Origin: Patescibacteria group bacterium
GTDB lineage: Bacteria > Patescibacteriota > Patescibacteriia > Buchananbacterales > UBA6539
Assembly (NCBI GenBank): GCA_041649675.1
Contig: JBAZMQ010000002.1
Location: 65,920 to 129,919, forward strand
Direction of reading: 5' to 3'
Length of the DNA: 64,000 bases
Shown: piece after piece, positions 1 to 64,000 of the stretch
Layout of the letters: every line of letters begins with the position of its first letter
How positions within the stretch are numbered: the stretch's first letter is position 1
Notes under the pieces: generated by a model
The model's input: only the letters and a program-made list of their open reading frames with translations
Databases searched by the model: none
What the model was told of the DNA's origin: nothing
Translations under genes and position numbers: made by a program

Positions 1-365
1 TTAATAATTTCTGGCACCGAAATCAATTTAAAAAAACTGGCCAAAAATATTTCATCCAAAATTACCAGATTAAATTTAGAACTTTTTAAAATTTTCTTGC
101 AAAATTTCAAAGCTTTTTTAGCTTCAACTTTATCATTGGGTTTACCTAAGCCATAAATAAAAGTTTTTTGGCCAAAGCGCTTGACTGTAATTTCCGGCAG
201 TTTCTTTAAACTGTTTAACTCGCTGTAATCCTGGGCTTTAAGAAATTGAACAATATACACTTTAAAACCCGCACCTACAGCGCGCAAAGCCAAACCTAAG
301 GCGGCTGTGGTTTTACCCTTACCATTGCCAGTATAAATATGAATTTTGCCTAAATTGCTTTTCAT
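1..365 (-). CDS. cobO: cob(I)yrinic acid a,c-diamide / cob(I)alamin adenosyltransferase (CobO/BtuR-like), 3'-partial (C-terminus beyond window start)
   Basis: Minus-strand reading from ATG at 363-365 gives MKSNLGKIHIYTGNGKGKTTAALGLALRAVGAGFKVYIVQFLK..., with the P-loop GNGKGKTTAA and overall colinearity with E. coli BtuR. The start overlaps the upstream gene's stop in an ATGA motif. Confidence 0.75.
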   Translation of the reverse strand, partial: MKSNLGKIHIYTGNGKGKTTAALGLALRAVGAGFKVYIVQFLKAQDYSELNSLKKLPEITVKRFGQKTFIYGLGKPNDKVEAKKALKFCKKILKSSKFNLVILDEIFLASFFKLISVPEII

Positions 366-838
366 AAATCTTCTTCGGTCATTACCTTAATACCATTTTG
401 CAAAAGCAAGGCGGCTAAAACCCCATTGCCTTCAACTAAAGTCCGGGAAAAATTTCCATCATAAGTTTTGCCGTGGCCACAAGAGGGACTTTTAGCTTTT
501 AATATTGCTAAAGTTGCGCCAGTTAGCTTGGCGATTTGCAAAACTTCTTGGGCACCTTTAATAAACTCACCAGAAACATCCGTACCGTCCGGTTCCACGA
601 CTTTTACCTCCCCGATTAATACTCTATCACCCTGACCACCGTTAATTTCGGCTCCGGGCCGTGGAGTACTTTGGCCGCCATAAATTTCGGGGCAAACGGG
701 AATAAAATTTTTATCTTTAACAAAATCTAAAACCTTCTGATTAAGTCGATTACCACCCTTATAATCACAGTTTACACCTAACAGGCAGGCGCTAACTAAA
801 ATTGTTGGTTCTTTTGCCATAATCCCATTATAAATCAA
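362..838 (-). CDS. DUF523 family protein (YbbK / TudS-like, Cys-rich)
   Basis: 158-aa ORF with VSACLLGVNCDYKGG...CPE...SPSCG spacing, typical of the DUF523/TudS family. Family assignment is from memory of the motif pattern. Confidence 0.55.
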   Translation of the reverse strand: MIYNGIMAKEPTILVSACLLGVNCDYKGGNRLNQKVLDFVKDKNFIPVCPEIYGGQSTPRPGAEINGGQGDRVLIGEVKVVEPDGTDVSGEFIKGAQEVLQIAKLTGATLAILKAKSPSCGHGKTYDGNFSRTLVEGNGVLAALLLQNGIKVMTEEDL

Positions 839-1029
839 TCCTTTGCCGTTGACAAAGTATTCCTCATTGTGCTAAAAACAAGATGGCAAAAGAGATAGTC
901 TCTGGCGCCATTGAACACTACAATTGGCTTTATTTGCTTTAGAGCAAAAAAAGCCGGCTTCTTTTTTCGAAGAGAAGTGCACAGCTGCTTTAGAGCAGCG
1001 CCTGCTTTAGCAGGAAAAGGATAAAGATA

Positions 1030-1809
1030 ATGGGAGAAGATAGAAAAAATCTGACAGAAGCATTGATATTCCAAGCGGTAGAAAAACTGTTTGGACAGTC
1101 AACACTTACATTGCTAAAGGAACTTCAAGATTCTGCTGAGATGTGCCGGCAAATTGAGGCCATTGTTATGGCCGAATACAAAAAACCGGCCAACCAGGTA
1201 GAAATGCTTTGGCTACTGCTTCGTTTGACTGAATACAAAGTGCTGTTGGCGGCGGTGTCACCTACCACAGCTTCCGGTGATGATAACCAACTGAAAAGTA
1301 ACTGTGGCCTGGCTGTATTAAACAAAGCCATTGAAATTCTTGGCTACAAAAATTTGCGGGCAGCAGCAGTCGGAGAAATGCTTTACCACATGGCGGTAAT
1401 CTGTATCTTCAACCATGACTTGGAAATGAGCCTTGGTTTCTTCAAAGTTATCGTCAATTTCAATTTCAGTTCGGGCGGTGATTTAGATACGGAAATAGCC
1501 AACGCCATCCGGTTGGCAATAGTCAATAAAAATTCGACAGAAAAAATACCTTTGCCTCGTCTCCTCTGCTATTCTCAGATGCTTATGAACCAGGCGGCGG
1601 CGCAGACAGAGGCTGACAAAGTTAAGCGGGCAAGACCGCTGCTGAAAGTTTTACTTCATGCCATTATCAATACCCTGGATTTGCCAGAGCTTCTCTGTGC
1701 TGCTGAAATCTTGAAGTTGCTGACGGTAACTAAAGAAAATCAAAAACAAGGTTTGGAATTTCTCAGGGCACTTATGCCGGTCTTGGTTACGGCAGCGGAA
1801 GCTGAGTAG
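1030..1809 (+). CDS. hypothetical protein (259 aa), no recognisable motifs; slightly elevated GC (~44%)
   Basis: Long uninterrupted ORF in an otherwise gene-dense region; helical, Leu/Ala-rich. No homolog recognised. Confidence 0.45.
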   Translation: MGEDRKNLTEALIFQAVEKLFGQSTLTLLKELQDSAEMCRQIEAIVMAEYKKPANQVEMLWLLLRLTEYKVLLAAVSPTTASGDDNQLKSNCGLAVLNKAIEILGYKNLRAAAVGEMLYHMAVICIFNHDLEMSLGFFKVIVNFNFSSGGDLDTEIANAIRLAIVNKNSTEKIPLPRLLCYSQMLMNQAAAQTEADKVKRARPLLKVLLHAIINTLDLPELLCAAEILKLLTVTKENQKQGLEFLRALMPVLVTAAEAE

Positions 1810-1838
1810 AAAAATGGCTAAAGCAAAACCAAAACATT

Positions 1839-2099
1839 TTGCCCCATCACCATTTCGCCATCAAAGACCACGGCATCTGCCATTTGTGCAATGGTATGAT
1901 AAGCGCTGGCGATTATTATGAAGGTAATGTCTTTGTTGAAATTGTCAGCCAAAGAGGCAGGCGAAAGAAAAAAGAAATAAGGGTAATAAAAACCCACTTT
2001 CCGTGCCCTGACGAACTAGACGAAATGGAAAAAGAAGCCGCCCAAGAACGCCAAGAGGAAAATGGTTTTCAAGGCGAAATTTTTCAGTTAGCTGCCTAA
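1839..2099 (+). CDS. hypothetical small protein (86 aa)
   Basis: ORF 29 nt downstream of the previous gene, followed by an intrinsic-terminator-like hairpin plus T-run. Confidence 0.3.
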   Translation: MPHHHFAIKDHGICHLCNGMISAGDYYEGNVFVEIVSQRGRRKKKEIRVIKTHFPCPDELDEMEKEAAQERQEENGFQGEIFQLAA

Positions 2100-2121
2100 A
2101 ATGATTTAGGTGGCTTTTTTT
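2095..2121 (+). terminator. candidate rho-independent terminator (CCTAAA-atga-TTTAGG stem, then tggc + TTTTTTT)
   Basis: 6-bp stem with 4-nt loop followed by a 7-T run immediately after the stop of ORF 1839-2099. Confidence 0.4.
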
Positions 2122-2364
2122 ATTATTAAAAAGCAAATCCCCGCCTAGAGGGACCTGCTTTCGTGTTTGTTAGTTAAACTTTAACTTAAGCCGCAAAGTT
2201 ATTCACAGAGCAGTTTAAGCTATTTATATTATACCAAAAATACCATGATTAAAAAAGAAGAGGGGCAAGACCGTGCAAAAACGACCTGCCCCTGATAAAA
2301 ATACCCTCCAAAAATTGCGGCGGACCAAAGACCAAAACTACGAAAGGAACCAGGGTCCAAAGCC

Positions 2365-3114
2365 CTAGATGTAACTACTGCACGAGGCTGAACCCCACTT
2401 GGCACTGACATGGTCGACGCTACTGTAGTAGAGCCTGGGCTCACCGCCGCCGCGACACAGGTTGGGCACCTTGCCAGCGTCCTTAAACCGCGAACCAGTA
2501 GCATCAACGTTGTGCCGCGCGAGAACATCTGTATGGATGTCCAGAGCAATGGCGCCGGTTGCGATAACGCGCAGACGGCCTTGGTCCTCGATAATGGTTT
2601 TTTCGTCTTCCGGGGTAGTTTTGTCGGTGCAGAACTGCTGGCCGTCTTCCACGTCAGTCAGCCACCAGGCGATGCCTTCAGGCAATTCCACTTCGTCGGT
2701 GATCTCGTCGTCGGTCAGGTAGTTGGTGCCATCATTGCCTATGTACTTGGCCATCAGCATTTGCACACTGGCGGTCAGAAAGTCCTTGCTGATGGCGGCA
2801 AGTATTGGCAGATGGGTACCGATGATCGGCACGTTCGCGACCTTGGCAATCGCCGCTTCTCGTTTGGACTCAAGGCAGGTGACAATCGCGTCAATCTGTT
2901 CTTGCGTGACCTTGCCTTTTGCGACGAGCTCGCCGAGCCGCTGCCGCAGACAGGCGACCTGCTCGTTGGCCATGGCCAGCAATTCCTCGGCTGTGTAGAC
3001 CTTGTGCTTGCCGACCAACCCTTCCTTGATCTTTCCGAGAACTTCATCAACCTTGTCCGGCGGTACGTTGATCAGGACATCAACTGCCTCGTTCACAACC
3101 TTCCTCATGTCCAT
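2365..3114 (-). CDS. hypothetical protein, compositionally atypical (~58% GC) ORFan
   Basis: Start chosen at ATG 3112-3114 (MDMRKVVNEAVDVL...), preceded by a strong SD GAAGGGAGAAACAAAC. The six-frame ORF extends further 5' to 3243 but lacks an RBS there. Acidic, Ala-rich; no family recognised. GC far above the window background. Confidence 0.5.
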   Translation of the reverse strand: MDMRKVVNEAVDVLINVPPDKVDEVLGKIKEGLVGKHKVYTAEELLAMANEQVACLRQRLGELVAKGKVTQEQIDAIVTCLESKREAAIAKVANVPIIGTHLPILAAISKDFLTASVQMLMAKYIGNDGTNYLTDDEITDEVELPEGIAWWLTDVEDGQQFCTDKTTPEDEKTIIEDQGRLRVIATGAIALDIHTDVLARHNVDATGSRFKDAGKVPNLCRGGGEPRLYYSSVDHVSAKWGSASCSSYI

Positions 3115-3261
3115 GTTTGTTTCTCCCTTCGGAAACCTATGTTTGCCACTGCTCTCCGTGGCTCGAGATTTTCTCTGAATTTCAACAATATTGGTACTAA
3201 AACAATAACATGATAATATATCATTTATTAAACCAAATGTCAATAATAAAATACCTAAAAA

Positions 3262-3298
3262 TAAACTCCCGCCTAGAGGAGCTTATTTTTTGAACTTA
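3262..3298. terminator. candidate bidirectional terminator / repeated GC motif (AAACTCC-cgcctaga-GGAGCTT flanked by A-run and T-run)
   Basis: Hairpin with A-rich 5' flank and T-rich 3' flank, about 70 nt downstream of the nrdJ stop on the minus strand. Contains CCCGCCTAGAGG, which is also present at 2143-2154. Confidence 0.35.
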
Positions 3299-3364
3299 TA
3301 TCCAGTTAATTAGACTGCTATACCAAATGAGAATAAACTTACCTACTGCTTTTTCTATACCAAA

Positions 3365-5719
3365 TTAACCGCATTTAGAAAAACCACAAGATCGGCACTT
3401 CAAACAGCCTTCGGAAATCTCTAAAATATTGCCGCATTCCGGACATTCCGGCGCCGTACCAAAATCCGCAATATCACGCTTAATATTTAAGCCATTGCCA
3501 TTATGAGAAACTGGCGCTGGATCTGGCGCTGGTTTAGCCATCGCCTCTTTAGTCACCTGATCAGCCGAATGAAATTCTAAACCCAACTTGGGCTGATTTT
3601 GAGTGATATGACGCTCTAAAATTTGAGCAATGGCGTCAGGCAGGGACAAAACCATTCCACCCTCAGTCCAAGACGGCATCGGCCCTCTAATCCCTTTAAT
3701 TTGCTTAATTACCTCTTCTGGCGGAATTCCGGCGCGCAAAGCTAGCGACAGCAAACGGCAGACCGCTTCTGACTTGGCCGAAAAGAATCCACCGGCCTTG
3801 CCAATTGTGGCAAAAACCTCAAATGGCCGGCCTTGCTCATCGTCATTAATGGTGGTAAATAAATCACCATAGGAGGTAGTAATTTTATAGGTAGTTCCCC
3901 GCATTGCTGCTGGCCGTTCTCGTTTATAAAAAGGTTGGGCCACAACTGGCTTTTCTTCCTTTGATTGGTGGGATTTACCAGTGGTTAGAACTTGGACTTC
4001 CCGGCTGCCATCACGATAGATCGTTACTCCCTTGCAGCCGGTTTCATAAGCCAATAAATAAGCCTTGGCAATATCTTCTTTAGTAGCGGTATGAGAAAAA
4101 TTAATTGTTTTGGAAACAGCATTATCAATATGTTTTTGAAAAGCCGCCTGCATCCGAATATGCCATTCCGGACTAATATCGTGAGCCGTGGTAAAAATTC
4201 TTTTTATATCATCGGGTATTTCGGCCAAATCTTTAATTGATCCGGCTTCCGAAATTTTTTCCATCAATTCTTTTGAATAAAATCCTCGCTCTTTGGCAAT
4301 TTGCTCAAAGTAAGGATTAACTTCAACCAATTCCACCCAATCATCACCCTTTTTGCCGATATGAGATTTACGAACATAGGCCAGGGCAAATAACGGTTCA
4401 ATGCCGGAAGAACAAGAAGCAATAATGCTCAAGGTGCCGGTTGGCGCAATTGTCGTTCGGGTGGCATTGCGAATACCTTCGCTTTCTGAAGTATCGTAAA
4501 TACTACCTTCAAAGTTAGGAAAGACGCCTTTTTCTTTGGCCAAAGCCACCGAAGCTTTGTCAGCCTCTTGTTTGATAAATCGCATTACTCTTTCGGCTAA
4601 ATCAATGGCTCTTTGGCTATTGTAAGGAATTCCTAATTGAATTAACATATCGGCCCAACCCATAATGCCTAAACCAATCTTTCGGTTATTGCGAGACATT
4701 TCCCCAATTTCTTTGACCGGATATCGGTTCATGTCAATTACATCATCTAAAAATTGAACCGCAATCTTTACTAATTCACCCAAGCGTTCAAAATCAATCT
4801 TGCCTTCCAAAACGAAATTGGCTAAATTGATTGAACCCAAATTGCAAGATTCAAAAGGCAGTAACGGCTGCTCGCCACAAGGATTTGTACTTTCAATCTT
4901 GCCAATATGAGGAGTAGGATTGAACTTATTTATTGTATCAATAAAAATTACTCCCGGATCACCATTTTTCCAGGCGTGCTCAACAATTTTGTCCCAAACT
5001 TCCTTGGCTTTTAGCTTAAAAGCCAGCTGACCATCGTGAGGATTGATCAAATCATACTCTTCGTCACGGTCCAAGGCTTCCATAAACCGGTCAGTAATAG
5101 CAACTGACAAATTAAAATTATTCAATTTATCATTATCTTCTTTAGCGTTAATGAATTCTAAAATGTCTGGATGATCTACCCGTAAAATACCCATGTTCGC
5201 TCCCCGCCGAGTGCCGCCTTGCTTGATCGTATCGGTTGCTGCATCAAAAACCCGCATAAAAGAAATCGGACCGGAAGCTAAACCGTTGGTCGTTTTGACC
5301 ACGTCTTTGGCCGGACGCAAACGAGAAAATGAAAAACCAGTGCCACCGCCTGATTTGTGAATTAAAGCCGTCTGTTTAATCGCTTCAAAAATATCTTCCA
5401 TTGAATCACCAACGGGTAAAACAAAACAAGCTGATAATTGGCCTAAATCCGTGCCCGCCCCGGAAAAAGTCGGACTATTGGGTAAAAAATCCAAATTGAC
5501 CATGATTTCCAAAAAGGCCCGCTCCAATTCTTCCTTCTTCTCTTTGGATAAATTATACTTGTCTTCGGCTTTAACAATAAAACTTGATACCCGCTTAAAC
5601 ATTTCCATTGGTTTTTCCACCACTTTGCCGTTTTCATCCTTTTGCAAATAGCGGCTTTCTAAAACCTTCAAAGCATTTTTCGTTAATTTCAGTTTTGGCT
5701 CACCAACTCCAAAAATCAT
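3365..5719 (-). CDS. nrdJ: adenosylcobalamin-dependent (class II) ribonucleotide reductase
   Basis: 784-aa ORF collinear with class II RNRs (N-terminal LESRYL, catalytic-core motifs, C-terminal zinc ribbon CPECG...CLKCRSCG). Confidence 0.9.
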   Translation of the reverse strand: MIFGVGEPKLKLTKNALKVLESRYLQKDENGKVVEKPMEMFKRVSSFIVKAEDKYNLSKEKKEELERAFLEIMVNLDFLPNSPTFSGAGTDLGQLSACFVLPVGDSMEDIFEAIKQTALIHKSGGGTGFSFSRLRPAKDVVKTTNGLASGPISFMRVFDAATDTIKQGGTRRGANMGILRVDHPDILEFINAKEDNDKLNNFNLSVAITDRFMEALDRDEEYDLINPHDGQLAFKLKAKEVWDKIVEHAWKNGDPGVIFIDTINKFNPTPHIGKIESTNPCGEQPLLPFESCNLGSINLANFVLEGKIDFERLGELVKIAVQFLDDVIDMNRYPVKEIGEMSRNNRKIGLGIMGWADMLIQLGIPYNSQRAIDLAERVMRFIKQEADKASVALAKEKGVFPNFEGSIYDTSESEGIRNATRTTIAPTGTLSIIASCSSGIEPLFALAYVRKSHIGKKGDDWVELVEVNPYFEQIAKERGFYSKELMEKISEAGSIKDLAEIPDDIKRIFTTAHDISPEWHIRMQAAFQKHIDNAVSKTINFSHTATKEDIAKAYLLAYETGCKGVTIYRDGSREVQVLTTGKSHQSKEEKPVVAQPFYKRERPAAMRGTTYKITTSYGDLFTTINDDEQGRPFEVFATIGKAGGFFSAKSEAVCRLLSLALRAGIPPEEVIKQIKGIRGPMPSWTEGGMVLSLPDAIAQILERHITQNQPKLGLEFHSADQVTKEAMAKPAPDPAPVSHNGNGLNIKRDIADFGTAPECPECGNILEISEGCLKCRSCGFSKCG

Positions 5720-5985
5720 AAATATTTATAATTACTTAATCTTTAATTGAGTGAACAAAAAATAAGACAATTGGTGCCTTATTAAAAATTTTTAACCAAC
5801 CACACTTTTATTTTTCTTTTCTGAAACTTATTTTATTTTTGATTTTTTGTTCCTACTTAATATTTTACTACTTCGTCTTTTTAAAAACAAGCTGGGCAAA
5901 ACTGCCAAAATAAAGGGTTATTTTACTTCATCTTTTTCCGGCTAAAGGCGGCGGGCAGGCCCGCCGAAATCACCAAAATCCAAAC

Positions 5986-7188
5986 CTACTTCATTTTTTT
6001 CCGGATGAAGGCGGGAATATCTAGCTCCTCCTCCTCGGGTGTTTTGTCAACTTCTTTAGCAAATACTTTTTTGACAATTTTTCTGGGCAGCCTGGTGATT
6101 TCTTCTTCTGACCGACGATTTTTAGCTTCAATAAACTCACTGGGCGTATAAGCTGATTCTTTGGTCGCTACACTTTCGGCCATATTGGCATTGCTGCGCG
6201 TTTCCCGACCAGAAAAACCAGTGGCAATAACTGTAATTTTTATTTCATCCTTCATGTTTTCGTCAATAACCGCACCAAAAATAATTTTGGCGCCCGGATC
6301 GGCTGACTGGGTAATAATTTTAGCCGCCTCATTAACTTCATACATGCCCAAATCTGCACCACCAACAACTGTAAACAAAATCCCCTTGGCCCCATCAATT
6401 GAAAGCTCAAGTAACGGGCTAGAAATTGCGGCTTTAGCTGCCTGAGTGGCCCGATTTTCACCGCTGCCTTGACCAATACCCATTAAAGCCGAGCCGGTTT
6501 CTTGCATAATCGTTTTGACATCGGCAAAATCAACATTAATCAAACCCGGCATGGTAATAATTTCAGCAATGCCTTGCACGCCCTGTTTTAATATTTCATC
6601 ACAAATTTTAAAAGCTTCTAATAAAGATGTTTTTTTATCAATAATTTGCAATAATCGGTCATTGGGAATCGTGACAATAGCATCAACTTTGTCTTTCAAG
6701 CTGTTATACCCTCTTTCGGCAATATCGCGCCGTTGGGCACCTTCAAACGAAAAAGGCTTGGTCACCACCGCTACGGTCAAAGCTCCGGCTTCTTTAGCCA
6801 TATTGGCAATCACCGGCGCTGCACCGGTACCGGTACCACCACCCAAACCACAGGTAATAAAAACCATGTCCGCTCCTTTAAGCAAGTCACGAATTTCACT
6901 TTGGCTTTCTTCGGCTGCCTTGTTACCAACTTCCGGATTCATTCCTGCCCCCAAGCCGCGAGTTGTCATTTTACCGATATGCAGCTTGGTATTGGCTTGA
7001 GAATGATGCAGGGCTTGAACATCAGTATTAATTGCCAAAAAATCCACTCCTTTAATCCTGGATTGGACCATTCGATTAATAGCAGCACCACCCGAACCGC
7101 CAACACCAACTACTTTGATTTTGGCAAAAGTTTCAATTTCTGGTTTGATTTCGGCCATAGAATTAGGCTTTATCTTTTTTATACTCAA
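5986..7188 (-). CDS. ftsZ: cell division protein FtsZ
   Basis: GVGGSGGAAINRM and GGGTGTGAAPVIA tubulin signature motifs. The true start may be the internal Met (MAEIKPEIETF...) about 10 codons downstream. Confidence 0.95.
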   Translation of the reverse strand: MSIKKIKPNSMAEIKPEIETFAKIKVVGVGGSGGAAINRMVQSRIKGVDFLAINTDVQALHHSQANTKLHIGKMTTRGLGAGMNPEVGNKAAEESQSEIRDLLKGADMVFITCGLGGGTGTGAAPVIANMAKEAGALTVAVVTKPFSFEGAQRRDIAERGYNSLKDKVDAIVTIPNDRLLQIIDKKTSLLEAFKICDEILKQGVQGIAEIITMPGLINVDFADVKTIMQETGSALMGIGQGSGENRATQAAKAAISSPLLELSIDGAKGILFTVVGGADLGMYEVNEAAKIITQSADPGAKIIFGAVIDENMKDEIKITVIATGFSGRETRSNANMAESVATKESAYTPSEFIEAKNRRSEEEITRLPRKIVKKVFAKEVDKTPEEEELDIPAFIRKKMK

Positions 7189-7212
7189 ATCCTCCTTAAA
7201 TTTATAAATAAA

Positions 7213-8457
7213 TTATCTTTTAAACCCCTTAAATTTACCAAACAACCCTTTTAGGTTAGGTAAATAATTAAAAATTTTACCAAAACCGTTTTGACTTTGC
7301 TGGCCCTGAAGCTGACTGCCCCAAACCACTAGCCCAACAGCTGTTGAAAATGCCGGATCATTGACCTTGTCAATTGCACTGGTAATACTTAATGGCCGGC
7401 TTAGGCTGGCGGGTAATCGTAAACGGATCTTAGCGGCTTCAACCAGATTAGTCAGCTTGGATCCGCCGCCGGTTAAAACGACTCCCGCGGGTAGCTTACC
7501 ACTTTTGTCTATCTTTTTCAACTCGGTATCAATCTTGTCAAAAATTTCTTCAACCCTGGCCTCAATGATTTCGGCAATATACTTTTTAGACACAAAATTG
7601 CTCTCTTTTCCTTCCAATTCACCAATATCAATCTCGTCACGTTTACCAATTCCTTCGGCAATTGCCGAGCCATATTCCAATTTTATTTTTTCCGCCGTAT
7701 CAATTGGAATTCTTAAACCAATGGCAATGTCAGAAGTGATGTGATCAGAACCAACCGGTAAAACTGCTGTATGTAAAATATCGCCTTCTTCGAAAACCGC
7801 TAAACTGGTAGTTGAACCGCCGATATTAATTACGACTACTCCCAATTCCTTTTGCCGATTAGTTAAAACTGCTTCAGCAGTAGCCAAAATTGAAAGGACT
7901 AAATCATTAATATGAATATGGGGCCGGTAAACTGCCTTGGTTAAATTCTTTATTTGTGAACTTAAGCCCTGAATAATTTGTGTATCCACCTCTAACCGTA
8001 CGCCAGTCATGCCTAAAGGATCTTTAATTCCACTTTGGCCATCAACGGTAAAACCTTTAGGAATAACATGTAAAATTTCGTAGTTAGGCGGCGTGGCCAC
8101 TGTCCGGGCCGCTTCTATTGCCCGCTCAATATCATCTTCAGAAATTTCACCATCAGAACGAGCCACCGCTACCACTCCCCGGCTCTCTTGGGAAATTATA
8201 TGACTACCGGATATTCCTACCCAGGCGCTATCAATTGGTACCCCAACCATTCTTTCGGCTTTTTCCAAACAAGCGGAAATCGAAGAAACCGCATCTTCAA
8301 TGCTACTGATTATCCCTTTACTAATACCTTCAGCGGCTACTTCCGCTGAACCAATAATATGAATTTTACCTTGTTGGTCGGAAACATTTTGCCCCACCAC
8401 CAGCCTAATAGCGGTTGAACCAATGTCCAAACCAGAAATGATTTCTTGCTCAGCCAT
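7213..8457 (-). CDS. ftsA: cell division protein FtsA
   Basis: 414-aa actin-fold ATPase immediately upstream of ftsZ (ISGLDIGSTAIRLVVGQ...), the classic ftsA-ftsZ arrangement. Confidence 0.9.
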   Translation of the reverse strand: MAEQEIISGLDIGSTAIRLVVGQNVSDQQGKIHIIGSAEVAAEGISKGIISSIEDAVSSISACLEKAERMVGVPIDSAWVGISGSHIISQESRGVVAVARSDGEISEDDIERAIEAARTVATPPNYEILHVIPKGFTVDGQSGIKDPLGMTGVRLEVDTQIIQGLSSQIKNLTKAVYRPHIHINDLVLSILATAEAVLTNRQKELGVVVINIGGSTTSLAVFEEGDILHTAVLPVGSDHITSDIAIGLRIPIDTAEKIKLEYGSAIAEGIGKRDEIDIGELEGKESNFVSKKYIAEIIEARVEEIFDKIDTELKKIDKSGKLPAGVVLTGGGSKLTNLVEAAKIRLRLPASLSRPLSITSAIDKVNDPAFSTAVGLVVWGSQLQGQQSQNGFGKIFNYLPNLKGLFGKFKGFKR

Positions 8458-8538
8458 AATTTTTAGACTCTTTCAAATATATAAGATATTTTAACATAAA
8501 AGTAATAAACCGACAACTCCTTTACCTGTTGATTAACC

Positions 8539-8973
8539 CTAACGGACAAGGATTTTCTCTTCTAGGCGTTGCATCACCTTTTTTGGCTTGGGCTTTTGGT
8601 GGTCATAGCCTAAAAGGTGCAAAAAACCGTGAATCAAAAGCATTTCTAACTCTAAATTTACGGAGTGACCTAAAGCTTTTGCCTGCTTGCAGGCCCTTGA
8701 ATAACAAATTACAATTTCACCCAAATAATTAGCTGACAGCTTGCTAGGTTTTGACTTATAATCTCTTTCGCTAAAGCTTAATACGTCAGTAACCTTGTCC
8801 TGCCTGCGATAAATTCGGTTAAATTTTCTGATGGTTGGGCCAGAGACTAACGCAATTGAAACTTCTAAATTATCTTTGAGCTTTAATTCCTTTTGAATTT
8901 TGACCAACCATTTACGCCAAATTTTTTGAGCAATCTTCTTTCCACTCTGCTGGTTAACCGCAAACTTCATCAT
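8539..8973 (-). CDS. ybeY: rRNA maturation endoribonuclease YbeY
   Basis: HGFLHLLGYDH (H-x3-H-x5-H) zinc-binding motif, about 144 aa. Confidence 0.85.
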   Translation of the reverse strand: MMKFAVNQQSGKKIAQKIWRKWLVKIQKELKLKDNLEVSIALVSGPTIRKFNRIYRRQDKVTDVLSFSERDYKSKPSKLSANYLGEIVICYSRACKQAKALGHSVNLELEMLLIHGFLHLLGYDHQKPKPKKVMQRLEEKILVR

Positions 8974-8976
8974 ACC

Positions 8977-9960
8977 TTAAGGATTAACTTTAAAACTTTT
9001 AACCATGGCATTAAGGGTGGCCAAAAAATTCAATTCTGATAAATTACCGGCGTTATAAATTAAAACAAAGATTTTGCTGCCATCTGGCTTCATGAAATAA
9101 TAACTTTGATTATCAGCTGAACGCAAACCGGACAAGTTATTAATTTTTACCTCTGTTAATTGGCTTAAACTGTTTTTTGGAAATTCTCTTTGGTACCAGT
9201 CTCCCAGGGATAAGTTACTGCTATTATCAATAGTCAGCACTTCAATAAATTCGCCATCACTAGCGGTAAATAAGACTTCACTTTTTGCCTGATCTTGCTC
9301 TTTGACCGTCCAATTCTTTGGGTAAATAATTGAATAGATCGGCTGGTTGTAAGTCAAAAATAATCCGGAGCCAAGCAATGTTTGATTTTTCTGAGTCGGA
9401 TCATAACCACTAAGCAACTCAGCCCCGTCTTGATAGCCGTCACCGTCACTATCAGCATTATTTGAATCAGTGCCATATAAAGATTCCTCGGCAGCAGTTA
9501 AGCCATCATTATCAGAATCTAAAGCCGATGGCAGCGGAGCCTGGGTGGCAGTATTGGTGTTTGAATTAATATTAACATTGGTATTGATATTAGCATTAAC
9601 ATTTATATTGGCGTTGGCGTTGATATCAATATTGGTATTAGCATTAAAATTTATATTGGTATTAAGTGGCTGGTTAGTGTTCTCGTTGACTGCTTGATTT
9701 ATATTGGTATTAAGTGGCTGGTTAGTATTTACCGCAGCCTGATTTTTCTTTAAATTTTCATTTAGATAAAAGGCAACTCCAATTAAACCACCAATCAAAA
9801 GTACCCCGACTAAAATAATAATAATTAATCCGGTTTGTTTCTTTTTTGGTGCAACATAAAATCGTTGCGGCATAACATGAATTCGCCCGGATAAGTCAGA
9901 ATCAATCTGAGATATCGGGGTTGCACCTTTTTTTTGTTTTTGTTTTCTAAAACCAAACAT
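8977..9960 (-). CDS. membrane-anchored protein with Asn-rich low-complexity region and thrombospondin type-3-like (DxDGDG) Ca-binding repeats
   Basis: N-terminal TM helix (LIIIILVGVLLIGGLIGVAFYL), long N/T/I low-complexity tract, then DSDNDGLTAAEE...DSDGDGYQDGAEL TSP3-like repeats. Confidence 0.6.
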   Translation of the reverse strand: MFGFRKQKQKKGATPISQIDSDLSGRIHVMPQRFYVAPKKKQTGLIIIILVGVLLIGGLIGVAFYLNENLKKNQAAVNTNQPLNTNINQAVNENTNQPLNTNINFNANTNIDINANANINVNANINTNVNINSNTNTATQAPLPSALDSDNDGLTAAEESLYGTDSNNADSDGDGYQDGAELLSGYDPTQKNQTLLGSGLFLTYNQPIYSIIYPKNWTVKEQDQAKSEVLFTASDGEFIEVLTIDNSSNLSLGDWYQREFPKNSLSQLTEVKINNLSGLRSADNQSYYFMKPDGSKIFVLIYNAGNLSELNFLATLNAMVKSFKVNP

Positions 9961-10048
9961 AAATTAATAATAGCAAATCTAAAATCCAAAGGCTAAATCC
10001 AGTTTAAAAAAATTAAGCCATTTGGTCTTACTACCGATCACTAATTGA

Positions 10049-10789
10049 TTAAGGATTTTGTTCAATATTTAATAATTTACCTGCTCCTTTGGGATCATAC
10101 CCATTCTTTACCTCATCACCGTCTTTATAGCCATCCCCGTCAGTATCGGGGTTATTTGGATCGGTACGAAAAACTTTAACTTCATCACGGTCAGTTAGAC
10201 CATCGCCATCAGTATCGGGGTTATTTGGATCGGTGCCATACATTCTTTCTTCAGTATCAATTAAACCATCTTGGTCACTGTCTAAATTTTGGTTTGTTTC
10301 ACTATTAATATTACTATCAATATTAGTGTTAGAAATATTACCCTGATTAACTATGTCTGGTTCATTATTAATAGCGTTATTAATCGGCTGATTGCTATTC
10401 AAAGGGACAGTATTGGTATTTGCCAATGGCAACTCCGAATTTCGGTCACTGGTAAAAAGACTATAGGCATACCAACCCGAAGCGGCTAAAACTACTATTG
10501 CCACTAACAGAATAGCAATAATAACCAAAATCTTTTTATACTGTTTGGCCATTGGTTCCTTAGCGTCTGTTACAGCCGCTTTGGCATTGTCTACCATTTT
10601 GTTCCAATCAGGCACGATTTGCGCCGGGCCTTTAACTAAGGACTGCCCCTGATCAACTTCAGCCAAAATGTCTTCTGGCTCATTGCTGGAAACGGGGCTA
10701 GGCCCAACCGAAGTTGGCGCTGGTGTTGGACTGCCAGTTGGTAAATTTTGCGGAATTTGATTGTTGCTATTTGGGTTTTGATCAAACAT
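10049..10789 (-). CDS. membrane-anchored TSP3-repeat protein (paralog of 8977-9960)
   Basis: Pro-rich N-terminus, TM helix, Asn-rich tract, then DSDQDGLIDTEE / NPDTDGDGLTDRDE / NPDTDGDGYKDGDE repeats. Confidence 0.6.
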   Translation of the reverse strand: MFDQNPNSNNQIPQNLPTGSPTPAPTSVGPSPVSSNEPEDILAEVDQGQSLVKGPAQIVPDWNKMVDNAKAAVTDAKEPMAKQYKKILVIIAILLVAIVVLAASGWYAYSLFTSDRNSELPLANTNTVPLNSNQPINNAINNEPDIVNQGNISNTNIDSNINSETNQNLDSDQDGLIDTEERMYGTDPNNPDTDGDGLTDRDEVKVFRTDPNNPDTDGDGYKDGDEVKNGYDPKGAGKLLNIEQNP

Positions 10790-10813
10790 ACTTAAAAATA
10801 TTAGAAAATTATT

Positions 10814-13800
10814 TTATGGCCAAGTAAATAGTTTTTTACAATAAGTATGGCTAGATGAGGTGTAATTACTGCCGCCATTGACTTTAGGATCACCCCAAAC
10901 TGGCCAAGGATGTTGGCTGGCAAAAGCACTATATAAACTACTAACCGCTGAACCGGTATTAGCATTGCCATCTTTGCTATTTTGCCAAGACGCACCAGGG
11001 ACAAAGCTGACTAATTTCCAGTCAGTAGCCGGTAAAGCTAAATCACCATCATTGATAGTATAGCATTGACTGGGCAAGCTGCTAACCGCGCCAACATGTG
11101 AATAAGACTCAGACCATTTCGGCACGGTTCCAAAGACACTGCAAACATCAGTACCGGCGTAATTGGCAAAAATCCCTCTAATCTGGCGATTAACCGCTGT
11201 GGTATAAGCCTCAAAGGCTAAAACATTAGCATTGGTTCCAGTATTTAAGCTAAAGCCACTGGGTTTAAAATAAATCTTGGTCCCCTTGCCACTTGAGTAA
11301 GGAAAAGTATAAGCCGAATCACTCCCCTGGCCGCTACTGCCAATAATCTCACCTTTCTGTTTATAGCCATTTGGTAAAAACAAATTACCGGTCAACAGAT
11401 TACCGTTAAGATAAATATTCAAATAATCATCAGCGCCAAAAAGTAATAAACAACTATTACTGCTGTCACAGCTGCCTTCAGCACCACCTAAGCAAGTATC
11501 ATAGACAACATCGCTGGTCAAACCGCCAACGCAGATATAGCCATTGCTGTAACAACTGGTTTTACCTTTAGCCGTATCAATAGTACAGGTTGAACCAACA
11601 TTACTGATATGGCTGCAGCCAAGCGCACAAATGCCATCATTATCTAAATCATTGCTTGAGTCATAAGGACAAGGATCAGTTATATCAACTAAGCCGTCAC
11701 CGTCAGTGTCGCTACCACTAATACATTGATTAATATCTTGGCAAATACAACTACCGCCGGTACAACCGGTTGTACCATAACATTGATTTGAACCATTTTT
11801 GTCTTCTTTGTAGCCATTAATTGCCACGCAAGTCCCACTGGTCCCAGCTAAACTACATTCCGAGCAAACAACACTGCAATAGTTGTTGTTTGCTTGGCAG
11901 CTAAAACTGGTACCAGCACCTTGGCAAGTACCACAACCACTGCAGCTTAAAGCACTAGCCTCACAATTTAGAGTTGTAGCGTTACATTGGCTGCAATTAC
12001 CCAAGCAAGCCACGGCTGATGCCGAATAATTACAAATATTACTGCTGCAAGAAGCAATAGCACAGTTGCCCGGAATGCCAGCCAAACAATCATTAGCTGT
12101 TTGACAACATAGGGCGCTACCCGACTGTTTGCCAACACAGCTTGAGTCAGCACAATCAGCTTTACCGTCACAATTATTATCTAAACTGTCTGAACAATAT
12201 CCGGTTTCAGAAATATGATAAGTTGGAATTGTTGTATAATCGCAGCCTGGCCACTGACCAGCGGTATTGCAGGTTTCCTGAGACCCAGCACATACTCCCT
12301 GTTGGTTGGCACAGTTCCGTTTTGTCCCCGGATTACAAGCCCAGCAATCAGCATCAGCGCCGTCAACTTTACCGTTACAATTGTTATCTAAACTGTCTGA
12401 ACAATATCCGGTTTCAGAAATATGATAAGTTGGAATTGTTGTATAATCACAGCCCAGCCACTGACCAGCGGTATTGCAGGTTTCCTGAGACCCAGCACAT
12501 ACTCCCTGTTGGTTGGCACAATTTTGTTTCTGCCCGGACGTACAAGTCGCGGTCGTATTACAAATACCGCCATTACAGAAAGCTGGCGTTGGCCCGCACA
12601 AAGCCGGGCTAACTGTATCTAAGCTTCCATTATGAGCAGCAATGCATGATCCCCCTGCACCATCAGCACAGGCTTGGCAGGGTTGGCTACATTCATCTTC
12701 TAAGCCAATAGCGGCAGTTCGGTTAACACAGCTACCAGCCGAGCAAAGCGTACATTGGCCAGCACATTTGTTACCGTCCGGAGCGTTAGGCTGAACTTCG
12801 CAATAGTGAATATTGGCTCCTGACAAACCACAGCGATAACAAGCCGAACAGTAATTGTCATTTTTCTGGCCCGAGCCTGAAGCACTTTCCCAACAACAAA
12901 TCGCACCGCCAACCGTCGGCTTACCAGCACAGACAAAGTCATCGCAATCGGCATAGCCATTGCAGTCATTATCTTTACCATCATTACAAACTTCTAAAAC
13001 CGTCGGATGAATACCAACATCATTGTCATCACAATCATTGCCCGCCCGGTCACTATACTTAGTCCCCCGACAATCAGGTTGACCAGCTACCTGGCTGCAA
13101 GTACTAGCCTGAGTACTGTAATAGTTATCATTGTCAGTATCAGTATAATAAGTAACTGTTTGAGTTGATTGATCAATACACCTGTTATTAATACAGTCTT
13201 TGCCAGCCAAACAGCCACAATCCTTGCAACAATTACTGGCACTCTCATTATATTCACATTTATTATTACCACAAATAATTGTCAAACCCTTATTGACGCT
13301 ACCTGCCGGGCAAGTGCCGTCCGGACCAGTAATCACAAACTGACCCCAGCCACCAGCCGGCCCATCCGAATCCACTCTCACCACATTACTGTCTTCTTGC
13401 CAGGAACAAATATTATACCAAGCAGGATCTCCAAGAGCCATATAGGCATATTTGCCGGTACTGGTAAGCTTAAAGGTTACTATGTCACCACACTTAAAAG
13501 TTATTCCGCTGTTTACACCGTTGCTGTCCAATAATTCCCATTTTTCCCAACTATTGTCAGTTACATCACAATTATTTTCGCGAACATGCATATATGGTGT
13601 ACCTTCAGTTTCGGCAGAAAGGCCACAGAGTAAATCGTCTTTGCCTCTAATGTAGATTGTATCATAGCCATATTGAGTGCCAGCCGTTCTCATACAAGCA
13701 TGATTTCCGGCTGTAACTTCGCCGTGAACAAGGTCAATACCGACAAATTGAAATACTTCACGCTGATCGCTGCTACCATGCAAAAACAAAGGTACCGTAC

Positions 13801-16800
13801 CAATCCAACAATCAAGCATAGTACTCATACAATTAACTTCAATATCGTCAGCTTTTAACCAATTATTAACACTATTATCAAGAACTTTTAAAGCAAAAGT
13901 GTCTTCATATTTCAAATTACATTTTATTTCATTGGAAAAATTTTCACCAACCGAACAGCAGCCATCACCGTGCGTGCCAATGCAAGGCTTTGGCTTCTGG
14001 CAGGCTTCACCGGTGTTGGAATTAATACAAACCACATTAACTTCGCCACAATTACCCGGACTACAAGCCCCGGGCAGGGCACAAGCCCAACCGCCACCGG
14101 CTTCTTGGCCATGGCAGACCGGCGCCGCGACCGCCGAAAACGGACAATAAGACAAACTTAAATCTTTAATTGTTACCGTAGTGCCAGCATTCTGTTTTAT
14201 ACCCTCAACTGAAACATCAATATTTTGTGAATTGGCAGTACAAACAAAAGATGGTACCGCCAAATTTACTGTACTGCTATAAGCGCCAGTGCTGTATTGA
14301 TACTCCCCTAAAGTATTTAAACCTGATTTAAATTTAACCCGGATTGGATTAGTCAAATTGTCAATAATTTTAGTAGTGATTCTATTATAAAAATCAAGTG
14401 CATTGTCTGAATACAAACAGTAACCGCTACCATCACAAGGACCGCCACAATCACTGCCAGTCTTGCAATTAGAAGACAATCCGTCCAATAAGTTATAATC
14501 AACTCCATTACCAAGACCTAAAGTATAAATTTCAACTCCTTGGTTTTTGGCCGCTGTCGCTGCCGCTTTGGCCGCTGTCGCTGCCGCATTACTCGGGTCG
14601 CCGGCCATCACTAAAATCATGACTTTCGTGGCTGTGTTTGGATTAGGCATGCCATTTAATATATTGGTACCGGTGATAATTCCTAAATTTATCGGCGGGG
14701 GGCCGGCATTTAGATAGTTATAGGTGCCAATAGCTGTCTCAATAACTCCGCTTGGTGTAATTCCGGCCGTTGACGGATCACCGGGATTATTTCGACATTC
14801 ATTAGTTGTAACGCTTTCACCATTGGTATCTTTGCCGACCCAACGGTTGGTATTATTTTCATTACAATCATGATTGGAACAAATTCTTTCACTTTGGCAA
14901 AGCCACCTTAAACTATCATCACCGATATCACCATTCATGTCTGCTCGATAATGAGCCAGACCAATTCTCAAATATTGGTTAATTTTTGGTTCGGCCAAAA
15001 ATTGGTTGGCAGAAAATTGCAAAGCCACTTTAAAAACTGGAAAATTGATACCCATAATGGCGGATAGGTCAGTGACATAAACAATAGAGATATCATCGGT
15101 AGTTGAATGACCGGAGATGGCAACGTTAAAATCAATCTTATCACCAACCTGACAAGCCGGAATAGCAAAAGTACCAGATGACGAACCATAGTTAAAAGTC
15201 AGAATATCTGGATTAGTAGCTTCCACGGTATAAAAAGGCGGACAATACCTAATCTTTTTACAATTCAAATCACAAGTTAAGGCGTTAGGCGGATCGCACT
15301 CTTCAAGTTGGTTAGTACATTTACTAGGATTACTGTTACAAGCCTCCGCTTTATTAGGATCACAGGCCGTGACTTTATCATCACAGCGATAATCAGTTTG
15401 AAGGATGCCATCGCCGCAACCGCCGCCAACGGGCCAATCCTCCATCACGCGGCAATTATCGCACCATCGGTGCATATTGGTTCCGGAGTAACTATCAGTT
15501 GGCTGAACGCCATTAATAGTTTCACAGGGTAATTTACATTTTGTTGGATCACCACTACAGCTATTAATGTCTGATGGATCGCAAGCTTCTTGGGTTCTTT
15601 CGCATTTATAACCTTGCTGACTATTGGCTAAGCTCATATTAGCTGCACTGTCACCGCAATCACAGGCTTCGTTGGCCGCTTCAATTATACCGTTACCACA
15701 ATATTCTGGAGCATGAACGACTTTAGTTTCCGAACAATTATTACACCAGCTACATTCGGCGCCATAACTAGTACCAACCGTGCAAGCAGCGTTATTAGCC
15801 GTGCTGCAAGCAAAAGGATTGACTGGCGGCGCGCCATAAGGCTGAGTAACACCACAATCACAAACTTCGCCACTATCAATCTTTTTATTACCACATAAAT
15901 CACAAATATTGCCCTGCCAATTACCATTAGAATCGGTTTGGTCAGGATTATAACAAGAAATTTCAATACCAAACTTATCCAGGCAAGTCGCGCCACCCAC
16001 GCCGCCAGGACAATTGTCTAAATCACCCTCGCTAAAACTATTTTTTGAAACCTGGCAACCGGCAAAATGTTCCTTTTGATCAGAATTTAAATTGGCCGCT
16101 GGATTAGAAACGGTCGCTTTAGTATAAAAAGTGTAATCACCAAAACTATCTCGATCAAAATCAATACAGTCATTACAGATATAACCAACTTGACTGCCAT
16201 CATAGTCTTCTTGAAATGGATTATAATATTTATAAGTATTATCAGTAAATTGTTTACAAGTTGGCTTGTTTGACGGACAACAAGTTTGTCCGGACGGACA
16301 AGTAGCTTGGTAATTGCTGGTACAAGCAATCGCTACTGGATAATTACCATTAAAAGTACAATAACCTCGGCGATCATTAGAAACACCATTTCCGTTAAAT
16401 GGCACGGTACAATTGGAATAAGTTGAATCGCAATCGTTATTTTGATGACAACGTTGACCGTTTCGCTGGCCAGAAGCATTTTGGCACCAACCGTTTAAAT
16501 AAGGTGAACAGTTGTCTTTGGGACAAATAGTCGGATCATTAACGCCAGTATTAACATCCCAGTACCTGTCTCCGTCAATATCCGTACAAGGATCACAAGC
16601 ATTACCATAGCCGTCGCCATCACTGTCGCGTTGGTCAGGATTATAAACTGTTGGGCAATTATCAGCATTGTCACCATTATCACAAGCTCCATCATTGTCA
16701 GCATCACCCGAACAAGTTAAATCGCAAATATCGCCCAAGCTGTCGCCATTGCTATTCTTCTGATCAGGATTATAACAATCAACTGGTTTTATCGGACAAG

Positions 16801-19800
16801 CAGTTGCCGGATTACAATTATCAAAAGAAGTGGTTGAATTCAAATAATCACAACTACCATCATTGTCCGCATCACCCGAGCAAAAAGTACCAGGTCCGTG
16901 ATCCGGACAGGCCAGAATATCACCATCGGTGCAATCATCAAAAGCCGGATCATTTGTGCCACCATAACAACGTTTAACACCATTACAATCCGGCGTACTT
17001 ACTCCCCCGCCGATGGTTGCTTGATGAATTTCAAAATTTAATCTGTTGCAAGCAACTGGTAACTCATAAAAATTAGGTAAAACCGAAGCACAAGTTTGAC
17101 CAGTTGCACAATCTGCTTGAGATTGGCAGACTTTACCAGTATCAGTCGTACCTATCAGACAATGACTGATTGGCAACGACCGCCAAGTGCCTTGGCCGGT
17201 ATATTCAAAATTGGTATAAAGACCATAAAGCGCTCCTTCGCTAGCTGATTTGTAAGCATAAACTGACATTTCAGCCGGACAGCTGTATTGTTTAGCAACG
17301 TTATCCCAGCAAGTCAGCTGTTTATCTGCATCTTTAGGCAAACAAATACCGGGATTATTGCCACAATTAGAAACAACACCAGGCCGACATTCGCCTGACG
17401 AACCAAAGAGATACTCCTTACCGGTGTCATCATTAAATTTATAATTATAGAACCCAATGGTAGGGATAAATTCTTTTGGATAACCTAAAGTACCAGCCTC
17501 ATGGTAACCCCAAACCAACTGGCCATTACTATTCTCCGGATAAATATACATGTTGCCATCTTTATCACCAATTACATTTCTGCCTTCAGTATCAGCTCCA
17601 GTCACTATACCGCCAAGCGGATGGTAAAAACCCATAGTCGGTTTAAAGGCCGCTGGCAAAGTTTCACCCGGACCAAAACATTTGAAAATCAACTTTGTGC
17701 CTTCGGCTGAAGCTAAAGTCGGATAAATACAAAGTTTTCCGTCTTTATCCCAAAGATGAATTTGACCTATAACATGAGCCCCAACAATCATGGCACCAAA
17801 CTGAGTATAATAACCAACTACTGGTTTAAAATCTACTGGTAAACCTAAACTTTGGTCAGCATTAGTCCGATCAACATGTTGCCAACTGGTATGATCGGTT
17901 GGATTATTAACATTAGGATAAATATATTCTTCACCGTTTTCATCAAATAGAACAATTCGGCCGGGCGTAGTTTGGCCAGAACCAGAAACTGTTTGGTCAA
18001 AAGCATGATAAAATCCAACTACGGGTTTAAATGCAGGATCAGGGAAATAATCAGTTAACAGCGCACCGCTTGCCCAAGAATCACCGGTAAAAGCATAAAC
18101 TTTTGAACCGTACCAAAGAATGGTTTTGTTGTCATGCAAAGGATCAAAATAACCTACTTGCGGCCGGCCAGCGGTGGCCATGAAGCCAGCGTCAGAACCA
18201 ACGGAAATATTTTTCCATGACAAATTTTTATCATAAGTATATATTTGACCAAAGGTTTCGCTATTATCAATAGTACCGTTACCGTTAAAATCACAATAGA
18301 AATCACCACAGCTGCCAAAATAATTAAGCGGATCGGTAAATAAATTACCGCCAAGCTCCTTGGCAAATGTCTGATTCCAAGACGGCCAAACCGAAAAGGT
18401 CGTGCTGGCAATATAAGTTCCCCCAGAAAGCAGCGGATAAATTCCTTTGGTTTTTAGGTAAGTCCCTAAACTTAATTGAATATCCCGCAAATCGCCATAA
18501 CGTTGGGCATCCCTAACGACTTTTTCTTTGTTAGCCAAACAATTGAGGTTAGGACAATCAAAATTATTATTACAATAAATCGGACTGCAGACTTTAGCCA
18601 AACAAGCATTAATTTCGTTTGACCAATAGCAGCCGTGCTTAATGCCATCGTTAGACTGGCAAGTTACTGGCGCCACTAAAGTATTACAATAATCAAACTG
18701 TGAATTCCCAAGCGCCGTATATGGTAAAACATCTTGGGAACCACATAAAATATTAGTGCCATCATAATAACCAATATCACTGCACATTCGATAATTATTA
18801 AAATTGGCATTAAATGACAACGCACCAGACTGGCCGGTTGAATCTAAAATCCGGTTAAAAATTTCCTTAATTGGGCCAGTTGCATTCTGACTATGAGAAA
18901 TCAAATAGATGTTTGAATATAGAAAATCATTGCCCGCCGAATCAATGGTCAAATTAGGTGCACCAATATAAGCCGTTCGGCCGTCCAAAACCGCTTGATA
19001 ACCATCAATGGTAAACGCTTTTGGCGCACCCTTGGTTGGTAAATTCATCTGGCAGGTGCTAGTTAAACTCAAATCATCAATATCAACTACTGATCCGGTT
19101 TCATTTTTACCAATAACGGCAAACGAAACATTAGTTGTCTCCTTCAAACTGAAATTGCAAGTTACTTTTTCCCATTTATCCGCCTTGAGCAAAGTGCTGC
19201 AAACTCCGCCGCCTCGACTACCAAACGAGCAATTGGCATTACTACAAATCATTGGATAGGTAGCTCCACTGGTAACCACCGCCGTTAAAATTACTTGCTG
19301 GGCTGAGCGGACATAGGCTGAAACAGCATAGTTGCCGGGTGCTAAATTTCTAACTTCACCCGGGCTGCCGATCAACTCAGCTCCCCAGCCTTTTTTCGGA
19401 GTTGATTGATTAATAATTGTTAGTCTCGTACCGAGGTTACCGCTTCTGGCGGCCTCTGTCTTATATTCCAGCTTAGCATTCAAATCCCTGTCCTCTGGGT
19501 AACTGCTACCAACACTACAATGAATCAACCAGTCATGGACATTGGAATTATTAATAGTTTTCACACCATTAATACAATGACCAATTTCGGCCCCAGCCGT
19601 GCCGTCTTCAAAATCACCGTTATTGAACAAATTGGTTTGACTGCAATCAGCATCATTGAAACATAAATTATTAATATTGGCGTTACCGCCACATAAACCA
19701 GACTTGTACCAAGTCATTGGCGATAAATGAAGCGGATTAGGCAAAACTTTAATTCCCAAAGCATCGCTGCTGGAATTAATATCGCCTTCTAATTTAATTA

Positions 19801-22800
19801 AATTCACCCGACTAATTAAAGTATTGGAATCAAGTGGATCATTATTACCGTCACCGTCTTTATGGTTCCAGTCACCCCAATCATTTACCCAACGAATTCT
19901 AATTTCATGGTTGCCAGAAGCTAGGTGACCCAAAGCTAATTCACCGCTGGTATTATTTTCAGTTGCCAAATTAGAAATCTTCCCGGCCAAAACACCATCA
20001 ATATAAATTTGGAAAACATGGGTTACGCCGTGAAGGCAAGAAACGCCGGTCGGACAAGTTCCCGGATCACAAGCTGTATTTTCGCCAACACTAAGCATAC
20101 CGTCGTTATTAGCATCACAATAACTATAAATACTAAAATCCCGATTATTATGAGATGTAACATTTAATCTATAATTACCATCAGCGACAGAATCAAATTT
20201 ATAAACCCAAGCCGCCGTACCTTTGTTTTGCTCCCATAAGCTAGCAAACCGAGAGCCAGCCGCTGAGCATTGATAAGTATCGGCTATCCCCTCATACCAA
20301 CCGCAACATAAAGAATCAGTCGTGCCGATATTAATCGGTAAATTGCTGGTACAAGCGCTAGTACTACCATTAATATTATTGCAGAAACAGGCTGTCTTGA
20401 CTGGATCATATTCTTGGCCATTTTTAGAAGCAACCACTACTTTAGTTGAATTGATATCTTGGTCACCAATTGGAAAGATAAACTCTTTCAATGATTTAAT
20501 TGGATCATTTTTTCCTAAAATGATAGGCGACAATGATAATGGCGGTAAATCATCGCTAAACCCAGATTCACCAAAATCACGGCAATAGTACATCTTAAAA
20601 TTCGTGTTTGGCATTCTAAAATTACTGGCATTGTCCTGATAAGGAAAATTGGCAATATCTGGCCAAGGATTATCACAGATAAAATTAGTAACATTAACAA
20701 TTTGTGAATTAGCAACTTTGGCCCGACATTCTATGCCTGGCTGACAATTGTGACTTTCAGCGCAAAATAGACTGGTATTGCCACAAGTTCGTTCCAAGGC
20801 TAAAACATTAACTGCCGAATCGCCGTTTTTACCTTTCGGGGTGCCTGGGTCTTGGCCCGGAGTAACATAATAAATATCATTTGAAGTGTTGGGTAAACAG
20901 GTTCCTTTTCCGGCTGAGATACATTCTGAATCACTTAAACAAGCAAAAGAATCATCTAGGGAACAAAGTCCCGGAAATGGGTTGGTTAAATAAATTAAAT
21001 TACTTGGATCAATACCAAGCCAAGAAAAGCTGGTACCAAAAGAACTTAAAGGAATTCTAATACCACTTGGATTATTGATGTCATAACAAATTGCCTGGTA
21101 GGCATGTTGATTGCCAGCAGTCGGCTGATAATAATCACTACTATTAGCAACACAAGCGTCAAAAGTAGTAGCCGCTTCGGTGTTGGGACAATCTTTACTG
21201 GCAGTTTCTAATTTGCTGCAAACCAAACCAGCTCGGATACCAGCAGCACAAATATAATCCGGTGCCACATCGTCATCAAGTTTAGTAATGGTATTGGCCC
21301 CACAATCGTTACCGGCACAAGTGAAATAATCATTAGTGGTTTCTGTACCGCCGCTGCTGGAATCAATTGTCACACCGATATAATCACAATGGCAAAAATC
21401 ACCATAAGTAGCAAAATTCCAGGTTGTACAATACAAATCAGACTCCGCTTGACAAACCTTTTTAGTCAGTGAATCACCGGTACGACTTAATACTCCTCCC
21501 TCATCAGCTTTAACAAACAATTGATAAGATGAATTGGCATCTAAAACATTACTAACTAATCCATTAACCAAAATTTCACTACCCATGCAGCTAGTATCAT
21601 ATTTACATTCGCTATTGGCGGCTGTATAAGTTCGGCCAGCGACTTTAAATTCACACTGGCTGTTAGCATTACAGTTACCGCTTAATTTTTTATAGCTTAA
21701 GCTGCTAATCTGGTTTTCAGAAACTGCCGGATCATTTTGGCAGTTGCCGTAGCTTCTGCCCAAACCACATTTTTTCAAAATTAAATTATCAAATTTACAA
21801 ACATCATTTTTTTCAAAGCAGCCCGCTGCCTGCCAACAAGACTGGCTAGAACAATCAGACTTAGAACACTTGGTATTATCCGGTACTGAATTGCCACTGG
21901 CATCATGGCCAGTACAATTTACCGCCGGACTACTGGCACAGGCATAACTTTTTTGGCAGCTGCCTTTAATTGTATCTAAATTTAATTCATGGGTAAAAAC
22001 AGTATAAATAACCGCATTGCGACATTGCAATGAATTGAAGTTGGGATCATGCGGCGGTTGCTGACCAACGATTTCAAACGGGACCGAAGCCTGACCAATA
22101 ACGGTTAACTCGCCGACGCCAACGATATCTTTTTGTAATTTATGCCAAGCCCTGATTTCTTCTTTCACTTCCTGAGAAACCGAAAAGAAATTTAAAGTCT
22201 GAACTAATTGGTGCGGACCAACTCGGTTACCATTCTGGACTGAGCCGGAATGTAAACACATATTGCTGCAACCATCTAAAACACAATCACCCAAACTGCC
22301 GGTTATACAGTCCAAATTAGAATCACAAGGTATAGCTCCTAATTCCGGGTCAGTTTTGGCACAATAACCATTGTAAGGGGTGCAATCGCTGCCTGATTTG
22401 CAAGCGGAAGTATCTTTTGCGGTACAATTTGTCCACTGGTTATTGATATCCTGGCACCAACCACCATCATCACATTCCTCGCCTTTTTCAGTGCTGCCAT
22501 TGCCACAGACTGACTGACCAGAATTGCCACTGCCGTTAGCTCGGCCGGTTTCTAACAAGCACGGCCGTACCCGACAATTTGAGCCTGTCCAATAACACCA
22601 CATTAACTGATTATTGCTTGGGTTACTTAAATCAATTTTTTCACAATCTTCTTTAGTATTAAAAGTACTGCAAGGATGATTAACTAAATCATTGGTAAGA
22701 TCCGGACCTTGATAAACACCGGTGCAATTACCAACATCACCGGTCATCGGTATTTTTCCTTGAGATTTTTCACCAGTATCACAAGCCTCGCCTTTAGTAA

Positions 22801-25800
22801 TCTGCCCATCGCCGCAGTTAGAACCTAGACCGGCAATAGCGCCACTTAGAGTGCAGATGGTGGTACAGCCCGTACCCTCAGTACCGTTTGACTTGCCTTC
22901 ATCACATTCCTCACCAACTTCTTTTGTACCATTGCCACAGACCGTAATTCCCTTTTGACTACCAGTTAATAAACAATCTGCACCACAGTAAGCGCCATCT
23001 GACGGGTCACATTCTTCACCCAAATCAATTTTGCCATTACCACATTTGGAAGAATCAACTGGAACATTTAAACAAATAGCGCTACAACCATCACCGCCAG
23101 TTAAATTAGCATCGTCACAATCCTCGCCGGTTTCAATAACCGCATTACCGCAAAGTTGACGCAAAGGAGTAACTAAATTAGCGGCCGTAACACCCGAGAC
23201 TACATCATGTATATCCCAATCCCAATCATAGAAATAAGGATTAAGCCTCTGGCCGTTGATTGGATCACATTCATCCTTGTTAGACCAAGGCTCACTGTAA
23301 TATTTAAGCCGCTCAACGCCAATCACGGTTTTAGTTGTCGGAATTACTGCCACCCGGCCAATCGTACATAAGCTGGAAGATTCCTGCGTCTTAAAAACCC
23401 AAGAATAAGCGTCAAACTTTTGATCATTATTTAAATCTAAATTCAAACCCCACCATGGCAACTTATCCGGACCCTTGCTGGAGACTTGGTCTTTAATTAT
23501 TACCCGATAATAAGTATTGGGCAGTAGCAACCCGCCTTCCAAAACACCATCTTCATTAATATCCGTTAAATTATAATTTGCTGGCAAGGTAATATCAAAC
23601 CTAACATCCGCTTCACCATTAACACCATTACCAGGAGTCACTGTAGCTCCGACTACCTTTTTAGCCGTAGCCATTTGACAATTAAAGTCAGCCCCACATT
23701 CATAAAGTAAAATATTGTCTGCAGCCGTAATTGTTGTTGGGTCAGTTGAAGTATTAAACTGTGCGCCCATAGCAGCATTCAAACAGGCCGTAGAACATTT
23801 AGGCCAACGATCAACTACGCCAAATGCACCGGGCGGAATTAGATTGCCAACCTGTAGTCGGCCTTGACCCAAAGGTCCTTTTGGCGGAATATTTTCTTTG
23901 ACCCAGCACTGCATGTAAGTTTCTCCATCCTTATTGAAAGTCTGAGCAATTTGATAAGCACCAACATAAGAAGCATTAACCGCATCCTGAACTGAACCAT
24001 TTTTTAAACAGCTGTTGGAACAACCGCTGCGCAAACAAATACCGGTTTTGGCGACACCATTGATTGGTGTACCATTGCCAACTGTACAGACTTGGTTATT
24101 AGTACAACCGGTATAATATGAATTGCCGCCAGCCATACAATAGCCATTAGTACAGAAGCCATCGGTGCTGCAAGCGCTGCCAACAGTACCGCACGGTGAA
24201 TTACCAACTGAGCAGACTCCGCTAAAGACGCTGCAGACTTGCCCCAAATCACAAAATGAACCAACACTATTACAATATTTAGGATTGCCATATTTATCCA
24301 AAATTGGAAAACCAGCCACGCTACACCAACCGCCATTATCGCATTCTTCACCAGTTTCTACTTGGTTATTGCCGCAAACTGAACCACTGGTAACATTGTT
24401 ACCAGTCACGGTATTTAACTGAACACATTTATAAGTTAAGCCGTAATTATTTTTGCAATAATCATCACTGGAACAATCAGAATCAGTTGGCAATTGGCCA
24501 AAAACAAATTTATTAGTGATTGAATCACGGCAAAAATTTAATCCCCGAGCCGTAAACTCAATTAGACAGCTGGCGCTACACCAATCACCATCACCACTTT
24601 CTGAGCCAATGATACAATCTTCCGGTTTAAAACAAATACTGGAATTATTAGTACAGTCCAAAGTATAATTACCAGCACAATGCCGATAAAGCAAAGACCC
24701 GGTATCACATTCCTCGCCTGGCTCTATCCGCCCATCACCGCAACCAGGCGAGCCAGCTGCCAAGCCAATATACATACATTTCGCGCCACAACCATCTTTT
24801 CCCGGCGGGTCACATTCTTCATTAGTTTCAACAATACCATTGCCACAAATTTTTAGATTATGATTAGTGTTGCCTTTCCATAAACAATTAGCGTTGCAAT
24901 AACTTTCAGCTAATCCGTTTAGAGCACCTTGGTCGCAGCTTTCACCAGTTTCCAAAATACCATTGCCACAAACATTGACTGTACCGCTAGCAACCTGATA
25001 ATAGCCAATTTCTAAATTATCAAAATAAACCGGACTATCTGAATCAAATCCGTAAAATCCGGCGTTGCCTTCAATTCGCGAATCAGTTTTATAAGTTAAA
25101 ATTTTATTATCATCAAAGTAACCATAAATTACTGCTCCTTTATCGCTGTTTAACACCTCAACTTTAATATCATGCCAATTGCCATCATTAGCTATCCGGC
25201 CAGGCGTTTTAATTACATAGCCTTGGGTATTATTATCCGGATTAGCCGCCTTAGAATTAGCAATGGCAAATTTCTGAAAATCAGTATTGGTGTCATAGCC
25301 AACATAAATCCATTCAAACACCCAGTAGCTATTAAAGTCTTTAGAACCAAAAATTAATCCGACATCATTTATAGCCGAAGGTTCAGGATCGCCAGCACCC
25401 CTGACTTGAGCAGTATTGACTTTAATTTTAGCTTTGACAATATAATGATCTTTATTAATGCTAAAACCATTTTTCATTAATCCTGATTTGCCGTTATTGC
25501 CATAAACATAAACTGCACCAGAAGAATTATAACCGCCATTAGTTATTGCTCCCCAAGGTGCTGGGCCAGTACACCATTCGCCATCACCCGTACAGGCAAT
25601 ACCAAAATTTTGGTAATCAGCATAAGCCGTACCGACAAAAGGATTATTGCTAGCCGTTTGATTAATATTAGCCTCAAAATTATCAAAATTTTCCGCCAAA
25701 ATAGCTTCGTAACCTTGCAAACCAGAAACCGAACCTTCCTTCAAACAAATACTGGAACAACCATCACCATTGACTAAGTTGCCATCGTCACATTGTTCAC

Positions 25801-28800
25801 CAGCTTCAATTACATTATTACCGCAACTGCCGCGCAATTTATTTGATAAAGTTTCTGGATTATTACGCGTCGGACAGTAAAATACCAAAGTACTGCTAGC
25901 ACTTATCAGGTTAGCAATTTCTTGACCAGTACAGAAAGGATGGTCATATTTGTTTGGAGTTAAATTAGTATCCCAATCCCAATTAAAACTATAAGAACTT
26001 AGCCGTTGGCCAAAGAGTGGGTCACAGATATCCGGCGCCGTCATTGGCTGGGCCGAATAATTAACTTTTTGTTGGTAATCAGTTTGCCAATCAGCTGGAT
26101 TAACATTAATCTTGTTTGGCAAACACATTCCATAAACACTCTGCGTTTTAAAAACCCAAGAATAAGAATCTTTCTTAGTATCATTATTAATATCAAAATT
26201 CAAACCAGCCAATGATTTATGTTCATCAGCACTCCGAACTGTTCCGTCAATTACTACCCGATAATAAGTATCCGGCAATAAACAATAATCAAATTTACCG
26301 TCACCATTGAAATCAAGGCAAGGTACATAGCCGGTATAAGTGTTATTTTTTTCAGCCGGATCAAGCATAACTGAAGGAGTGAAGCTATTAACCAAATTAG
26401 CAATATCAGCTGAGCAGTTGGGATCATCGTAGCAGATATATAGGCGCATGTGGTTATTATTGACGGCATAACCACCAGTGGTATCCATTGCCCGGCTAAA
26501 AGTGGCACCAATTTTGGCATTCAAGCAAGCCGCACCGCAATCCGGAAAACGATCAATAACATACGGCCGTGAAAAATCATTGGTTAATTCGCTGTGACCA
26601 CTCACACTGTAAGTGCCAGTTTCCGTAGTAAAATTGCAGGTTGAACTAGTGTAAGTAAACGGCGGCAAATCTTTGAAAGTATCAGCGTCAGCCGCGGCGT
26701 TAGCACAATTATCATTAGCATTAGTATCACAAGGATCAACAGGATTAGTTAATCCGTGTTTAGCACTTGGAACGATATAAGCCCGAATTCCGCCATCAGC
26801 CTCTTTTGGATTAGGGTCAGGATTGGTCCAAATATAAGCTGGCGTCGCATTACAGCTTTCATCGCGAATATCAGTACAAACAAAATCTAGCGGTGCGGGA
26901 TGAGCCGAATAAGTCTGGCGCTGATCATAAGCATACAAAGTTGAAGCCGCTGGATTAACATAAAGACAAGCCACCTGGCTTAAAGCAGTACTTTCCCTGG
27001 TCTTAAAAGCCCAAACATAATCACTACCCGATTCATTACCAGCTAATCTCATGCCATTTTCACCAAAAATCTTTGAAGCGGTTAAGCGCAAAGCAAACCA
27101 ATGATTGGCCGGCAATAAATCTTTAGGTTTAAGATAAATACAATTGGAATCGGTTTCCAAATGATCTTTATAATTACAATCTTCAATCGTAATTGTTGTC
27201 TGCACTTTTAAAGTACAATTAGCCTTATTAAACGGCTCAGTGCCTAAGCTACTTCTACTTCGAGAACCAATAGAGCAATCATATAAAGCAATGGTTGAAT
27301 TATTCAAAGAAGGTTTAAACATTTTTTGAGTAAATCGGGCGCTAACAATCACGTCAATCGGCACTGCCCCGTCGTCGGGTCTAACCGTACTCACCTTCCA
27401 ACCAGCAGCATCAGTTCCTGCCCGATTAAATGGTGACGGACTGGTAACAGCAAACGGGTTACAATTAGATGTCCGGTTACACATTTCTACTACTTGGGGC
27501 CCGGCATAAATAGTACTGAAATCCCACTTGTATGTTGATTCCGTTGGTAACCCAAGACTGGGCACGCAAAAACAGCTGCCCTTTGGATCACAGACATATC
27601 CACTGGGACACAGCCTATCGTCAGGATGGCAAGCCGGGTCAATTGGACTAGCGGCTCTGGCCGGATTATCACAACGAATTCCAGGATAGCAGTAACACGG
27701 CAACTTGCTGCTGTCATAGCCCGCGTCACCCGGATAGAGATTATAACAAGTATATTGAGTTAAATTATTACTGGTGCAAGCTTCCCCGCTCGGACAATCA
27801 GATTCGCAAGTGCCGCAGCCGTCTGGTAAAAATCCAATAGGACTGCAAGTGCCACAGCCAACCATTGGATTAGGGTCACCAATCAAACAACTTACATGGC
27901 TATTTGTACAAATACCCTTTAGACTGCAAGATATATTTTTCTTGTTGGAACAGTTCCCCCACCAACGGCGGCATAAACCTTTAGACTCACTACATTCTCC
28001 TAAGGTACACATGCTTTGATCGGGATTACAAATCGGATCGCCGGAATTATTGTCACAAGCAACTAATGTTTGACATTGACATTTAGTATTACAAAATTGA
28101 TCTAATTGACACTTAGTATTATCCGGCGCACAGCTTAAAGATTCACTACTGCATTGATAGCCAGTAAATTTACAAAAACAAGTTGTTTGGTCACAGATTT
28201 CATTGGTACCACATTTGGCATCGTCCGGATCGCAAATGCCTGCATCTTTACTACAAGGCCCGGGCTCTTGACCGGTTCTAAATGTCCAATTGTAAGTTGA
28301 CTGCGTGGGCAAACCAGTACCCGGTTGGCAGGTACAATTATTATTAGGATCACAGCGGTAATTGGCTGGACATAAAGTATCATCTGGATGACAAGCCGGA
28401 TTGCCCGGACTAGCAGGATTAGCCGGATTGTCACATAAAATTCCCGGATAGCAATAGCATGACTTCTTATGGCTATCATAACCAGGGTCACTGGGCTTAA
28501 AATTATAGCAATAAAAAGTCAAACCAATATCCTGGCAGGTTTCCGGACTCTCGCAATCCCCTTGGCAGGTTTGGCCCGCTGGACAGCTTGGTGTAGCTAA
28601 ATCACAAGGCGCACCAGTGCCCGAACAGTTACCCCAAAATTGTCGGCAAATTTTTCCTGAGGTGCTGCACCGGCCCAAACTGCACATATTTTGATTCGGG
28701 CTGCAGAGAGGATCACCAATTTGATTATCGCAAGCAATTAATTTTTCGCACTTGCATTGGCTGTCGCAAAATTCATCAGTGGCACATTGAGCATTATCCG

Positions 28801-31378
28801 GATCGCAAGTTTGTTGGCTTAAATCTCTAGTGCAAGCAAAATTAGTCAATTTTTCACATTGACAAGTAACCTTATTACATTCATACCCTTGATCACAAAG
28901 CTGATCACTTGGGTTACAAACTCCGGCATCAATACTGCAAGGCCCTGGATTAGTACCGGTTTTGAATGTCCAATTATAAGTTGATTCAGCTGACAAATTA
29001 CCGTTACCAGCCTGACAGGTACAATTACTAGCCGAATCACAAAAATAATCGCTGGGACAACTGCCTGGTTCGCAAACTGGAGTTGTTGTATCAGCATCAC
29101 AACCATTGGCCGGATAACAATAGCAGTCATTTTTTAAAGGATCAGCGGTTTGGTGTACCGAATCATAACAATAATAACCAGGTCCGCAACTACTTTGGGT
29201 TGGATTACATTGGTTATCAGAAAAATTGTTGTTATCACAAGAGACTAAAGTCTCACATTTGCATTGATTATTGCACCATCGGCCAGAACCGCAATTCTGA
29301 GTTGGTACGCAAGTCGAAATTTCACTGCTACAATCAAAGGCTGAACCTTCAGTGCCAGACTCAACTTTAAAGGTTTTAGGATTACTGTATTCTGTACCGA
29401 CTTTAACCCGGACACCGACATCAGCTGGATTTATTTGCGGTACGCTAATACCGGTAATCCCAGTTTCACCGGTAAAATTCGGCGTGCCACCAGATAAAAC
29501 CGCGCCAAAATAAACTTGAGTCGTAGCTGCAGGATAAAATCGAATGCCTGCCAAAGCAACTAAGGCACCAACTTTACCGTTGACTGGATTGATGCTACAA
29601 AGTCCGGGTCGGACAATATTATTAATTTTAAAATCATCAATTATTGAACCACGACTATCATTAGTCTGGTCTGATAAACCATTTAAAGACGCTTTTCTTG
29701 TAACTTTAATCGGGCCTTTAGCGGCTTGGTTTGGTACGACCACAACAATTTCATTATCAGTCCAAGAGTTGTTACAATTAGCGTTGACTTCGCTAGCTAA
29801 ATTTGCCAAAACTGTTGGATTGCCGGCACTGTCAGAAAAATAAACTTGACCAAATTGATCGCCAAAATATCTCCCGCCAATCGTGATAATATTGCCAACT
29901 GCTCCATCGCCTGGTGAGACCCAATCAATAATCGGCACATCTTGGCAAGTACAATTAACTATATCGGCAAAACAAACCCGGTTGTCAGCGCAAACTCCAG
30001 GCTGACAAAGCGGTTCGTCTGAAGTATCACAATTTTCACCGGCGCCCGGCAAACGGCATTTACAAGTTGTATTGTCACATTGCAGACCAGGTTGGCAAAG
30101 ACCTTTGACCGGATCGCAAGTTGGTTGAGTACCGGAATCACAAGACTCACCAACGGCAGCCAAACAAGCACTGGCGTCACGGCAACTAAAGCCTTTGCAG
30201 CAAACTGAAGGACAATCACTGTTTTGCTGGCAAGAAATAGCAAACCAAATTTTATTACTTTCCTGGTTGGCCGCATCTTTAACGCTGACATAACCGGAAA
30301 CTGCCGCTTGAGGCACTTGAGGTGAACTAATTAAAGTATCGGCCCAAGAGGCATAAATATTTGCTGCTTTATTTTTAGCAAAGAATAAACCATCAGTATT
30401 TTCGGAAGTAGTAGCCGGGTCAGCCCCAAATCTAATCCCTTCAGCTTTAACCAAGTCCTGATTATTAATGCCGCTGCCAGGAACAATGCAAGCCAAGGCT
30501 GGTTTAGAAACATCGGCTAAAACAATTGTAAACGGCAAAGCAGAGCTAGTCTGGCTAGTTACCCCATTGACCACACTGACATCCCAAATCTGTAAATTAA
30601 TATTTGGTACTTGAATCCGGGTCAAACTATAATTGTCTGCTCGCTCAGCCCAAACCGGGCTGCCGCTGCATTGAACAATTTCAGCATCATTACCACCAAA
30701 TTTAACCTTACTGACACCGGCCACATAATTACCAAAATACCAACCTTCAATCGTTACATAATCGCCAGGGGCACCTTGAGGCATGCCGCCCAGACCCGAT
30801 CCCCGAGTCGCTTCAATCTTACAAATCTTTGGTGTTGGGGTTGAAGGTTTGGGACAAGTTAATTCAGGAATAGCACAATAAATTTCATCGCCACATTCAG
30901 TGGCCGTATATTCTGTACCAGTGCCTTGGGCATTACATTTACTATGACAGCTAGTACAAACATTAGGCGTACAACCGCTGCTAGTGCCATAGTTAGCACC
31001 AGTGGCTTTAATCAAATTATTAATAATAAAACTGGTAATCATAAAAGCCGAGAAGATGATTACCAGCCCGATTACTGCATTAACTAAAATTTTCTTAGCG
31101 GTGCTAATTTTTTCAACGTTACCGCCAGCCGTCATCCAAGTATAACCACCGTAAATTATAATCAGTAAAGAAATCACGCCTAAAAATCCCAAAACGACCC
31201 GAATAATTGACATCACAGTAACTCGCAAATCTTGAGTCCCCAAACCACTTAACGCCCCATAATTTATGCCCGTATCCAAAGCCAAAGCTACTTGAGAAAT
31301 CAAAAAGCTGCCAATCAGAATACCAAACAGGATTGGTAGAATTAACTTTTTGTTTTTAATTTTTTGATAAACCATCAA
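10814..31378 (-). CDS. giant (6854 aa) secreted/surface multi-domain Cys-rich protein with N-terminal pilin-like (signal + 2 TM) anchor domain
   Basis: Single uninterrupted 20.6-kb ORF. The N-terminal roughly 130 aa (LALDTGINYGALSGLGTQDLRVTVMSIIRVVLGFLGVISLLIIIYGGYTWMTAGGN...KKILVNAVIGLVIIFSAF) is near-identical in architecture to the N-terminus of the upstream gene. Recognisable modules include IPT/TIG-like, about 13 CGNGxxExGEECD (myxo-type Cys-rich) repeats, a TSP3 run (DNCPTVYNPDQRDSDGDGYGNACD), MopE-like CxDxxDNDCDG motifs, CBM4_9-like (NGDFEDG), a LamG-like region and a possible vWA. Antisense ORFs inside are spurious. Confidence 0.85.
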   Translation of the reverse strand: MMVYQKIKNKKLILPILFGILIGSFLISQVALALDTGINYGALSGLGTQDLRVTVMSIIRVVLGFLGVISLLIIIYGGYTWMTAGGNVEKISTAKKILVNAVIGLVIIFSAFMITSFIINNLIKATGANYGTSSGCTPNVCTSCHSKCNAQGTGTEYTATECGDEIYCAIPELTCPKPSTPTPKICKIEATRGSGLGGMPQGAPGDYVTIEGWYFGNYVAGVSKVKFGGNDAEIVQCSGSPVWAERADNYSLTRIQVPNINLQIWDVSVVNGVTSQTSSALPFTIVLADVSKPALACIVPGSGINNQDLVKAEGIRFGADPATTSENTDGLFFAKNKAANIYASWADTLISSPQVPQAAVSGYVSVKDAANQESNKIWFAISCQQNSDCPSVCCKGFSCRDASACLAAVGESCDSGTQPTCDPVKGLCQPGLQCDNTTCKCRLPGAGENCDTSDEPLCQPGVCADNRVCFADIVNCTCQDVPIIDWVSPGDGAVGNIITIGGRYFGDQFGQVYFSDSAGNPTVLANLASEVNANCNNSWTDNEIVVVVPNQAAKGPIKVTRKASLNGLSDQTNDSRGSIIDDFKINNIVRPGLCSINPVNGKVGALVALAGIRFYPAATTQVYFGAVLSGGTPNFTGETGITGISVPQINPADVGVRVKVGTEYSNPKTFKVESGTEGSAFDCSSEISTCVPTQNCGSGRWCNNQCKCETLVSCDNNNFSDNQCNPTQSSCGPGYYCYDSVHQTADPLKNDCYCYPANGCDADTTTPVCEPGSCPSDYFCDSASNCTCQAGNGNLSAESTYNWTFKTGTNPGPCSIDAGVCNPSDQLCDQGYECNKVTCQCEKLTNFACTRDLSQQTCDPDNAQCATDEFCDSQCKCEKLIACDNQIGDPLCSPNQNMCSLGRCSTSGKICRQFWGNCSGTGAPCDLATPSCPAGQTCQGDCESPETCQDIGLTFYCYNFKPSDPGYDSHKKSCYCYPGILCDNPANPASPGNPACHPDDTLCPANYRCDPNNNCTCQPGTGLPTQSTYNWTFRTGQEPGPCSKDAGICDPDDAKCGTNEICDQTTCFCKFTGYQCSSESLSCAPDNTKCQLDQFCNTKCQCQTLVACDNNSGDPICNPDQSMCTLGECSESKGLCRRWWGNCSNKKNISCSLKGICTNSHVSCLIGDPNPMVGCGTCSPIGFLPDGCGTCESDCPSGEACTSNNLTQYTCYNLYPGDAGYDSSKLPCYCYPGIRCDNPARAASPIDPACHPDDRLCPSGYVCDPKGSCFCVPSLGLPTESTYKWDFSTIYAGPQVVEMCNRTSNCNPFAVTSPSPFNRAGTDAAGWKVSTVRPDDGAVPIDVIVSARFTQKMFKPSLNNSTIALYDCSIGSRSRSSLGTEPFNKANCTLKVQTTITIEDCNYKDHLETDSNCIYLKPKDLLPANHWFALRLTASKIFGENGMRLAGNESGSDYVWAFKTRESTALSQVACLYVNPAASTLYAYDQRQTYSAHPAPLDFVCTDIRDESCNATPAYIWTNPDPNPKEADGGIRAYIVPSAKHGLTNPVDPCDTNANDNCANAAADADTFKDLPPFTYTSSTCNFTTETGTYSVSGHSELTNDFSRPYVIDRFPDCGAACLNAKIGATFSRAMDTTGGYAVNNNHMRLYICYDDPNCSADIANLVNSFTPSVMLDPAEKNNTYTGYVPCLDFNGDGKFDYCLLPDTYYRVVIDGTVRSADEHKSLAGLNFDINNDTKKDSYSWVFKTQSVYGMCLPNKINVNPADWQTDYQQKVNYSAQPMTAPDICDPLFGQRLSSYSFNWDWDTNLTPNKYDHPFCTGQEIANLISASSTLVFYCPTRNNPETLSNKLRGSCGNNVIEAGEQCDDGNLVNGDGCSSICLKEGSVSGLQGYEAILAENFDNFEANINQTASNNPFVGTAYADYQNFGIACTGDGEWCTGPAPWGAITNGGYNSSGAVYVYGNNGKSGLMKNGFSINKDHYIVKAKIKVNTAQVRGAGDPEPSAINDVGLIFGSKDFNSYWVFEWIYVGYDTNTDFQKFAIANSKAANPDNNTQGYVIKTPGRIANDGNWHDIKVEVLNSDKGAVIYGYFDDNKILTYKTDSRIEGNAGFYGFDSDSPVYFDNLEIGYYQVASGTVNVCGNGILETGESCDQGALNGLAESYCNANCLWKGNTNHNLKICGNGIVETNEECDPPGKDGCGAKCMYIGLAAGSPGCGDGRIEPGEECDTGSLLYRHCAGNYTLDCTNNSSICFKPEDCIIGSESGDGDWCSASCLIEFTARGLNFCRDSITNKFVFGQLPTDSDCSSDDYCKNNYGLTYKCVQLNTVTGNNVTSGSVCGNNQVETGEECDNGGWCSVAGFPILDKYGNPKYCNSVGSFCDLGQVCSVFSGVCSVGNSPCGTVGSACSTDGFCTNGYCMAGGNSYYTGCTNNQVCTVGNGTPINGVAKTGICLRSGCSNSCLKNGSVQDAVNASYVGAYQIAQTFNKDGETYMQCWVKENIPPKGPLGQGRLQVGNLIPPGAFGVVDRWPKCSTACLNAAMGAQFNTSTDPTTITAADNILLYECGADFNCQMATAKKVVGATVTPGNGVNGEADVRFDITLPANYNLTDINEDGVLEGGLLLPNTYYRVIIKDQVSSKGPDKLPWWGLNLDLNNDQKFDAYSWVFKTQESSSLCTIGRVAVIPTTKTVIGVERLKYYSEPWSNKDECDPINGQRLNPYFYDWDWDIHDVVSGVTAANLVTPLRQLCGNAVIETGEDCDDANLTGGDGCSAICLNVPVDSSKCGNGKIDLGEECDPSDGAYCGADCLLTGSQKGITVCGNGTKEVGEECDEGKSNGTEGTGCTTICTLSGAIAGLGSNCGDGQITKGEACDTGEKSQGKIPMTGDVGNCTGVYQGPDLTNDLVNHPCSTFNTKEDCEKIDLSNPSNNQLMWCYWTGSNCRVRPCLLETGRANGSGNSGQSVCGNGSTEKGEECDDGGWCQDINNQWTNCTAKDTSACKSGSDCTPYNGYCAKTDPELGAIPCDSNLDCITGSLGDCVLDGCSNMCLHSGSVQNGNRVGPHQLVQTLNFFSVSQEVKEEIRAWHKLQKDIVGVGELTVIGQASVPFEIVGQQPPHDPNFNSLQCRNAVIYTVFTHELNLDTIKGSCQKSYACASSPAVNCTGHDASGNSVPDNTKCSKSDCSSQSCWQAAGCFEKNDVCKFDNLILKKCGLGRSYGNCQNDPAVSENQISSLSYKKLSGNCNANSQCEFKVAGRTYTAANSECKYDTSCMGSEILVNGLVSNVLDANSSYQLFVKADEGGVLSRTGDSLTKKVCQAESDLYCTTWNFATYGDFCHCDYIGVTIDSSSGGTETTNDYFTCAGNDCGANTITKLDDDVAPDYICAAGIRAGLVCSKLETASKDCPNTEAATTFDACVANSSDYYQPTAGNQHAYQAICYDINNPSGIRIPLSSFGTSFSWLGIDPSNLIYLTNPFPGLCSLDDSFACLSDSECISAGKGTCLPNTSNDIYYVTPGQDPGTPKGKNGDSAVNVLALERTCGNTSLFCAESHNCQPGIECRAKVANSQIVNVTNFICDNPWPDIANFPYQDNASNFRMPNTNFKMYYCRDFGESGFSDDLPPLSLSPIILGKNDPIKSLKEFIFPIGDQDINSTKVVVASKNGQEYDPVKTACFCNNINGSTSACTSNLPINIGTTDSLCCGWYEGIADTYQCSAAGSRFASLWEQNKGTAAWVYKFDSVADGNYRLNVTSHNNRDFSIYSYCDANNDGMLSVGENTACDPGTCPTGVSCLHGVTHVFQIYIDGVLAGKISNLATENNTSGELALGHLASGNHEIRIRWVNDWGDWNHKDGDGNNDPLDSNTLISRVNLIKLEGDINSSSDALGIKVLPNPLHLSPMTWYKSGLCGGNANINNLCFNDADCSQTNLFNNGDFEDGTAGAEIGHCINGVKTINNSNVHDWLIHCSVGSSYPEDRDLNAKLEYKTEAARSGNLGTRLTIINQSTPKKGWGAELIGSPGEVRNLAPGNYAVSAYVRSAQQVILTAVVTSGATYPMICSNANCSFGSRGGGVCSTLLKADKWEKVTCNFSLKETTNVSFAVIGKNETGSVVDIDDLSLTSTCQMNLPTKGAPKAFTIDGYQAVLDGRTAYIGAPNLTIDSAGNDFLYSNIYLISHSQNATGPIKEIFNRILDSTGQSGALSFNANFNNYRMCSDIGYYDGTNILCGSQDVLPYTALGNSQFDYCNTLVAPVTCQSNDGIKHGCYWSNEINACLAKVCSPIYCNNNFDCPNLNCLANKEKVVRDAQRYGDLRDIQLSLGTYLKTKGIYPLLSGGTYIASTTFSVWPSWNQTFAKELGGNLFTDPLNYFGSCGDFYCDFNGNGTIDNSETFGQIYTYDKNLSWKNISVGSDAGFMATAGRPQVGYFDPLHDNKTILWYGSKVYAFTGDSWASGALLTDYFPDPAFKPVVGFYHAFDQTVSGSGQTTPGRIVLFDENGEEYIYPNVNNPTDHTSWQHVDRTNADQSLGLPVDFKPVVGYYTQFGAMIVGAHVIGQIHLWDKDGKLCIYPTLASAEGTKLIFKCFGPGETLPAAFKPTMGFYHPLGGIVTGADTEGRNVIGDKDGNMYIYPENSNGQLVWGYHEAGTLGYPKEFIPTIGFYNYKFNDDTGKEYLFGSSGECRPGVVSNCGNNPGICLPKDADKQLTCWDNVAKQYSCPAEMSVYAYKSASEGALYGLYTNFEYTGQGTWRSLPISHCLIGTTDTGKVCQSQADCATGQTCASVLPNFYELPVACNRLNFEIHQATIGGGVSTPDCNGVKRCYGGTNDPAFDDCTDGDILACPDHGPGTFCSGDADNDGSCDYLNSTTSFDNCNPATACPIKPVDCYNPDQKNSNGDSLGDICDLTCSGDADNDGACDNGDNADNCPTVYNPDQRDSDGDGYGNACDPCTDIDGDRYWDVNTGVNDPTICPKDNCSPYLNGWCQNASGQRNGQRCHQNNDCDSTYSNCTVPFNGNGVSNDRRGYCTFNGNYPVAIACTSNYQATCPSGQTCCPSNKPTCKQFTDNTYKYYNPFQEDYDGSQVGYICNDCIDFDRDSFGDYTFYTKATVSNPAANLNSDQKEHFAGCQVSKNSFSEGDLDNCPGGVGGATCLDKFGIEISCYNPDQTDSNGNWQGNICDLCGNKKIDSGEVCDCGVTQPYGAPPVNPFACSTANNAACTVGTSYGAECSWCNNCSETKVVHAPEYCGNGIIEAANEACDCGDSAANMSLANSQQGYKCERTQEACDPSDINSCSGDPTKCKLPCETINGVQPTDSYSGTNMHRWCDNCRVMEDWPVGGGCGDGILQTDYRCDDKVTACDPNKAEACNSNPSKCTNQLEECDPPNALTCDLNCKKIRYCPPFYTVEATNPDILTFNYGSSSGTFAIPACQVGDKIDFNVAISGHSTTDDISIVYVTDLSAIMGINFPVFKVALQFSANQFLAEPKINQYLRIGLAHYRADMNGDIGDDSLRWLCQSERICSNHDCNENNTNRWVGKDTNGESVTTNECRNNPGDPSTAGITPSGVIETAIGTYNYLNAGPPPINLGIITGTNILNGMPNPNTATKVMILVMAGDPSNAAATAAKAAATAAKNQGVEIYTLGLGNGVDYNLLDGLSSNCKTGSDCGGPCDGSGYCLYSDNALDFYNRITTKIIDNLTNPIRVKFKSGLNTLGEYQYSTGAYSSTVNLAVPSFVCTANSQNIDVSVEGIKQNAGTTVTIKDLSLSYCPFSAVAAPVCHGQEAGGGWACALPGACSPGNCGEVNVVCINSNTGEACQKPKPCIGTHGDGCCSVGENFSNEIKCNLKYEDTFALKVLDNSVNNWLKADDIEVNCMSTMLDCWIGTVPLFLHGSSDQREVFQFVGIDLVHGEVTAGNHACMRTAGTQYGYDTIYIRGKDDLLCGLSAETEGTPYMHVRENNCDVTDNSWEKWELLDSNGVNSGITFKCGDIVTFKLTSTGKYAYMALGDPAWYNICSWQEDSNVVRVDSDGPAGGWGQFVITGPDGTCPAGSVNKGLTIICGNNKCEYNESASNCCKDCGCLAGKDCINNRCIDQSTQTVTYYTDTDNDNYYSTQASTCSQVAGQPDCRGTKYSDRAGNDCDDNDVGIHPTVLEVCNDGKDNDCNGYADCDDFVCAGKPTVGGAICCWESASGSGQKNDNYCSACYRCGLSGANIHYCEVQPNAPDGNKCAGQCTLCSAGSCVNRTAAIGLEDECSQPCQACADGAGGSCIAAHNGSLDTVSPALCGPTPAFCNGGICNTTATCTSGQKQNCANQQGVCAGSQETCNTAGQWLGCDYTTIPTYHISETGYCSDSLDNNCNGKVDGADADCWACNPGTKRNCANQQGVCAGSQETCNTAGQWPGCDYTTIPTYHISETGYCSDSLDNNCDGKADCADSSCVGKQSGSALCCQTANDCLAGIPGNCAIASCSSNICNYSASAVACLGNCSQCNATTLNCEASALSCSGCGTCQGAGTSFSCQANNNYCSVVCSECSLAGTSGTCVAINGYKEDKNGSNQCYGTTGCTGGSCICQDINQCISGSDTDGDGLVDITDPCPYDSSNDLDNDGICALGCSHISNVGSTCTIDTAKGKTSCYSNGYICVGGLTSDVVYDTCLGGAEGSCDSSNSCLLLFGADDYLNIYLNGNLLTGNLFLPNGYKQKGEIIGSSGQGSDSAYTFPYSSGKGTKIYFKPSGFSLNTGTNANVLAFEAYTTAVNRQIRGIFANYAGTDVCSVFGTVPKWSESYSHVGAVSSLPSQCYTINDGDLALPATDWKLVSFVPGASWQNSKDGNANTGSAVSSLYSAFASQHPWPVWGDPKVNGGSNYTSSSHTYCKKLFTWP
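12173..12590. repeat. near-identical tandem duplication (2 x about 207 bp) inside the giant gene
   Basis: 12173-12379 and 12380-12586 are about 95% identical over about 150 bp. They encode repeated 69-aa modules ...NCANQQGVCAGSQETCNTAGQW.GCDYTTIPTYHISETGYCSDSLDNNC.GK.D... Confidence 0.85.
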
Positions 31379-31399
31379 ATATATTTTGGTTAATCAAGA

Positions 31400-34300
31400 T
31401 TATTGGACACATTCTTCACCGCTTGGACAGTCATCTTTGTTATCACAACCAATAGCTGTAGTCGTCTTGCAATGACGGCAAGGAATTGCACTCTTAGAAC
31501 CGTTGCAACAGTAAGGTTCAGTTCGACTAACCTGGCAACAACTGCCTGGATTGCTTGCTAAATCACAAAAGTTAATACAATGTTGACCAACGGGGCAATC
31601 CAAGTCACCAGTACAGGCTAAATTAGTTGTGGCGCTGCAATGGGTATAAGAATCACAAGTTTCACCAGTCGGACAATCACTATTCAAATTACAAGCTGTA
31701 GTTTTAGTTAAGTTGCAATTACCATTCAAAGCCTTTGGACCTTCGGAAGGCAAATAACAATTTTGATAGACATCCTGAATACCAGAACCAATCTCCGTAC
31801 CGTAATCAGTTACTTCAGCCAGTTTGGTATGGAAAAGTAAAGTCTGAGTTCGGTCGGCGTAAGTATCAAGCGGCGGCAAATCAATATCGCGTTTACCTAC
31901 CCACCAACCGACTTGAAAAGTAGATGGATTAACCAAGGTAACATAACGTTTATTCAAACAACGTTTAGAACCACAATCACTGTTTTGTTCACAAAAAGTC
32001 TGGGTGGTCTCATTTTTACATTTATTATCCTGGCAAGTCTCGCCCTGCTTGGTGTTACAGTCCTTACTTTCTGTACTCGGGTCACAATAGCAATAGCCAT
32101 CGCGATAGTTACTGCCGGATTTGAGAGTGCTGCTCATCATTACCTGATCAAAAGCCGCTTCAACCGGTAAAGTTAAGCTGACGCCATTGGCCGCAATGTT
32201 TGGACCAACCGAGACTAGATTGGCTGGTGTTAATTTAAGACCTTTGTTGATGAAAAAATACCAAATTAAATCATCACCTTGAGAGTCAGGCAAATTAACA
32301 CACTTATTGCCACTGCCACAGGTACTATCACTAGAACAATATTTTGTCTGATCGTTGGAACAGACTTTGTTTAAGGCATAAGCCGGCTTGCCGCTTTGGT
32401 TGCCGATTTCCGTATTAACATCAATGTAACCCGGACCTTCAGCCCGACCAAAAATACTGCCGCTAGCCATGGCATAAATATTATTATTACCGTTAAAAGA
32501 ATTATTGGCGGCATCAGTTAAACCGCCGGCTGGATTTGCCGCCTGCGGATAAAAAGCATTTACCGTATCCGGTGCGGTACCAAAAACTCCCTGACAAACT
32601 TTGCTGCCGTCTGCTGCGGCCACACAAGTGGTAAAACCAGGGTCAGTACATTTCTTTTCAGCATCATCACAATCCTTTAATTTACCGGCCTTAATAAAGA
32701 CTCGGTATTTGGTGGCGTCAATATCAGCCAGCGCCGGCAAACAATAAACCTTATCGCCGCAGGAATTTTTTACTGATTCACAGCTACCACCGCCACAAGT
32801 TAAAGACTCACTGCAAGCTTGACCATCTTTGGTTCCGCCGTAGCAAATCTTGCATTGATTTTCTGGAATAAATTCAACTGTTTGGTATTGATTACTGACT
32901 AAAAATTTACCGGCCACATCGGTCCAGGTTGGAGTTTGGGTCGGATTAGAATTACTGTTATATTGGACTTTAATTGCTGTTCCGGCTTGAGCCGCAATCG
33001 GATCAATTGGTTCATTAAAATCAATAGTAATAATTGTATTTCTTGGTTTATCAGCCGCGTCGTTGGCTGTAGAATTCAATTCTGAGTCACTGCCAATAGT
33101 AGTGCTGATTGTTGCCCAATCAGCCCCGCTTGGCTTAGTATCAACCATAAAATTACCAGCATGACCAATAATGCCTGATGTCAAAGTGACTTTATTGCCA
33201 TCAAGTACCGCGGTGATTGGCGGCGTCAGGCTGTCAGCTGCGATTTTTTTCTGAATATTTCCAGCGGTAACAGCTGGCGCACCAACGGCAATATCAGTGC
33301 CAAAAGTGTAAACTTTATTAGCAATCCGTAAACCATCTGGCTGGGTAAAAGATGTTAAGGTTACTTCCCATTGATCAGCGCCATTACTAGGATTAATAAA
33401 GGATAAGGTAATTCCATCGCCTAAAGTTAAGGTGTTATTAGCGATAGTGTAGCTAGACGGTGCCCCGTCGCGAAGGGGCGACCAAGTGGCCGCAGCGCTG
33501 GTTTTAGTCGCTCCACTATTTAGCAACAAAGTAACCTTTCCGTTATAAGTACCATTATAATTACCATTAGTCACAATTTTTGGCATCGCACTTGGACTTT
33601 CACCATCCATGTTGGCGGCACTACAAGCCGGGTCAGCCATATCAATTTTGCCATTACTATTATTATCAATTCCATCCGCGCAGGCATAAGTTGGCGCTCT
33701 TCTAACAGCACTAACCGTAGCGCCACTATAAGTCCTGGGAGTACCAGTAATAGTAATTTGGGCTATGGCCGCAGTGCCAATAGTGGCAGAATACTTGTCA
33801 GCTTCATTATCCGGCTGCGGAAAAACACCACTGTTTTCAACTGGGTCTAAATCTAGGTGAGTGCCAATTTCAAACCGCCACATGAAATAATTACTACTGC
33901 CAGGAAATGCCGTATCACCATTATCTTTCTTTACTCCATTACCTAATTTGACAGCATACCAAACATTATTAGTGCCATCACCCAAATACTGAACGGGTTG
34001 GAAAGTAAAGGTTAAGCCGTCAACACTAGAGGCACTAACATTGGTTAATTTATTCTTATCAATTTCGGCTTCTGACAGTTTATAAATATAAGGATAAATC
34101 TTGACATTATCAGCATTCACTAAACCAGAACAAGGGGCAGCCACGCTGCAAGCTTCTGCCGCCTCTTTAATCAAAGTATCCGGTTTCATTTTGACTTTGA
34201 AAGTCACCATGATTTTGGTATTTCTGGCAACATCACGGGCTAACGGCAACGGATAAACACTTTGGATGATTCCATTGCCTAAGTGACCGCAGTTTTCGCA

Positions 34301-34729
34301 GCCAATCGGCGGCTGGACAGTACCACCCGGACCACCCGGACGAAAGCTGTCTTGAAGCATATTAATAATAAAGCTAACGATACTGAAGGCTGAAAAAATA
34401 ATTAGCAAACCAATGGCCGCATTACGTAAAATCCGTTTGGCTTGATCAATTTTTTCAGCGTTGCCAGCTGAAGTCATCCAAATATAGCCGGCATAAATGA
34501 TGATTACAATAGCAATAATGCCAACTAAGCCCAAAAAGATTTGGATAATCCTCATGATGGTCACCCTGATGTCTTGAGTGCTTAAGCCAGTGGCCGTGCC
34601 GTAACTTAAACCGGTGTCTAAAGCGGCCCAAACCGGAGAAACCAACATTAAAAATAAAACTACCAGTCCAAAAATAAGCATGGTAGTTCTATTTCTCTGG
34701 GAACTGAAAAAGTTTTTTTGTTTATTCAT
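31400..34729 (-). CDS. large (1109 aa) surface protein with the same pilin-like N-terminal domain (paralog of the giant gene's N-terminus) and a Cys-rich C-terminus
   Basis: N-terminus AALDTGLSYGTATGLSTQDIRVTIMRIIQIFLGLVGIIAIVIIIYAGYIWMTSAGNAEKIDQAKRILRNAAIGLLIIFSAF mirrors the giant protein. MopE-like CADGIDNNSNGKIDMADPAC motif present. SD GGGAG 8 nt upstream of the ATG. 21-nt gap to the giant gene. Confidence 0.8.
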   Translation of the reverse strand: MNKQKNFFSSQRNRTTMLIFGLVVLFLMLVSPVWAALDTGLSYGTATGLSTQDIRVTIMRIIQIFLGLVGIIAIVIIIYAGYIWMTSAGNAEKIDQAKRILRNAAIGLLIIFSAFSIVSFIINMLQDSFRPGGPGGTVQPPIGCENCGHLGNGIIQSVYPLPLARDVARNTKIMVTFKVKMKPDTLIKEAAEACSVAAPCSGLVNADNVKIYPYIYKLSEAEIDKNKLTNVSASSVDGLTFTFQPVQYLGDGTNNVWYAVKLGNGVKKDNGDTAFPGSSNYFMWRFEIGTHLDLDPVENSGVFPQPDNEADKYSATIGTAAIAQITITGTPRTYSGATVSAVRRAPTYACADGIDNNSNGKIDMADPACSAANMDGESPSAMPKIVTNGNYNGTYNGKVTLLLNSGATKTSAAATWSPLRDGAPSSYTIANNTLTLGDGITLSFINPSNGADQWEVTLTSFTQPDGLRIANKVYTFGTDIAVGAPAVTAGNIQKKIAADSLTPPITAVLDGNKVTLTSGIIGHAGNFMVDTKPSGADWATISTTIGSDSELNSTANDAADKPRNTIITIDFNEPIDPIAAQAGTAIKVQYNSNSNPTQTPTWTDVAGKFLVSNQYQTVEFIPENQCKICYGGTKDGQACSESLTCGGGSCESVKNSCGDKVYCLPALADIDATKYRVFIKAGKLKDCDDAEKKCTDPGFTTCVAAADGSKVCQGVFGTAPDTVNAFYPQAANPAGGLTDAANNSFNGNNNIYAMASGSIFGRAEGPGYIDVNTEIGNQSGKPAYALNKVCSNDQTKYCSSDSTCGSGNKCVNLPDSQGDDLIWYFFINKGLKLTPANLVSVGPNIAANGVSLTLPVEAAFDQVMMSSTLKSGSNYRDGYCYCDPSTESKDCNTKQGETCQDNKCKNETTQTFCEQNSDCGSKRCLNKRYVTLVNPSTFQVGWWVGKRDIDLPPLDTYADRTQTLLFHTKLAEVTDYGTEIGSGIQDVYQNCYLPSEGPKALNGNCNLTKTTACNLNSDCPTGETCDSYTHCSATTNLACTGDLDCPVGQHCINFCDLASNPGSCCQVSRTEPYCCNGSKSAIPCRHCKTTTAIGCDNKDDCPSGEECVQ

Positions 34730-34755
34730 AAGTTTACTCCCTGTAAAAAATATAA

Positions 34756-34784
34756 ATAATATATATTAAATAATTTGTTCCCAA
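34756..34784 (-). promoter_or_regulatory. candidate sigma70-like promoter (TTGGGA-17-TATTAT) for the giant-protein operon
   Basis: Read on the minus strand about 25 nt upstream of the SD of gene 31400-34729. Inference only, in a very AT-rich context. Confidence 0.25.
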
Positions 34785-34821
34785 ATTATATTCTTTAAAG
34801 TCTCCTTTTAAACTTTAAAGA

Positions 34822-35277
34822 CTATTTTTTGCTACTTAATTCCTCTTTAACTAGCTGACTAACAACATTACCATCCGCCTGACCAGCCAACTCCTTCATG
34901 ACCAAACCCATTACTTTGCCTGTGTCTTGCGGACCTAAAGCTCCAACTTTCTTAATAATTTCCGCAATTTTTTGTCTGATCACTTCTGGCTCAATTTCCG
35001 CCGGTAGATATTTACTGATAATTTCAATTTCTTTGCTTTCTTTATCAGCCAACTCTTGGCGTCCGCCTTGGACGTAGAGAGCAATGGCATCCTTTCTTTT
35101 CTTTATTTCGCTTCTCAATAACTTAATCACTTCTGGCTCAGTCAATTTCTGCCGATTTTTAGCAATTTCCGCGTTAGTCACAGCCGATTTAAGCTGACGT
35201 AAAACCAAAACTACCAGCTCATTTTTTGCTTTAAATGCCTGGTTAAAATCCTGTTCCAACTGTGTTAGCACGTCCAT
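34822..35277 (-). CDS. GatB/YqeY domain protein
   Basis: 151-aa ORF with typical GatB/YqeY-family length and sequence features, adjacent to rpsU (conserved rpsU-yqeY neighbourhood). Confidence 0.75.
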   Translation of the reverse strand: MDVLTQLEQDFNQAFKAKNELVVLVLRQLKSAVTNAEIAKNRQKLTEPEVIKLLRSEIKKRKDAIALYVQGGRQELADKESKEIEIISKYLPAEIEPEVIRQKIAEIIKKVGALGPQDTGKVMGLVMKELAGQADGNVVSQLVKEELSSKK

Positions 35278-35283
35278 TGGATT

Positions 35284-35523
35284 TTAGCGGTAATTACTAG
35301 TATTTTCTTCTTTTAATTTACCAATTTTTTTCAAATATTCCCGTTTTTCCCGGATATCTTTTTTTCGTAAAGCTTCCCGGCGAACTTTGTTCTTGTTCTT
35401 TGGTTTTTCGTGAAAACGAATTTTTCGGGACTGAATCAATCGGCCGCTTTGTTGTAATTTTTTATGAAACCTTCGGACTAAACTCTCAAAAGTTTCGCTT
35501 TTCTTTCTTTTTACTTCTGACAC
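35284..35523 (-). CDS. rpsU: 30S ribosomal protein S21
   Basis: 79-aa highly basic protein; FESLVRRFHKKLQQSGRL...RFHEKPKNKNKVRREALRKK matches the S21 pattern. Confidence 0.85.
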   Translation of the reverse strand: MSEVKRKKSETFESLVRRFHKKLQQSGRLIQSRKIRFHEKPKNKNKVRREALRKKDIREKREYLKKIGKLKEENTSNYR

Positions 35524-35632
35524 CTGATATTCACCTCCTTAGTGTGAATGAATCGATTAATTTTTAAATAAAATTTTATTAGATTAACTGTCTTTACAAT
35601 AACATCTTCCGCTAAATAAGTCAACAATTAAA

Positions 35633-36967
35633 TTAAGATGTACGATTAGCCAATTTTTTCTTAATCTCATTAACTGTCTTGTTAAAATCAATAATCTCCT
35701 GAACCCCACTTTCCATGTCCCGAATCAAAATTGTCCCATCCATTACCTCTTTCTGCCCCAAAATCAAAGCGTATTTGACCTTCAATTTATTAGATATTTC
35801 CAATTGTGATTTGAGACTGTCTTTGGAAAAGCTTTCAGCCACTTTAATATTTTCCTTACGTAGTTGTTCAAATAAAATCAAAGCTTTGATTTTAGCTTGA
35901 TCACCAATCTGAGCTAAAAATACTTCAGGCTGATCGTCATTAGGAATTTTAACTTCCTTCTGCCTTAATTGACTAATTATTCTTTCAATACCAACGGCCA
36001 CTCCTACTGCCGGAGTCGGCCGGCCACCAAGCAATTCAACTAAGCCATCATATCGCCCGCCGCCGCACAACGCACTTTGAGCGCCTTCTTTGACTTCTTT
36101 TGGCCAAACCTCAAAAACGGTTCGGGTGTAATAATCCAAACCACGAACCAAATAAGGATTTAATTTATAAGAAACATTTAATTCGTCTAAATAGTTTACT
36201 AATTTCATAAAATGATTCTTGCAATCTTCGTCTAACCAATCAATAATTTGTGGCGCATCAGCTTTGGCAATCTGACAAGTCGGATTTTTGCAGTCCAAAA
36301 GACGCAACGGATTTTTGACCAAGCGCTTTTTGCAGTCTTCGCAAAGTAATTTTCTCTTACTCTTATAATAAGTGGTTAATTCTTGAATATAAGTTTTGCG
36401 GCATTGAGGACAACCAATACTATTAACCTGGATACTGATTTGATCTAAACCGATTTGGTTAAAAAAGTTGTTAACTACCACAATTATTTGAGCATCAATT
36501 ACCGGATTATCATCGCCTAAAATTTCAAAACCAAATTGGTGAAATTGGCGCTGGCGGCCAGATTGCGGCCTTTCGCGCCGAAACATTGGTCCCCAATAAA
36601 AAAGTTTGACTGGCTGAGGCAAATTAGCCATACCATGATTAATATAAGCTCGGGCGATAGAAGCTGTCGCTTCCGGCCGTAAAACTACCAAACCATCACT
36701 TTGATCGGCAAAACTAAACATCTCTTTTTCAACAATATCGGTCTGTTTACCGATTGAACGAACAAAAAGATTAGCTTCTTCCAAAATCGGCGAATCAATC
36801 CGGTCAAAGCCATAGCCAAAAGCAAAACTTTCAGCGGCTTGGCGAATGAAATGCCAATAATTCTGTTCGGCGGGTAAAATATCTTTAAACCCACGCAAAA
36901 GTTGAGAAGTTTTTTGCGCCGCTGGAATTTTACCGACTTTTTTAATTTTTTTATCAACAGATTTCAT
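35633..36967 (-). CDS. hisS: histidyl-tRNA synthetase
   Basis: Class II aaRS motifs (RGFKDILP, LRPEATASIARAY, GGGRYDGL) and a C-terminal anticodon-binding domain. Confidence 0.9.
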   Translation of the reverse strand: MKSVDKKIKKVGKIPAAQKTSQLLRGFKDILPAEQNYWHFIRQAAESFAFGYGFDRIDSPILEEANLFVRSIGKQTDIVEKEMFSFADQSDGLVVLRPEATASIARAYINHGMANLPQPVKLFYWGPMFRRERPQSGRQRQFHQFGFEILGDDNPVIDAQIIVVVNNFFNQIGLDQISIQVNSIGCPQCRKTYIQELTTYYKSKRKLLCEDCKKRLVKNPLRLLDCKNPTCQIAKADAPQIIDWLDEDCKNHFMKLVNYLDELNVSYKLNPYLVRGLDYYTRTVFEVWPKEVKEGAQSALCGGGRYDGLVELLGGRPTPAVGVAVGIERIISQLRQKEVKIPNDDQPEVFLAQIGDQAKIKALILFEQLRKENIKVAESFSKDSLKSQLEISNKLKVKYALILGQKEVMDGTILIRDMESGVQEIIDFNKTVNEIKKKLANRTS

Positions 36968-36971
36968 AAAA

Positions 36972-37589
36972 TTATAAATTATAATTTAAATTATTTGTAA
37001 GTATTCCAATCCGGTTAACGGGCCAACCCCGCCAGAGAGTTTTGCCAACGACATATTCTCGCTTAACCGGGCCAAAAGCTCTTGAATCCAAACTATGAAG
37101 CCGATTATCCCCCAACAAATAATACTCATCTGATTTTAATGTTACTTCAACATCACCCAAAGTCAGGGTACCTTCGGCCAAATAATCTTCTTCCAACAAC
37201 ATACCGTTAGGATATTTAGCATTAAAAATAAAAACTTGACCATCACCGACTCTAACTTTTTCACCGGGCAAACCAATAACGCGCTTAATAAAAAATTGGC
37301 TAGTATCAAACGGGTAACGAAAAACTACAACGTCGCCGCGCTCGGGCTCGCCTAGCCGATAACCAATTTCATTAATTATTAAATATTCATGATCAAAAAA
37401 ACTTGGTTCCATGGAAGCACCCTTAACATAGAAAGGTTTAATTAAAAAATAACGAACCGGCACGATAATTGCCAAAGAGATTACAACGACCTTAAAAACC
37501 TCCCAAAGAAAAATTAGAATTTGTTTGGCGGCTGAAAGATCTTGGTCTTGAATATGAGGTGGGTATTTATCTTTTTTAAACAGACTCAT
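36972..37589 (-). CDS. lepB: signal peptidase I
   Basis: S26 motifs VKGASMEPSF (Ser box) and LLGDNRLHSLDSR. Confidence 0.85.
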   Translation of the reverse strand: MSLFKKDKYPPHIQDQDLSAAKQILIFLWEVFKVVVISLAIIVPVRYFLIKPFYVKGASMEPSFFDHEYLIINEIGYRLGEPERGDVVVFRYPFDTSQFFIKRVIGLPGEKVRVGDGQVFIFNAKYPNGMLLEEDYLAEGTLTLGDVEVTLKSDEYYLLGDNRLHSLDSRAFGPVKREYVVGKTLWRGWPVNRIGILTNNLNYNL

Positions 37590-37673
37590 TTTTTTAGAAT
37601 TACGAATTATGAATTATGAATAAGGGAAGGAATGACCTGCCTAATTCCTAATTCTTAATTCCTAATTCTTTCT

Positions 37674-38399
37674 CTACAGTCGATCCGGATAATTAGTAAT
37701 AATACCATCAATACCCAATCCTTTAAGATAATCAATCTTTTTTATATCATCAACCGTCCAGGCACAAATTCTAATCCCTTTCCTTTTGAAAAGTTCAACT
37801 TTCTTTTTGTTTAAAAAATGATAATTGATACAAAGATAACTAGCATTTGCTCGTTTTACCAGCCAGCTAATATAATATTTAGTTATTGGCAAAAATAAAA
37901 CCGCTAAAAAATCCATAATAAACCAAAAAGAAAATACGTTTCCGGCTCGAAAAACTAAAGCTGTTGTAATTGCTGGTTCTAATTGTTCGGCAACTCTAAT
38001 CTCCGAAGCCAGATTTGAAGAAATCATGATATCTTCAAAATTGACCTTATAATCCCGCAAGGTTTGAACAATAATTTGAGCACTATTATTGGCTTTTATT
38101 TCAATATCCAAACCAACTTTACCATCAATCACTTCTAAAACCTCACCTAGAGTTGGGATGGTTTCACCTTCAACCAATTTCAATTCTTTAACTTGCTGCA
38201 AAGTCAGTTTGTCAATCCGGCCTCGAGTTTGAGTTAAGCGCTTCAAATTATTATCATGAATTACAATCGGATGTTTATCTTTAGTAATCCGAACGTCAAA
38301 TTCAATCATGTCAACGCCCAACTCCAAGGCCTTGCGAAAAGATGATAAAGTATTTTCCGGCGCGTAAGCTTTGGCACCGCGGTGACCGATTCTTAACAT
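37674..38399 (-). CDS. glycerophosphodiester phosphodiesterase family protein
   Basis: N-terminal IGHRGA...ENTLSSF...D.IEFDV...HD GDPD signature; hydrophobic C-terminal segment. Confidence 0.8.
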   Translation of the reverse strand: MLRIGHRGAKAYAPENTLSSFRKALELGVDMIEFDVRITKDKHPIVIHDNNLKRLTQTRGRIDKLTLQQVKELKLVEGETIPTLGEVLEVIDGKVGLDIEIKANNSAQIIVQTLRDYKVNFEDIMISSNLASEIRVAEQLEPAITTALVFRAGNVFSFWFIMDFLAVLFLPITKYYISWLVKRANASYLCINYHFLNKKKVELFKRKGIRICAWTVDDIKKIDYLKGLGIDGIITNYPDRL

Positions 38400-38440
38400 A
38401 AATACAAAAAATTAAATAACACTATTTTCTAAAAATGTGA

Positions 38441-38620
38441 ACCCCGCCCGCTTCGCCTTGCCATTGTTTGCTTGGTGGGTTCGAGAGGACTCGAACCTCT
38501 GACCTCTGCAATGTGAATGCAGCGCTCTAACCAACTGAGCTACGAACCCTTAAACACAATTCTAATTCTCATTTTAATTTACTTTAAGGCGGTAAAGCAA
38601 GGCGGGCGGGTAACCTCCGC
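38441..38620. repeat. GC-rich inverted repeats flanking tRNA-Val (arms about 38441-38470 and 38591-38620; core GCAAGGCG..GGGCGGG)
   Basis: The reverse complement of 38441-38470 (gcaaacaatggcaaggcgaagcgggcggggttcac) aligns with 38591-38617 (ggtaaagcaaggcgggcgggtaacc). Confidence 0.5.
38473..38549 (-). tRNA. tRNA-Val (anticodon CAC)
   Basis: Minus-strand sequence GGGTTCGTAGCTCAGTTGGTTAGAGCGCTGCATTCACATTGCAGAGGTCAGAGGTTCGAGTCCTCTCGAACCCACCA folds as a canonical cloverleaf with a 7-nt anticodon loop TTCACAT; CCA is encoded. Confidence 0.85.
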
Positions 38621-38757
38621 CAAAGGCGGATGCGCCTCTGGCGCAAGCTGAGCTACAGACCCCCTCTATTTTAAATTATACTGATTCGCCGACTTCGGTG
38701 CGGGGTAAAAAAAGAAAGCGTTTGGGTTCACGATACACCTAAATATTACGCCTTGGT

Positions 38758-38898
38758 GTATGCCCGGTAGTAGTCCCTCGCCTAAATTATTTTTTGGCCA
38801 GAGAATAAACTTTTTTGCTCAAGTTAAAAATAATATATTACCCTAGTAGTAAAAGTAATTACCCCCTTAAGAGGGATCACTACCGGGTATGCCCGGTA
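38758..38898. repeat. imperfect inverted repeat / long hairpin (arms 38758-38779 and 38871-38890; second arm also forms a local 7-bp palindrome TACCGGGtatgCCCGGTA)
   Basis: Arm 1 ATGCCCGGTAGTAGTCCCTC and the reverse complement of arm 2 TACCCGGTAGTGATCCCTC match 17/19; spacer about 90 nt; no ORF. Confidence 0.55.
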
Positions 38899-38915
38899 AT
38901 TTTAACTATTAACTT

Positions 38916-38971
38916 TTAGCTTACAGCTATTAGATTTCATTAAACCTGCTAAAAGCTATAAGCTAACAGCT
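38916..38971. repeat. palindromic element (TTAGCTTACAGCTATTAG ... TAAAAGCTATAAGCTAACAGCT); the 3' arm is a 22-nt exact copy of 47633-47654
   Basis: Stem about 15/17 with a 16-nt loop. The same palindrome family flanks the four-helix-bundle gene at 47279-47635. Confidence 0.6.
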
Positions 38972-39045
38972 TCAAACTACGTTAATATAGCACATATAAT
39001 AAGATAATTCAAGCCAAAAATTGGCCAAAAATACGAAAAAAATAC

Positions 39046-39075
39046 TTGACAAAAGCATTAATTACCAACTATACT
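39046..39075 (+). promoter_or_regulatory. candidate sigma70-like promoter TTGACA-18-TATACT upstream of the LCP gene
   Basis: Consensus -35 hexamer at 39046-39051 and near-consensus -10 at 39070-39075, about 50-95 nt upstream of candidate start codons. Confidence 0.35.
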
Positions 39076-39125
39076 ACCTCTTTAAACACGACTAAATCAC
39101 CTTGTCAAGTAGTAATTCATTCTAA

Positions 39126-40673
39126 TTGCCATTTCAACTTTTTTATGGCACAATTAAAGCATTAAAAATTATGCGATCTCATATTGATTTTTTAGATGAA
39201 AAAGACAAACTAGTTGCTAAGCCAAAAAAGAAAAAACTTAGATTGATTAGCAAAATTATTATCTACCTATTAATAATCGGCGGTATTCTTTTTGTTTCCT
39301 CAACTTACGGCATAATTACTTCCGGTGAACATCTAGCCCAAACTTTCGGTAATGTCAGTTTATGGGGACAAATTAAACATTTAATCAGCAGTGATAGTAA
39401 AAAAATAGCCGGGCAAGACGAAGATAGAATTAATATCCTCCTTCTGGGTATTGGCGGTGAAAACCATGATGGCCCCTATTTAACTGATACCAATATCATT
39501 GTCAGCTTCAAACCGTCAACCAAACAAGTAGCTCTAATTTCCATTCCCCGTGACTTATTAGTTCCAATCCCCAATTACGGCTGGCTAAAAATAAATCACG
39601 CCGATGCTTACGGTGAGTTAGCTAACCCCGGCCGTGGCGGGGAATTAAGCAGCCAAGTGGTCAGCAATGTATTCAATATTCCAATTCATTATTATGTTCG
39701 CATTGATTTTTCTGGCTTTAAACAGATCGTTGATGATTTAGGCGGCATAACAGTAAATGTTGAAAATACCCTGGACGACCCAATGTACCCGGTGGCTGGC
39801 AAAGAAAATGCCACTACTACCCAAAGATATGAGCATCTTTACATAAAACCCGGCCAGCAATACCTGAACGGCAGCTTAGCTTTAAAGTTTGTTCGCTCGC
39901 GCCACGCCCTAGGGATTGAAGGTTCTGATTTTGCCCGAAGTAAACGGCAACAAAAAGTATTAATGGCAATCAAAGATAAAGGTTTATCTTTTGGCACTTT
40001 AATTAATCCTTACAAAATCAGCCGGGTCATGGATACTTTAAGCCAACATCTAGCAACCAATCTACAAGTTTGGGAAATTATTGAACTTTATAACCTCGGC
40101 CGAAATATTGATGAACAAAATATTATCAACCGGGTAGTTGATGACAGTCCCGATGGTCCGCTATATGATGCTATTACCGAACAAGGTGCTTTTGTTTTAA
40201 AACCTAAGGCCGGAAATTTTTCCGAGCTGCAAGAAATTGCTCAAAATATTTTTAATTACTCACTAGTTGAAGAAGAAAAATCAGTTACCACTAATATTGA
40301 GCCAAAAAAAGTTACTACCAATACTAATACCAACACCAGCAGCACCAACCCGACCATAGCTAAACCAAAAAAGATTGAGATTCAAAATGGCACCAAAATT
40401 AACGGCTTGGCCTCACGCACCGCGCTTTATCTAAAAAGTTTAGGTTATCAAATAGTAAAAATGGGTAATGCCCCAACCCAAGACTACCAAAAAACTGTTA
40501 TTTATAATCTAAGTACCGATTCAAACAACAAAACAGCAGAGAATATTGCCAAACTTTTAGATTCAGAAGTAGCCAGCGCTTTGCCCGATTGGGTAACTTC
40601 AACTTCAACCCGTAAAGTTAGTGCCAGTGCTGAAGTTTTAATTATTTTGGGCCAAGATCGGCAAGACCTATGA
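39126..40673 (+). CDS. LytR-CpsA-Psr (LCP) family cell-envelope phosphotransferase with C-terminal LytR_C-like domain
   Basis: N-terminal TM helix, then RINILLLGIGG...PRDLLVPIP...VRIDFSGFKQIVDDLGGITV LCP core. Alternative start at ATG 39171. Confidence 0.8.
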   Translation: MPFQLFYGTIKALKIMRSHIDFLDEKDKLVAKPKKKKLRLISKIIIYLLIIGGILFVSSTYGIITSGEHLAQTFGNVSLWGQIKHLISSDSKKIAGQDEDRINILLLGIGGENHDGPYLTDTNIIVSFKPSTKQVALISIPRDLLVPIPNYGWLKINHADAYGELANPGRGGELSSQVVSNVFNIPIHYYVRIDFSGFKQIVDDLGGITVNVENTLDDPMYPVAGKENATTTQRYEHLYIKPGQQYLNGSLALKFVRSRHALGIEGSDFARSKRQQKVLMAIKDKGLSFGTLINPYKISRVMDTLSQHLATNLQVWEIIELYNLGRNIDEQNIINRVVDDSPDGPLYDAITEQGAFVLKPKAGNFSELQEIAQNIFNYSLVEEEKSVTTNIEPKKVTTNTNTNTSSTNPTIAKPKKIEIQNGTKINGLASRTALYLKSLGYQIVKMGNAPTQDYQKTVIYNLSTDSNNKTAENIAKLLDSEVASALPDWVTSTSTRKVSASAEVLIILGQDRQDL

Positions 40674-42073
40674 CCGCACTTCAAATAAAAAAATTACCAA
40701 CCGTCGTGATTATCGGCCGAATTAATGTCGGTAAATCCAATCTTTTCAATCGGCTGACTGAATCACATAAAGCCTTGGTGTCTGAGATTGAAGGTACAAC
40801 GCGTGATTATAATTTAGGTCAAGTTAATTGGCGCAAAAAAGTTTTTGAATTGATTGATACTGGCGGTGTTGATATTGAAAGTCTGAAAAATAGTATTCAG
40901 GCGATTTTACCGACTAAAAAAAATAAATTAGCCCAAAACAATCTAATTGAAACCGAAATTATTAAACAAACCAAAACCGCTTTACAAAAAGCGGATTTAA
41001 TTTTAATGGTAGTTGATGCTCAAAGTGGCCTCATGCCCCAAGATAAAGAACTAGCTTTAGTTTTGAAAAAAATTAAAACCCCAACTATGCTGGTTTGCAA
41101 CAAAGTTGACAGTCAAAAATGGCGCAACCAAACCAGTGACTTTTTCAAACTCGGTCTGGGTAATCCCTATCCGGTTTCAGCTGCGAACGGCAGCGGGACT
41201 GGGGATTTGCTTGATGATTTGATAAAAAAAATTAAGGGGCCAAAGGGCCGGCCAAAAATCGTAAATGAACAGAAACCAATCAAAGTAGCAATTATCGGCA
41301 AACCAAACGTTGGCAAATCATCTTTAGTTAATAAAATCTTAGGTGAAAACCGAGTAATTGTTTCTGATGTTCCTCAAACCACGCGCGAACCACAAGACAC
41401 TGAGATTACCTATAAAGATAATAAAATTATTTTGATTGATACTGCCGGCTTGCGCAAAAAGGCTAGGATTGAGTGGGGTTTAGAAAGAATGGCCACCAGA
41501 AGAACTTTAAAAATGATCAAAACCGCTGATGTAATTTTACTGGTAACGGAAGTCAATAAATTATTAACCGTTCAGGATAGTTATCTGGGTGGCATAGTTA
41601 AGGATTCCGGAGCGGCGATGATTATCGTGGCTAACAAATGGGATATTTTAGAAGATAAAACCGATAAAAGCGACAAAGTAGCAAAAGAATTTTACCAAGG
41701 TCATTTTTCCTACTTAAGCTTTGCCCCAATAGTTTTTATTTCGGCCAAGACTGGACGCAATGTTGATAAAATTTTAGAATTAGTACTAGAAGTAGCAACC
41801 CAGAGACGAAAAGAAATTTCCGAAAAAGACTTAAAAGAATTATTGCAAAAAGTAGTTCGCCATCATCATCCGGCCCAAGCCAAGGGTCAAAAACGGCCTC
41901 ATCTTTATACCTTGGCTCAAGTCGGAACCAATCCGCCAAAATTTTTGGTCACTATTGGCAAGGGCCAGTCAGTCCACTTCTCCTACCTCCGATTTATTGA
42001 AAACCAATTGCGTTATAATTTTGGTTTTACCGGTACGCCAATTAGCATTGGCGTAAAAAATCTAAAGCACTAA
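40670..42073 (+). CDS. der: ribosome-associated GTPase EngA/Der (tandem GTPase domains + KH-like)
   Basis: Two G-domains (GRINVGKSNLFNRL and GKPNVGKSSLVNKIL) plus a C-terminal KH-like domain. ATGA overlap with the upstream gene. Confidence 0.9.
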   Translation: MTALQIKKLPTVVIIGRINVGKSNLFNRLTESHKALVSEIEGTTRDYNLGQVNWRKKVFELIDTGGVDIESLKNSIQAILPTKKNKLAQNNLIETEIIKQTKTALQKADLILMVVDAQSGLMPQDKELALVLKKIKTPTMLVCNKVDSQKWRNQTSDFFKLGLGNPYPVSAANGSGTGDLLDDLIKKIKGPKGRPKIVNEQKPIKVAIIGKPNVGKSSLVNKILGENRVIVSDVPQTTREPQDTEITYKDNKIILIDTAGLRKKARIEWGLERMATRRTLKMIKTADVILLVTEVNKLLTVQDSYLGGIVKDSGAAMIIVANKWDILEDKTDKSDKVAKEFYQGHFSYLSFAPIVFISAKTGRNVDKILELVLEVATQRRKEISEKDLKELLQKVVRHHHPAQAKGQKRPHLYTLAQVGTNPPKFLVTIGKGQSVHFSYLRFIENQLRYNFGFTGTPISIGVKNLKH

Positions 42074-42074
42074 T

Positions 42075-42647
42075 ATGAAATTAATTGTCGGCTTAGGCAA
42101 TCCAGATACAAAATACCAAGACACTTGGCATAATGTTGGCTTTATTATGATTGATAAAATTCAAGCCCATAAGCCTCAAGAATTTCTAACCTGTAAAAAT
42201 AACAAAAAATTTCAAGCCGCAATTTGCGAAGGTATGAGCCCGGAAGAAAAAATAATTTTAGTCAAACCTCAAACCTATATGAATAATTCCGGCCAAGCCG
42301 TTAGTGCTTTGGTTAATTTCTACAAAATTCAGCTGTCCGATCTCTGGGTTATTCATGACGACATCGATTTACCCTTAGGTAATATCCGAATTTCCCAAAA
42401 TGCTTCAGCCGCGGGCCATAAAGGCGTGCAATCAATCATTGACCACTTGGGCTCAAAAGATTTTGTCCGTTTCCGAATTGGCATTCAACCCCAGCATTCC
42501 GTTCAAATACCAACCGAAGCTTACGTCTTGCAAAAAATGGATAAAGAAGCTAAAGTAATCATTGATGACGTTTCTCAAGAAATAATTTCGGCCATTGAAG
42601 TTTGCCTAGCTCAAGGAGTTACGGACGCGATGAACGAATTCAATTAA
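42075..42647 (+). CDS. pth: peptidyl-tRNA hydrolase
   Basis: MKLIVGLGNP...YQDTWHNVGF...NNSGQAV...HDD.DLPLG signature. Confidence 0.9.
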   Translation: MKLIVGLGNPDTKYQDTWHNVGFIMIDKIQAHKPQEFLTCKNNKKFQAAICEGMSPEEKIILVKPQTYMNNSGQAVSALVNFYKIQLSDLWVIHDDIDLPLGNIRISQNASAAGHKGVQSIIDHLGSKDFVRFRIGIQPQHSVQIPTEAYVLQKMDKEAKVIIDDVSQEIISAIEVCLAQGVTDAMNEFN

Positions 42648-42675
42648 AATTTAAAATTAAAAGTAATCAACATAG

Positions 42676-42699
42676 CGCACTAATTTTAAGTGCGTTTTT
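42676..42699 (+). terminator. rho-independent terminator after pth (CGCACT-aatttta-AGTGCG + TTTTT)
   Basis: 6-bp stem, 7-nt loop, 5-T run ending immediately before the ATG at 42700. Confidence 0.5.
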
Positions 42700-43098
42700 A
42701 TGTTAAACCAAGAATCAACCAAAAACTTAAAACCCAAAAGTCAAAACCACAACTTAAATCTTAAAACCAGGTGCTTTATCTTTTCTATTAAAATTATAAA
42801 ACTAACAGAAAAGCTGCCTCCAAAAAAATGTTACTGGATAATCGCTGACCAACTAATCAGATCAGCCACTAGTATTGGGGCTAATATTGCCGAGGCTAAA
42901 GGCAGTAATTCAAAAAAAGACTTTACTCACTTTTATCAAATCTCCTTAAAGTCGGCCAATGAGAGTAAGTATTGGCTTAATCTTTTAATCGCCTTGACCT
43001 TAACCGATAAAGACGAATTAAAAGAACTTCTTGACGAAAATATTCAACTAGCTAATATCTTAGCCGCCAGCATTTTAACCATGAGAAACAAGAGATAA
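42700..43098 (+). CDS. four-helix-bundle protein (TIGR02436 / '23S rRNA intervening sequence protein' family), 5' end uncertain and possibly degenerate
   Basis: C-terminal 100 aa (IIKLTEKLPPKK...IADQLIRSATSIGANIAEAKGSNSKKDFTHFYQISLKSANESKYWLNLL) match the family. The annotated N-terminal 26 aa are low-complexity, are encoded by the left inverted repeat, and the ATG abuts a terminator T-run. The true N-terminus is therefore doubtful. Confidence 0.55.
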   Translation: MLNQESTKNLKPKSQNHNLNLKTRCFIFSIKIIKLTEKLPPKKCYWIIADQLIRSATSIGANIAEAKGSNSKKDFTHFYQISLKSANESKYWLNLLIALTLTDKDELKELLDENIQLANILAASILTMRNKR

Positions 43099-43140
43099 CT
43101 CCTGGTTTTGGGTTTTAAGTTTTTGGTTTTAAGATTTTAA
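42723..43140. repeat. inverted repeats flanking four-helix-bundle gene 1 (left about 42723-42778; right about 43101-43140; unit CTTAAAACC(C)AAAA)
   Basis: 42723-42744 ACCAAAAACTTAAAACCCAAAA is the exact reverse complement of 43107-43128. Confidence 0.7.
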
Positions 43141-43143
43141 AAA

Positions 43144-43280
43144 AGTAGCTTCCAAGACCCTGTCTATCAGCGTAAGGCACCGTACCGAATGCTCAGTAGA
43201 TACCTTAGCTTTTGGCTAATTGGGAGAAATAGGAGGGTTAATCTCACGTTCGCCGCTGACAAACAGGGTTTTAAAAGCTA
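43144..43280. repeat. IR-bounded structured element upstream of dprA (arms 43144-43171 and 43253-43280)
   Basis: GTAGCTTCCAAGACCCTGTCTATCAGCG and the reverse complement of CGCTGACAAACAGGGTTTTAAAAGCTAC pair at about 21/28. The 80-nt interior contains a TTAGC-ttttg-GCTAA hairpin and a purine-rich GGGAGAAATAGGAGGG tract. Confidence 0.5.
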
Positions 43281-43373
43281 CCTCAAATTAATAAAATAAC
43301 TTATCACTTTCTATCATAAATGTCAAGGGGGGCCAAAATAATGGCTAAAATATATAACTACTATCAATAATAT

Positions 43374-44483
43374 ATGAAAACAACCACTGAATTTAATAAA
43401 AATGAACTCAAATATTGGATTGCCTTTAATCAACTAACTGTAATCGGCCCCATTCGCTGGCAAAAAATTTTAAGCTATTTTCCTAATCTAAAAACTGCCT
43501 GGCAAGCACCGATTCAACAATTAATCCAAGCGGGGTTAGAAACAAAAATTGCTCAGCAGGTTAGCGAAAAGCGTCAAGGTATCACGCCAGATTTAGAATT
43601 AAAAAAAATTGAAAAACTAAACATTAAAATCGTTACTATTTTAGACGAGGCTTATCCTAAAGCGCTGAAACAAGCCTACGGCTGCCCGCCTCTGCTTTAT
43701 TATTTTGGCAATCTTGATTTAAATAATGATTATTGCCTCGCCGTTGTTGGTACGAGGAAAATTACTCCTTATGGCCAAAGAGTAACTCAGGATTTAGTTA
43801 AAGAATTAGCGGGTACCGGAATTACTATTGTTTCCGGACTAGCTTTAGGTGTTGACGCCTGTGCCCATCAAACCACTTTAGACAGTAATGGCAAAACTAT
43901 TGCGGTTTTGGGTTCGGGCTTGGATCAAATTTACCCGTCTGCCAACCGTCAGCTGGCCCAAAAAATTATTGAATCTGGTGGCGCCGTTATTTCAGAATTT
44001 CCTTTAGGCACACCGCCCTATAAATCAAACTTTCCCTTGCGCAACCGCATTATTTCGGGCTTAAGTTTAGGCACTTTAATTACTGAAGCTGGAATTAAAT
44101 CGGGAGCGTTAATCACCGGTCAATTTGCCTTGGAACAAAACCGCGAAGTTTTTGCCGTGCCGGGAAATATCTATAGTCTAACTTCAGCTGGCCCAAACCA
44201 ATTAATCAAACTGGGCGCAAAAATGGTTATTCAAGCTTCAGATATTTTGGAAACTTTAAACATTAAATCAGCGGCCAGTGCTAAACAAATCAAAGAGATT
44301 ATTCCGGAAAACGAGACGGAAAAAATGTTGTTAGAAGATTTAAACGCCGAACCGCTTCACGTTGACAAATTAGTCCAATGCACTAAACTGAATATTAGTC
44401 TCGTTAATTCCACCTTGTCGGTTTTGGAAATGAAAGGAATAATAAAAAATTTAGGTGGCCAAACTTATATTAAACTCAGATAA
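43374..44483 (+). CDS. dprA: DNA processing protein A (DprA/Smf)
   Basis: Rossmann-like DprA core GLALGVDACAHQ...GSGLDQIYP...PLRNRIISGLS. Confidence 0.85.
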   Translation: MKTTTEFNKNELKYWIAFNQLTVIGPIRWQKILSYFPNLKTAWQAPIQQLIQAGLETKIAQQVSEKRQGITPDLELKKIEKLNIKIVTILDEAYPKALKQAYGCPPLLYYFGNLDLNNDYCLAVVGTRKITPYGQRVTQDLVKELAGTGITIVSGLALGVDACAHQTTLDSNGKTIAVLGSGLDQIYPSANRQLAQKIIESGGAVISEFPLGTPPYKSNFPLRNRIISGLSLGTLITEAGIKSGALITGQFALEQNREVFAVPGNIYSLTSAGPNQLIKLGAKMVIQASDILETLNIKSAASAKQIKEIIPENETEKMLLEDLNAEPLHVDKLVQCTKLNISLVNSTLSVLEMKGIIKNLGGQTYIKLR

Positions 44484-44487
44484 ACCC

Positions 44488-45144
44488 ATGATTAAAGCTG
44501 CAATTTACGATTTAGACGATTTAATGGTTAATTCCCTGCCTCTTCACCGAAGAGCTTGGGATATTTTGTTTAATGAATACCAAGTCAAGACTGCCGACCT
44601 ACCGCCCAATCTTAGCTCCCGTTTTGTTGGCATGAGAATAAGTGATATTCTTAAAGAAATGATTAATCACTTTAAGCTTAAAGCCGACTACCAAATTCTT
44701 TACCAAAAAAGGCAAGAAATTTTTTTGAAGCTAGCCGCGGCAGAATTGGAAATGCTACCTGGTTTAATTGAATCGTTGAATTTTTTTAGAGATAATAAAA
44801 TAAAAATTGCCTTGGCAACCTCCGGCACAAAAAGATATATTAATTTTGTTTTGAACAAATTCAACCTCAACGATTTTTTTGACATCATTATTACCGGCGA
44901 CGATGTTAAACTCGGTAAACCTAACGCCGAAACTTACCAAGTCACTTGCCAGAAGTTAAATCTTGACCCCAAAGATTGTGTGGTTTTGGAAGATGCCACC
45001 AGCGGAATTATGGCAGCTAAAGCTGCTAATTGTAAGTGTATTGCCATTAAAAATCCTCACACTCCCCCGCAAATTTTAGACCAATCTGACTTAATCCTCA
45101 ATTCACTGGCCGAGATAGACTTAAATGTTTTAAATTCTCTTTAA
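44488..45144 (+). CDS. HAD-superfamily hydrolase (beta-phosphoglucomutase-like)
   Basis: Motif I IYDLDDLMVNS directly after Met; motif III/IV region GKPNAETY...VLEDATSG. Start at 44488 is preferred over the in-frame ATG at 44455, which would overlap dprA by 29 nt. Confidence 0.7.
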   Translation: MIKAAIYDLDDLMVNSLPLHRRAWDILFNEYQVKTADLPPNLSSRFVGMRISDILKEMINHFKLKADYQILYQKRQEIFLKLAAAELEMLPGLIESLNFFRDNKIKIALATSGTKRYINFVLNKFNLNDFFDIIITGDDVKLGKPNAETYQVTCQKLNLDPKDCVVLEDATSGIMAAKAANCKCIAIKNPHTPPQILDQSDLILNSLAEIDLNVLNSL

Positions 45145-45920
45145 TGAAACTAAATCAGCAAGACAAAATTTTTCTTCTGTTTGGCATTTTCATTGGCGCC
45201 TTGTTGTCAGCCAATTTTTTAGGTGCCAAAATTACTGCCTTTACCCTACCTTGGGCCGTGGCCTTAATTTTAAACCTAATTTTTTGGCCGCTGATTTTTT
45301 TAATCAATCTAATTGTTTCAGCTCTACCGGCCTATACTATTTTTAGCCAGCCCTTTTTAGCTTACAATTTTTTTGACGTCATCCATGTTTCCGTTGCCAT
45401 CTTAACCGTTCCAATTATGTTTTTGGTAAACGACATAATTTCCGAAGTTATTGGCAAACCAATGGCTCACAAATTAATCAATCTAGCCCTAATTGTTATG
45501 CTCGTTGTTTTAGTTATCACAGTGATTTCTGTTTGGCTGCCAGCTGACCCCAGCCGCCAGTATTTTTCCCAACAAGCTTATGCCGATATTTTTGGCGTAT
45601 CTTTGAGAATGACTATTGCTTCAATTATTGCTTTCGTTTTAGCCCAAAAACATGATGTTTGGGCTTTTAATTTTTGGCGCCAAAAAACCAAGGGCAAATG
45701 GCTTTGGCTAAGAAACAACGCCTCTAATTTCAGTTCGGAATTTGTTGACTCAACAATTTTTATGTTCATCGCCTTTTATGCTTTAACCCCAAAATTTAAC
45801 GCTGTTTATATTTTTTCCTTAATTATTCCTTATTGGATTTTTAAAATTTTGTTTTCTCTAATCCAAACGCCATTTTGTTATTTGGGTGTTAGGTGGCTAA
45901 AAAACAACAATGAAAAATAA
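45144..45920 (+). CDS. YhhQ/DUF165-family membrane protein (putative queuosine-precursor transporter)
   Basis: Polytopic membrane protein with the LRNNASNFSSEFVDSTIF motif, resembling the conserved RN..S...SQ..DT segment of the YhhQ family. Confidence 0.55.
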   Translation: MKLNQQDKIFLLFGIFIGALLSANFLGAKITAFTLPWAVALILNLIFWPLIFLINLIVSALPAYTIFSQPFLAYNFFDVIHVSVAILTVPIMFLVNDIISEVIGKPMAHKLINLALIVMLVVLVITVISVWLPADPSRQYFSQQAYADIFGVSLRMTIASIIAFVLAQKHDVWAFNFWRQKTKGKWLWLRNNASNFSSEFVDSTIFMFIAFYALTPKFNAVYIFSLIIPYWIFKILFSLIQTPFCYLGVRWLKNNNEK

Positions 45921-47196
45921 TTTCCAAAATTATTACCAGGCCGTAGAATACTTAGAATCTTTGTTTAATCTACCGCAAGATGATTATTTTATAAAAAAAA
46001 CCGGCCGGAAAATTTTTTTGCAGCGCCTAAAATATCTCTTAAAACTGCTTGGCAACCCCCAACTGGGTTTTAAATATATCCATATTGGCGGCACTTCCGG
46101 CAAGGGATCGGTAGCCACCATGATTCATTCCGTTCTGACTGAAGCGGGCTACAATGCCGGCTTGTTTACTTCGCCTTTTTGCACCACTTCAATTGAAAAA
46201 ATTAAAGTTGGCAACTTATTAATTAGCCCAAACGATTTTGTAAAAATTGTTGAAAGGCTAAAGCCAGCCGTTGATTTGTGCTACCAAAAATCACCTTGGG
46301 GCCATCCGTCATATTTTGAAATTTTTACCGCCATTGCCTTTTTATATTTCAAACAAAAAAAATGCGACTACGTTGTTTTGGAAGTCGGCTTGGGCGGCCG
46401 CTTTGATGCCACTAACGTTATCCCGCCACCAAAAATTACAGTCATTAATTTAATTGATTTTGATCACACCGATGTTTTGGGCAAAACTTTAAAACAAATT
46501 GCCAAAGAGAAAGCCGCCATCATTAAACCAAAAACAATATTTTTTACAACCAAGCAAAGTAATTCAGTCTTAAAAATATTGAAAACCACCTGCCAAAAAA
46601 ATCGGGCGGAATTTAATCTAATTTCCGATTTTAGCCAAAGCTATAAACTGGGTTTATTAGGCAAGCACCAACAAAAAAATGCCGCTTTAGTCGTTGCGGT
46701 TTGTCAAAAATTAGATATCAAAAAAGACAAAATTTTAACCGGTTTAAAAAAGGCCCAACTCCCCTGTCGGCTGGAAATTATTCAAAGAAAACCACTGGTA
46801 ATTTTGGACGGCGCCCATAATCTTTCCAAACTAAAAACCACCGCCGATTTTATCAAAAATTTGACATATCGTAAATTATATCTTATTATTGCCTTAACTA
46901 ACGAAAGAAATCCCAAAGAAATCTTTGGCCAGATTGAATCATTAGCCGATCATATTTTTTTCACTCGTTACCAGGCAAGGGTAAAAAAGTGTTACCCGCC
47001 AAAATTGTTGGCCAAAAAACTCAAATCTAAAAAGCCAAACGAGATATTTTTAGACGCAAAAATGGCATTAGCCAAAGCCAAAAAATTGGCAAAATCAAAT
47101 GATTTAATTTTAATCACTGGCTCGCTTTATTTAGCCGGTGAACTAAGAAATAATTGGCGGAGCGAAAAAAAAATCTTACAGCAAAGGACAACTTAA
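45910..47196 (+). CDS. folC: folylpolyglutamate synthase / dihydrofolate synthase (Mur-ligase family)
   Basis: HIGGTSGKGSV P-loop variant typical of FolC, a Mur-ligase middle domain, and a length of about 430 aa. Confidence 0.8.
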   Translation: MKNNFQNYYQAVEYLESLFNLPQDDYFIKKTGRKIFLQRLKYLLKLLGNPQLGFKYIHIGGTSGKGSVATMIHSVLTEAGYNAGLFTSPFCTTSIEKIKVGNLLISPNDFVKIVERLKPAVDLCYQKSPWGHPSYFEIFTAIAFLYFKQKKCDYVVLEVGLGGRFDATNVIPPPKITVINLIDFDHTDVLGKTLKQIAKEKAAIIKPKTIFFTTKQSNSVLKILKTTCQKNRAEFNLISDFSQSYKLGLLGKHQQKNAALVVAVCQKLDIKKDKILTGLKKAQLPCRLEIIQRKPLVILDGAHNLSKLKTTADFIKNLTYRKLYLIIALTNERNPKEIFGQIESLADHIFFTRYQARVKKCYPPKLLAKKLKSKKPNEIFLDAKMALAKAKKLAKSNDLILITGSLYLAGELRNNWRSEKKILQQRTT

Positions 47197-47235
47197 AAAA
47201 TATTACTGTCAACATAGCGCAACCTCATAATTAAT

Positions 47236-47660
47236 CAGCTGTTAGCTTTTAGCTGATAGCTTATAGAAAGGTTAAGCTATGTACATCCAATCGTTTAAAC
47301 AATTAACTGTTTGGCAAAAATCAATTATTCTGGTTAAAGAAATTTACCTGCTCACTCGTTGTTTGCCCAAGGAAGAGTTATATGGCTTAACTAGCCAAAT
47401 GAGAAGATCGGCAGTATCTATCCCTTCCAATATTGCTGAAGGCAAGAAACGCAAAACCAAAAAAGATTTTATTCAATTTTTAAGAATCGCTGACGGTTCG
47501 GCTGCCGAGCTAGAAACTCAAGTAATGATTGCCAAAGATTTATATCCTGACCTTAACTATTCAAAAATTGAATCCTTACTCGAAGAAGTTCAAAAAATGC
47601 TGATTACAATAATTAAAAAATTGGAAACTAACTAAAAGCTATAAGCTAACAGCTACCAGC
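47236..47660. repeat. inverted repeats flanking four-helix-bundle gene 2 (left 47236-47266 CAGCTGTTAGCTTTTAGCTGATAGCTTATAG; right 47633-47660 TAAAAGCTATAAGCTAACAGCTACCAGC)
   Basis: AGCTGTTAGCTT (47237-47248) is the exact reverse complement of 47643-47654. The right arm is identical to 38950-38971. Confidence 0.7.
47279..47635 (+). CDS. four-helix-bundle protein (TIGR02436 family), full length
   Basis: 118-aa ORF; LTVWQKSIILVKEIYLLTRCLPKEELYGLTSQMRRSAVSIPSNIAEG is the canonical family N-terminus. Confidence 0.75.
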   Translation: MYIQSFKQLTVWQKSIILVKEIYLLTRCLPKEELYGLTSQMRRSAVSIPSNIAEGKKRKTKKDFIQFLRIADGSAAELETQVMIAKDLYPDLNYSKIESLLEEVQKMLITIIKKLETN

Positions 47661-47666
47661 TAACTT

Positions 47667-49907
47667 ATGAAAAACTTAGTTATCGTTGAATCACCAACGA
47701 AAGCCAAAACCATTACCAAGTTTTTAGGGACCGACTATAAAATCGAGTCCTCTTTTGGTCATATCCGCGATTTGCCAAAAAGCAAATTAGGCGTTGATGT
47801 TGATAATAATTTTGAACCGCAATATGTTATTCCGCTAAAAGCCAAGAAGCACGTCACCGAATTAAAAAAATTAGCCGAGAAAGCAAAAATGATTTACTTT
47901 GCCACTGACGAAGACCGCGAAGGTGAAGCGATTTCTTGGCATTTAGTCCAAGCTTTAAAAACGCCAAAAGACAAAATTAAAAGAATAGTTTTTCATGAAA
48001 TCACCGAACATGCAATCAAAGAGGCTTTAAAAAATCCCCGAACCATTGATTTAAACTTAGTTGATGCCCAACAAGCTCGCCGGGTTTTGGACCGCTTGGT
48101 CGGCTATCAGCTTTCGCCTTTTTTATGGAAAAAAGTTGCCCGCGGACTTTCGGCCGGTCGCGTCCAATCAGTAGCCGTTCGATTAATCGTTGAACGCGAA
48201 CGAGAAATCCAAGCCTTCAAAGAGGAAGAATATTGGAGCATTGAGGGTATTTTTTGCCAACAGGCAGTTAAAACCGGACAAAAGCCAATGGATTTTGAAG
48301 CCAAGCTTCATCAAATTGATGGAAAAATTATTGATAAATTGGAAATTAAAGATCAAAAGCACGCCGACAAAATACTAAAAGACTTAAAAGATGCCAAATA
48401 CATCGTGGCCGATATTGAGCAACGGGAAATGAAAAAAAGTCCGCTGCCGCCTTTTACCACTTCCACCCTGCAACAAGAAGCGATTAAACGTTTAGGCTTT
48501 TCGGCGAAACAAACCATGATGATTGCTCAACAGCTTTACGAAGGTATTGAATTGGGTGCTGGCGGTGCCGTTGGTTTAATTACTTACATGAGAACCGACT
48601 CGGTCAATTTAGCCGACAAATTTTTAGACGAAACTCAAGATTATATCAAAAGTCAGTTTGGCCCGACTTATACTCCGGGCAAAAGATATTATAAAGCTAA
48701 ATCAAAATTGGCCCAGGAAGCCCACGAAGCGGTCCGGCCAACTTCAATTACTAATGATCCTCAAAGCGTCAAACAATATTTAGACCCCAGACAATTCAGG
48801 CTCTATCAGCTGATTTGGCAGCGGGCTTTAGCTAGCCAAATGGCCAATGCCATTATTGATACTTCAAAAGTTGATATTTCCGCTCAAAAAACACCTTATA
48901 CTTTTCGGGCTATTGGTTCGGTAATTAAATTTGAAGGCTATCTAAAAATTTATCCTTCCGCCACCAAAGAAAATCTTTTGCCGGAATTAAAAACCAAGGA
49001 AGGTTTGGATTTAGTGTCTTTAACACCAAATCAACATTTTACCCAACCGCCGGCCCGTTATTCAGAAGCGACTTTAGTCAAAATTTTGGAAGAATATGGT
49101 ATTGGCAGGCCTTCAACTTATGCGCCAACCATTGCCACGGTTCAAGACCGCGGTTATGTGACCAAGGAAGAAAAAAGATTAAAACCAACTGACCTAGCTT
49201 TTTTGGTCAACGACCTTTTAGTCAAACACTTCCCTAATATTGTTGACTATGAATTCACGGCCAATATGGAAAACGACTTGGACGAAATTGCCGAGGGCAA
49301 AAGAAAATGGCAACCAATTATCCACGAATTTTGGGGGCCGTTCAAATCAAATTTGGATGAAAAATATAAAGAATTAGACAAACAAGAACTGACTGAAACA
49401 AAAACCGATGAGGTCTGCGAGCTTTGCGGCAAGCCAATGGTGATTAAAATCGGCCGGTTTGGTAAATTTTTGGCTTGCACCGGTTACCCGGAATGCAAAA
49501 ATACCAAACCCTTAGCCGAAGGCGGCCTTGAGCCACAAAAACCACAAGAGACTGGCGAAAAATGTCCAGAGTGCGAAAGCCCCTTGGTTAAACGCAAAGG
49601 CCGGTTTGGCGAATTTGTCGGCTGTTCAAATTATCCTAAATGTAAGTACATTAAAAAACAACCGTCTCAAGAATTCGGTACCTGTCCCAAATGCAACAAG
49701 GGAAAAATTGTTGGCAAGCGTTCCCGCCGCGGCTGGTTTTATGGTTGCAGCGCTTATCCGGATTGTAACTTTGCCTTGTGGGGTAAACCCGTAATTGCCG
49801 AGGGTAAAACTGAGCCAGAAAAATGTCCGGACTGCGGCTCAATTTTAGTTCACGCCAAAGAAGATCAGATAAAGTGCAGTAGTAAAGAATGCAAATATAA
49901 ACAATAA
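47667..49907 (+). CDS. topA: DNA topoisomerase I with C-terminal zinc-ribbon repeats
   Basis: Toprim N-terminus MKNLVIVESPTKAKTI..., a type IA core, and four C4 zinc-ribbon modules at the C-terminus. Confidence 0.95.
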   Translation: MKNLVIVESPTKAKTITKFLGTDYKIESSFGHIRDLPKSKLGVDVDNNFEPQYVIPLKAKKHVTELKKLAEKAKMIYFATDEDREGEAISWHLVQALKTPKDKIKRIVFHEITEHAIKEALKNPRTIDLNLVDAQQARRVLDRLVGYQLSPFLWKKVARGLSAGRVQSVAVRLIVEREREIQAFKEEEYWSIEGIFCQQAVKTGQKPMDFEAKLHQIDGKIIDKLEIKDQKHADKILKDLKDAKYIVADIEQREMKKSPLPPFTTSTLQQEAIKRLGFSAKQTMMIAQQLYEGIELGAGGAVGLITYMRTDSVNLADKFLDETQDYIKSQFGPTYTPGKRYYKAKSKLAQEAHEAVRPTSITNDPQSVKQYLDPRQFRLYQLIWQRALASQMANAIIDTSKVDISAQKTPYTFRAIGSVIKFEGYLKIYPSATKENLLPELKTKEGLDLVSLTPNQHFTQPPARYSEATLVKILEEYGIGRPSTYAPTIATVQDRGYVTKEEKRLKPTDLAFLVNDLLVKHFPNIVDYEFTANMENDLDEIAEGKRKWQPIIHEFWGPFKSNLDEKYKELDKQELTETKTDEVCELCGKPMVIKIGRFGKFLACTGYPECKNTKPLAEGGLEPQKPQETGEKCPECESPLVKRKGRFGEFVGCSNYPKCKYIKKQPSQEFGTCPKCNKGKIVGKRSRRGWFYGCSAYPDCNFALWGKPVIAEGKTEPEKCPDCGSILVHAKEDQIKCSSKECKYKQ

Positions 49908-49925
49908 TAAAATTTTTAAGCTAAA

Positions 49926-49953
49926 CAAAAAATCCCCGAATCGGGGATTTTTT
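49926..49953. terminator. bidirectional rho-independent terminator (AAAAAATCCCCGAATCGGGGATTTTTT)
   Basis: 6-bp GC-rich stem ATCCCC/GGGGAT flanked by an A-run and a T-run, 20 nt after the topA stop. Confidence 0.65.
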
Positions 49954-49973
49954 GTATCATTGACAAAATTGTT

Positions 49974-50156
49974 TTAATAAATTGCGCCCAACGAATAAGA
50001 AACAACCGATAGGGCTAAATACATTGGCAAAACCAGCGTGGCCGTCAGCACCAAATACGTGCGGGCGATGTCAAAATCCATATCCCCGACTTTCTGCGGC
50101 ATTGGGCCACATTGCATCTGGGGCGTTGTTTGACTTGTGTCTTGAATCTGTTGCAT
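49974..50156 (-). CDS. hypothetical small membrane protein (60 aa)
   Basis: ORF with one hydrophobic helix (LVLTATLVLPMYLALSVV); no RBS; GC about 48%. Weak call. Confidence 0.2.
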   Translation of the reverse strand: MQQIQDTSQTTPQMQCGPMPQKVGDMDFDIARTYLVLTATLVLPMYLALSVVSYSLGAIY

Positions 50157-50968
50157 ATGTTTGTTTTTGTTTTATCCCAACTTGCCGTTGAGAATTTTTA
50201 TTTTCCCTGATTTTAAAGGATCAAACATCGCGGCAATTTTTTTAAAGAAATAAACTGAGTTGGACCGCGTGTTAATTTTGATTTTTGTTTTTTGGCGCCC
50301 GCGTGTTATCTTGGGGCATATTGTCACGCCGTAGGTCACCTGAGGCAACCAAAGGCGGACAAATTAAAAAGATAGGGCAATCCCTATCTGAACTCTATAA
50401 ATACAGTATAGCATACCTAAATTATTTTGTCAACTTAGTTTGCAATGCGGTTGGAAGAGAGTTAGACCCCGAAACCATGTTGATGCTAGGGTACTCCTTC
50501 CAAACCGCAAAGTTATCTTAACAAATCCCTCAATTTTTGGCAATAAAAAAAGATCCGCCATTAAGTGGATCCATTTTTTTGACTGGTTATGATCCAGTTA
50601 CCCATTGACGGTGCAGCGGTTGGGTGCCGCTCCTCTTTGGTTTGACCGATGGCTCGGGGGTAAGAAGTTCAGGGCAGCCAGAAGGCTGGAAGCAGCAGCG
50701 TCCTGACTGGAATCCTGCAACTAAACTATGTTTAGTTTGCTCCTTTTAAGTCTTAACCACCTTCTTTGCTAATGTGCAATTTTGGACGCAGTAGCTTCGC
50801 TAGGACTTCAACGTCTGTTTCATGAGAGATATCCTCCTACGCTTTTTGTTGAATGTTTACCTTTATCATACTACCGCTAGGGTTAGCGGCAATACATCAA
50901 TATTACATAAATTTTTAAAAAAGTCAATAATAAAAAAGAACCAATCACTACGAAATAATTGGCTCGTG

Positions 50969-51212
50969 TTAAGTTTGCTCTTCTGACTGGCTTTGCTCAA
51001 CCAGCAAAAAGAATTCGCTGGCCAATAGCCCCAGAGCTTTGATAATTTTGAGCAGTGTCATTAAATTAAAGCTTTTCTTGCCTTTTTCAAGGTTAGACAC
51101 CTGCCCCTGACCGACTCCGGCTAAGTTTGCCAGCTCTGCCTGGTTCCAATGTTTTTCTGTCCGGAGCCGGTATGCTACTCTGGCGGAATGCCAGCCGCTC
51201 AGGTTTTGTCAT
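50969..51212 (-). pseudogene. XRE-family helix-turn-helix regulator, apparently disrupted by a +1 frameshift
   Basis: ATG at 51210-51212 has a good SD (GGAGGG, 8-nt spacer) and reads MTKPERLAFRQSS..., hitting a stop after 39 codons. The +1 frame from 51208 reads ...VAYRLRTEKHWNQAELANLAGVGQGQVSNLEKGKKSFNLMTLLKIIKALGLLASEFF... (a textbook XRE HTH) to the stop at 50969-50971 but has no in-frame start codon. Confidence 0.45.
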
Positions 51213-51456
51213 TATTTGGCCCTCCAAGGTTGCGTGGGTATATTAACAAAAAACCGGACAAAAGAAAACACCTTGAGTTTGACCACAAGGCGTTCTCTCG
51301 GTTTCTAGGATCTCTCCTAGCATCATGCCGGCAGCTTAGCACATTTTTTTAAACTTGTCAAGCCCCCACCATATAAAAACTCAATGACTAAGTTGCTTTT
51401 TAGAGTTATTTGCTCTAGAATAAATTATAATGTAAATTAAAATTTCAGCTAAAAAT

Positions 51457-52980
51457 GTGGCTACAATTGAAACTTTACTAAAAATTCTCAAAGGAGATAA
51501 TGACAAGGGAAATCAAAAAATGACAATTTTTCCCCATTTTCGGAGTCATAAAAATGAATATGATTTAATCATGATCAAATTGGCCTATGAGTTCGCTGAG
51601 CAAGCCCATAAAGGCCAACTGCGAAAATCGGGCGAACCCTACATTGAGCATCCGCTTCAAACTGCCATTATTTTGGCAAAAATGGGAATGGATCAGCCGT
51701 CAATAATTGCTGCTCTATTGCATGATGTGCCAGAAGACACTAATTACAGCTTAATTGATATTGAAAAAAATTTTGGCAGTGAAGTGACAAAACTAGTAGC
51801 TGGTATTACCAAATTAGGCGTGATTAAATATCGCGGCATGGAAAAATACGCGGAGAATTTACGCAAAATGTTTATTTCCATGGCTGAAGATATTAGAATA
51901 ATTTTGATTAAAATGGCTGACCGGCTGCATAATTTAAAAACTTTAGCCGCTTTGCCAGTGGAAAAACAAAAAAGAATTGCTCGGGAGAGTTTGGAAATTT
52001 ATGCGCCAATTGCCAATCGCTTAGGCATGGGGCAAATCAAAGGTGAATTGGAAGATTTGGCTTTTCCTTATATCTATCCGGAAAAATTCAAGTGGTTTGA
52101 ACAAGATATTTTGCCAAAAATTAAAATTGAAATGGCCTATACCCAAAAAGTTATTGAAATTGCCAGAAAAGAATTAGCCAATGAAAAAATTAAAATAATT
52201 TCCATTCATGGTCGGGCCAAACGGCTCTATAGTCTGTACCAAAAATTACTTCGGCCTCATTATGACGGTGATGTTTCAAAAATTTATGACTTAGTGGCCC
52301 TGCGTATTATTGTCCCCACCGTGGCTGATTGCTATCAATCTTTAGGTATTATTCATCGTTTATGGAAACCATTGCCTAGAAGAATTAAAGACTATATTGC
52401 CCAGCCAAAACCTAATGGCTATCAGTCTTTGCATTCCACGGTTTTTTGCCTGGACGGCAAAATTGTTGAATTTCAAATCAGGACGCCTCAAATGCATGAA
52501 CAGGCTGAATATGGTATTGCCGCTCATTGGCATTACAAAGAGAATAATAAGAATCCAAAAAAAATCGGCGAGAAGGGATATATTTTGCCAAAAAAATTAA
52601 CTTGGATTGAGGATTTGGTTAAATGGCAAAAAGAGATCCAGGACAATGAACAATACTTGCAATCACTGGCAATTGATTTTTTCCATAACCGAATTTTTGT
52701 TTTTACGCCCAAAGGCGATGTCATTGATTTGCCCGAAGAAGCCACACCAGTTGACTTTGCTTATCATGTCCACAGCTGGATTGGCGACCATTGCACCGGT
52801 GCCAAAGTCAACAATCAAATGGTGAGTTTGGATTCCAAACTAAAAAACGGTGACGTTATTGAAATCATCACCGATAAAAATAGAAAGGGCCCAAGCCAAG
52901 ATTGGATGAAATTTGTCAAAACCAGTGCGGCTAAAAGCAAAATCAAGCCAAGACTCGGCCACTCACGGTTTCAAAACTAA
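51457..52980 (+). CDS. rel: RelA/SpoT-homolog (p)ppGpp synthetase/hydrolase (HD + synthetase + TGS domains)
   Basis: HD-domain HDVPEDT motif, a nucleotidyltransferase synthetase domain (...RAKRLYSLYQKL...), and a TGS domain (GDVIEI). Confidence 0.85.
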   Translation: MATIETLLKILKGDNDKGNQKMTIFPHFRSHKNEYDLIMIKLAYEFAEQAHKGQLRKSGEPYIEHPLQTAIILAKMGMDQPSIIAALLHDVPEDTNYSLIDIEKNFGSEVTKLVAGITKLGVIKYRGMEKYAENLRKMFISMAEDIRIILIKMADRLHNLKTLAALPVEKQKRIARESLEIYAPIANRLGMGQIKGELEDLAFPYIYPEKFKWFEQDILPKIKIEMAYTQKVIEIARKELANEKIKIISIHGRAKRLYSLYQKLLRPHYDGDVSKIYDLVALRIIVPTVADCYQSLGIIHRLWKPLPRRIKDYIAQPKPNGYQSLHSTVFCLDGKIVEFQIRTPQMHEQAEYGIAAHWHYKENNKNPKKIGEKGYILPKKLTWIEDLVKWQKEIQDNEQYLQSLAIDFFHNRIFVFTPKGDVIDLPEEATPVDFAYHVHSWIGDHCTGAKVNNQMVSLDSKLKNGDVIEIITDKNRKGPSQDWMKFVKTSAAKSKIKPRLGHSRFQN

Positions 52981-53846
52981 ACCTGGTTAGCTATTTTGTT
53001 AATGATATTATTTAATTCTTCGTTTGAGTAAAATTCAATGATAATTTGTCCGGTTTCACCGGATTTTTTTACGTTCACCTTTGTTCCCAAAGCGGCTTGC
53101 AACCTATCTTCCAAAGCCAAAAGGTTTGCATCTTTCGCTTTTCTAACATGCTGACGCACCACTATTTTTTTAGCCTGACCTTCAGCGGCCCTAACAGTTA
53201 AATCCTGTTTTAAAACCTTTTCAAAAAACTTTAAGCGCTCTTGCGGCGGTAAGCCAACAATCACCCGAGCCGTACTGTAATTAATTTTTTCATTAATTAA
53301 GGCTTTCTGGATTTCAGTTGGCAAGCTTAAGAGTCTTAGAGCGTTAGCAATTACCGGACGGCTCTTGCCCACCCGCTTAGACACTTCTTCCTGAGTCAAA
53401 TTGAATTCATCTACTAAGCGCTGATACGCGAAAGCTTCTTCAATTGGATTTAAATCTTTACGCTGAATATTTTCAACTAATGCCATTTCTAATTTTTGTT
53501 GTTCTTTCATTTCACGAATCACGGCCGGGACAAACTTTAAATCCAAAATTTGGGCCGCGCGTAACCGTCTTTCACCAGCAATTACTTCATAGCCGTTGCC
53601 TTCTAAAGTTAAAATCAAAGGCTGAATTATGCCATGCTCTTTAATTGAATTGGTTAAATCTTCCAGGCTTTCATGATCAAAATCAGTTCGCGGCTGCAGC
53701 GGGTTGGCTTTGATTTTTTCAATCGGTACCCTGACAATCATTTCATCTTGAGCTAAAACATTAGAATCTTTAGGTAAAATTTGCTTATCAATTTTTGATG
53801 GAATTAAAGAACTTAAGCCTTTACCCAAACCTTGTACTTTAGCCAT
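52977..53846 (-). CDS. parB: chromosome partitioning protein ParB/Spo0J
   Basis: ParB box GIIQPLILTLEGNGYEVIAGERRLRAAQIL and an HTH region. ATGA-type 4-nt overlap with rel. Confidence 0.9.
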   Translation of the reverse strand: MAKVQGLGKGLSSLIPSKIDKQILPKDSNVLAQDEMIVRVPIEKIKANPLQPRTDFDHESLEDLTNSIKEHGIIQPLILTLEGNGYEVIAGERRLRAAQILDLKFVPAVIREMKEQQKLEMALVENIQRKDLNPIEEAFAYQRLVDEFNLTQEEVSKRVGKSRPVIANALRLLSLPTEIQKALINEKINYSTARVIVGLPPQERLKFFEKVLKQDLTVRAAEGQAKKIVVRQHVRKAKDANLLALEDRLQAALGTKVNVKKSGETGQIIIEFYSNEELNNIINKIANQV

Positions 53847-53864
53847 AAAATTATTGATGTTTTA

Positions 53865-54635
53865 TTAAATATAATTTTCTTGTAAGATAATTTCCCGGGC
53901 CAAATCTTCATAAGCTTTGCCACCAGCCGAACGCGGATCGTATGACAAAATTGTTTGGCCAAAACTTGGTGATTCGGTCAAACGAACATTTCGGGGAACA
54001 ATGGTATCAAAAACGCGATGGGGAAAATGTTGCTTGAGCTCGTTTAAAACCTGACTTGAAAGTTTATTGCGCTTATCATACATCGTCACTACCGCTCCCA
54101 AAATGTTTAATTCCGGTTTTAAATTTTCTTTAACCAAACTGATGGTATTGAGCAGTTGGCCTAAGCCCTCTAGCGCCAAATATTCGGCCTGAACCGGCAC
54201 TAATACTTCTTCGGCTGCCACCAAACCGTTTAAAGTTAACAAGTCCAATGATGGCGGACAATCAATCAAAATATAGTCATAGTCATGTTTAACCTCAAGC
54301 ATGGTTTGAGCCAACCGAAATTCCCGATTTTCCAAGCCTACTAGCTCCACCCTGGCCCCAGCCAAATCCGGTGTGGCCGGTGCCACCTTGTAGCCCTGGT
54401 GATTAGTACCTTGAATAATTTGCCTGAAAGAGATTGGCTCAACTAAAGAGTGATATACTCCCTTTTCTAGGCTTGAGTGGTCAATACCCAGCCCGGAAGT
54501 GGCATTAGCCTGTGGGTCAATGTCAACTAATAAAACAAACTTACCTAACCAAGCCAGATAAGCCCCTAAATTGACAGCGGTGGTGGTTTTACCAACTCCC
54601 CCTTTTTGATTGACAATTGCAATGGTTCTCGACAT
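53865..54635 (-). CDS. parA: chromosome partitioning ATPase ParA/Soj
   Basis: Deviant Walker A KGGVGKTTTAVNLGAYLA. Confidence 0.9.
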   Translation of the reverse strand: MSRTIAIVNQKGGVGKTTTAVNLGAYLAWLGKFVLLVDIDPQANATSGLGIDHSSLEKGVYHSLVEPISFRQIIQGTNHQGYKVAPATPDLAGARVELVGLENREFRLAQTMLEVKHDYDYILIDCPPSLDLLTLNGLVAAEEVLVPVQAEYLALEGLGQLLNTISLVKENLKPELNILGAVVTMYDKRNKLSSQVLNELKQHFPHRVFDTIVPRNVRLTESPSFGQTILSYDPRSAGGKAYEDLAREIILQENYI

Positions 54636-54780
54636 GCCCCGTAGTAGAAATTTGATTTCTTAATAATTAAAGAAAGATTTATTTACAGTCTTAAGTCTTA
54701 ATTCTAACTATTAATTACCCATTAGTACCCCTATTTAGCTCAACAAAGATAACATATCAAATTTTCACTACGGGGCATAT
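54632..54780. repeat. inverted repeat pair spanning the parA start codon (arms 54632-54654 and 54758-54780)
   Basis: ACATGCCCCGTAGTAGAAATTTG versus the reverse complement of CAAATTTTCACTACGGGGCATAT; about 19/23 match; spacer about 100 nt. Confidence 0.45.
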
Positions 54781-54847
54781 CATTATTATAATAAAAAAAT
54801 CGCCTTTCGGCAATTCAATTATAACTAAAATAAAAATTATTGTTATC

Positions 54848-54924
54848 TGGTAGCGAGGGTGGGGATCGAACCCACGACCTAAGGGTTATGATTCCTTCGC
54901 TCTGACCAACTGAGCTACCTCGCC
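54848..54924 (-). tRNA. tRNA-Met (anticodon CAT; elongator-type, or possibly Ile2-lysidine)
   Basis: GGCGAGGTAGCTCAGTTGGTCAGAGCGAAGGAATCATAACCCTTAGGTCGTGGGTTCGATCCCCACCCTCGCTACCA; cloverleaf with anticodon loop ATCATAA, a G1-U72 wobble, and encoded CCA. Confidence 0.8.
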
Positions 54925-54959
54925 GCGGCAAATGAGAATATATAAACGAAATAATAATT

Positions 54960-55034
54960 TGGTTGCGGGGGCGGGAGTTGCACCCGCGACCTCTAGGTTA
55001 TGGGCCTAGCGAGCTGCTACTGCTCTACCCCGCG
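54960..55034 (-). tRNA. initiator tRNA-fMet (anticodon CAT)
   Basis: CGCGGGGTAGAGCAGTAGCAGCTCGCTAGGCCCATAACCTAGAGGTCGCGGGTGCAACTCCCGCCCCCGCAACCA; C1xA72 mismatch and a 5'/3' acceptor identical to E. coli tRNAfMet (CGCGGGG...CCCCGCAACCA). Confidence 0.85.
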
Positions 55035-55141
55035 TCGGATATTAATCATTAACCTTTAACAATTAACTTCATAATAGTACTTCTTTATCTAATATCTGTC
55101 AATCCAATAGTAGTTAATTGTAGAGTGTTAGTTGTTTTGAA

Positions 55142-55226
55142 TGGTGCCCGAGGAGAGACTCGAACTCTCATGCCTTGCGGCACACGATTTTGAGTCGTGC
55201 GTGTATACCAATTTCACCACTCGGGC
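55142..55226 (-). tRNA. tRNA-Leu (anticodon CAA), class II with long variable arm
   Basis: GCCCGAGTGGTGAAATTGGTATACACGCACGACTCAAAATCGTGTGCCGCAAGGCATGAGAGTTCGAGTCTCTCCTCGGGCACCA; anticodon loop CTCAAAA and a 13-nt variable arm. Confidence 0.85.
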
Positions 55227-55265
55227 AATAAAAAAACAAATTCTACAAATTTAACTGCAAATGTT

Positions 55266-55294
55266 ATTATAAATAATTTCTCTTTATTTGTCAA
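55266..55294 (-). promoter_or_regulatory. consensus sigma70 promoter TTGACA-17-TATAAT (minus strand) upstream of the tRNA-Leu/fMet/Met cluster
   Basis: Perfect -35 and -10 hexamers with a 17-nt spacer; the -10 ends 39 nt before the tRNA-Leu 5' end. Confidence 0.55.
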
Positions 55295-55337
55295 AAGTTT
55301 TCTTAAAATACTTTTTAAGTCAGCTCTAGAGAAGGTG

Positions 55338-55402
55338 ATTTTTTTGATAAAAAGAAAACCACCCAACAAAGAGATGATATTAGGTAATTCTCTTGTGGGT
55401 GG
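55338..55402 (-). terminator. rho-independent terminator (about 14-bp stem CCACCCAACAAAGAGA/TCTCTTGTGGGTGG + T-rich tail on the minus strand) after gene 55427-55690
   Basis: The hairpin starts 25 nt downstream of the stop codon; the minus-strand tail is TTTTCTTTTTATCAAAAAAA. Confidence 0.5.
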
Positions 55403-55426
55403 CTAAAGTAAAGCCACGAAATTGAG

Positions 55427-55690
55427 TCACAGCCCAACCACGTTTGGGAGTTGCTCCCTGATTTCCTCGAGAGACGGAAATCCAACGCGGTTTTTACCTT
55501 GTTTTTTGGCGAAAGCAATTACTTTTGGGCCGATGACGAGGATACAATCCGAGTTACCACTTTTGCGGCATTCTTCTTTGTGAACTAGGGTGGCGTATGA
55601 TTCACTCCCACATTCTGGACAACGCCACATTCCGTAGGAAAGTGAGTAGTTGGCGTCAAACTCTAACTTTGGCGTATTGGTCTTTGACAT
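55427..55690 (-). CDS. hypothetical small Cys-containing (zinc-ribbon-like CPECG...C..SGNSDC) protein, GC-richer than background
   Basis: 87-aa ORF with a defined terminator; about 46% GC. No family recognised. Confidence 0.4.
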   Translation of the reverse strand: MSKTNTPKLEFDANYSLSYGMWRCPECGSESYATLVHKEECRKSGNSDCILVIGPKVIAFAKKQGKNRVGFPSLEEIREQLPNVVGL

Positions 55691-56029
55691 ATCAGTATTT
55701 CTCCTTTTGTAAATCCAGAAATCTAGTTTAACCTGACCTCATTTACATTACTTGACTGCACATAGCTAAAAACAAATAACTGTTGTTTAAAATTATGTGC
55801 AGTCAAAATAAATATTTTTATTGGAAAAAGAACAATATTACATAATAACATATATTTTCAGTTCTGTCAACCATTCCTCCCAAAAAGTATAAAAGGCGAA
55901 AAATTACCCAAGATAAACAAAATTCCCTCCTAAGCAGAAAGGATTTGGTTTTTTAGCTTGGCTTGTTAATAACTTTTTGCTCCAGAAGTGGTAAAATAAG
56001 AACAGCTTAAAGAATAAGTAACATTACGA

Positions 56030-56509
56030 TTGATTATGTATTTAACTATCCATGCTGCCTGTGGTGCCTTAATTGGTAATTATATTAATGAACCACTAGT
56101 TTCTCTTAATCTCGGCTTAATCTCTCACTATTTTTTGGACATGCTGCCACATTCGGACGGCAACTTCCCGACCAAAGGCCATACCCCAAGGTCATTGAGA
56201 AAAATGTATTTAAATAAAATTGTCGGCTTGGTTTATTTGGATATTTCTTTAGCCATAATTGTAACGGCAGCAATTTTAACCAACCACGCCCATTTTTTTA
56301 CTCCGGCAGTTGTTTGGGGCATGATTGGTGCGGTATTGCCAGACATTATTCAGGCTTTAAGTTTCTTTCGCCGAAAAAATCGAGTTTTCAAAAAGTTAAA
56401 TGAATTCCATAACTTTCTCCATTACTCCCCTAAAAAGCAACTCTCCTTGGTGACTGGCCAGCTGACCCAATTAATAACATTGATAATTCTGGTTAGGCCA
56501 TTGCTTTAA
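56030..56509 (+). CDS. small polytopic membrane protein, putative DUF457/YdjM-like metal-dependent membrane hydrolase
   Basis: LTIHAACGALIG...HYFLDMLPHSD (H-x3-D-x3-H) plus 3-4 TM helices; tandem paralog of the next gene. Confidence 0.4.
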   Translation: MIMYLTIHAACGALIGNYINEPLVSLNLGLISHYFLDMLPHSDGNFPTKGHTPRSLRKMYLNKIVGLVYLDISLAIIVTAAILTNHAHFFTPAVVWGMIGAVLPDIIQALSFFRRKNRVFKKLNEFHNFLHYSPKKQLSLVTGQLTQLITLIILVRPLL

Positions 56510-56604
56510 ATAATTTTAAAAAACTAAAATATCACTAAGGCTATTTACCTCGTACCAATTTTATCAAAAAATTTTTGGTAAAATAGGCCCGAGGTTTATC
56601 TTTT

Positions 56605-57087
56605 ATGTTTTTGACTATTCACGGCACAGCTGGAACTCTAATTGGCCAACAGACAAATAATATTTGGCTGGCTTTTATTTTAGGCTTTGTTTTCCATTTT
56701 ATTTTGGATCTAATCCCCCATGGCGATGCGGATTTACTTACCAAACAATCTGAAAAATATGCCTTTGGCCAAAAAACAGTAGATTTATTAAAAAAAATTA
56801 CAGCGATTGATGCTTTGGTTATGATTTCACTTTTAGCAGTTTTTTACTGGCAAGGTTTGATTACTCAACCTCTACCGGTATTAGCCGGCGTGACAGGCAG
56901 CATTCTTCCTGATTTTATCCAGGGCTTGTATTTCCTGACAAAACATCCTTGGCTAAAAAAATATTTTATTTTCCATTCCGATATCCATTTTGTTTCAAAA
57001 AAATTATTAGTTTCTTTTTGGCCAGGCATAGGCATTCAAATAGTAACTCTAACAATTTTAATATCAGTTTTAATCTTGTTGAAATAA
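56605..57087 (+). CDS. paralog of 56030-56509 (putative DUF457/YdjM-like membrane protein)
   Basis: LTIHGTAGTLIG...HFILDLIPHGD; same length and hydropathy pattern. Confidence 0.4.
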   Translation: MFLTIHGTAGTLIGQQTNNIWLAFILGFVFHFILDLIPHGDADLLTKQSEKYAFGQKTVDLLKKITAIDALVMISLLAVFYWQGLITQPLPVLAGVTGSILPDFIQGLYFLTKHPWLKKYFIFHSDIHFVSKKLLVSFWPGIGIQIVTLTILISVLILLK

Positions 57088-57133
57088 AAAACGCAGGGAT
57101 ACGTTAAAACACACCTCTACGTTTTTTTGTTTA

Positions 57134-58402
57134 TTAAAATTTTAACAATTTTTCAAATTCTGCCTTTTGTTTGAATGGTCCGATCAAAGAAAGATTTAAT
57201 TTTTTATCCAAAATTAATTCAGCCGCAACTTTTTTAATATCTTTTTGACTAACGGCAAAAATCTTTTTCAATTGCTGCTGCGGCGTATCAATTTTATTTA
57301 TTAATAATTCTTGTTTGCTATACCAATCAGCAACGTTTTCCGAATCTTCGAGGCCCAAAATTAATTTACCCTTTAAAAATTCTTTGGCCCTGCTTAATTC
57401 TTTGACTGTTACTCCCTGCTCTCTGATATTCTTCAATTCTGCCAGAATTAAACCAATTGCTTGCTTAATTCGGTCTTTGTCCAACCCCGCTTGAATTACA
57501 AATGAACCAATGTCTTGATAAGATGAAAGGTCACTTTTAATGTAATAGGCCAAGCCGTATTTTTCGCGGACGTTTATAAATAACCTTGAACTCATATTAC
57601 CGCCTAAAATCACAGCTAGCAGATAAAGCGGGTAAATTTTTGGGTTAATTAAGCTATAACTGGGCACGCCTAAGCAGATTTGAATCTGCTCGGTTTGCCT
57701 AAAATTTAAACTGACTTGCGGCTTAGATTGTTTGGTTTTAAACGGTAAAAATTTGACGGGTCTGTTTACTTTAGCTTTTTGGCCAAAATATTTTTTAGTT
57801 AAATTTAGAACCTTTTTCTGGCCAAAATTTCCAGCCACTGTCACTACCATATTACTGGGTTGATAAAATTTATTTTTGTATTGCAAAATTTGGGCCCGAG
57901 ATATTTTTTTTATTACATCTTTAGGCCCAGAAATTAATTGGCCCAAAGAATGATTGGGAAAAATTGTCTGCTCAAACAGTTGCTGGACATAAAACAAAGG
58001 ATTATCCCGATACATGTTAATCTCTTCTAAAATTACTCCCCTCTCTTTGGCAATCTCTACTGGCTCCAAGGTAGCATTAAAAATAATATCGGCCAAGACG
58101 TCAAAAGCTAATTCAATTTTGTCCGCGGCAATTTTGATATGATAACCAGTATGATCTTTGGCCGTGTAGGCGTTAAATTCAGCCCCAACCGAATCTAATT
58201 CCTTGCTGATATCCAAGCTGGTCGGCCGACGCTTTGTCCCTTTAAAAACCAAGTGTTCAATGAAATGGGAAACACCATTAATATTTTTTGTTTCATAACG
58301 CGAACCAACCGGCAAAACTACTAAAACCGTTACTGCTTTAGTTTCAGGCAGCGGTGCGGTGATCAGGGTTAAGCCATTTTTCAATTTACTTTTTGAATAC
58401 AT
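57134..58402 (-). CDS. M16-family (pitrilysin/insulinase-like) zinc peptidase
   Basis: Inverted zinc motif HFIEHLVFKGT (HxxEH), plus E...E downstream; about 420 aa. Confidence 0.8.
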   Translation of the reverse strand: MYSKSKLKNGLTLITAPLPETKAVTVLVVLPVGSRYETKNINGVSHFIEHLVFKGTKRRPTSLDISKELDSVGAEFNAYTAKDHTGYHIKIAADKIELAFDVLADIIFNATLEPVEIAKERGVILEEINMYRDNPLFYVQQLFEQTIFPNHSLGQLISGPKDVIKKISRAQILQYKNKFYQPSNMVVTVAGNFGQKKVLNLTKKYFGQKAKVNRPVKFLPFKTKQSKPQVSLNFRQTEQIQICLGVPSYSLINPKIYPLYLLAVILGGNMSSRLFINVREKYGLAYYIKSDLSSYQDIGSFVIQAGLDKDRIKQAIGLILAELKNIREQGVTVKELSRAKEFLKGKLILGLEDSENVADWYSKQELLINKIDTPQQQLKKIFAVSQKDIKKVAAELILDKKLNLSLIGPFKQKAEFEKLLKF

Positions 58403-58480
58403 AAAAAAATAAAACTTAAAAGCAAAATCTTAAAACCCAAAAACTTTTAAGCTTTATGCTGTAGTTTTTGACTTTGGGCT

Positions 58481-59878
58481 TTAACTTTTAAATTTTTCCT
58501 CAAAATATTTTTTAATTTCTGAAATTTTAATTCTTTCCTGGCCCATCGTATCCCGATTCCTGACAGTTACTGCTTTATCTTCAATCGTTTCAAAATCAAC
58601 GGTCACGCAATAAGGCGTGCCAATTTCATCTTGCCGCCGGTAACGCTTGCCGATTGAGCCGGTCTCGTCATACTGGCAAAGCCATTGGCCGCGCAATTGA
58701 TCAAGAACTGCCTGAGTGGCTTTTTGCAACTCGGGCTTTTTTGAAAGCGGTAAAACCGCAATTTTTATCGGCGCAATTTTAGAATTAAATTTTAAGACTA
58801 CTTCAATATCTTTTATACTTTCAGTCGTAGTCGATCGGCCACCACTGATTTCCGTATAGGCATCCAATAAAAACATTAACGTTGCTCGGTCAGCCCCGGC
58901 TGAAGTTTCTATAATATAAGGATAAAATTTTTCGCCTGACTCCGAGTCGGTATATTTCAAATCTTGGCCCGAATATTCAGCGTGACGTGACAAATCCCAA
59001 TCGCCGCGGTGATGAATACCTTCCAATTCTTTCCAACCAAAAGGTGTTTGGTATTCAATATCCATAGCTTTCTTAGCATAGTGAGCCAATTCATCTTTAC
59101 CGTGTTCGCGGAAACGCAAATTTTCTTTTTTAATCCCTAAAGACAAATACCAATTCATCCGAACCTCTTTCCATTGATCAAAAATTTTGTCAGCCTCTTT
59201 TGGATTAACAAAATATTGCATTTCCATTTGTTCAAATTCTCGAGTCCGGAAAGTAAAATTGCCCGGCGTAATTTCGTTGCGAAAAGCCTTACCAATTTGG
59301 GCAATCCCAAACGGTAATTTCAAACGCATACTATCTTTAACATTTAAAAAATTAACATAAATTCCCTGGGCAGTTTCCGGCCGCAAATAAACAACCGAAG
59401 TCGCATCTTCCACCGGCCCCATAAAAGTCTTAAACATCAAATTGAATTGTCTGATTTCGGTTAATTCGCCGCCGCATTCCGGACACGTCTTCAATTCCAA
59501 GGGCGGTTCTTTCATCGCGCCCAAAGCTGGCTTAATGCCTTTAGCTTCCAATAGATGATCAGCCCGAAAGCGCTTTTTACATTTTTTACAATCAACTAAC
59601 GGATCGGAAAAATTTTGAACATGGCCGGAAGCTTCCCAAATCCTTGGATGCATCAAAATCGCTGAATCTAGCCCAACGACGTCGTTTCGCTGATAAACCA
59701 TTGATTGCCACCATTGGCGCTTAACATTATTTTTTAATTCCACTCCCAACGGACCGTAATCATAAAATGAGTTTAAGCCGCCATAAATTTCCGAAGACTG
59801 AAAAATAAAGCCTCTTTGCTTGCATAAAGAGACAATTTTTTCCATAAAACTATTGTCTATTTTTTTAGGTTTAGTCAT
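58481..59878 (-). CDS. glyQS: glycyl-tRNA synthetase (homodimeric alpha2 type)
   Basis: Class II motifs; N-terminal [24 protein letters not shown] is typical of GlyQS; C-terminal anticodon-binding domain. Confidence 0.9.
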
Positions 59879-59975
59879 AAAAGTATTTTAGCTAATTCCC
59901 GGTTTTTTTTCAAGTCAAATCGGTAGTTTGACAAAATATTAGACATTTGATAAGTTTGCAGTAAAAGCATCAACC

Positions 59976-60626
59976 ATGGGAGATTTTACAATGAAAAAGC
60001 TTAGAGGAGTAACTCACGAGAATGCCGTAATCACTGCCAAGGCCAATCCGGAAATGGCAGTCGCTATTGCCAAACGTTTTCCCGATCTGCTTATACCGAT
60101 CTCACTTGAGGTCAGAGGTCAATTGGGGGAGCTGGCACAGGCCTTTCCAAAATCGGCAATCGATCTAATCAGAGGGGACCCCTATCGGGCAATAATAATT
60201 GCCCAGGCCCTACCGGAAAAAACCATGGAAATTTCCGAGTACGCCTGTTGCCACATTCCAGAGTTGGCCAAGGCCGTGCCTTCGGCCGCCGCTGAATTAG
60301 CCCGGGCCTACGGTACCCAAGAGTGGGAAATTGTCTTGATGGTGCCGGACAAAGCGCCCGAAATCGCCCAAGCGATTCCCAGACTGTGCGTGCGCATCGT
60401 TCAAGAATTTCCACAAATGGCGCCGACAATCGCCGAAAAGGTCCCAGGCAAAGCAGTTGATATCGCCCTCGCTGTACCAAGCTTCGCTGTTGAAGTTGCC
60501 ATAGCCTGCCCACAAAATGCGGCAGAGATTGCCAACAGAATTGAAACGGCCAGAGAGGCAATTCTGGCGATTTCAAAAGTGAAGGCAAAACCGCGTCACC
60601 GGTGGCTTCACTGGCTCATTGGTTAG
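59976..60626 (+). CDS. hypothetical A/P-rich repeat protein, compositionally atypical (~52% GC)
   Basis: 216-aa ORF built from about 8 degenerate 12-13-aa repeats (e.g. EMAVAIAKRFPD, PEIAQAIPRL, PTIAEKVPGKA, AVDIALAVPSFA, EVAIACPQNA), suggesting a helical solenoid. No family recognised. Confidence 0.45.
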   Translation: MGDFTMKKLRGVTHENAVITAKANPEMAVAIAKRFPDLLIPISLEVRGQLGELAQAFPKSAIDLIRGDPYRAIIIAQALPEKTMEISEYACCHIPELAKAVPSAAAELARAYGTQEWEIVLMVPDKAPEIAQAIPRLCVRIVQEFPQMAPTIAEKVPGKAVDIALAVPSFAVEVAIACPQNAAEIANRIETAREAILAISKVKAKPRHRWLHWLIG

Positions 60627-60685
60627 AAATCGCCTTCGCGATTTCTTTTTTTATAAAAAAATAAGCTTGTTCTCTTATTTTTTGT

Positions 60686-61249
60686 CTATTTGATAAAATA
60701 CATCACTGCCGCACTCACTAAAGTAACAGACACATTGTCATTTAGTCTTAAGGGCAAGCTTTCAACTAAGCCCGCGATTAAAGCAGTTTTGAAACCAAGG
60801 GAAAAAGCACCAATCAATGACAAATCAGGCAACATCCAACGAAGCAAAATAAAGGCGCCTAGAGTACCAAAAATAACAAAAGCAATGCTGCCGGCAAAAG
60901 TCTTGTGTCGATTCCAGGGCAATTCCTTAGCTTTAAAATTTGCACCAATCAAAGTAGCCGCCCCGTCGCCCAAAGCTAAAATCGCCCAGCTGGCAGCCAC
61001 AATATACAACGGAAAAATTAAAACCAAAACTAGCAAGACTAAAAAATAAAGAACTGCCCCCTGGCTATATTTCCTTTCAAAGCTTCGGTAAAAATATGAC
61101 TTGATCCGTAGTTTAGGAATAACAACTAAAGTAACAAGCAATAAAAACAAAAGTAGTAGCGCCGCTTGCCACCGATTCAAAAATTTTAATAAAAAAGCTA
61201 GAAAAAATAAAAGGATATGAACAATTTGTCTTTTTTCTTCAGAAAACAT
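60686..61249 (-). CDS. CTP-transferase-1 family (CdsA / dolichol-kinase-like) polytopic membrane protein
   Basis: LGDGAATLIGANFKAKELPWNRHKTFAGSIAFVIFG resembles the family's conserved C-terminal GD..A...G...GK......P.KT.EG block. Confidence 0.5.
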   Translation of the reverse strand: MFSEEKRQIVHILLFFLAFLLKFLNRWQAALLLLFLLLVTLVVIPKLRIKSYFYRSFERKYSQGAVLYFLVLLVLVLIFPLYIVAASWAILALGDGAATLIGANFKAKELPWNRHKTFAGSIAFVIFGTLGAFILLRWMLPDLSLIGAFSLGFKTALIAGLVESLPLRLNDNVSVTLVSAAVMYFIK

Positions 61250-61302
61250 GGTGGGGTTTAAAAAATTAATAAAAAAACCTGCGCTTTAATTTTTTATTTA
61301 TT

Positions 61303-64000
61303 CTAACCAAAAATACTTTTTTCCGGCGGTTGGCTCGGTTCTTTTTGGGGCTCAGTTGGTTTTGTTTTTACTTGACCATCGCTTGGCGGTAAATCTGGAG
61401 TAACTGGCTTTGGCGCCTGAACCAAAGAATCTTCTTTAGTTAAATCACTGTTTGCTGCTTGGGGTTCTTTAATCTCTTTTGCCTTTAAAAAAGTAGCTAA
61501 TGAATCACGGCCAACGCCAATGTCAACTGGCTTATTAACAATAGGCGCTGGCTTATCTGGCTGATTAATCGGACTAATAGGTACAGCTGGAGCTGGTGTA
61601 TTTTCAACTACTGGACCAACCGGAGTGGCTGCACCACTGACCGGCGGCAAAACTTGGCCAGTTGCTTTTGCCAAACCAATATCAAGACCAATAATTTTTT
61701 CTCTTTGAGTATGAACCAAATCAATATCTGCACTTTTGTATGATTGGTATCCAAGTTTCTCGGCCGTAATATAATAAATATTATCATTGACCAAAAAAGT
61801 ATAGCGACCGGATAAATCTGTCACCCGAGTCTCTAATAATTTATTATACTTTTTATCATAAACCCGGACAATTGCCTGAGCAATTGACTTATTATTACTC
61901 CGGTCATAAATTCTGCCCCAATTCTTTGCTGGTTTATGGTAACCTAAACGACGGAACAAAATATATAAAAAGCAATGCAGGGCAAATAGAGAGAAAGTCA
62001 GCGGCCCGGGACTAAGCACCATTGAAACAGTAGCCAAAGGAACGGCTGAGAACGCCGCCGCATACTGCACTTTGCGCAAATAATGCTGAAAAATAATTTT
62101 GACGGCTGGCTTGATTTCTTCTTTTGGATCAATTGGAATATTTAGAATAATGTCAGCGTTTTTGTCAGTCACTTCAAAAGTTTGGCCATGATACAAATCT
62201 AAGTATTTAACATCTTCTTTTTCGTTTTTAAGAAAAACTGTTGGAAAAACGTACTTTGGCTTAGTCACAGTTAAATAGTAATAGCCGCTTGAAGCCAAAA
62301 TATTATAACGGCCGGATTTATCAGTCACTCGTGATTGAACCAACCGATTATTGTCTTTTTGATACAATCTGACAATGGCTAAATCAACCGGTTGCTTGGT
62401 TAAAGAATTATAAACAGTTCCCCATTTTTGCCGCCGCCGTCTAAATAGCGCTGCCAAAGGTTGACTGACAAAAAACTGCAAGTAAGTTAAAAAGTTAAAA
62501 AAGGAAAAAGAGGCAAAAGTATTAACCACTACCGCTGTAACTAAGGCCGGAGCAGCAACTTGAGTATTGGTTTTTTGGATTACTGGATTATCTAAAACTT
62601 TTTCCTTAATAATCTTAGAAATATTTTTAATCCTTTCGCCCAAGTCTAATTCACTGTTACCAGCTGGAGTCTTACAACCTAAATCAGCCGGATAATCAAC
62701 TAAACTATCACTATCATTATCAATGCCATCCAAGCATTGCACTAAGGGAACTCTTGTCCCCGGAGCTAAACCGCAATCAACTGGGCACGAAGAAACATTC
62801 TCGGAATCTTCACAGATATGATTACCACAACAAGGAGTAATTGGTGCACAAATACAATTAGCTAAATTTAATTGCTGGCAGCTACTACAAGCAGCAACAC
62901 ACTGAGGATTGCAGGACCGAACCTCCGGCGGCCGATCCAAATTTAAGTTGCAATTATTCAAATCATTGCATTGCCGTTTGGAAACACCGTTGATGCAATC
63001 TCCCCAGACTGAACAAGTCCAGCTCGGCAAACAAATTGGCACACAGTCTTTTTGGCAAGTGCCATTAGTCTCTCCGGTTTCACAAATGCCATTGCCGCAG
63101 CACGGCACTAATTGTTCACAAAGGCACTGAGCAATATTAATCTGCTGGCAGCTACCGCAAGATAAGCCAGGACATTGAGGGCTGCAGCTTTGCTGAGTTG
63201 GCGGCGGATTAGTCGGAATTAAGCAAGCCCGCCGGTCAAAACATTCGCGAGTTTGAATACCTGATAACGGACAAGTTTGTGGCTCCCAACCGGTACAATC
63301 CCAATCGGAGATACAAGCTACTCCGCAATCGGCTGGACAATTACTGGCTGTTTCAGCCGGCGCTTCACAAGTACCATTACCGCAGCACGGAGCAGGATCG
63401 GACAAACATAAGGTGCAGGCTGCATCAGCATGTTGGCAGACACCGCAAGACAAACTGCAGCCACATTCTTGCTCATAGCTATAATCAAGCTGACATTTTG
63501 GTACGGACTGATCAATACAGGTCATTATCCATTTATTATTTGGTTCACAATCACCATGACTGCAAGAAAAATTCGGCGTACAATGGCAAGCGGCATCACC
63601 TGGTGTTGAACCATCGGTACAAATTGAAGCCGAATAATCGCAACGGCCATTATGATTATCATCAATACCATTGTTACAAATTTCTGTGCCACCAGTAGTG
63701 GTAAATGAACCAGTATGAATTTCTTGCAAAGCCCCGGCACTAGCCGTGATTCGGTAATAATAAACTGTATTAGGATTCAACCCAGTAATATTATAAGTAT
63801 AATTTTGACCGCTTAAACCGCTGGCAGTGCCATCGCCTACTGCCGAAGTCACTCCCCAATCTAAAATTGAAGTACTGGCTTGGCAAAGAGTTTGCCAATT
63901 AACTGTGGCTGAATTATTGGCCGGCAAAACCGAAACATTGGAAATTATTAGCTCCACTTGGCAAGAAGCCGAACAACAATCGCCTGAATTAGTATTACCA
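61303..64000 (-). CDS. Cys-rich surface protein, 5'-partial (N-terminus beyond window end): FN3-like + CCGNGxCE Cys repeats + MopE-like motif + TM segments + two carboxypeptidase-regulatory-like (prealbumin-fold) domains + Pro-rich tail
   Basis: The reading frame stays open to position 64000 upstream of the ORF-track start (...GNTNSGDCCSASCQVELIISNVS...). Three PCCGNG.CE....C..DCG repeats; CLDGIDNDSDSLVDYPADLGC; two copies of ..AIVR.Y.K.....L...VTD.SGRY.....YY.T..K.GY. Confidence 0.75.
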   Translation of the reverse strand, partial: GNTNSGDCCSASCQVELIISNVSVLPANNSATVNWQTLCQASTSILDWGVTSAVGDGTASGLSGQNYTYNITGLNPNTVYYYRITASAGALQEIHTGSFTTTGGTEICNNGIDDNHNGRCDYSASICTDGSTPGDAACHCTPNFSCSHGDCEPNNKWIMTCIDQSVPKCQLDYSYEQECGCSLSCGVCQHADAACTLCLSDPAPCCGNGTCEAPAETASNCPADCGVACISDWDCTGWEPQTCPLSGIQTRECFDRRACLIPTNPPPTQQSCSPQCPGLSCGSCQQINIAQCLCEQLVPCCGNGICETGETNGTCQKDCVPICLPSWTCSVWGDCINGVSKRQCNDLNNCNLNLDRPPEVRSCNPQCVAACSSCQQLNLANCICAPITPCCGNHICEDSENVSSCPVDCGLAPGTRVPLVQCLDGIDNDSDSLVDYPADLGCKTPAGNSELDLGERIKNISKIIKEKVLDNPVIQKTNTQVAAPALVTAVVVNTFASFSFFNFLTYLQFFVSQPLAALFRRRRQKWGTVYNSLTKQPVDLAIVRLYQKDNNRLVQSRVTDKSGRYNILASSGYYYLTVTKPKYVFPTVFLKNEKEDVKYLDLYHGQTFEVTDKNADIILNIPIDPKEEIKPAVKIIFQHYLRKVQYAAAFSAVPLATVSMVLSPGPLTFSLFALHCFLYILFRRLGYHKPAKNWGRIYDRSNNKSIAQAIVRVYDKKYNKLLETRVTDLSGRYTFLVNDNIYYITAEKLGYQSYKSADIDLVHTQREKIIGLDIGLAKATGQVLPPVSGAATPVGPVVENTPAPAVPISPINQPDKPAPIVNKPVDIGVGRDSLATFLKAKEIKEPQAANSDLTKEDSLVQAPKPVTPDLPPSDGQVKTKPTEPQKEPSQPPEKSIFG

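Follow-up and report, generated by a model that had tools for sequence, protein, structure and literature searches.

The locus analysed here raises the question of why two small genes for four-helix-bundle proteins stand between the cistrons of housekeeping operons, one of them in the loop of a palindrome. The DNA, referred to below as the window, is 64 kb of core chromosome from a metagenome-assembled genome of the Patescibacteria (CPR); its genes include ftsAZ, a ribonucleotide reductase gene, hisS, der, pth, dprA, folC, topA, relA, and parAB, and rRNA is absent from it. The two genes were found in the operon orders pth-gene 1-dprA and folC-gene 2-topA, both on the same strand as their neighbors. 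The findings described below indicate that genes 1 and 2 are probably hairpin-bracketed cassettes of the kind known as ORF-carrying intervening sequences (IVS) in 23S rRNA, inserted in this case between the cistrons of housekeeping operons. The gene 2 cassette comprised the following features:

47197-47666, + strand: whole gene 2 cassette, about 470 nt, the block between the folC stop codon (47194-47196) and the topA ATG (47667)
47209-47221, + strand: 13-mer TCAACATAGCGCA (exact match) in the cassette leader
47237-47266, + strand: left arm, a degenerate NTAGCTN heptamer array of about four units
47279-47635, + strand: gene 2, encoding a 118-amino-acid PF05635/TIGR02436 four-helix-bundle protein identified by profile matches
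47632-47664, + strand: right arm of CTANNAG units, beginning in the stop codon of gene 2 and ending 2 nt before the topA ATG

The family assignment of both proteins was clear. The two genes were the only PF05635 genes in the window, and their profile E values were 7e-38 and 6e-26; their PF05635 scores (129.5 bits for gene 2 and 91.1 bits for gene 1) exceeded the curated cut-off of 33.8 bits, and their TIGR02436 scores (132 and 104 bits, respectively) exceeded the cut-off of 24 bits. The two proteins were 33% identical and belonged to different subfamilies. The published RxxxSxxxNxxE motif of the PF05635 family was present, R43, S47, and E54 being invariant and N51 nearly so in the family alignment (A1). 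Solved homologs were matched as well, namely, 2GSC (E = 1e-22) and 2RLD (E = 4e-7), each deposited with five chains; the molecule in 2GSC, Xanthomonas XCC0516, has been described as a homopentameric toroid. The proteins also share a homologous four-helix-bundle fold and pentameric assembly with the Avd proteins of diversity-generating retroelements (DGRs) (bAvd Pfam match, E = 1.4e-6). The assignment as a DGR Avd gene was nevertheless rejected, since the scores were below the Avd cut-offs (22 versus 80 bits for NF033474 and 29 versus 40 bits for the bAvd Pfam profile) and there was no reverse transcriptase among the window ORFs scanned. Neither the cassettes nor the window ORFs scanned against Pfam contained a reverse transcriptase, transposase, integrase, recombinase, or nuclease.

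The palindrome around gene 2 was as originally predicted: AGCTGTTAGCTT (47237-47248) and the sequence at 47643-47654 are exact reverse complements of each other, and gene 2 lies in the loop between them. Over their full length, the two arms (47237-47266 and 47632-47664) were 87 to 88% complementary. The repeats flanking gene 1 and gene 2 were the two strongest long-spacing (366- to 372-nt) inverted repeats in all 64 kb, and RNA folds of both cassettes were closed by the arms, with z scores of -3.1 for gene 2 and -5.3 for gene 1. In Rfam searches at gathering and permissive thresholds, the cassettes, the conserved spacer RNA, and the solo hairpins described below matched no known RNA family.

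For a comparison with empty sites, the loci of TopA relatives were fetched from 80 species. At L009, the closest of them (80% TopA identity), the folC stop codon and the topA ATG were separated by 2 nt, and at L010 (78% TopA identity), the folC stop and topA start overlapped as TAATG; neither junction contained a palindrome. The entire block at 47197-47666, including the 13-mer, the arms, and the ORF, is thus an insertion. L009 also had neither gene 1 nor, in the orthologous spacer, the hairpin found at 38913 of the window. These comparisons show that the presence of the cassette varies between close relatives.

Close homologs of gene 2 (72 to 84% identity) were found at unrelated positions: upstream of leuS in L003, within a pilus operon in L007 (named Liptonbacteria), and after holB in L008 (named Portnoybacteria). 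All three were flanked by NTAGCTN heptamer arrays, and a copy on a Calothrix plasmid (48% identity to gene 2) was flanked by TTAGCTG arms. As judged from these comparisons, the arms and the ORF were shown to move as one unit into unrelated sites and lineages. Between gene 2 and the L003 copy, dN/dS was 0.08 at a dS of 1.4, a measure that shows purifying selection on the cassette protein; the 73-nt segment comprising the leader and left arm was 88% identical (counted from the two sequences), so that both the protein and its flanks are constrained. Synonymous sites between copies were saturated, and thus no recent transposition was documented. With respect to target-site duplication, nothing clear was found; the single, ambiguous candidate was AACTT, a 5-nt sequence that may be a direct repeat bounding the gene 2 block but that overlaps an arm unit and may be due to chance.

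Flanking arms proved to be a general feature of the family. A metagenome scan with the family alignment yielded 80 further loci, and each gene was given an arm score, defined as the best local pairing of its 5' flank with its 3' flank. The arm score was above that of every shuffle in 65 of 74 genes, and a score of ≥30 was reached by 74% of 73 diverse family members versus 2.5% of a control set of 200 ORFs taken from these loci (Mann-Whitney p = 3e-24 for the two sets of scores). On viral contigs, 23 of 27 family members scored ≥30. The arms had a median length of 31 nt, adjoined the start and stop codons, and consisted of tandem arrays with a period of 7 nt in 22 cases and 8 nt in 19; examples of the units included AAGGRTTC, AGGGACT, AGGTAAC, and AAGAAGCGN. 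Host G+C content ranged from 33 to 65% at the 13 loci inspected, and the unit family of the arms tracked the protein cluster or subfamily. The reach of the family is considerable: gene 2 was matched by 21,791 clusters (50% identity) at an E value of ≤0.001.

The neighbors of the family members were essentially all unrelated to one another: the 46 upstream genes fell into 43 homology groups and the 41 downstream genes into 41. The upstream gene was co-oriented in 42 of 46 cases, and its stop codon lay a median of 12 nt from the left arm; the cassette therefore most likely has no promoter and is transcribed by read-through from the operon of the host. The downstream gene was co-oriented in 27 of 41 cases. 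Some cassettes lay directly before essential genes and displaced the Shine-Dalgarno (SD) sequence of these genes; the topA ATG, for example, follows 2 nt past the right arm.

The arms also had a fixed polarity. G exceeded C in the left arm of 50 of 54 cassettes, and SD-like 4-mers numbered 3.8 per left arm versus 0.09 in the right arm, which argues for a strand-specific role at the level of the transcript. The number of units per arm had a median of about 3.7 and a range of 2 to 15; the idea of five units for a pentamer was rejected, since the counts were broad with no peak at five. A further candidate role, that of three-frame stop insulators, was also rejected: stops in all three frames were present in 18 of 54 cases versus 4.9 expected from shuffles, yet this is only one-third of the arms, and the excess is partly a by-product of periodicity.

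In the proposed explanation, each cassette consists of a short leader, a left arm, a PF05635 ORF, and a right arm, with the ends of the ORF adjoining the arms; the two arms are arrays of degenerate 7- or 8-nt units in inverted orientation and are the cassette's own, not host-site sequence. In the transcript, pairing of the arms would give a stem of about 30 bp that, by analogy with the rRNA IVS, would be cut by RNase III. The same analogy suggests that the cut would free the loop containing the ORF while the flanking host cistrons stayed functional. Such excision would make the insertion nonpolar, which would explain its tolerance before essential genes such as topA. The cassette model leads to testable predictions, namely, RNase III processing and arm-specific binding.

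The resemblance to the ORF-carrying 23S rRNA IVS of Coxiella burnetii, Leptospira, Brucella, Xanthomonas, and CPR bacteria extends to the size (about 410 to 470 nt), the stem of about 25 to 30 bp, the PF05635 (S23p) ORF that the loop carries in the sense of the host transcript, and the sporadic distribution. The C. burnetii IVS has been reported to be 444 nt long and to be closed by a terminal stem of 28 bp, in the middle of which RNase III cleaves, with an S23p ORF occupying the loop, and rRNA insertions in CPR bacteria have been reported to carry the PF05635 ORF family as well. In contrast to the rRNA IVS, the elements described here have an mRNA operon as their host, arms of 7- to 8-nt tandem units, and a start-codon-occluding leader. 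They differ from the Coxiella IVS in particular in that the Coxiella ORF is decaying whereas the ORF here is under purifying selection, and in that RNase III cleavage is proposed here by analogy. Because all structural features of an IVS match except the location in rRNA, the elements are termed IVS-like and are not classed as rRNA IVS. The stems were imperfect (77 to 88% complementary, with the mismatches at degenerate unit positions), which counts against an IVS-type model. Among the arm mismatches, there was no excess of sense-strand G:U-compatible changes (59 versus 57), in a test that is confounded by the multiple registers in which tandem arms can pair. The original prediction of a small, mobile, IVS-like cassette was nonetheless supported by the occupied and empty sites in relatives, the insertions at unrelated sites, and the IVS anatomy.

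Gene 1 had the same overall construction with entirely different arms:

42667-42696, + strand: 13-mer and terminator-like hairpin directly before gene 1; the outer pairs AACAUA/UAUGUU extend beyond 42696 and cover the gene 1 AUG
42700-43098, + strand: gene 1, encoding a 132-amino-acid PF05635 protein of a subfamily other than that of gene 2
42717-42769, + strand: left arm of A/C-rich AAAACNN units, within the ORF and encoding a K/N/Q-rich N-terminal tail
43101-43138, + strand: G/T-rich right arm, paired with the left arm

Positions 43106-43128 were complementary to 42717-42739 at 23 of 23 nucleotides, and the arm sequences were wholly unlike those of gene 2. The relatives of gene 1 had A/C-rich arms in common, translated as a K/N/Q-rich N-terminal tail; in the homologs at L200 and L201, the left arm was likewise inside the ORF.

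A 13-mer shared by the two genes had been proposed to mark the 5' junctions of both cassettes. TCAACATAGCGCA did occur in exactly two exact copies in the window, before gene 1 (42667-42679) and before gene 2 (47209-47221), at coordinates that differ by 2 to 10 nt from those first given; it ends 20 nt before the gene 1 ATG and 57 nt before the gene 2 ATG. With one mismatch allowed, there were five independent occurrences in about 1.3 Mb: gene 1, gene 2, the L003 cassette, a short-loop element at 8442 of L009, and position 6976 of L009. The proposal held for four of the five, which lie at the 5' edge of hairpin-bracketed elements, and in gene 2 the 13-mer lies inside the insert. It did not hold for the 13-mer hairpin at 6976 of L009, which occupies the orthologous site 3' of pth with no cassette, so that the 13-mer is not strictly a junction mark. 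In addition, the 13-mer was absent from the other gene 2 relatives, L007 and L008. In L003, homology to gene 2 was continuous from the 13-mer through the ATG.

In predicted folds, each of the five 13-mers provided the 5' side of a hairpin, and the 3' side of that hairpin overlapped an AUG. For gene 2, 47212-47225 was predicted to pair with 47269-47282 in a helix that covers the SD sequence and the AUG, and the homologous leader of L003 had the same predicted fold with one compensatory change from A:U to G:C. In both leaders, the predicted 13-mer helix encloses a local left-arm hairpin; it also crosses the long arm-arm stem, and the two are thus likely to be alternative structures. According to this modeling, the 13-mer contributes the 5' strand to a small start-codon-occluding helix, and in this lineage it is part of the cassette leader. 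A role as a promoter was rejected, since a scan for the sigma-70 consensus found no promoter-like site at either 13-mer of the window.

In addition to the two cassettes, the window contained hairpins of the same type with no ORF, referred to as solo hairpins:

38913-38971, no strand assigned: solo hairpin of the gene 2 arm family, with arms at 38913-38933 and 38949-38969 and a 15-nt loop
37596-37670, no strand assigned: second solo hairpin, with GAATTAN heptamer arms, between the GDPD stop and the signal-peptidase start on the - strand

The first of these had been described as a gene-less copy of the gene 2 palindrome at 38916-38971 with a slightly longer loop; it was found to be an ORF-less hairpin of the same family with the span and loop given above. 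The right-arm 22-mer TAAAAGCTATAAGCTAACAGCT was exact at 38950-38971 and 47633-47654, as claimed; no chance matches were expected, and the identity extended even to 23 of 23 nucleotides. The hairpin is a member of the gene 2 arm family that either derives from a cassette by deletion or is a non-autonomous copy. Triple TAGCT-type arrays occurred at 17 sites in 1.67 Mb, 12 of them adjoining a four-helix-bundle gene and 5 solo, including one each in L009 and L010.

A scan for inverted pairs of periodic segments over 1.5 Mb of the loci, which also recovered the cassettes, identified many ORF-less hairpins, placed exactly where one gene of a Patescibacteria operon stops and the next starts; a solo hairpin lay directly before the topA ATG in at least five lineages. 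The pheS-pheT junction was found in three states: empty in L087 and L040, with a solo hairpin in L021, and with an ORF cassette in L024 and L029. A further element, at 8442-8672 of L009, is an intermediate form, consisting of a 13-mer hairpin, an ATG, and gene 1-type arms (33 nt, 85% complementary) with 104 nt between them. Its 41-codon ORF (8488-8613), considered as a putative remnant of a four-helix-bundle gene, had no Pfam match, had an E value of 2.7 with the profile of gene 1 homologs, and retrieved only itself from the database.

Close relatives sometimes had different unit families at one and the same junction. These cases included L021 and L024 at pheS-pheT (91% TopA identity), L085 and L073 before topA (94% identity), and the window and L009 at the GDPD/signal-peptidase junction (80% identity), where L009 had a TAGCT-type solo hairpin. 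Such differences suggest either replacement at hot spots or concerted turnover of arrays. The junction differences hint at a site preference or at replacement, a pattern that the cassette model leaves unexplained.

Four alternative explanations were weighed against this reading. In the first, which is compatible with the cassette model, the arrays are putative binding sites, in RNA or DNA, of the pentameric protein and serve autoregulation or specificity of spread. The co-variation of unit family with protein subfamily is consistent with binding, although it is equally expected from plain co-inheritance. Solo hairpins of the same unit family lay within a few kilobases of a cognate gene in the window and in L024, L107, L136, L141, L003, and L092, and the polarity of the arms is fixed relative to the ORF. 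The homologs in 2GSC and 2RLD are pentameric, yet units per arm show no peak at five, and the arms of CPR cassettes lack the purine bias found elsewhere. The homolog Avd binds nucleic acid together with the reverse transcriptase of diversity-generating retroelements. In Nostoc, arrays of three to eight contiguous heptamers have been described directly before start codons, with no binding partner named. Taken together, these points leave binding a possibility of rather low probability. The broadest form of the idea is equally tentative: PF05635 pentamers might be sequence-specific readers of the 7- to 8-nt arrays, each gene having its own cognate arrays as inverted arms, and, with the solo hairpins of matching unit family, might make up a widespread autonomous/non-autonomous selfish system whose members settle at operon junctions and in rRNA helices across many phyla, which would explain the STRR-type heptamer arrays before start codons in cyanobacteria and other bacteria.

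The second alternative, which was the view taken in the original prediction, holds that intergenic palindromes pre-exist as targets and that a mobile ORF enters their loops, 38913-38971 being an unoccupied target. It would account for the frequency of periodic-arm solo hairpins exactly at Patescibacteria stop/start junctions, including those before topA in at least five lineages, for the empty, solo, and occupied states of pheS-pheT, and for the different unit families of sister genomes at one junction. The rRNA IVS likewise are located in apical loops of rRNA helices. The empty folC-topA sites of L009 and L010 contradict it directly, however, since neither has a palindrome. Moreover, the arms travel with the gene, and an arm family accompanies its protein subfamily across sites, hosts, and phyla, which is unexpected for arms belonging to host sites; in the same way, 12 of the 17 TAGCT-type arrays adjoin a four-helix-bundle gene. 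Insertion into ready-made palindromes was therefore judged improbable.

The third alternative assumes a miniature transposon whose transposase is encoded elsewhere; the arms would be its terminal inverted repeats, acting at the level of DNA, and the ORF would be a passenger. The inverted repeats, the ORF-less copies, and the variable presence recall the relation between MITEs and autonomous elements; solo hairpins have inverted arms, and same-family copies of them occur within loci. The possible AACTT repeat could be read as a further sign, although it overlaps an arm unit and may be due to chance. A transposon of this kind is very unlikely, since dozens of unrelated arm sequences would require dozens of transposases, the strong bias in orientation and the polarity of the arms indicate a constraint at the transcript level, and there was no transposase near the cassettes examined in detail, except in Nostoc, where IS elements truncate the cassette. 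The fourth alternative, that the genes lie only incidentally within what are terminators or regulatory hairpins of the ordinary host kind, finds some agreement in their location at gene ends and in the 13-mer hairpin before gene 1, the best-scoring terminator-like site of the region, and was dismissed as already contradicted and extremely improbable, since TTAGCTTAYAGCT-like (TAGCT-type) arrays occur at just two loci in the 64-kb window and so are not the ubiquitous terminator motif that had been considered at the outset, the canonical terminators of the genome are GC-rich stems with T runs (e.g., 49910-49970), and arms flank 74% of the family versus 2.5% of the controls.

With the cassette reading preferred, the elements were compared with other known systems. 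Integron cassettes similarly combine a promoterless small ORF with an imperfect palindrome and insert co-oriented. The elements described here differ from them in having no integrase or attI, in having palindrome halves on both sides of the ORF, and in being scattered through housekeeping operons; an assignment as integron cassettes was rejected, given that the ORFs scanned included no integrase and that the repeats flank both sides of the ORF. The solo hairpins are similar to the Correia/NEMIS elements of Neisseria and the ERIC elements of enterobacteria in being short inverted repeats at gene junctions that fold into hairpins in RNA; those of the Correia elements are substrates for RNase III. 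As generally described, Correia, NEMIS, and ERIC elements differ in having fixed, nonperiodic terminal repeats and no such ORF-carrying parent. The cassette and solo arrays may resemble the STRR heptamer repeats of cyanobacteria and Beggiatoa, and cyanobacterial plasmids carry family members with such arms, whereas STRR arrays are not known to be linked to four-helix-bundle genes or to inverted pairing. The likeness between the Nostoc heptamer arrays and the solo arrays is a lead, with the cassette family as a candidate partner for heptamer arrays that are so far unexplained.

PF05635 has been known so far mainly as the odd ORF of some rRNA IVS and as a relative of Avd. We found no paper linking free-standing family members to flanking tandem-repeat hairpins, which is not proof of novelty. 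The IVS-like construction of the free-standing genes, in which the arms, the ORF, and sometimes a leader move together, recasts the family as the cargo or driver of a general hairpin cassette that can reside in any transcript, and it flags simple-repeat hairpins as a class of elements shaping operon junctions in CPR genomes. PF05635 (IVP) genes have also been reported between cas genes, namely, cmr2 and cmr3; the cassette reading explains this puzzling association as that of an intercistronic hitchhiker.

ORF-less hairpins with arms of 7- to 9-nt periodicity, ending directly 5' of the topA start codon, were found in five Patescibacteria lineages, at these positions in the comparison loci (L-numbers):

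L021, 9921-9998: solo hairpin before topA
L024, 9913-9988: solo hairpin before topA
L066, 9915-9994: solo hairpin before topA
L085, 9881-9986: solo hairpin before topA
L073, 5421-5504: solo hairpin before topA

L085 and L073 represent sister genomes (TopA 94% identical), and the unit families of their pre-topA hairpins differ.

Among the cassettes, in which a four-helix-bundle ORF lies between inverted arms, some had an interrupted ORF or lacked an arm. A homologue of gene 2 (L089, 2501-2851; 74% identical) combined intact TAGCT arms with an in-frame TAA at codon 40; this ORF may be in decay while its arms persist. The four-helix-bundle genes on the Nostoc PCC 7120 plasmids gamma (L197) and alpha (L198) were identical; they kept a right arm of CTGCCYT heptamers, and the matching left arm was absent. 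Because a transposase gene, of the ISL3 family in L197, ends 77 nt upstream, truncation of both plasmid cassettes through IS insertion is suggested.

The closest relative, L009, carried the following element:

L009, 8442-8672: short-loop element made up of the hairpin with the 13-mer motif, an ATG, a left arm rich in A/C, an ORF of 41 codons, and a right arm rich in G/T

This element looks like a gene-1-type cassette with an internal deletion, but homology of its 41-codon ORF could not be demonstrated. Another Patescibacteria genome (L200) has two cassettes of the gene-1 type (813-1214 and 2501-2884) within a T4SS/pilin-like gene cluster; they are separated by 1.3 kb, and the right arm of each is G/T-rich. 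Sequence similar to gene-1-type arms also occurred inside a coding region, as an in-frame low-complexity insert of CCCAAAC / CTAAAAT units, encoding QTPNPKPQTNLKSKIQNLK, in the TopA of a Kuenenbacteria MAG (L013, 5560-5635).

Further features were noted in the window. A rod-like structured non-coding element of ~137 nt lies between gene 1 and dprA (43145-43281); it had no match in Rfam, and its conserved counterpart in L009 (7029-7165) showed compensatory pairs at 5 of the 34 predicted pairs. A conserved non-coding stretch adjoining tRNA-Val (38690-38760; aaaaagaaagcgtttgggttcacg...ggtgtatgccc) is shared with L009 (about 3235-3300) and, on the minus strand, resembles a hairpin together with a T run. 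The window's longest inverted repeat (54631-54662 / 54750-54781; 32 nt, 84% complementary, spacing 87 nt) adjoins the tRNA-Met/Met/Leu cluster and is not of the periodic type. Finally, the minus strand contains a single ORF of 6,854 codons (10814-31378), read as a putative giant surface protein; the ORF that follows it, of 1,109 aa, carries pilin-like and Ig-like domains.

Follow-up and report, generated by a model that had tools for sequence, protein, structure and literature searches.

The closest described counterparts of the locus investigated in this study are short RNAs that interact by base pairing. Chromosomal pairs of an sRNA and its sponge are found in GcvB-SroC, AgvB-GcvB and RoxS-RosA, and antisense control in which a loop meets a 5' tail is illustrated by CopA/CopT and Sok/hok. 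Common to these systems are short RNAs with their own promoter and terminator, a single-stranded seed at a 5' terminus that contacts an exposed hairpin loop, and a duplex of 10-15 nt that is upheld by compensatory evolution. The same features are predicted for two candidate RNAs, termed C and B, which are located between the genes topA and relA of a Buchananbacteria-like Patescibacterium. In contrast to the named pairs, C and B form a same-strand tandem whose location between topA and relA is fixed, they occur in Patescibacteria and neither of them matches an Rfam family. Other parts of the locus resemble RNAs with a translated mini-ORF, as found in SgrS/SgrT, RNAIII/hld, the erm and cat leader peptides and the lambda bar minigenes, or the type I toxin-antitoxin systems tisB/istR-1, zorO/orzO and shoB/ohsC.

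Within the window, by which we refer to the entire analysed stretch of 64,000 nucleotides, topA ends at position 49907 and relA starts at position 51457. The gap of about 1.5 kb between both genes does not contain any ORF longer than 78 amino acids, which agrees with the lack of a credible upstream ORF noted in the original prediction, and a gene caller placed no gene in it. It is a compact island of predicted transcription units, all of which are read on the minus strand (Table 1). The units are framed by putative sigma-70-type promoters and intrinsic terminators, from which transcripts, their 5' ends and their terminations are predicted, and the tract contains 12 promoter-like sites compared to 3.6 expected and 6 terminator-like sites compared to 1.9 expected. 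In the direction of transcription, the promoter P_C would give rise to sRNA C, followed by a promoterless cassette encoding an XRE-family regulator, by P_D with RNA D, by P_B with RNA B and finally by P_orf, whose transcript would proceed through a GATAGG hairpin and a 240-nt leader into the gene of a 60-aa membrane protein. A minus-strand RNA island harbouring a C-B antisense pair, RNA D and an inserted XRE gene is in our view the best explanation of the tract as a whole, and one that we regard as reasonably probable.

Table 1. Features of the topA-relA gap and its margins, with positions in the window.
Feature	Positions	Strand	Basis or remark
Bidirectional intrinsic terminator of topA (+) and the small ORF (-)	49930..49955	+ / -	Inverted repeat AAAAAATCCCCGA/TCGGGGATTTTTT, terminator-type Rfam alignments
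Gene of 60-aa small membrane protein, conserved	49974..50156	-	ORF list, synteny, homologues
5' leader of the small ORF	50157..50398	-	nhmmer matches in L002, L006, L003, L005
Hairpin AGATAGGG-N4-CCCTATCT with U tract, directly after P_orf	50362..50389	-	Terminator-like, 8 pairs
P_orf, near-consensus sigma-70 promoter, TTGACA-17-(TGC)TATACT	50405..50433	-	11/12 hexamer positions, extended -10
RNA B, hairpin of 62 nt whose basal and middle stems covary, apical loop conserved	50447..50508	-	
P_B, TTGCCA-17-(TGT)TAAGAT	50515..50543	-	Predicted transcription start at hairpin base
RNA D, about 350 nt, candidate structured RNA	50545..50893	-	Promoter, terminator, homology, fold
"SRP domain-IV-like" motif	50655..50700	+	Inside D, opposite strand, unsupported
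SD GGAGGA (50837-50832), 8 nt, mini-ORF ATG..TAG (50823-50800; MKQTLKS)	50800..50837	-	Inside D
P_D, promoter-like, TTGACT-16-TAATAT	50900..50927	-	
Intrinsic terminator of XRE cassette	50938..50965	-	12-pair stem and TTTTTT
XRE-family HTH gene, frame B, 77 codons from CTG (51202-51200), stop 50971-50969	50969..51202	-	
SD GGAGGG (51225-51220), ATG (51212-51210), out-of-frame 39-codon ORF (frame A)	51093..51225	-	Overlaps XRE frame
sRNA C, about 70 nt	51258..51327	-	Fold, profile matches, compensatory terminator changes
P_C, TTGACA-17-(TGC)TAAGCT	51333..51361	-	Divergent from relA

The tract had been described as decayed, yet its blocks are conserved in many related genomes. They were matched by blastn and nhmmer in L002, L003, L005, L006 and L068 and were also found in 12 metagenome loci and in 10 further loci. 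Except for the XRE cassette of about 330 bp, their conservation extends to other genera, in which promoters, terminators and covarying stems are intact. The C-B interval differs among genomes both in length (12 to 540 bp) and in cargo, which comprises D, the XRE gene or repeated hairpin elements such as in the insert of L094, and further locus searches for homologues of D or XRE yielded either a B/C module devoid of D or no module within the flanks. Neither at gathering score nor at E<=10 did Rfam provide a family for any of the three RNAs B, C and D, be it in the window or in nine related loci, and the same database searched against the tract of the window, L081 and the nine related loci returned only tRNAs and terminator look-alikes at chance level. 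The short ORFs of the tract did not match Pfam with the exception of XRE. The suggestion that the region might host an unannotated ncRNA was right in kind, with B, C and D as the candidates.

Evidence for structure at the RNA level comes from B, whose hairpin folds with a z-score of -4.96. In an alignment of 18 genomes, 92.2% of the cells of its stems are paired and 11 of the 18 pairs have changed on both sides; these values were not reached in any of 500 shuffles, and controls with slid positions were paired to at most 53%. With the covariance model R1, the minus strand yields 91.6 bits and the plus strand 17.5. The combination of a covariation-supported fold with strand asymmetry characterises B as a predicted structured ncRNA. 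Its promoter, with the pattern TTGnnn-17-TGn-TAnnAT and a variable spacer sequence, is kept in 14/14 genomes listed. Conserved sigma-70-type promoters and intrinsic terminators of both B and C can be read from the sequences of all genomes, except that the U tract on the 3' side of the B hairpin, which is present elsewhere, is missing in the window and in L002/L003, and the 3' end of B is uncertain in these three cases for this reason. An assignment of B to the plus strand, as a paralogue of C, was considered and rejected, as a plus-strand promoter is lacking, the minus-strand promoter is conserved and the model scores are in favour of the minus strand.

The second partner, sRNA C, starts with a 5' seed GAUGCUAGG (51324-51316), which is followed by a CUAGG..CCUAG hairpin, an A-rich linker and an intrinsic terminator. 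It folds with a z-score of -4.7, its profile matches more than 20 loci and its terminator stem contains compensatory changes at 8/11 pairs. Both the TTGACA and the -10 element of P_C are kept in all aligned genomes.

The apical loop of B contains, at 50490-50481, the predicted C-binding site CCUAGCAUCA, to which the 5' seed of C is complementary, and in the 64-kb window the complement of the seed occurs only in B. The 10-bp core of this duplex is paired in 18/18 genomes, with five pairs changed on both sides (11 cells), and it deviates from Watson-Crick pairing only by G·U, as read on the minus strand. The covariation score of the core was reached by 0/500 shuffles, and slid controls were paired to 27-54% compared to 89% observed. 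Lineages that are more distant have quite different seeds and still retain the match, with a cognate complementarity of 10-15 nt in L052, L078, L050, L075, L063 and L081. In RNAduplex calculations, cognate combinations of C and B reach -23.7 kcal/mol compared to -17.0 kcal/mol for non-cognate ones, which places the cognate B at ranks 1-3 among 11. An extended complementarity of 27 nt is confined to the window, conservation being limited to the 10-14-nt core. Judged from their sequences, B and C have co-evolved to base-pair, with a complementarity that is kept by compensatory changes in all genomes examined, and an antisense sRNA pair is the best reading of these putative transcripts.

In such a pair, C would act in trans as an antisense sRNA, and pairing would be nucleated where its single-stranded 5' end meets the exposed B loop (GCAUCAAC). 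From there, the duplex could spread into CCUAG and open the apical stem of B together with the first hairpin of C, which both share CUAGG, so that one RNA would titrate or remodel the other as in sRNA/sponge or antisense-control pairs. In the lineage of the window, where B is located just upstream of P_orf, it may additionally influence the gene of the small membrane protein. The pair itself appears to be older than this ORF and independent of it, since in distant lineages B stands alone with its own terminator and without an ORF after it. B and C are both found without the small ORF, and with a terminator of B, in L081, L029, L052, L078 and L075.

RNA D differs from the C-B pair in its restricted distribution. 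Homologues were identified in L002/L082 (E about 1e-10), L088 (E about 5e-4) and L105 (profile E = 7.5e-8), latter of which was the only new member recovered in the further locus searches, and the D-containing element is absent from L003, L006, L091-L094, L096-L103 and others. Its predicted layout includes a 5' hairpin, an SD with a mini-ORF, a conserved 3' domain with an ACCGUCA loop and a CUGG-N7-CCAG hairpin, and a terminator with a stem at 50571-50552 and a U tract extending to 50545. The fold has a z-score of -3.05 on the minus strand compared to -2.30 on the plus strand, and the 5' hairpin, the CUGG/CCAG hairpin and the terminator covary individually among four homologues from two subclades. 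Indels among the homologues are not multiples of three and a common ORF is lacking. In L082, the -35 hexamer of P_D is kept and the -10 element is poorer. The block containing SD and mini-ORF is the best-conserved part of D in a comparison of the window with L082; L082, L088, L105 and L089 contain the same SD, a spacer of 7-9 nt, 6-8 codons and a TAG stop, which together with the window amounts to five elements, and the encoded peptide varies in sequence while length and TAG stop are kept. That the mini-ORF is the best-conserved feature suggests a dual-function or leader-type RNA, and D is probably a lineage-restricted representative of this kind, with a mini-ORF that is predicted to be translated. 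With the described systems it shares an SD located 7-9 nt ahead of an ORF of 6-8 codons and the placement of this mini-ORF inside a longer, putatively structured RNA that ends at a terminator of its own. Unlike in these systems, the D unit does not include a downstream gene, the peptide sequence is not conserved and about 250 nt of putatively structured RNA follow the mini-ORF. As a separate and tentative observation, the mini-ORF region of D shows complementarity to the loop of B that extends over 12 bp in L082, is split into 5+5 bp in the window and is missing in L088 and L105.

The XRE cassette is inserted between the terminator of C and P_D. It is absent from all other loci, and in L082 the terminator of C is directly joined to D. 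The proposed +1 shift between the XRE helix-turn-helix and its ATG with a preceding SD was borne out. The ATG, 8 nt past the SD, opens frame A, whereas the domain is encoded in frame B, which is +1 relative to frame A, begins at a CTG directly after the stops TAA TGA and matches Pfam HTH_3 (PF01381) with E = 9.5e-12 and 45.2 bits at a cut-off of 23. The shift between the frames is confined to ACAAAACCTG (51209-51200). In frame B, ATG, GTG or TTG are not encountered before a GTG at 51100-51098, which itself is located inside the HTH. The protein shares the complete HTH_3 domain and the size of about 77 aa with single-domain regulators of the XRE/Cro-C1 type (PF01381; TIGR03070, Y4mF/HipB-type antitoxin), but differs from them by the absence of a canonical in-frame start, a partner toxin gene and an own promoter. 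It can be described as a species-specific promoterless insertion whose transcription would depend on read-through from P_C.

Two accounts of this gene can be given. It may either be a recent frameshift pseudogene, caused by the insertion of one nucleotide in one of the two runs (A4 or C2) at 51207-51202, or be initiated at the CTG and poorly translated. That the gene is intact and functional, with a start at the CTG or a +1 ribosomal frameshift and with the SD-ATG ORF serving as regulatory upstream or overlapping ORF, is quite conceivable, even if we lean somewhat towards the opposite. Starting from the CTG, frame B spans the whole HTH with 12 residues preceding the first profile-matched position, other lesions are not found, and the NCBI protein P0001 (77 aa, MSGWHS...), a near-identical sequence that was the only XRE homologue retrieved in a word-indexed protein search, is identical at residues 2-77 and has its annotated start at the position of the CTG. 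If the record carries the sequence of the window, its annotated start codon would be a non-canonical one. However, the CTG is 18 nt away from the SD, compared to the ideal spacing of 8 nt for the out-of-frame ATG, a +1 slippery site is not recognisable by eye in ACA AAA CCU GAG, the lack of further decay says little since the two genomes are near-identical (RelA 100%), and an insertion of one nucleotide would provide a simple explanation for all observations. As a second assembler recovered the identical sequence at the frameshift, an error that is specific to one assembler, which the original prediction had considered, is unlikely. Since this second assembly originates from the same sample, an indel artefact at the level of the reads may still underlie the start of the XRE frame.

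The 60-aa protein at the end of the island contains a polar N-terminus, a DMDFDIxRT motif and a C-terminal TM. It did not match Pfam, NCBIfam or PHROG, and its 48 homologues all originate from Patescibacteria or unnamed organisms. Its orthologues adjoin topA in L002, L003, L005, L006 and L068. In the leader of the gene, a GCCC..GGGC hairpin (50297-50317) is conserved and AAAAACAAAAA tracts are repeated, and the ATG of the gene is not preceded by an SD. The pattern of P_orf is unique in the window, with 0 occurrences expected, and relatives keep its hexamers with a spacer that varies. The hairpin following P_orf, with the stem sequence GATAGG/CCTATC, occurs once in the 64-kb window and is kept in L002, L005, L006, L083, L086, L087, L090 and L091; it may act either as terminator or attenuator or as sequence-specific binding site. 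Its terminator-like appearance fits oddly with a role of P_orf in driving the small ORF.

The neighbourhood of this protein and the RNA pair resembles a type I toxin-antitoxin system, in which the 60-aa protein would be the toxin and C an antitoxin sRNA acting on B in the leader of the toxin mRNA. As in tisB/istR-1, zorO/orzO and shoB/ohsC, a small hydrophobic protein adjoins an sRNA with complementarity to an RNA segment upstream, here a hairpin on the same strand, the TM of the protein is C-terminal, and in the lineage of the window a strong terminator between B and the ORF is missing. Nevertheless, we consider this assignment unlikely. Obligate linkage of the antisense RNA to the gene of a hydrophobic protein, as would be expected of type I systems, was not found, as the RNA pair exists without the ORF in the five loci listed above and the ORF with its promoter and hairpin exists without B in L083 and L086. 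Moreover, the ORF is equipped with a near-consensus promoter downstream of B and it is found near topA in most genomes with known flanks, in contrast to the patchy distribution that is expected for type I toxins.

Less probable still is an interpretation of the complementarity between B and C as an inverted repeat acting at the level of DNA, with both sites being bound by a protein or used for recombination at a hotspot for cassettes. The two sites flank a region with cargo that differs among genomes, co-variation alone does not separate RNA from DNA models, and gene conversion between two inverted sites of 10-14 nt could in principle generate such co-variation. The position of each site in a same-strand unit with a conserved promoter, namely at the 5' end in the case of C and in the loop in that of B, argues against this view, as does the restriction of all non-Watson-Crick exceptions to G·U in the transcribed sense and the covariation of the B stems as RNA. 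Integrases and transposases were not detected near the tract, and conservation reaches well outside the repeats. For the same two reasons, the repeats were rejected as terminal inverted repeats of a transposon.

We regard it as very improbable that the whole tract is a decayed remnant of a prophage or integrated element with a dead repressor and that its remainder is junk. What holds of this proposal concerns the XRE cassette, which is a lineage-specific insertion with a problem in its start frame and whose best family matches are HTH proteins of the phage or antitoxin type, all below threshold, with TIGR03070 as nearest NCBIfam entry; the variable length and content of the C-B interval would also be in accord with it. 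The tract surrounding the cassette is not a remnant, as its promoters, terminators and covarying hairpins are retained in different genera, genes of phages or mobile elements are not found in it and viral contigs did not match the conserved patterns of D and B. Its composition is not atypical either, since the GC content, which had been thought to exceed the background, is 40.9% compared to a mean of 40.2% in the window and is equalled or exceeded by 42% of 1.3-kb windows; only the sub-segments D (45.8%), XRE (47.5%) and B (53%) are richer in GC. Of the reported direct repeats, a 14-nt repeat is present with a match of 13/14, but it is close to chance when assessed post hoc, the order differs between copies and it is not conserved.

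There is next to no prospect that positions 50655-50700 encode the domain-IV core of an SRP RNA (ffs), or that the tract holds a tmRNA, 6S or RNase P RNA: the string with its GNRA-capped 5-bp hairpin is present as quoted, and on the plus strand CAGG-GCAGCC-AGAA-GGCUGG-AAGCAGC superficially resembles the AGG..GNRA..GGAAGCAGC arrangement of SRP RNA (RF00169; RF01854 for the large type), but the geometry of the helix appears wrong, with a stem of 5 bp separating the GNRA loop from the AGCAG side, where SRP RNA has a short stem of conserved length, the motif is antisense to a unit framed by promoter and terminator, its GGAAGCAGC segment can only be aligned poorly and lacks conservation in the RNA D homologues of L082 and L088, and the element bearing it is missing from most relatives, which is unexpected for an essential RNA. 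With cmscan, SRP RNA was detected neither in the 64 kb at gathering score nor on either strand of 49850-51550 with the limit set to E<=10, tmRNA, 6S and RNase P RNA likewise did not match Rfam at either threshold, and ARAGORN did not identify a tmRNA.

Collectively, our study assigns the topA-relA gap to an island of predicted minus-strand units, in which a false candidate for ffs has been removed from the annotation. A search of the literature did not retrieve any account of comparable small-RNA regulation in Patescibacteria. As a tentative proposal, C and B might constitute an ancient, undescribed sRNA/anti-sRNA switch, which several lineages of Patescibacteria retain at a fixed position between topA and relA, D might define a new class of RNAs of about 350-500 nt that depend on a mini-ORF, and the interval between C and B might serve as a landing site for small self-contained or promoterless cassettes. 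The locus also illustrates that a tract of a MAG that is free of ORFs and appears decayed can be functional RNA space, which is currently missed by gene callers and Rfam. Since the genomes of Patescibacteria (CPR) are tiny and gene-dense, the conservation of 0.6-1.5 kb of non-coding units is notable in these organisms, and the C-B pair provides a concrete and testable hypothesis with unusually clean comparative support, as the interaction is kept while the sequences differ by lineage.

In the 1.55 kb separating topA from relA in this Patescibacteria (CPR) genome, no gene was predicted by the collection's gene caller and mechanical ORFs reach 78 aa at most, which agrees with the original prediction of a tract devoid of credible reading frames. 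On its minus strand, this tract is organized as a series of units, each bearing a predicted promoter of the sigma-70 type and an intrinsic terminator, with 12 promoter-like sites in the region compared to 3.6 expected and 6 terminator-like sites compared to 1.9. The comparison set comprised the relA neighbourhoods of 80 species and loci encoding a small membrane protein obtained from metagenomes and assemblies, the nearest named relatives being Candidatus Buchananbacteria MAGs (83% identity of RelA). Blocks of the tract were found again by blastn and nhmmer in many of these genomes, which contradicts its description as decayed, and it is not a prophage remnant. The proposed elevation of the GC content does not hold, the tract having 40.9% vs 40.2% for the window, with its value equalled or exceeded in 42% of the 1.3-kb windows, and a 14-nt direct repeat does exist while carrying little weight as evidence. 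What is supported is the suggestion of unannotated non-coding RNA genes, represented by the putative RNAs B, C and D, none of which corresponds to an Rfam 15 family in the window and nine related loci.

Features of the topA-relA gap (window positions)
Feature	Position	Strand	Remarks
topA	47667-49907	+	left edge of gap
60-aa small ORF	50156-49974	-	polar N-terminus, DMDFDIxRT motif, C-terminal transmembrane segment
Hairpin AGATAGGG-N4-CCCTATCT and U tract	50389-50362	-	directly 3' of small-ORF promoter
Small-ORF promoter TTGACA-17-TGC-TATACT	50433-50405	-	near-consensus
RNA B	50508-50447	-	62-nt hairpin, covarying stems, own promoter
B promoter TTGnnn-17-TGn-TAnnAT	50543-50515	-	conserved
RNA D	about 50893-50545	-	contains SRP-like motif; homologues, promoter-like site, terminator
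D terminator	stem 50571-50552, U tract to 50545	-	strong
D mini-ORF MKQTLKS	50823-50800	-	
D promoter-like site TTGACT-16-TAATAT	50927-50900	-	
XRE cassette	about 51245-50930	-	about 330 bp, between C terminator and D promoter
XRE frame B	CTG 51202-51200 to stop 50971-50969	-	+1 relative to frame A, opens right after TAA TGA
SD GGAGGG	51225-51220	-	8 nt before ATG 51212-51210 (frame A)
sRNA C	about 51327-51258	-	5' seed, small hairpin, A-rich linker, terminator
C 5' seed ..GAUGCUAGG	51324-51316	-	followed by hairpin CUAGG..CCUAG
C promoter TTGACA-17-TGC-TAAGCT	51361-51333	-	divergent from relA
relA/spoT	51457-52980	+	right edge of gap

The conservation of B is reflected in its pairing across 18 genomes, where 92.2% of cells in the hairpin are paired and 11 of the 18 pairs show changes on both sides, with none of 500 shuffles matching any of these measures and slid controls not exceeding 53%. 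Its promoter, present in all 14 genomes listed for comparison, sets the predicted start of transcription at the base of the hairpin. A covariance model built from the 18-genome sequences gives 91.6 bits for the minus strand vs 17.5 for the plus strand and also detects B upstream of relA in L052, L078 and L050 and more weakly in L075, which are comparison loci from further lineages. The apical loop is near-invariant inside the Buchananbacteria-like group. In the terminator stem of C, 8 of 11 pairs show compensatory changes.

The loop of B (CCUAGCAUCA, 50490-50481) reads as the reverse complement of the C seed and is the sole site in the 64-kb window complementary to this seed, a match that a repeat finder reported independently as well. 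When both sites from the 18 genomes are aligned without gaps, every genome has the 10-bp core paired, and five of its pairs show changes on both sides. Thus, GAUGC of C is replaced by GAUAC in three loci (L006, L088, L099), by AAUGU in two (L068, L085) and by GAUAU in L103, and each time B carries the matching change, the only cells of the core deviating from Watson-Crick geometry being G·U in the transcribed sense. The observed covariation is not reached in any of 500 shuffles, and slid registers are 27-54% paired vs 89% in the actual one. In distant lineages, the order of C followed by B between relA and topA is kept and the sequences differ yet match each other, as found for AUGGUGAUAUUUGGG with CCCAAAUAUCACCAU in L052, AGAUGUAAGGG with CCCUUACAUC(U) in L050 and L075, GGUAAUGUCAAG with CUUGGCAUUACC in L063 (including one U·G pair), GUGAUGUUAAGG with CCUUAGCAUCAC in L081, and a matched pair with a single-base bulge in L078. 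Cognate combinations have a mean RNAduplex energy of -23.7 kcal/mol vs -17.0 for non-cognate ones, with the cognate B placed among the top three of 11. Taken as comparative sequence evidence, these features make the predicted pairing of C with B well supported.

Among the distant lineages, B has a terminator of its own and lacks a small ORF downstream, and in L083 and L086 the small ORF is found with its promoter and hairpin in the absence of B. The pair of RNAs thus predates the small ORF and does not depend on it. This speaks against a type I toxin-antitoxin system, where the neighbouring membrane protein would act as toxin, and makes such an assignment improbable. In the proposed mechanism, the single-stranded 5' end of C would nucleate where the B loop is exposed. 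The duplex might then extend into CCUAG, thereby opening the apical stem of B and also the first hairpin of C, which uses the same CUAGG, so that one RNA would titrate or remodel the other.

The small ORF itself is conserved among relatives, with topA as its usual neighbour, and its 48 homologues all originate from Patescibacteria where a taxon name is available, with no family match of the protein in Pfam, NCBIfam or PHROG. Its promoter pattern occurs once in the window with none expected, and in relatives the hexamers are kept while the spacer is not. The stem of the adjacent hairpin is conserved in sequence, which suggests a putative recognition site for a protein or RNA, and a 240-nt leader follows. 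Together, promoter, hairpin and leader account for positions 50157-50433 of the presumed non-coding tract. A second copy of promoter and hairpin precedes the gene of a membrane-anchored AAA+ ATPase in L005 (about 5870-5960, minus strand), so that this cassette is not confined to the small ORF. Unlike the XRE gene and the mini-ORF of D, which have a canonical GGAGG, the small ORF has no SD and its ATG is preceded by AAAACAAAAACAAACAU (50157-50175, minus strand), with a similar A/C-rich tract (50285-50300, minus strand) following a conserved GCCC..GGGC leader hairpin. The leader at 50185-50200 and relA codons 8-13 (51479-51494) are complementary as DNA at 15 of 16 positions and located on opposite strands, hence both mRNAs contain UAAAAAUUCUCAA(C/A)GG, a 12-nt version of which recurs in L002. 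This string could be a shared site for an sRNA or protein, or an AT-rich coincidence.

Homologues of RNA D occupy the corresponding place between C and B in L002/L082 (E about 1e-10), L088 (about 5e-4) and L105 (profile E = 7.5e-8, and E = 2.9e-38 when compared with L088), with four homologues available for a comparison of folds, and D is missing from most relatives. The lengths of its insertions and deletions do not fit multiples of three, and no reading frame is common to the two most similar copies. The best-conserved block consists of a canonical SD, a spacing of 7-9 nt and an ATG opening an ORF of 6-8 codons that always ends in TAG, encoding MKTMLSS in L082, MFNNFT in L088 and MMKNTG in L105. 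The homologues share a 3' domain with an ACCGUCA loop and a CUGG-N7-CCAG hairpin, which is changed to UUGG/CCAA in L088, and the z-score of the fold is -3.05 on the minus strand vs -2.30 on the plus strand. D is thus a candidate for a dual-function or leader-type RNA, resembling known RNAs of this kind that contain mini-ORFs. Elements at its position are also found in L089, with a D-like layout and the peptide MKHIRNSS at no detectable sequence similarity, and in L087, where the 5' end is cut off. The mini-ORF region GAAACAGACGUUGAAGUCCUAG (50823-50800) resembles the complement of the B loop (50490-50470) and the C seed; positions 84-95 of D in L082 could form 12 bp with the B loop, compared to 5+5+4 bp in the window and none in L088 and L105. 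This likeness may be left over from a common origin, or it may indicate a third pairing partner.

It was within D that an SRP RNA gene (ffs) had been proposed. The quoted string is present, although it is antisense to the promoter and terminator framing D, and the nearest relatives do not conserve it in their homologues of D. Searches with Rfam on both strands of 49850-51550 found no match to SRP, tmRNA, 6S or RNase P RNA at E ≤ 10, where only terminator-containing families appeared at chance level, and ARAGORN found no tmRNA. The lack of a covariance-model match refutes the proposal by the criterion given with it. At gathering score, Rfam 15 matches in the 64 kb are confined to four tRNAs, a Met-Met-Leu cluster at 54848-55226 downstream of parA/parB and a lone tRNA-Val at 38473-38549, all on the minus strand.

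The XRE cassette, consisting of an SD, the gene and its own terminator (50965-50938) with no recognizable promoter, could be transcribed only by read-through from the C promoter. It is absent from L082, where the C terminator runs directly into the D promoter, and the XRE is an inserted gene with a defect. Reading of both frames confirmed the predicted +1 shift: frame A extends from the ATG for 39 codons encoding nothing recognizable, and frame B, counted from its CTG, spans the whole HTH domain (Pfam HTH_3, E = 9.5e-12), of which it is an ordinary single-domain member. The shift therefore resides within ACAAAACCTG (51209-51200), in its A4 or C2 run. No further copy was found by tblastn in the comparison loci, and a word-indexed protein search retrieved a single homologue, the NCBI protein P0001 (77 aa, beginning MSGWHS), which is identical except for the initiator residue. 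Its 131.5-kb Patescibacteria contig also encodes RelA and a small protein identical to those of the window and thus derives from the same or a near-identical population, and the start of its annotation exactly at the CTG implies that the same stop codons would precede it. The Logan assembly of SRR8542065 is 100% identical over 49824-51575 and evidently stems from the same sample as the ENA assembly that contains the window (contig ERZ27247363 k141_1106175), which excludes an artefact of the assembler and leaves one at read level as the surviving part of the suggested sequence error. No convincing +1 slippery site is seen at the start. A pseudogene created by the recent insertion of one nucleotide appears the somewhat likelier reading, and weak initiation at the CTG, which is 18 nt away from the SD, a slightly less probable one.

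Other long hairpin inserts separate B from the ORF promoter in L087, L091 and L006, and in L094 the 120 nt inserted between C and B form a palindromic element with a further copy elsewhere in the same locus (3465-3585 and 6647-6736; E = 5e-10). The island thus has the appearance of a landing site for small repeats. Beyond it, a 118-aa protein between folC and topA (47279-47635, plus strand) matches PF05635, the four-helix-bundle 23S rRNA-intervening-sequence protein, and weakly bAvd; it is missing from this position in L003, where folC abuts topA. In L096, a relative from the ENA assembly (2740-4980, minus strand), topA is broken into a Toprim ORF of 87 aa and a remaining part of 577 aa, with the JGI contig L097 of the same species encoding an intact protein of 746 aa. 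An error of assembly or a frameshift at strain level is the probable cause. The window also holds a giant ORF of 6854 aa (10814-31378, minus strand) next to one of 1109 aa (31400-34729, minus strand). Proteins of such size, presumably located at the surface, have been reported in CPR genomes.

Full-text literature searches and a check of a paper on 224 candidate RNA motifs gave no description of B, C or D. C and B are similar in kind to chromosomal sRNA/sponge pairs and to antisense control of the loop-to-tail type. The mechanistic class would thus be familiar, but the small-RNA module is clean, lends itself to testing and is apparently undescribed, and the bacteria that carry it are poorly understood as a group.
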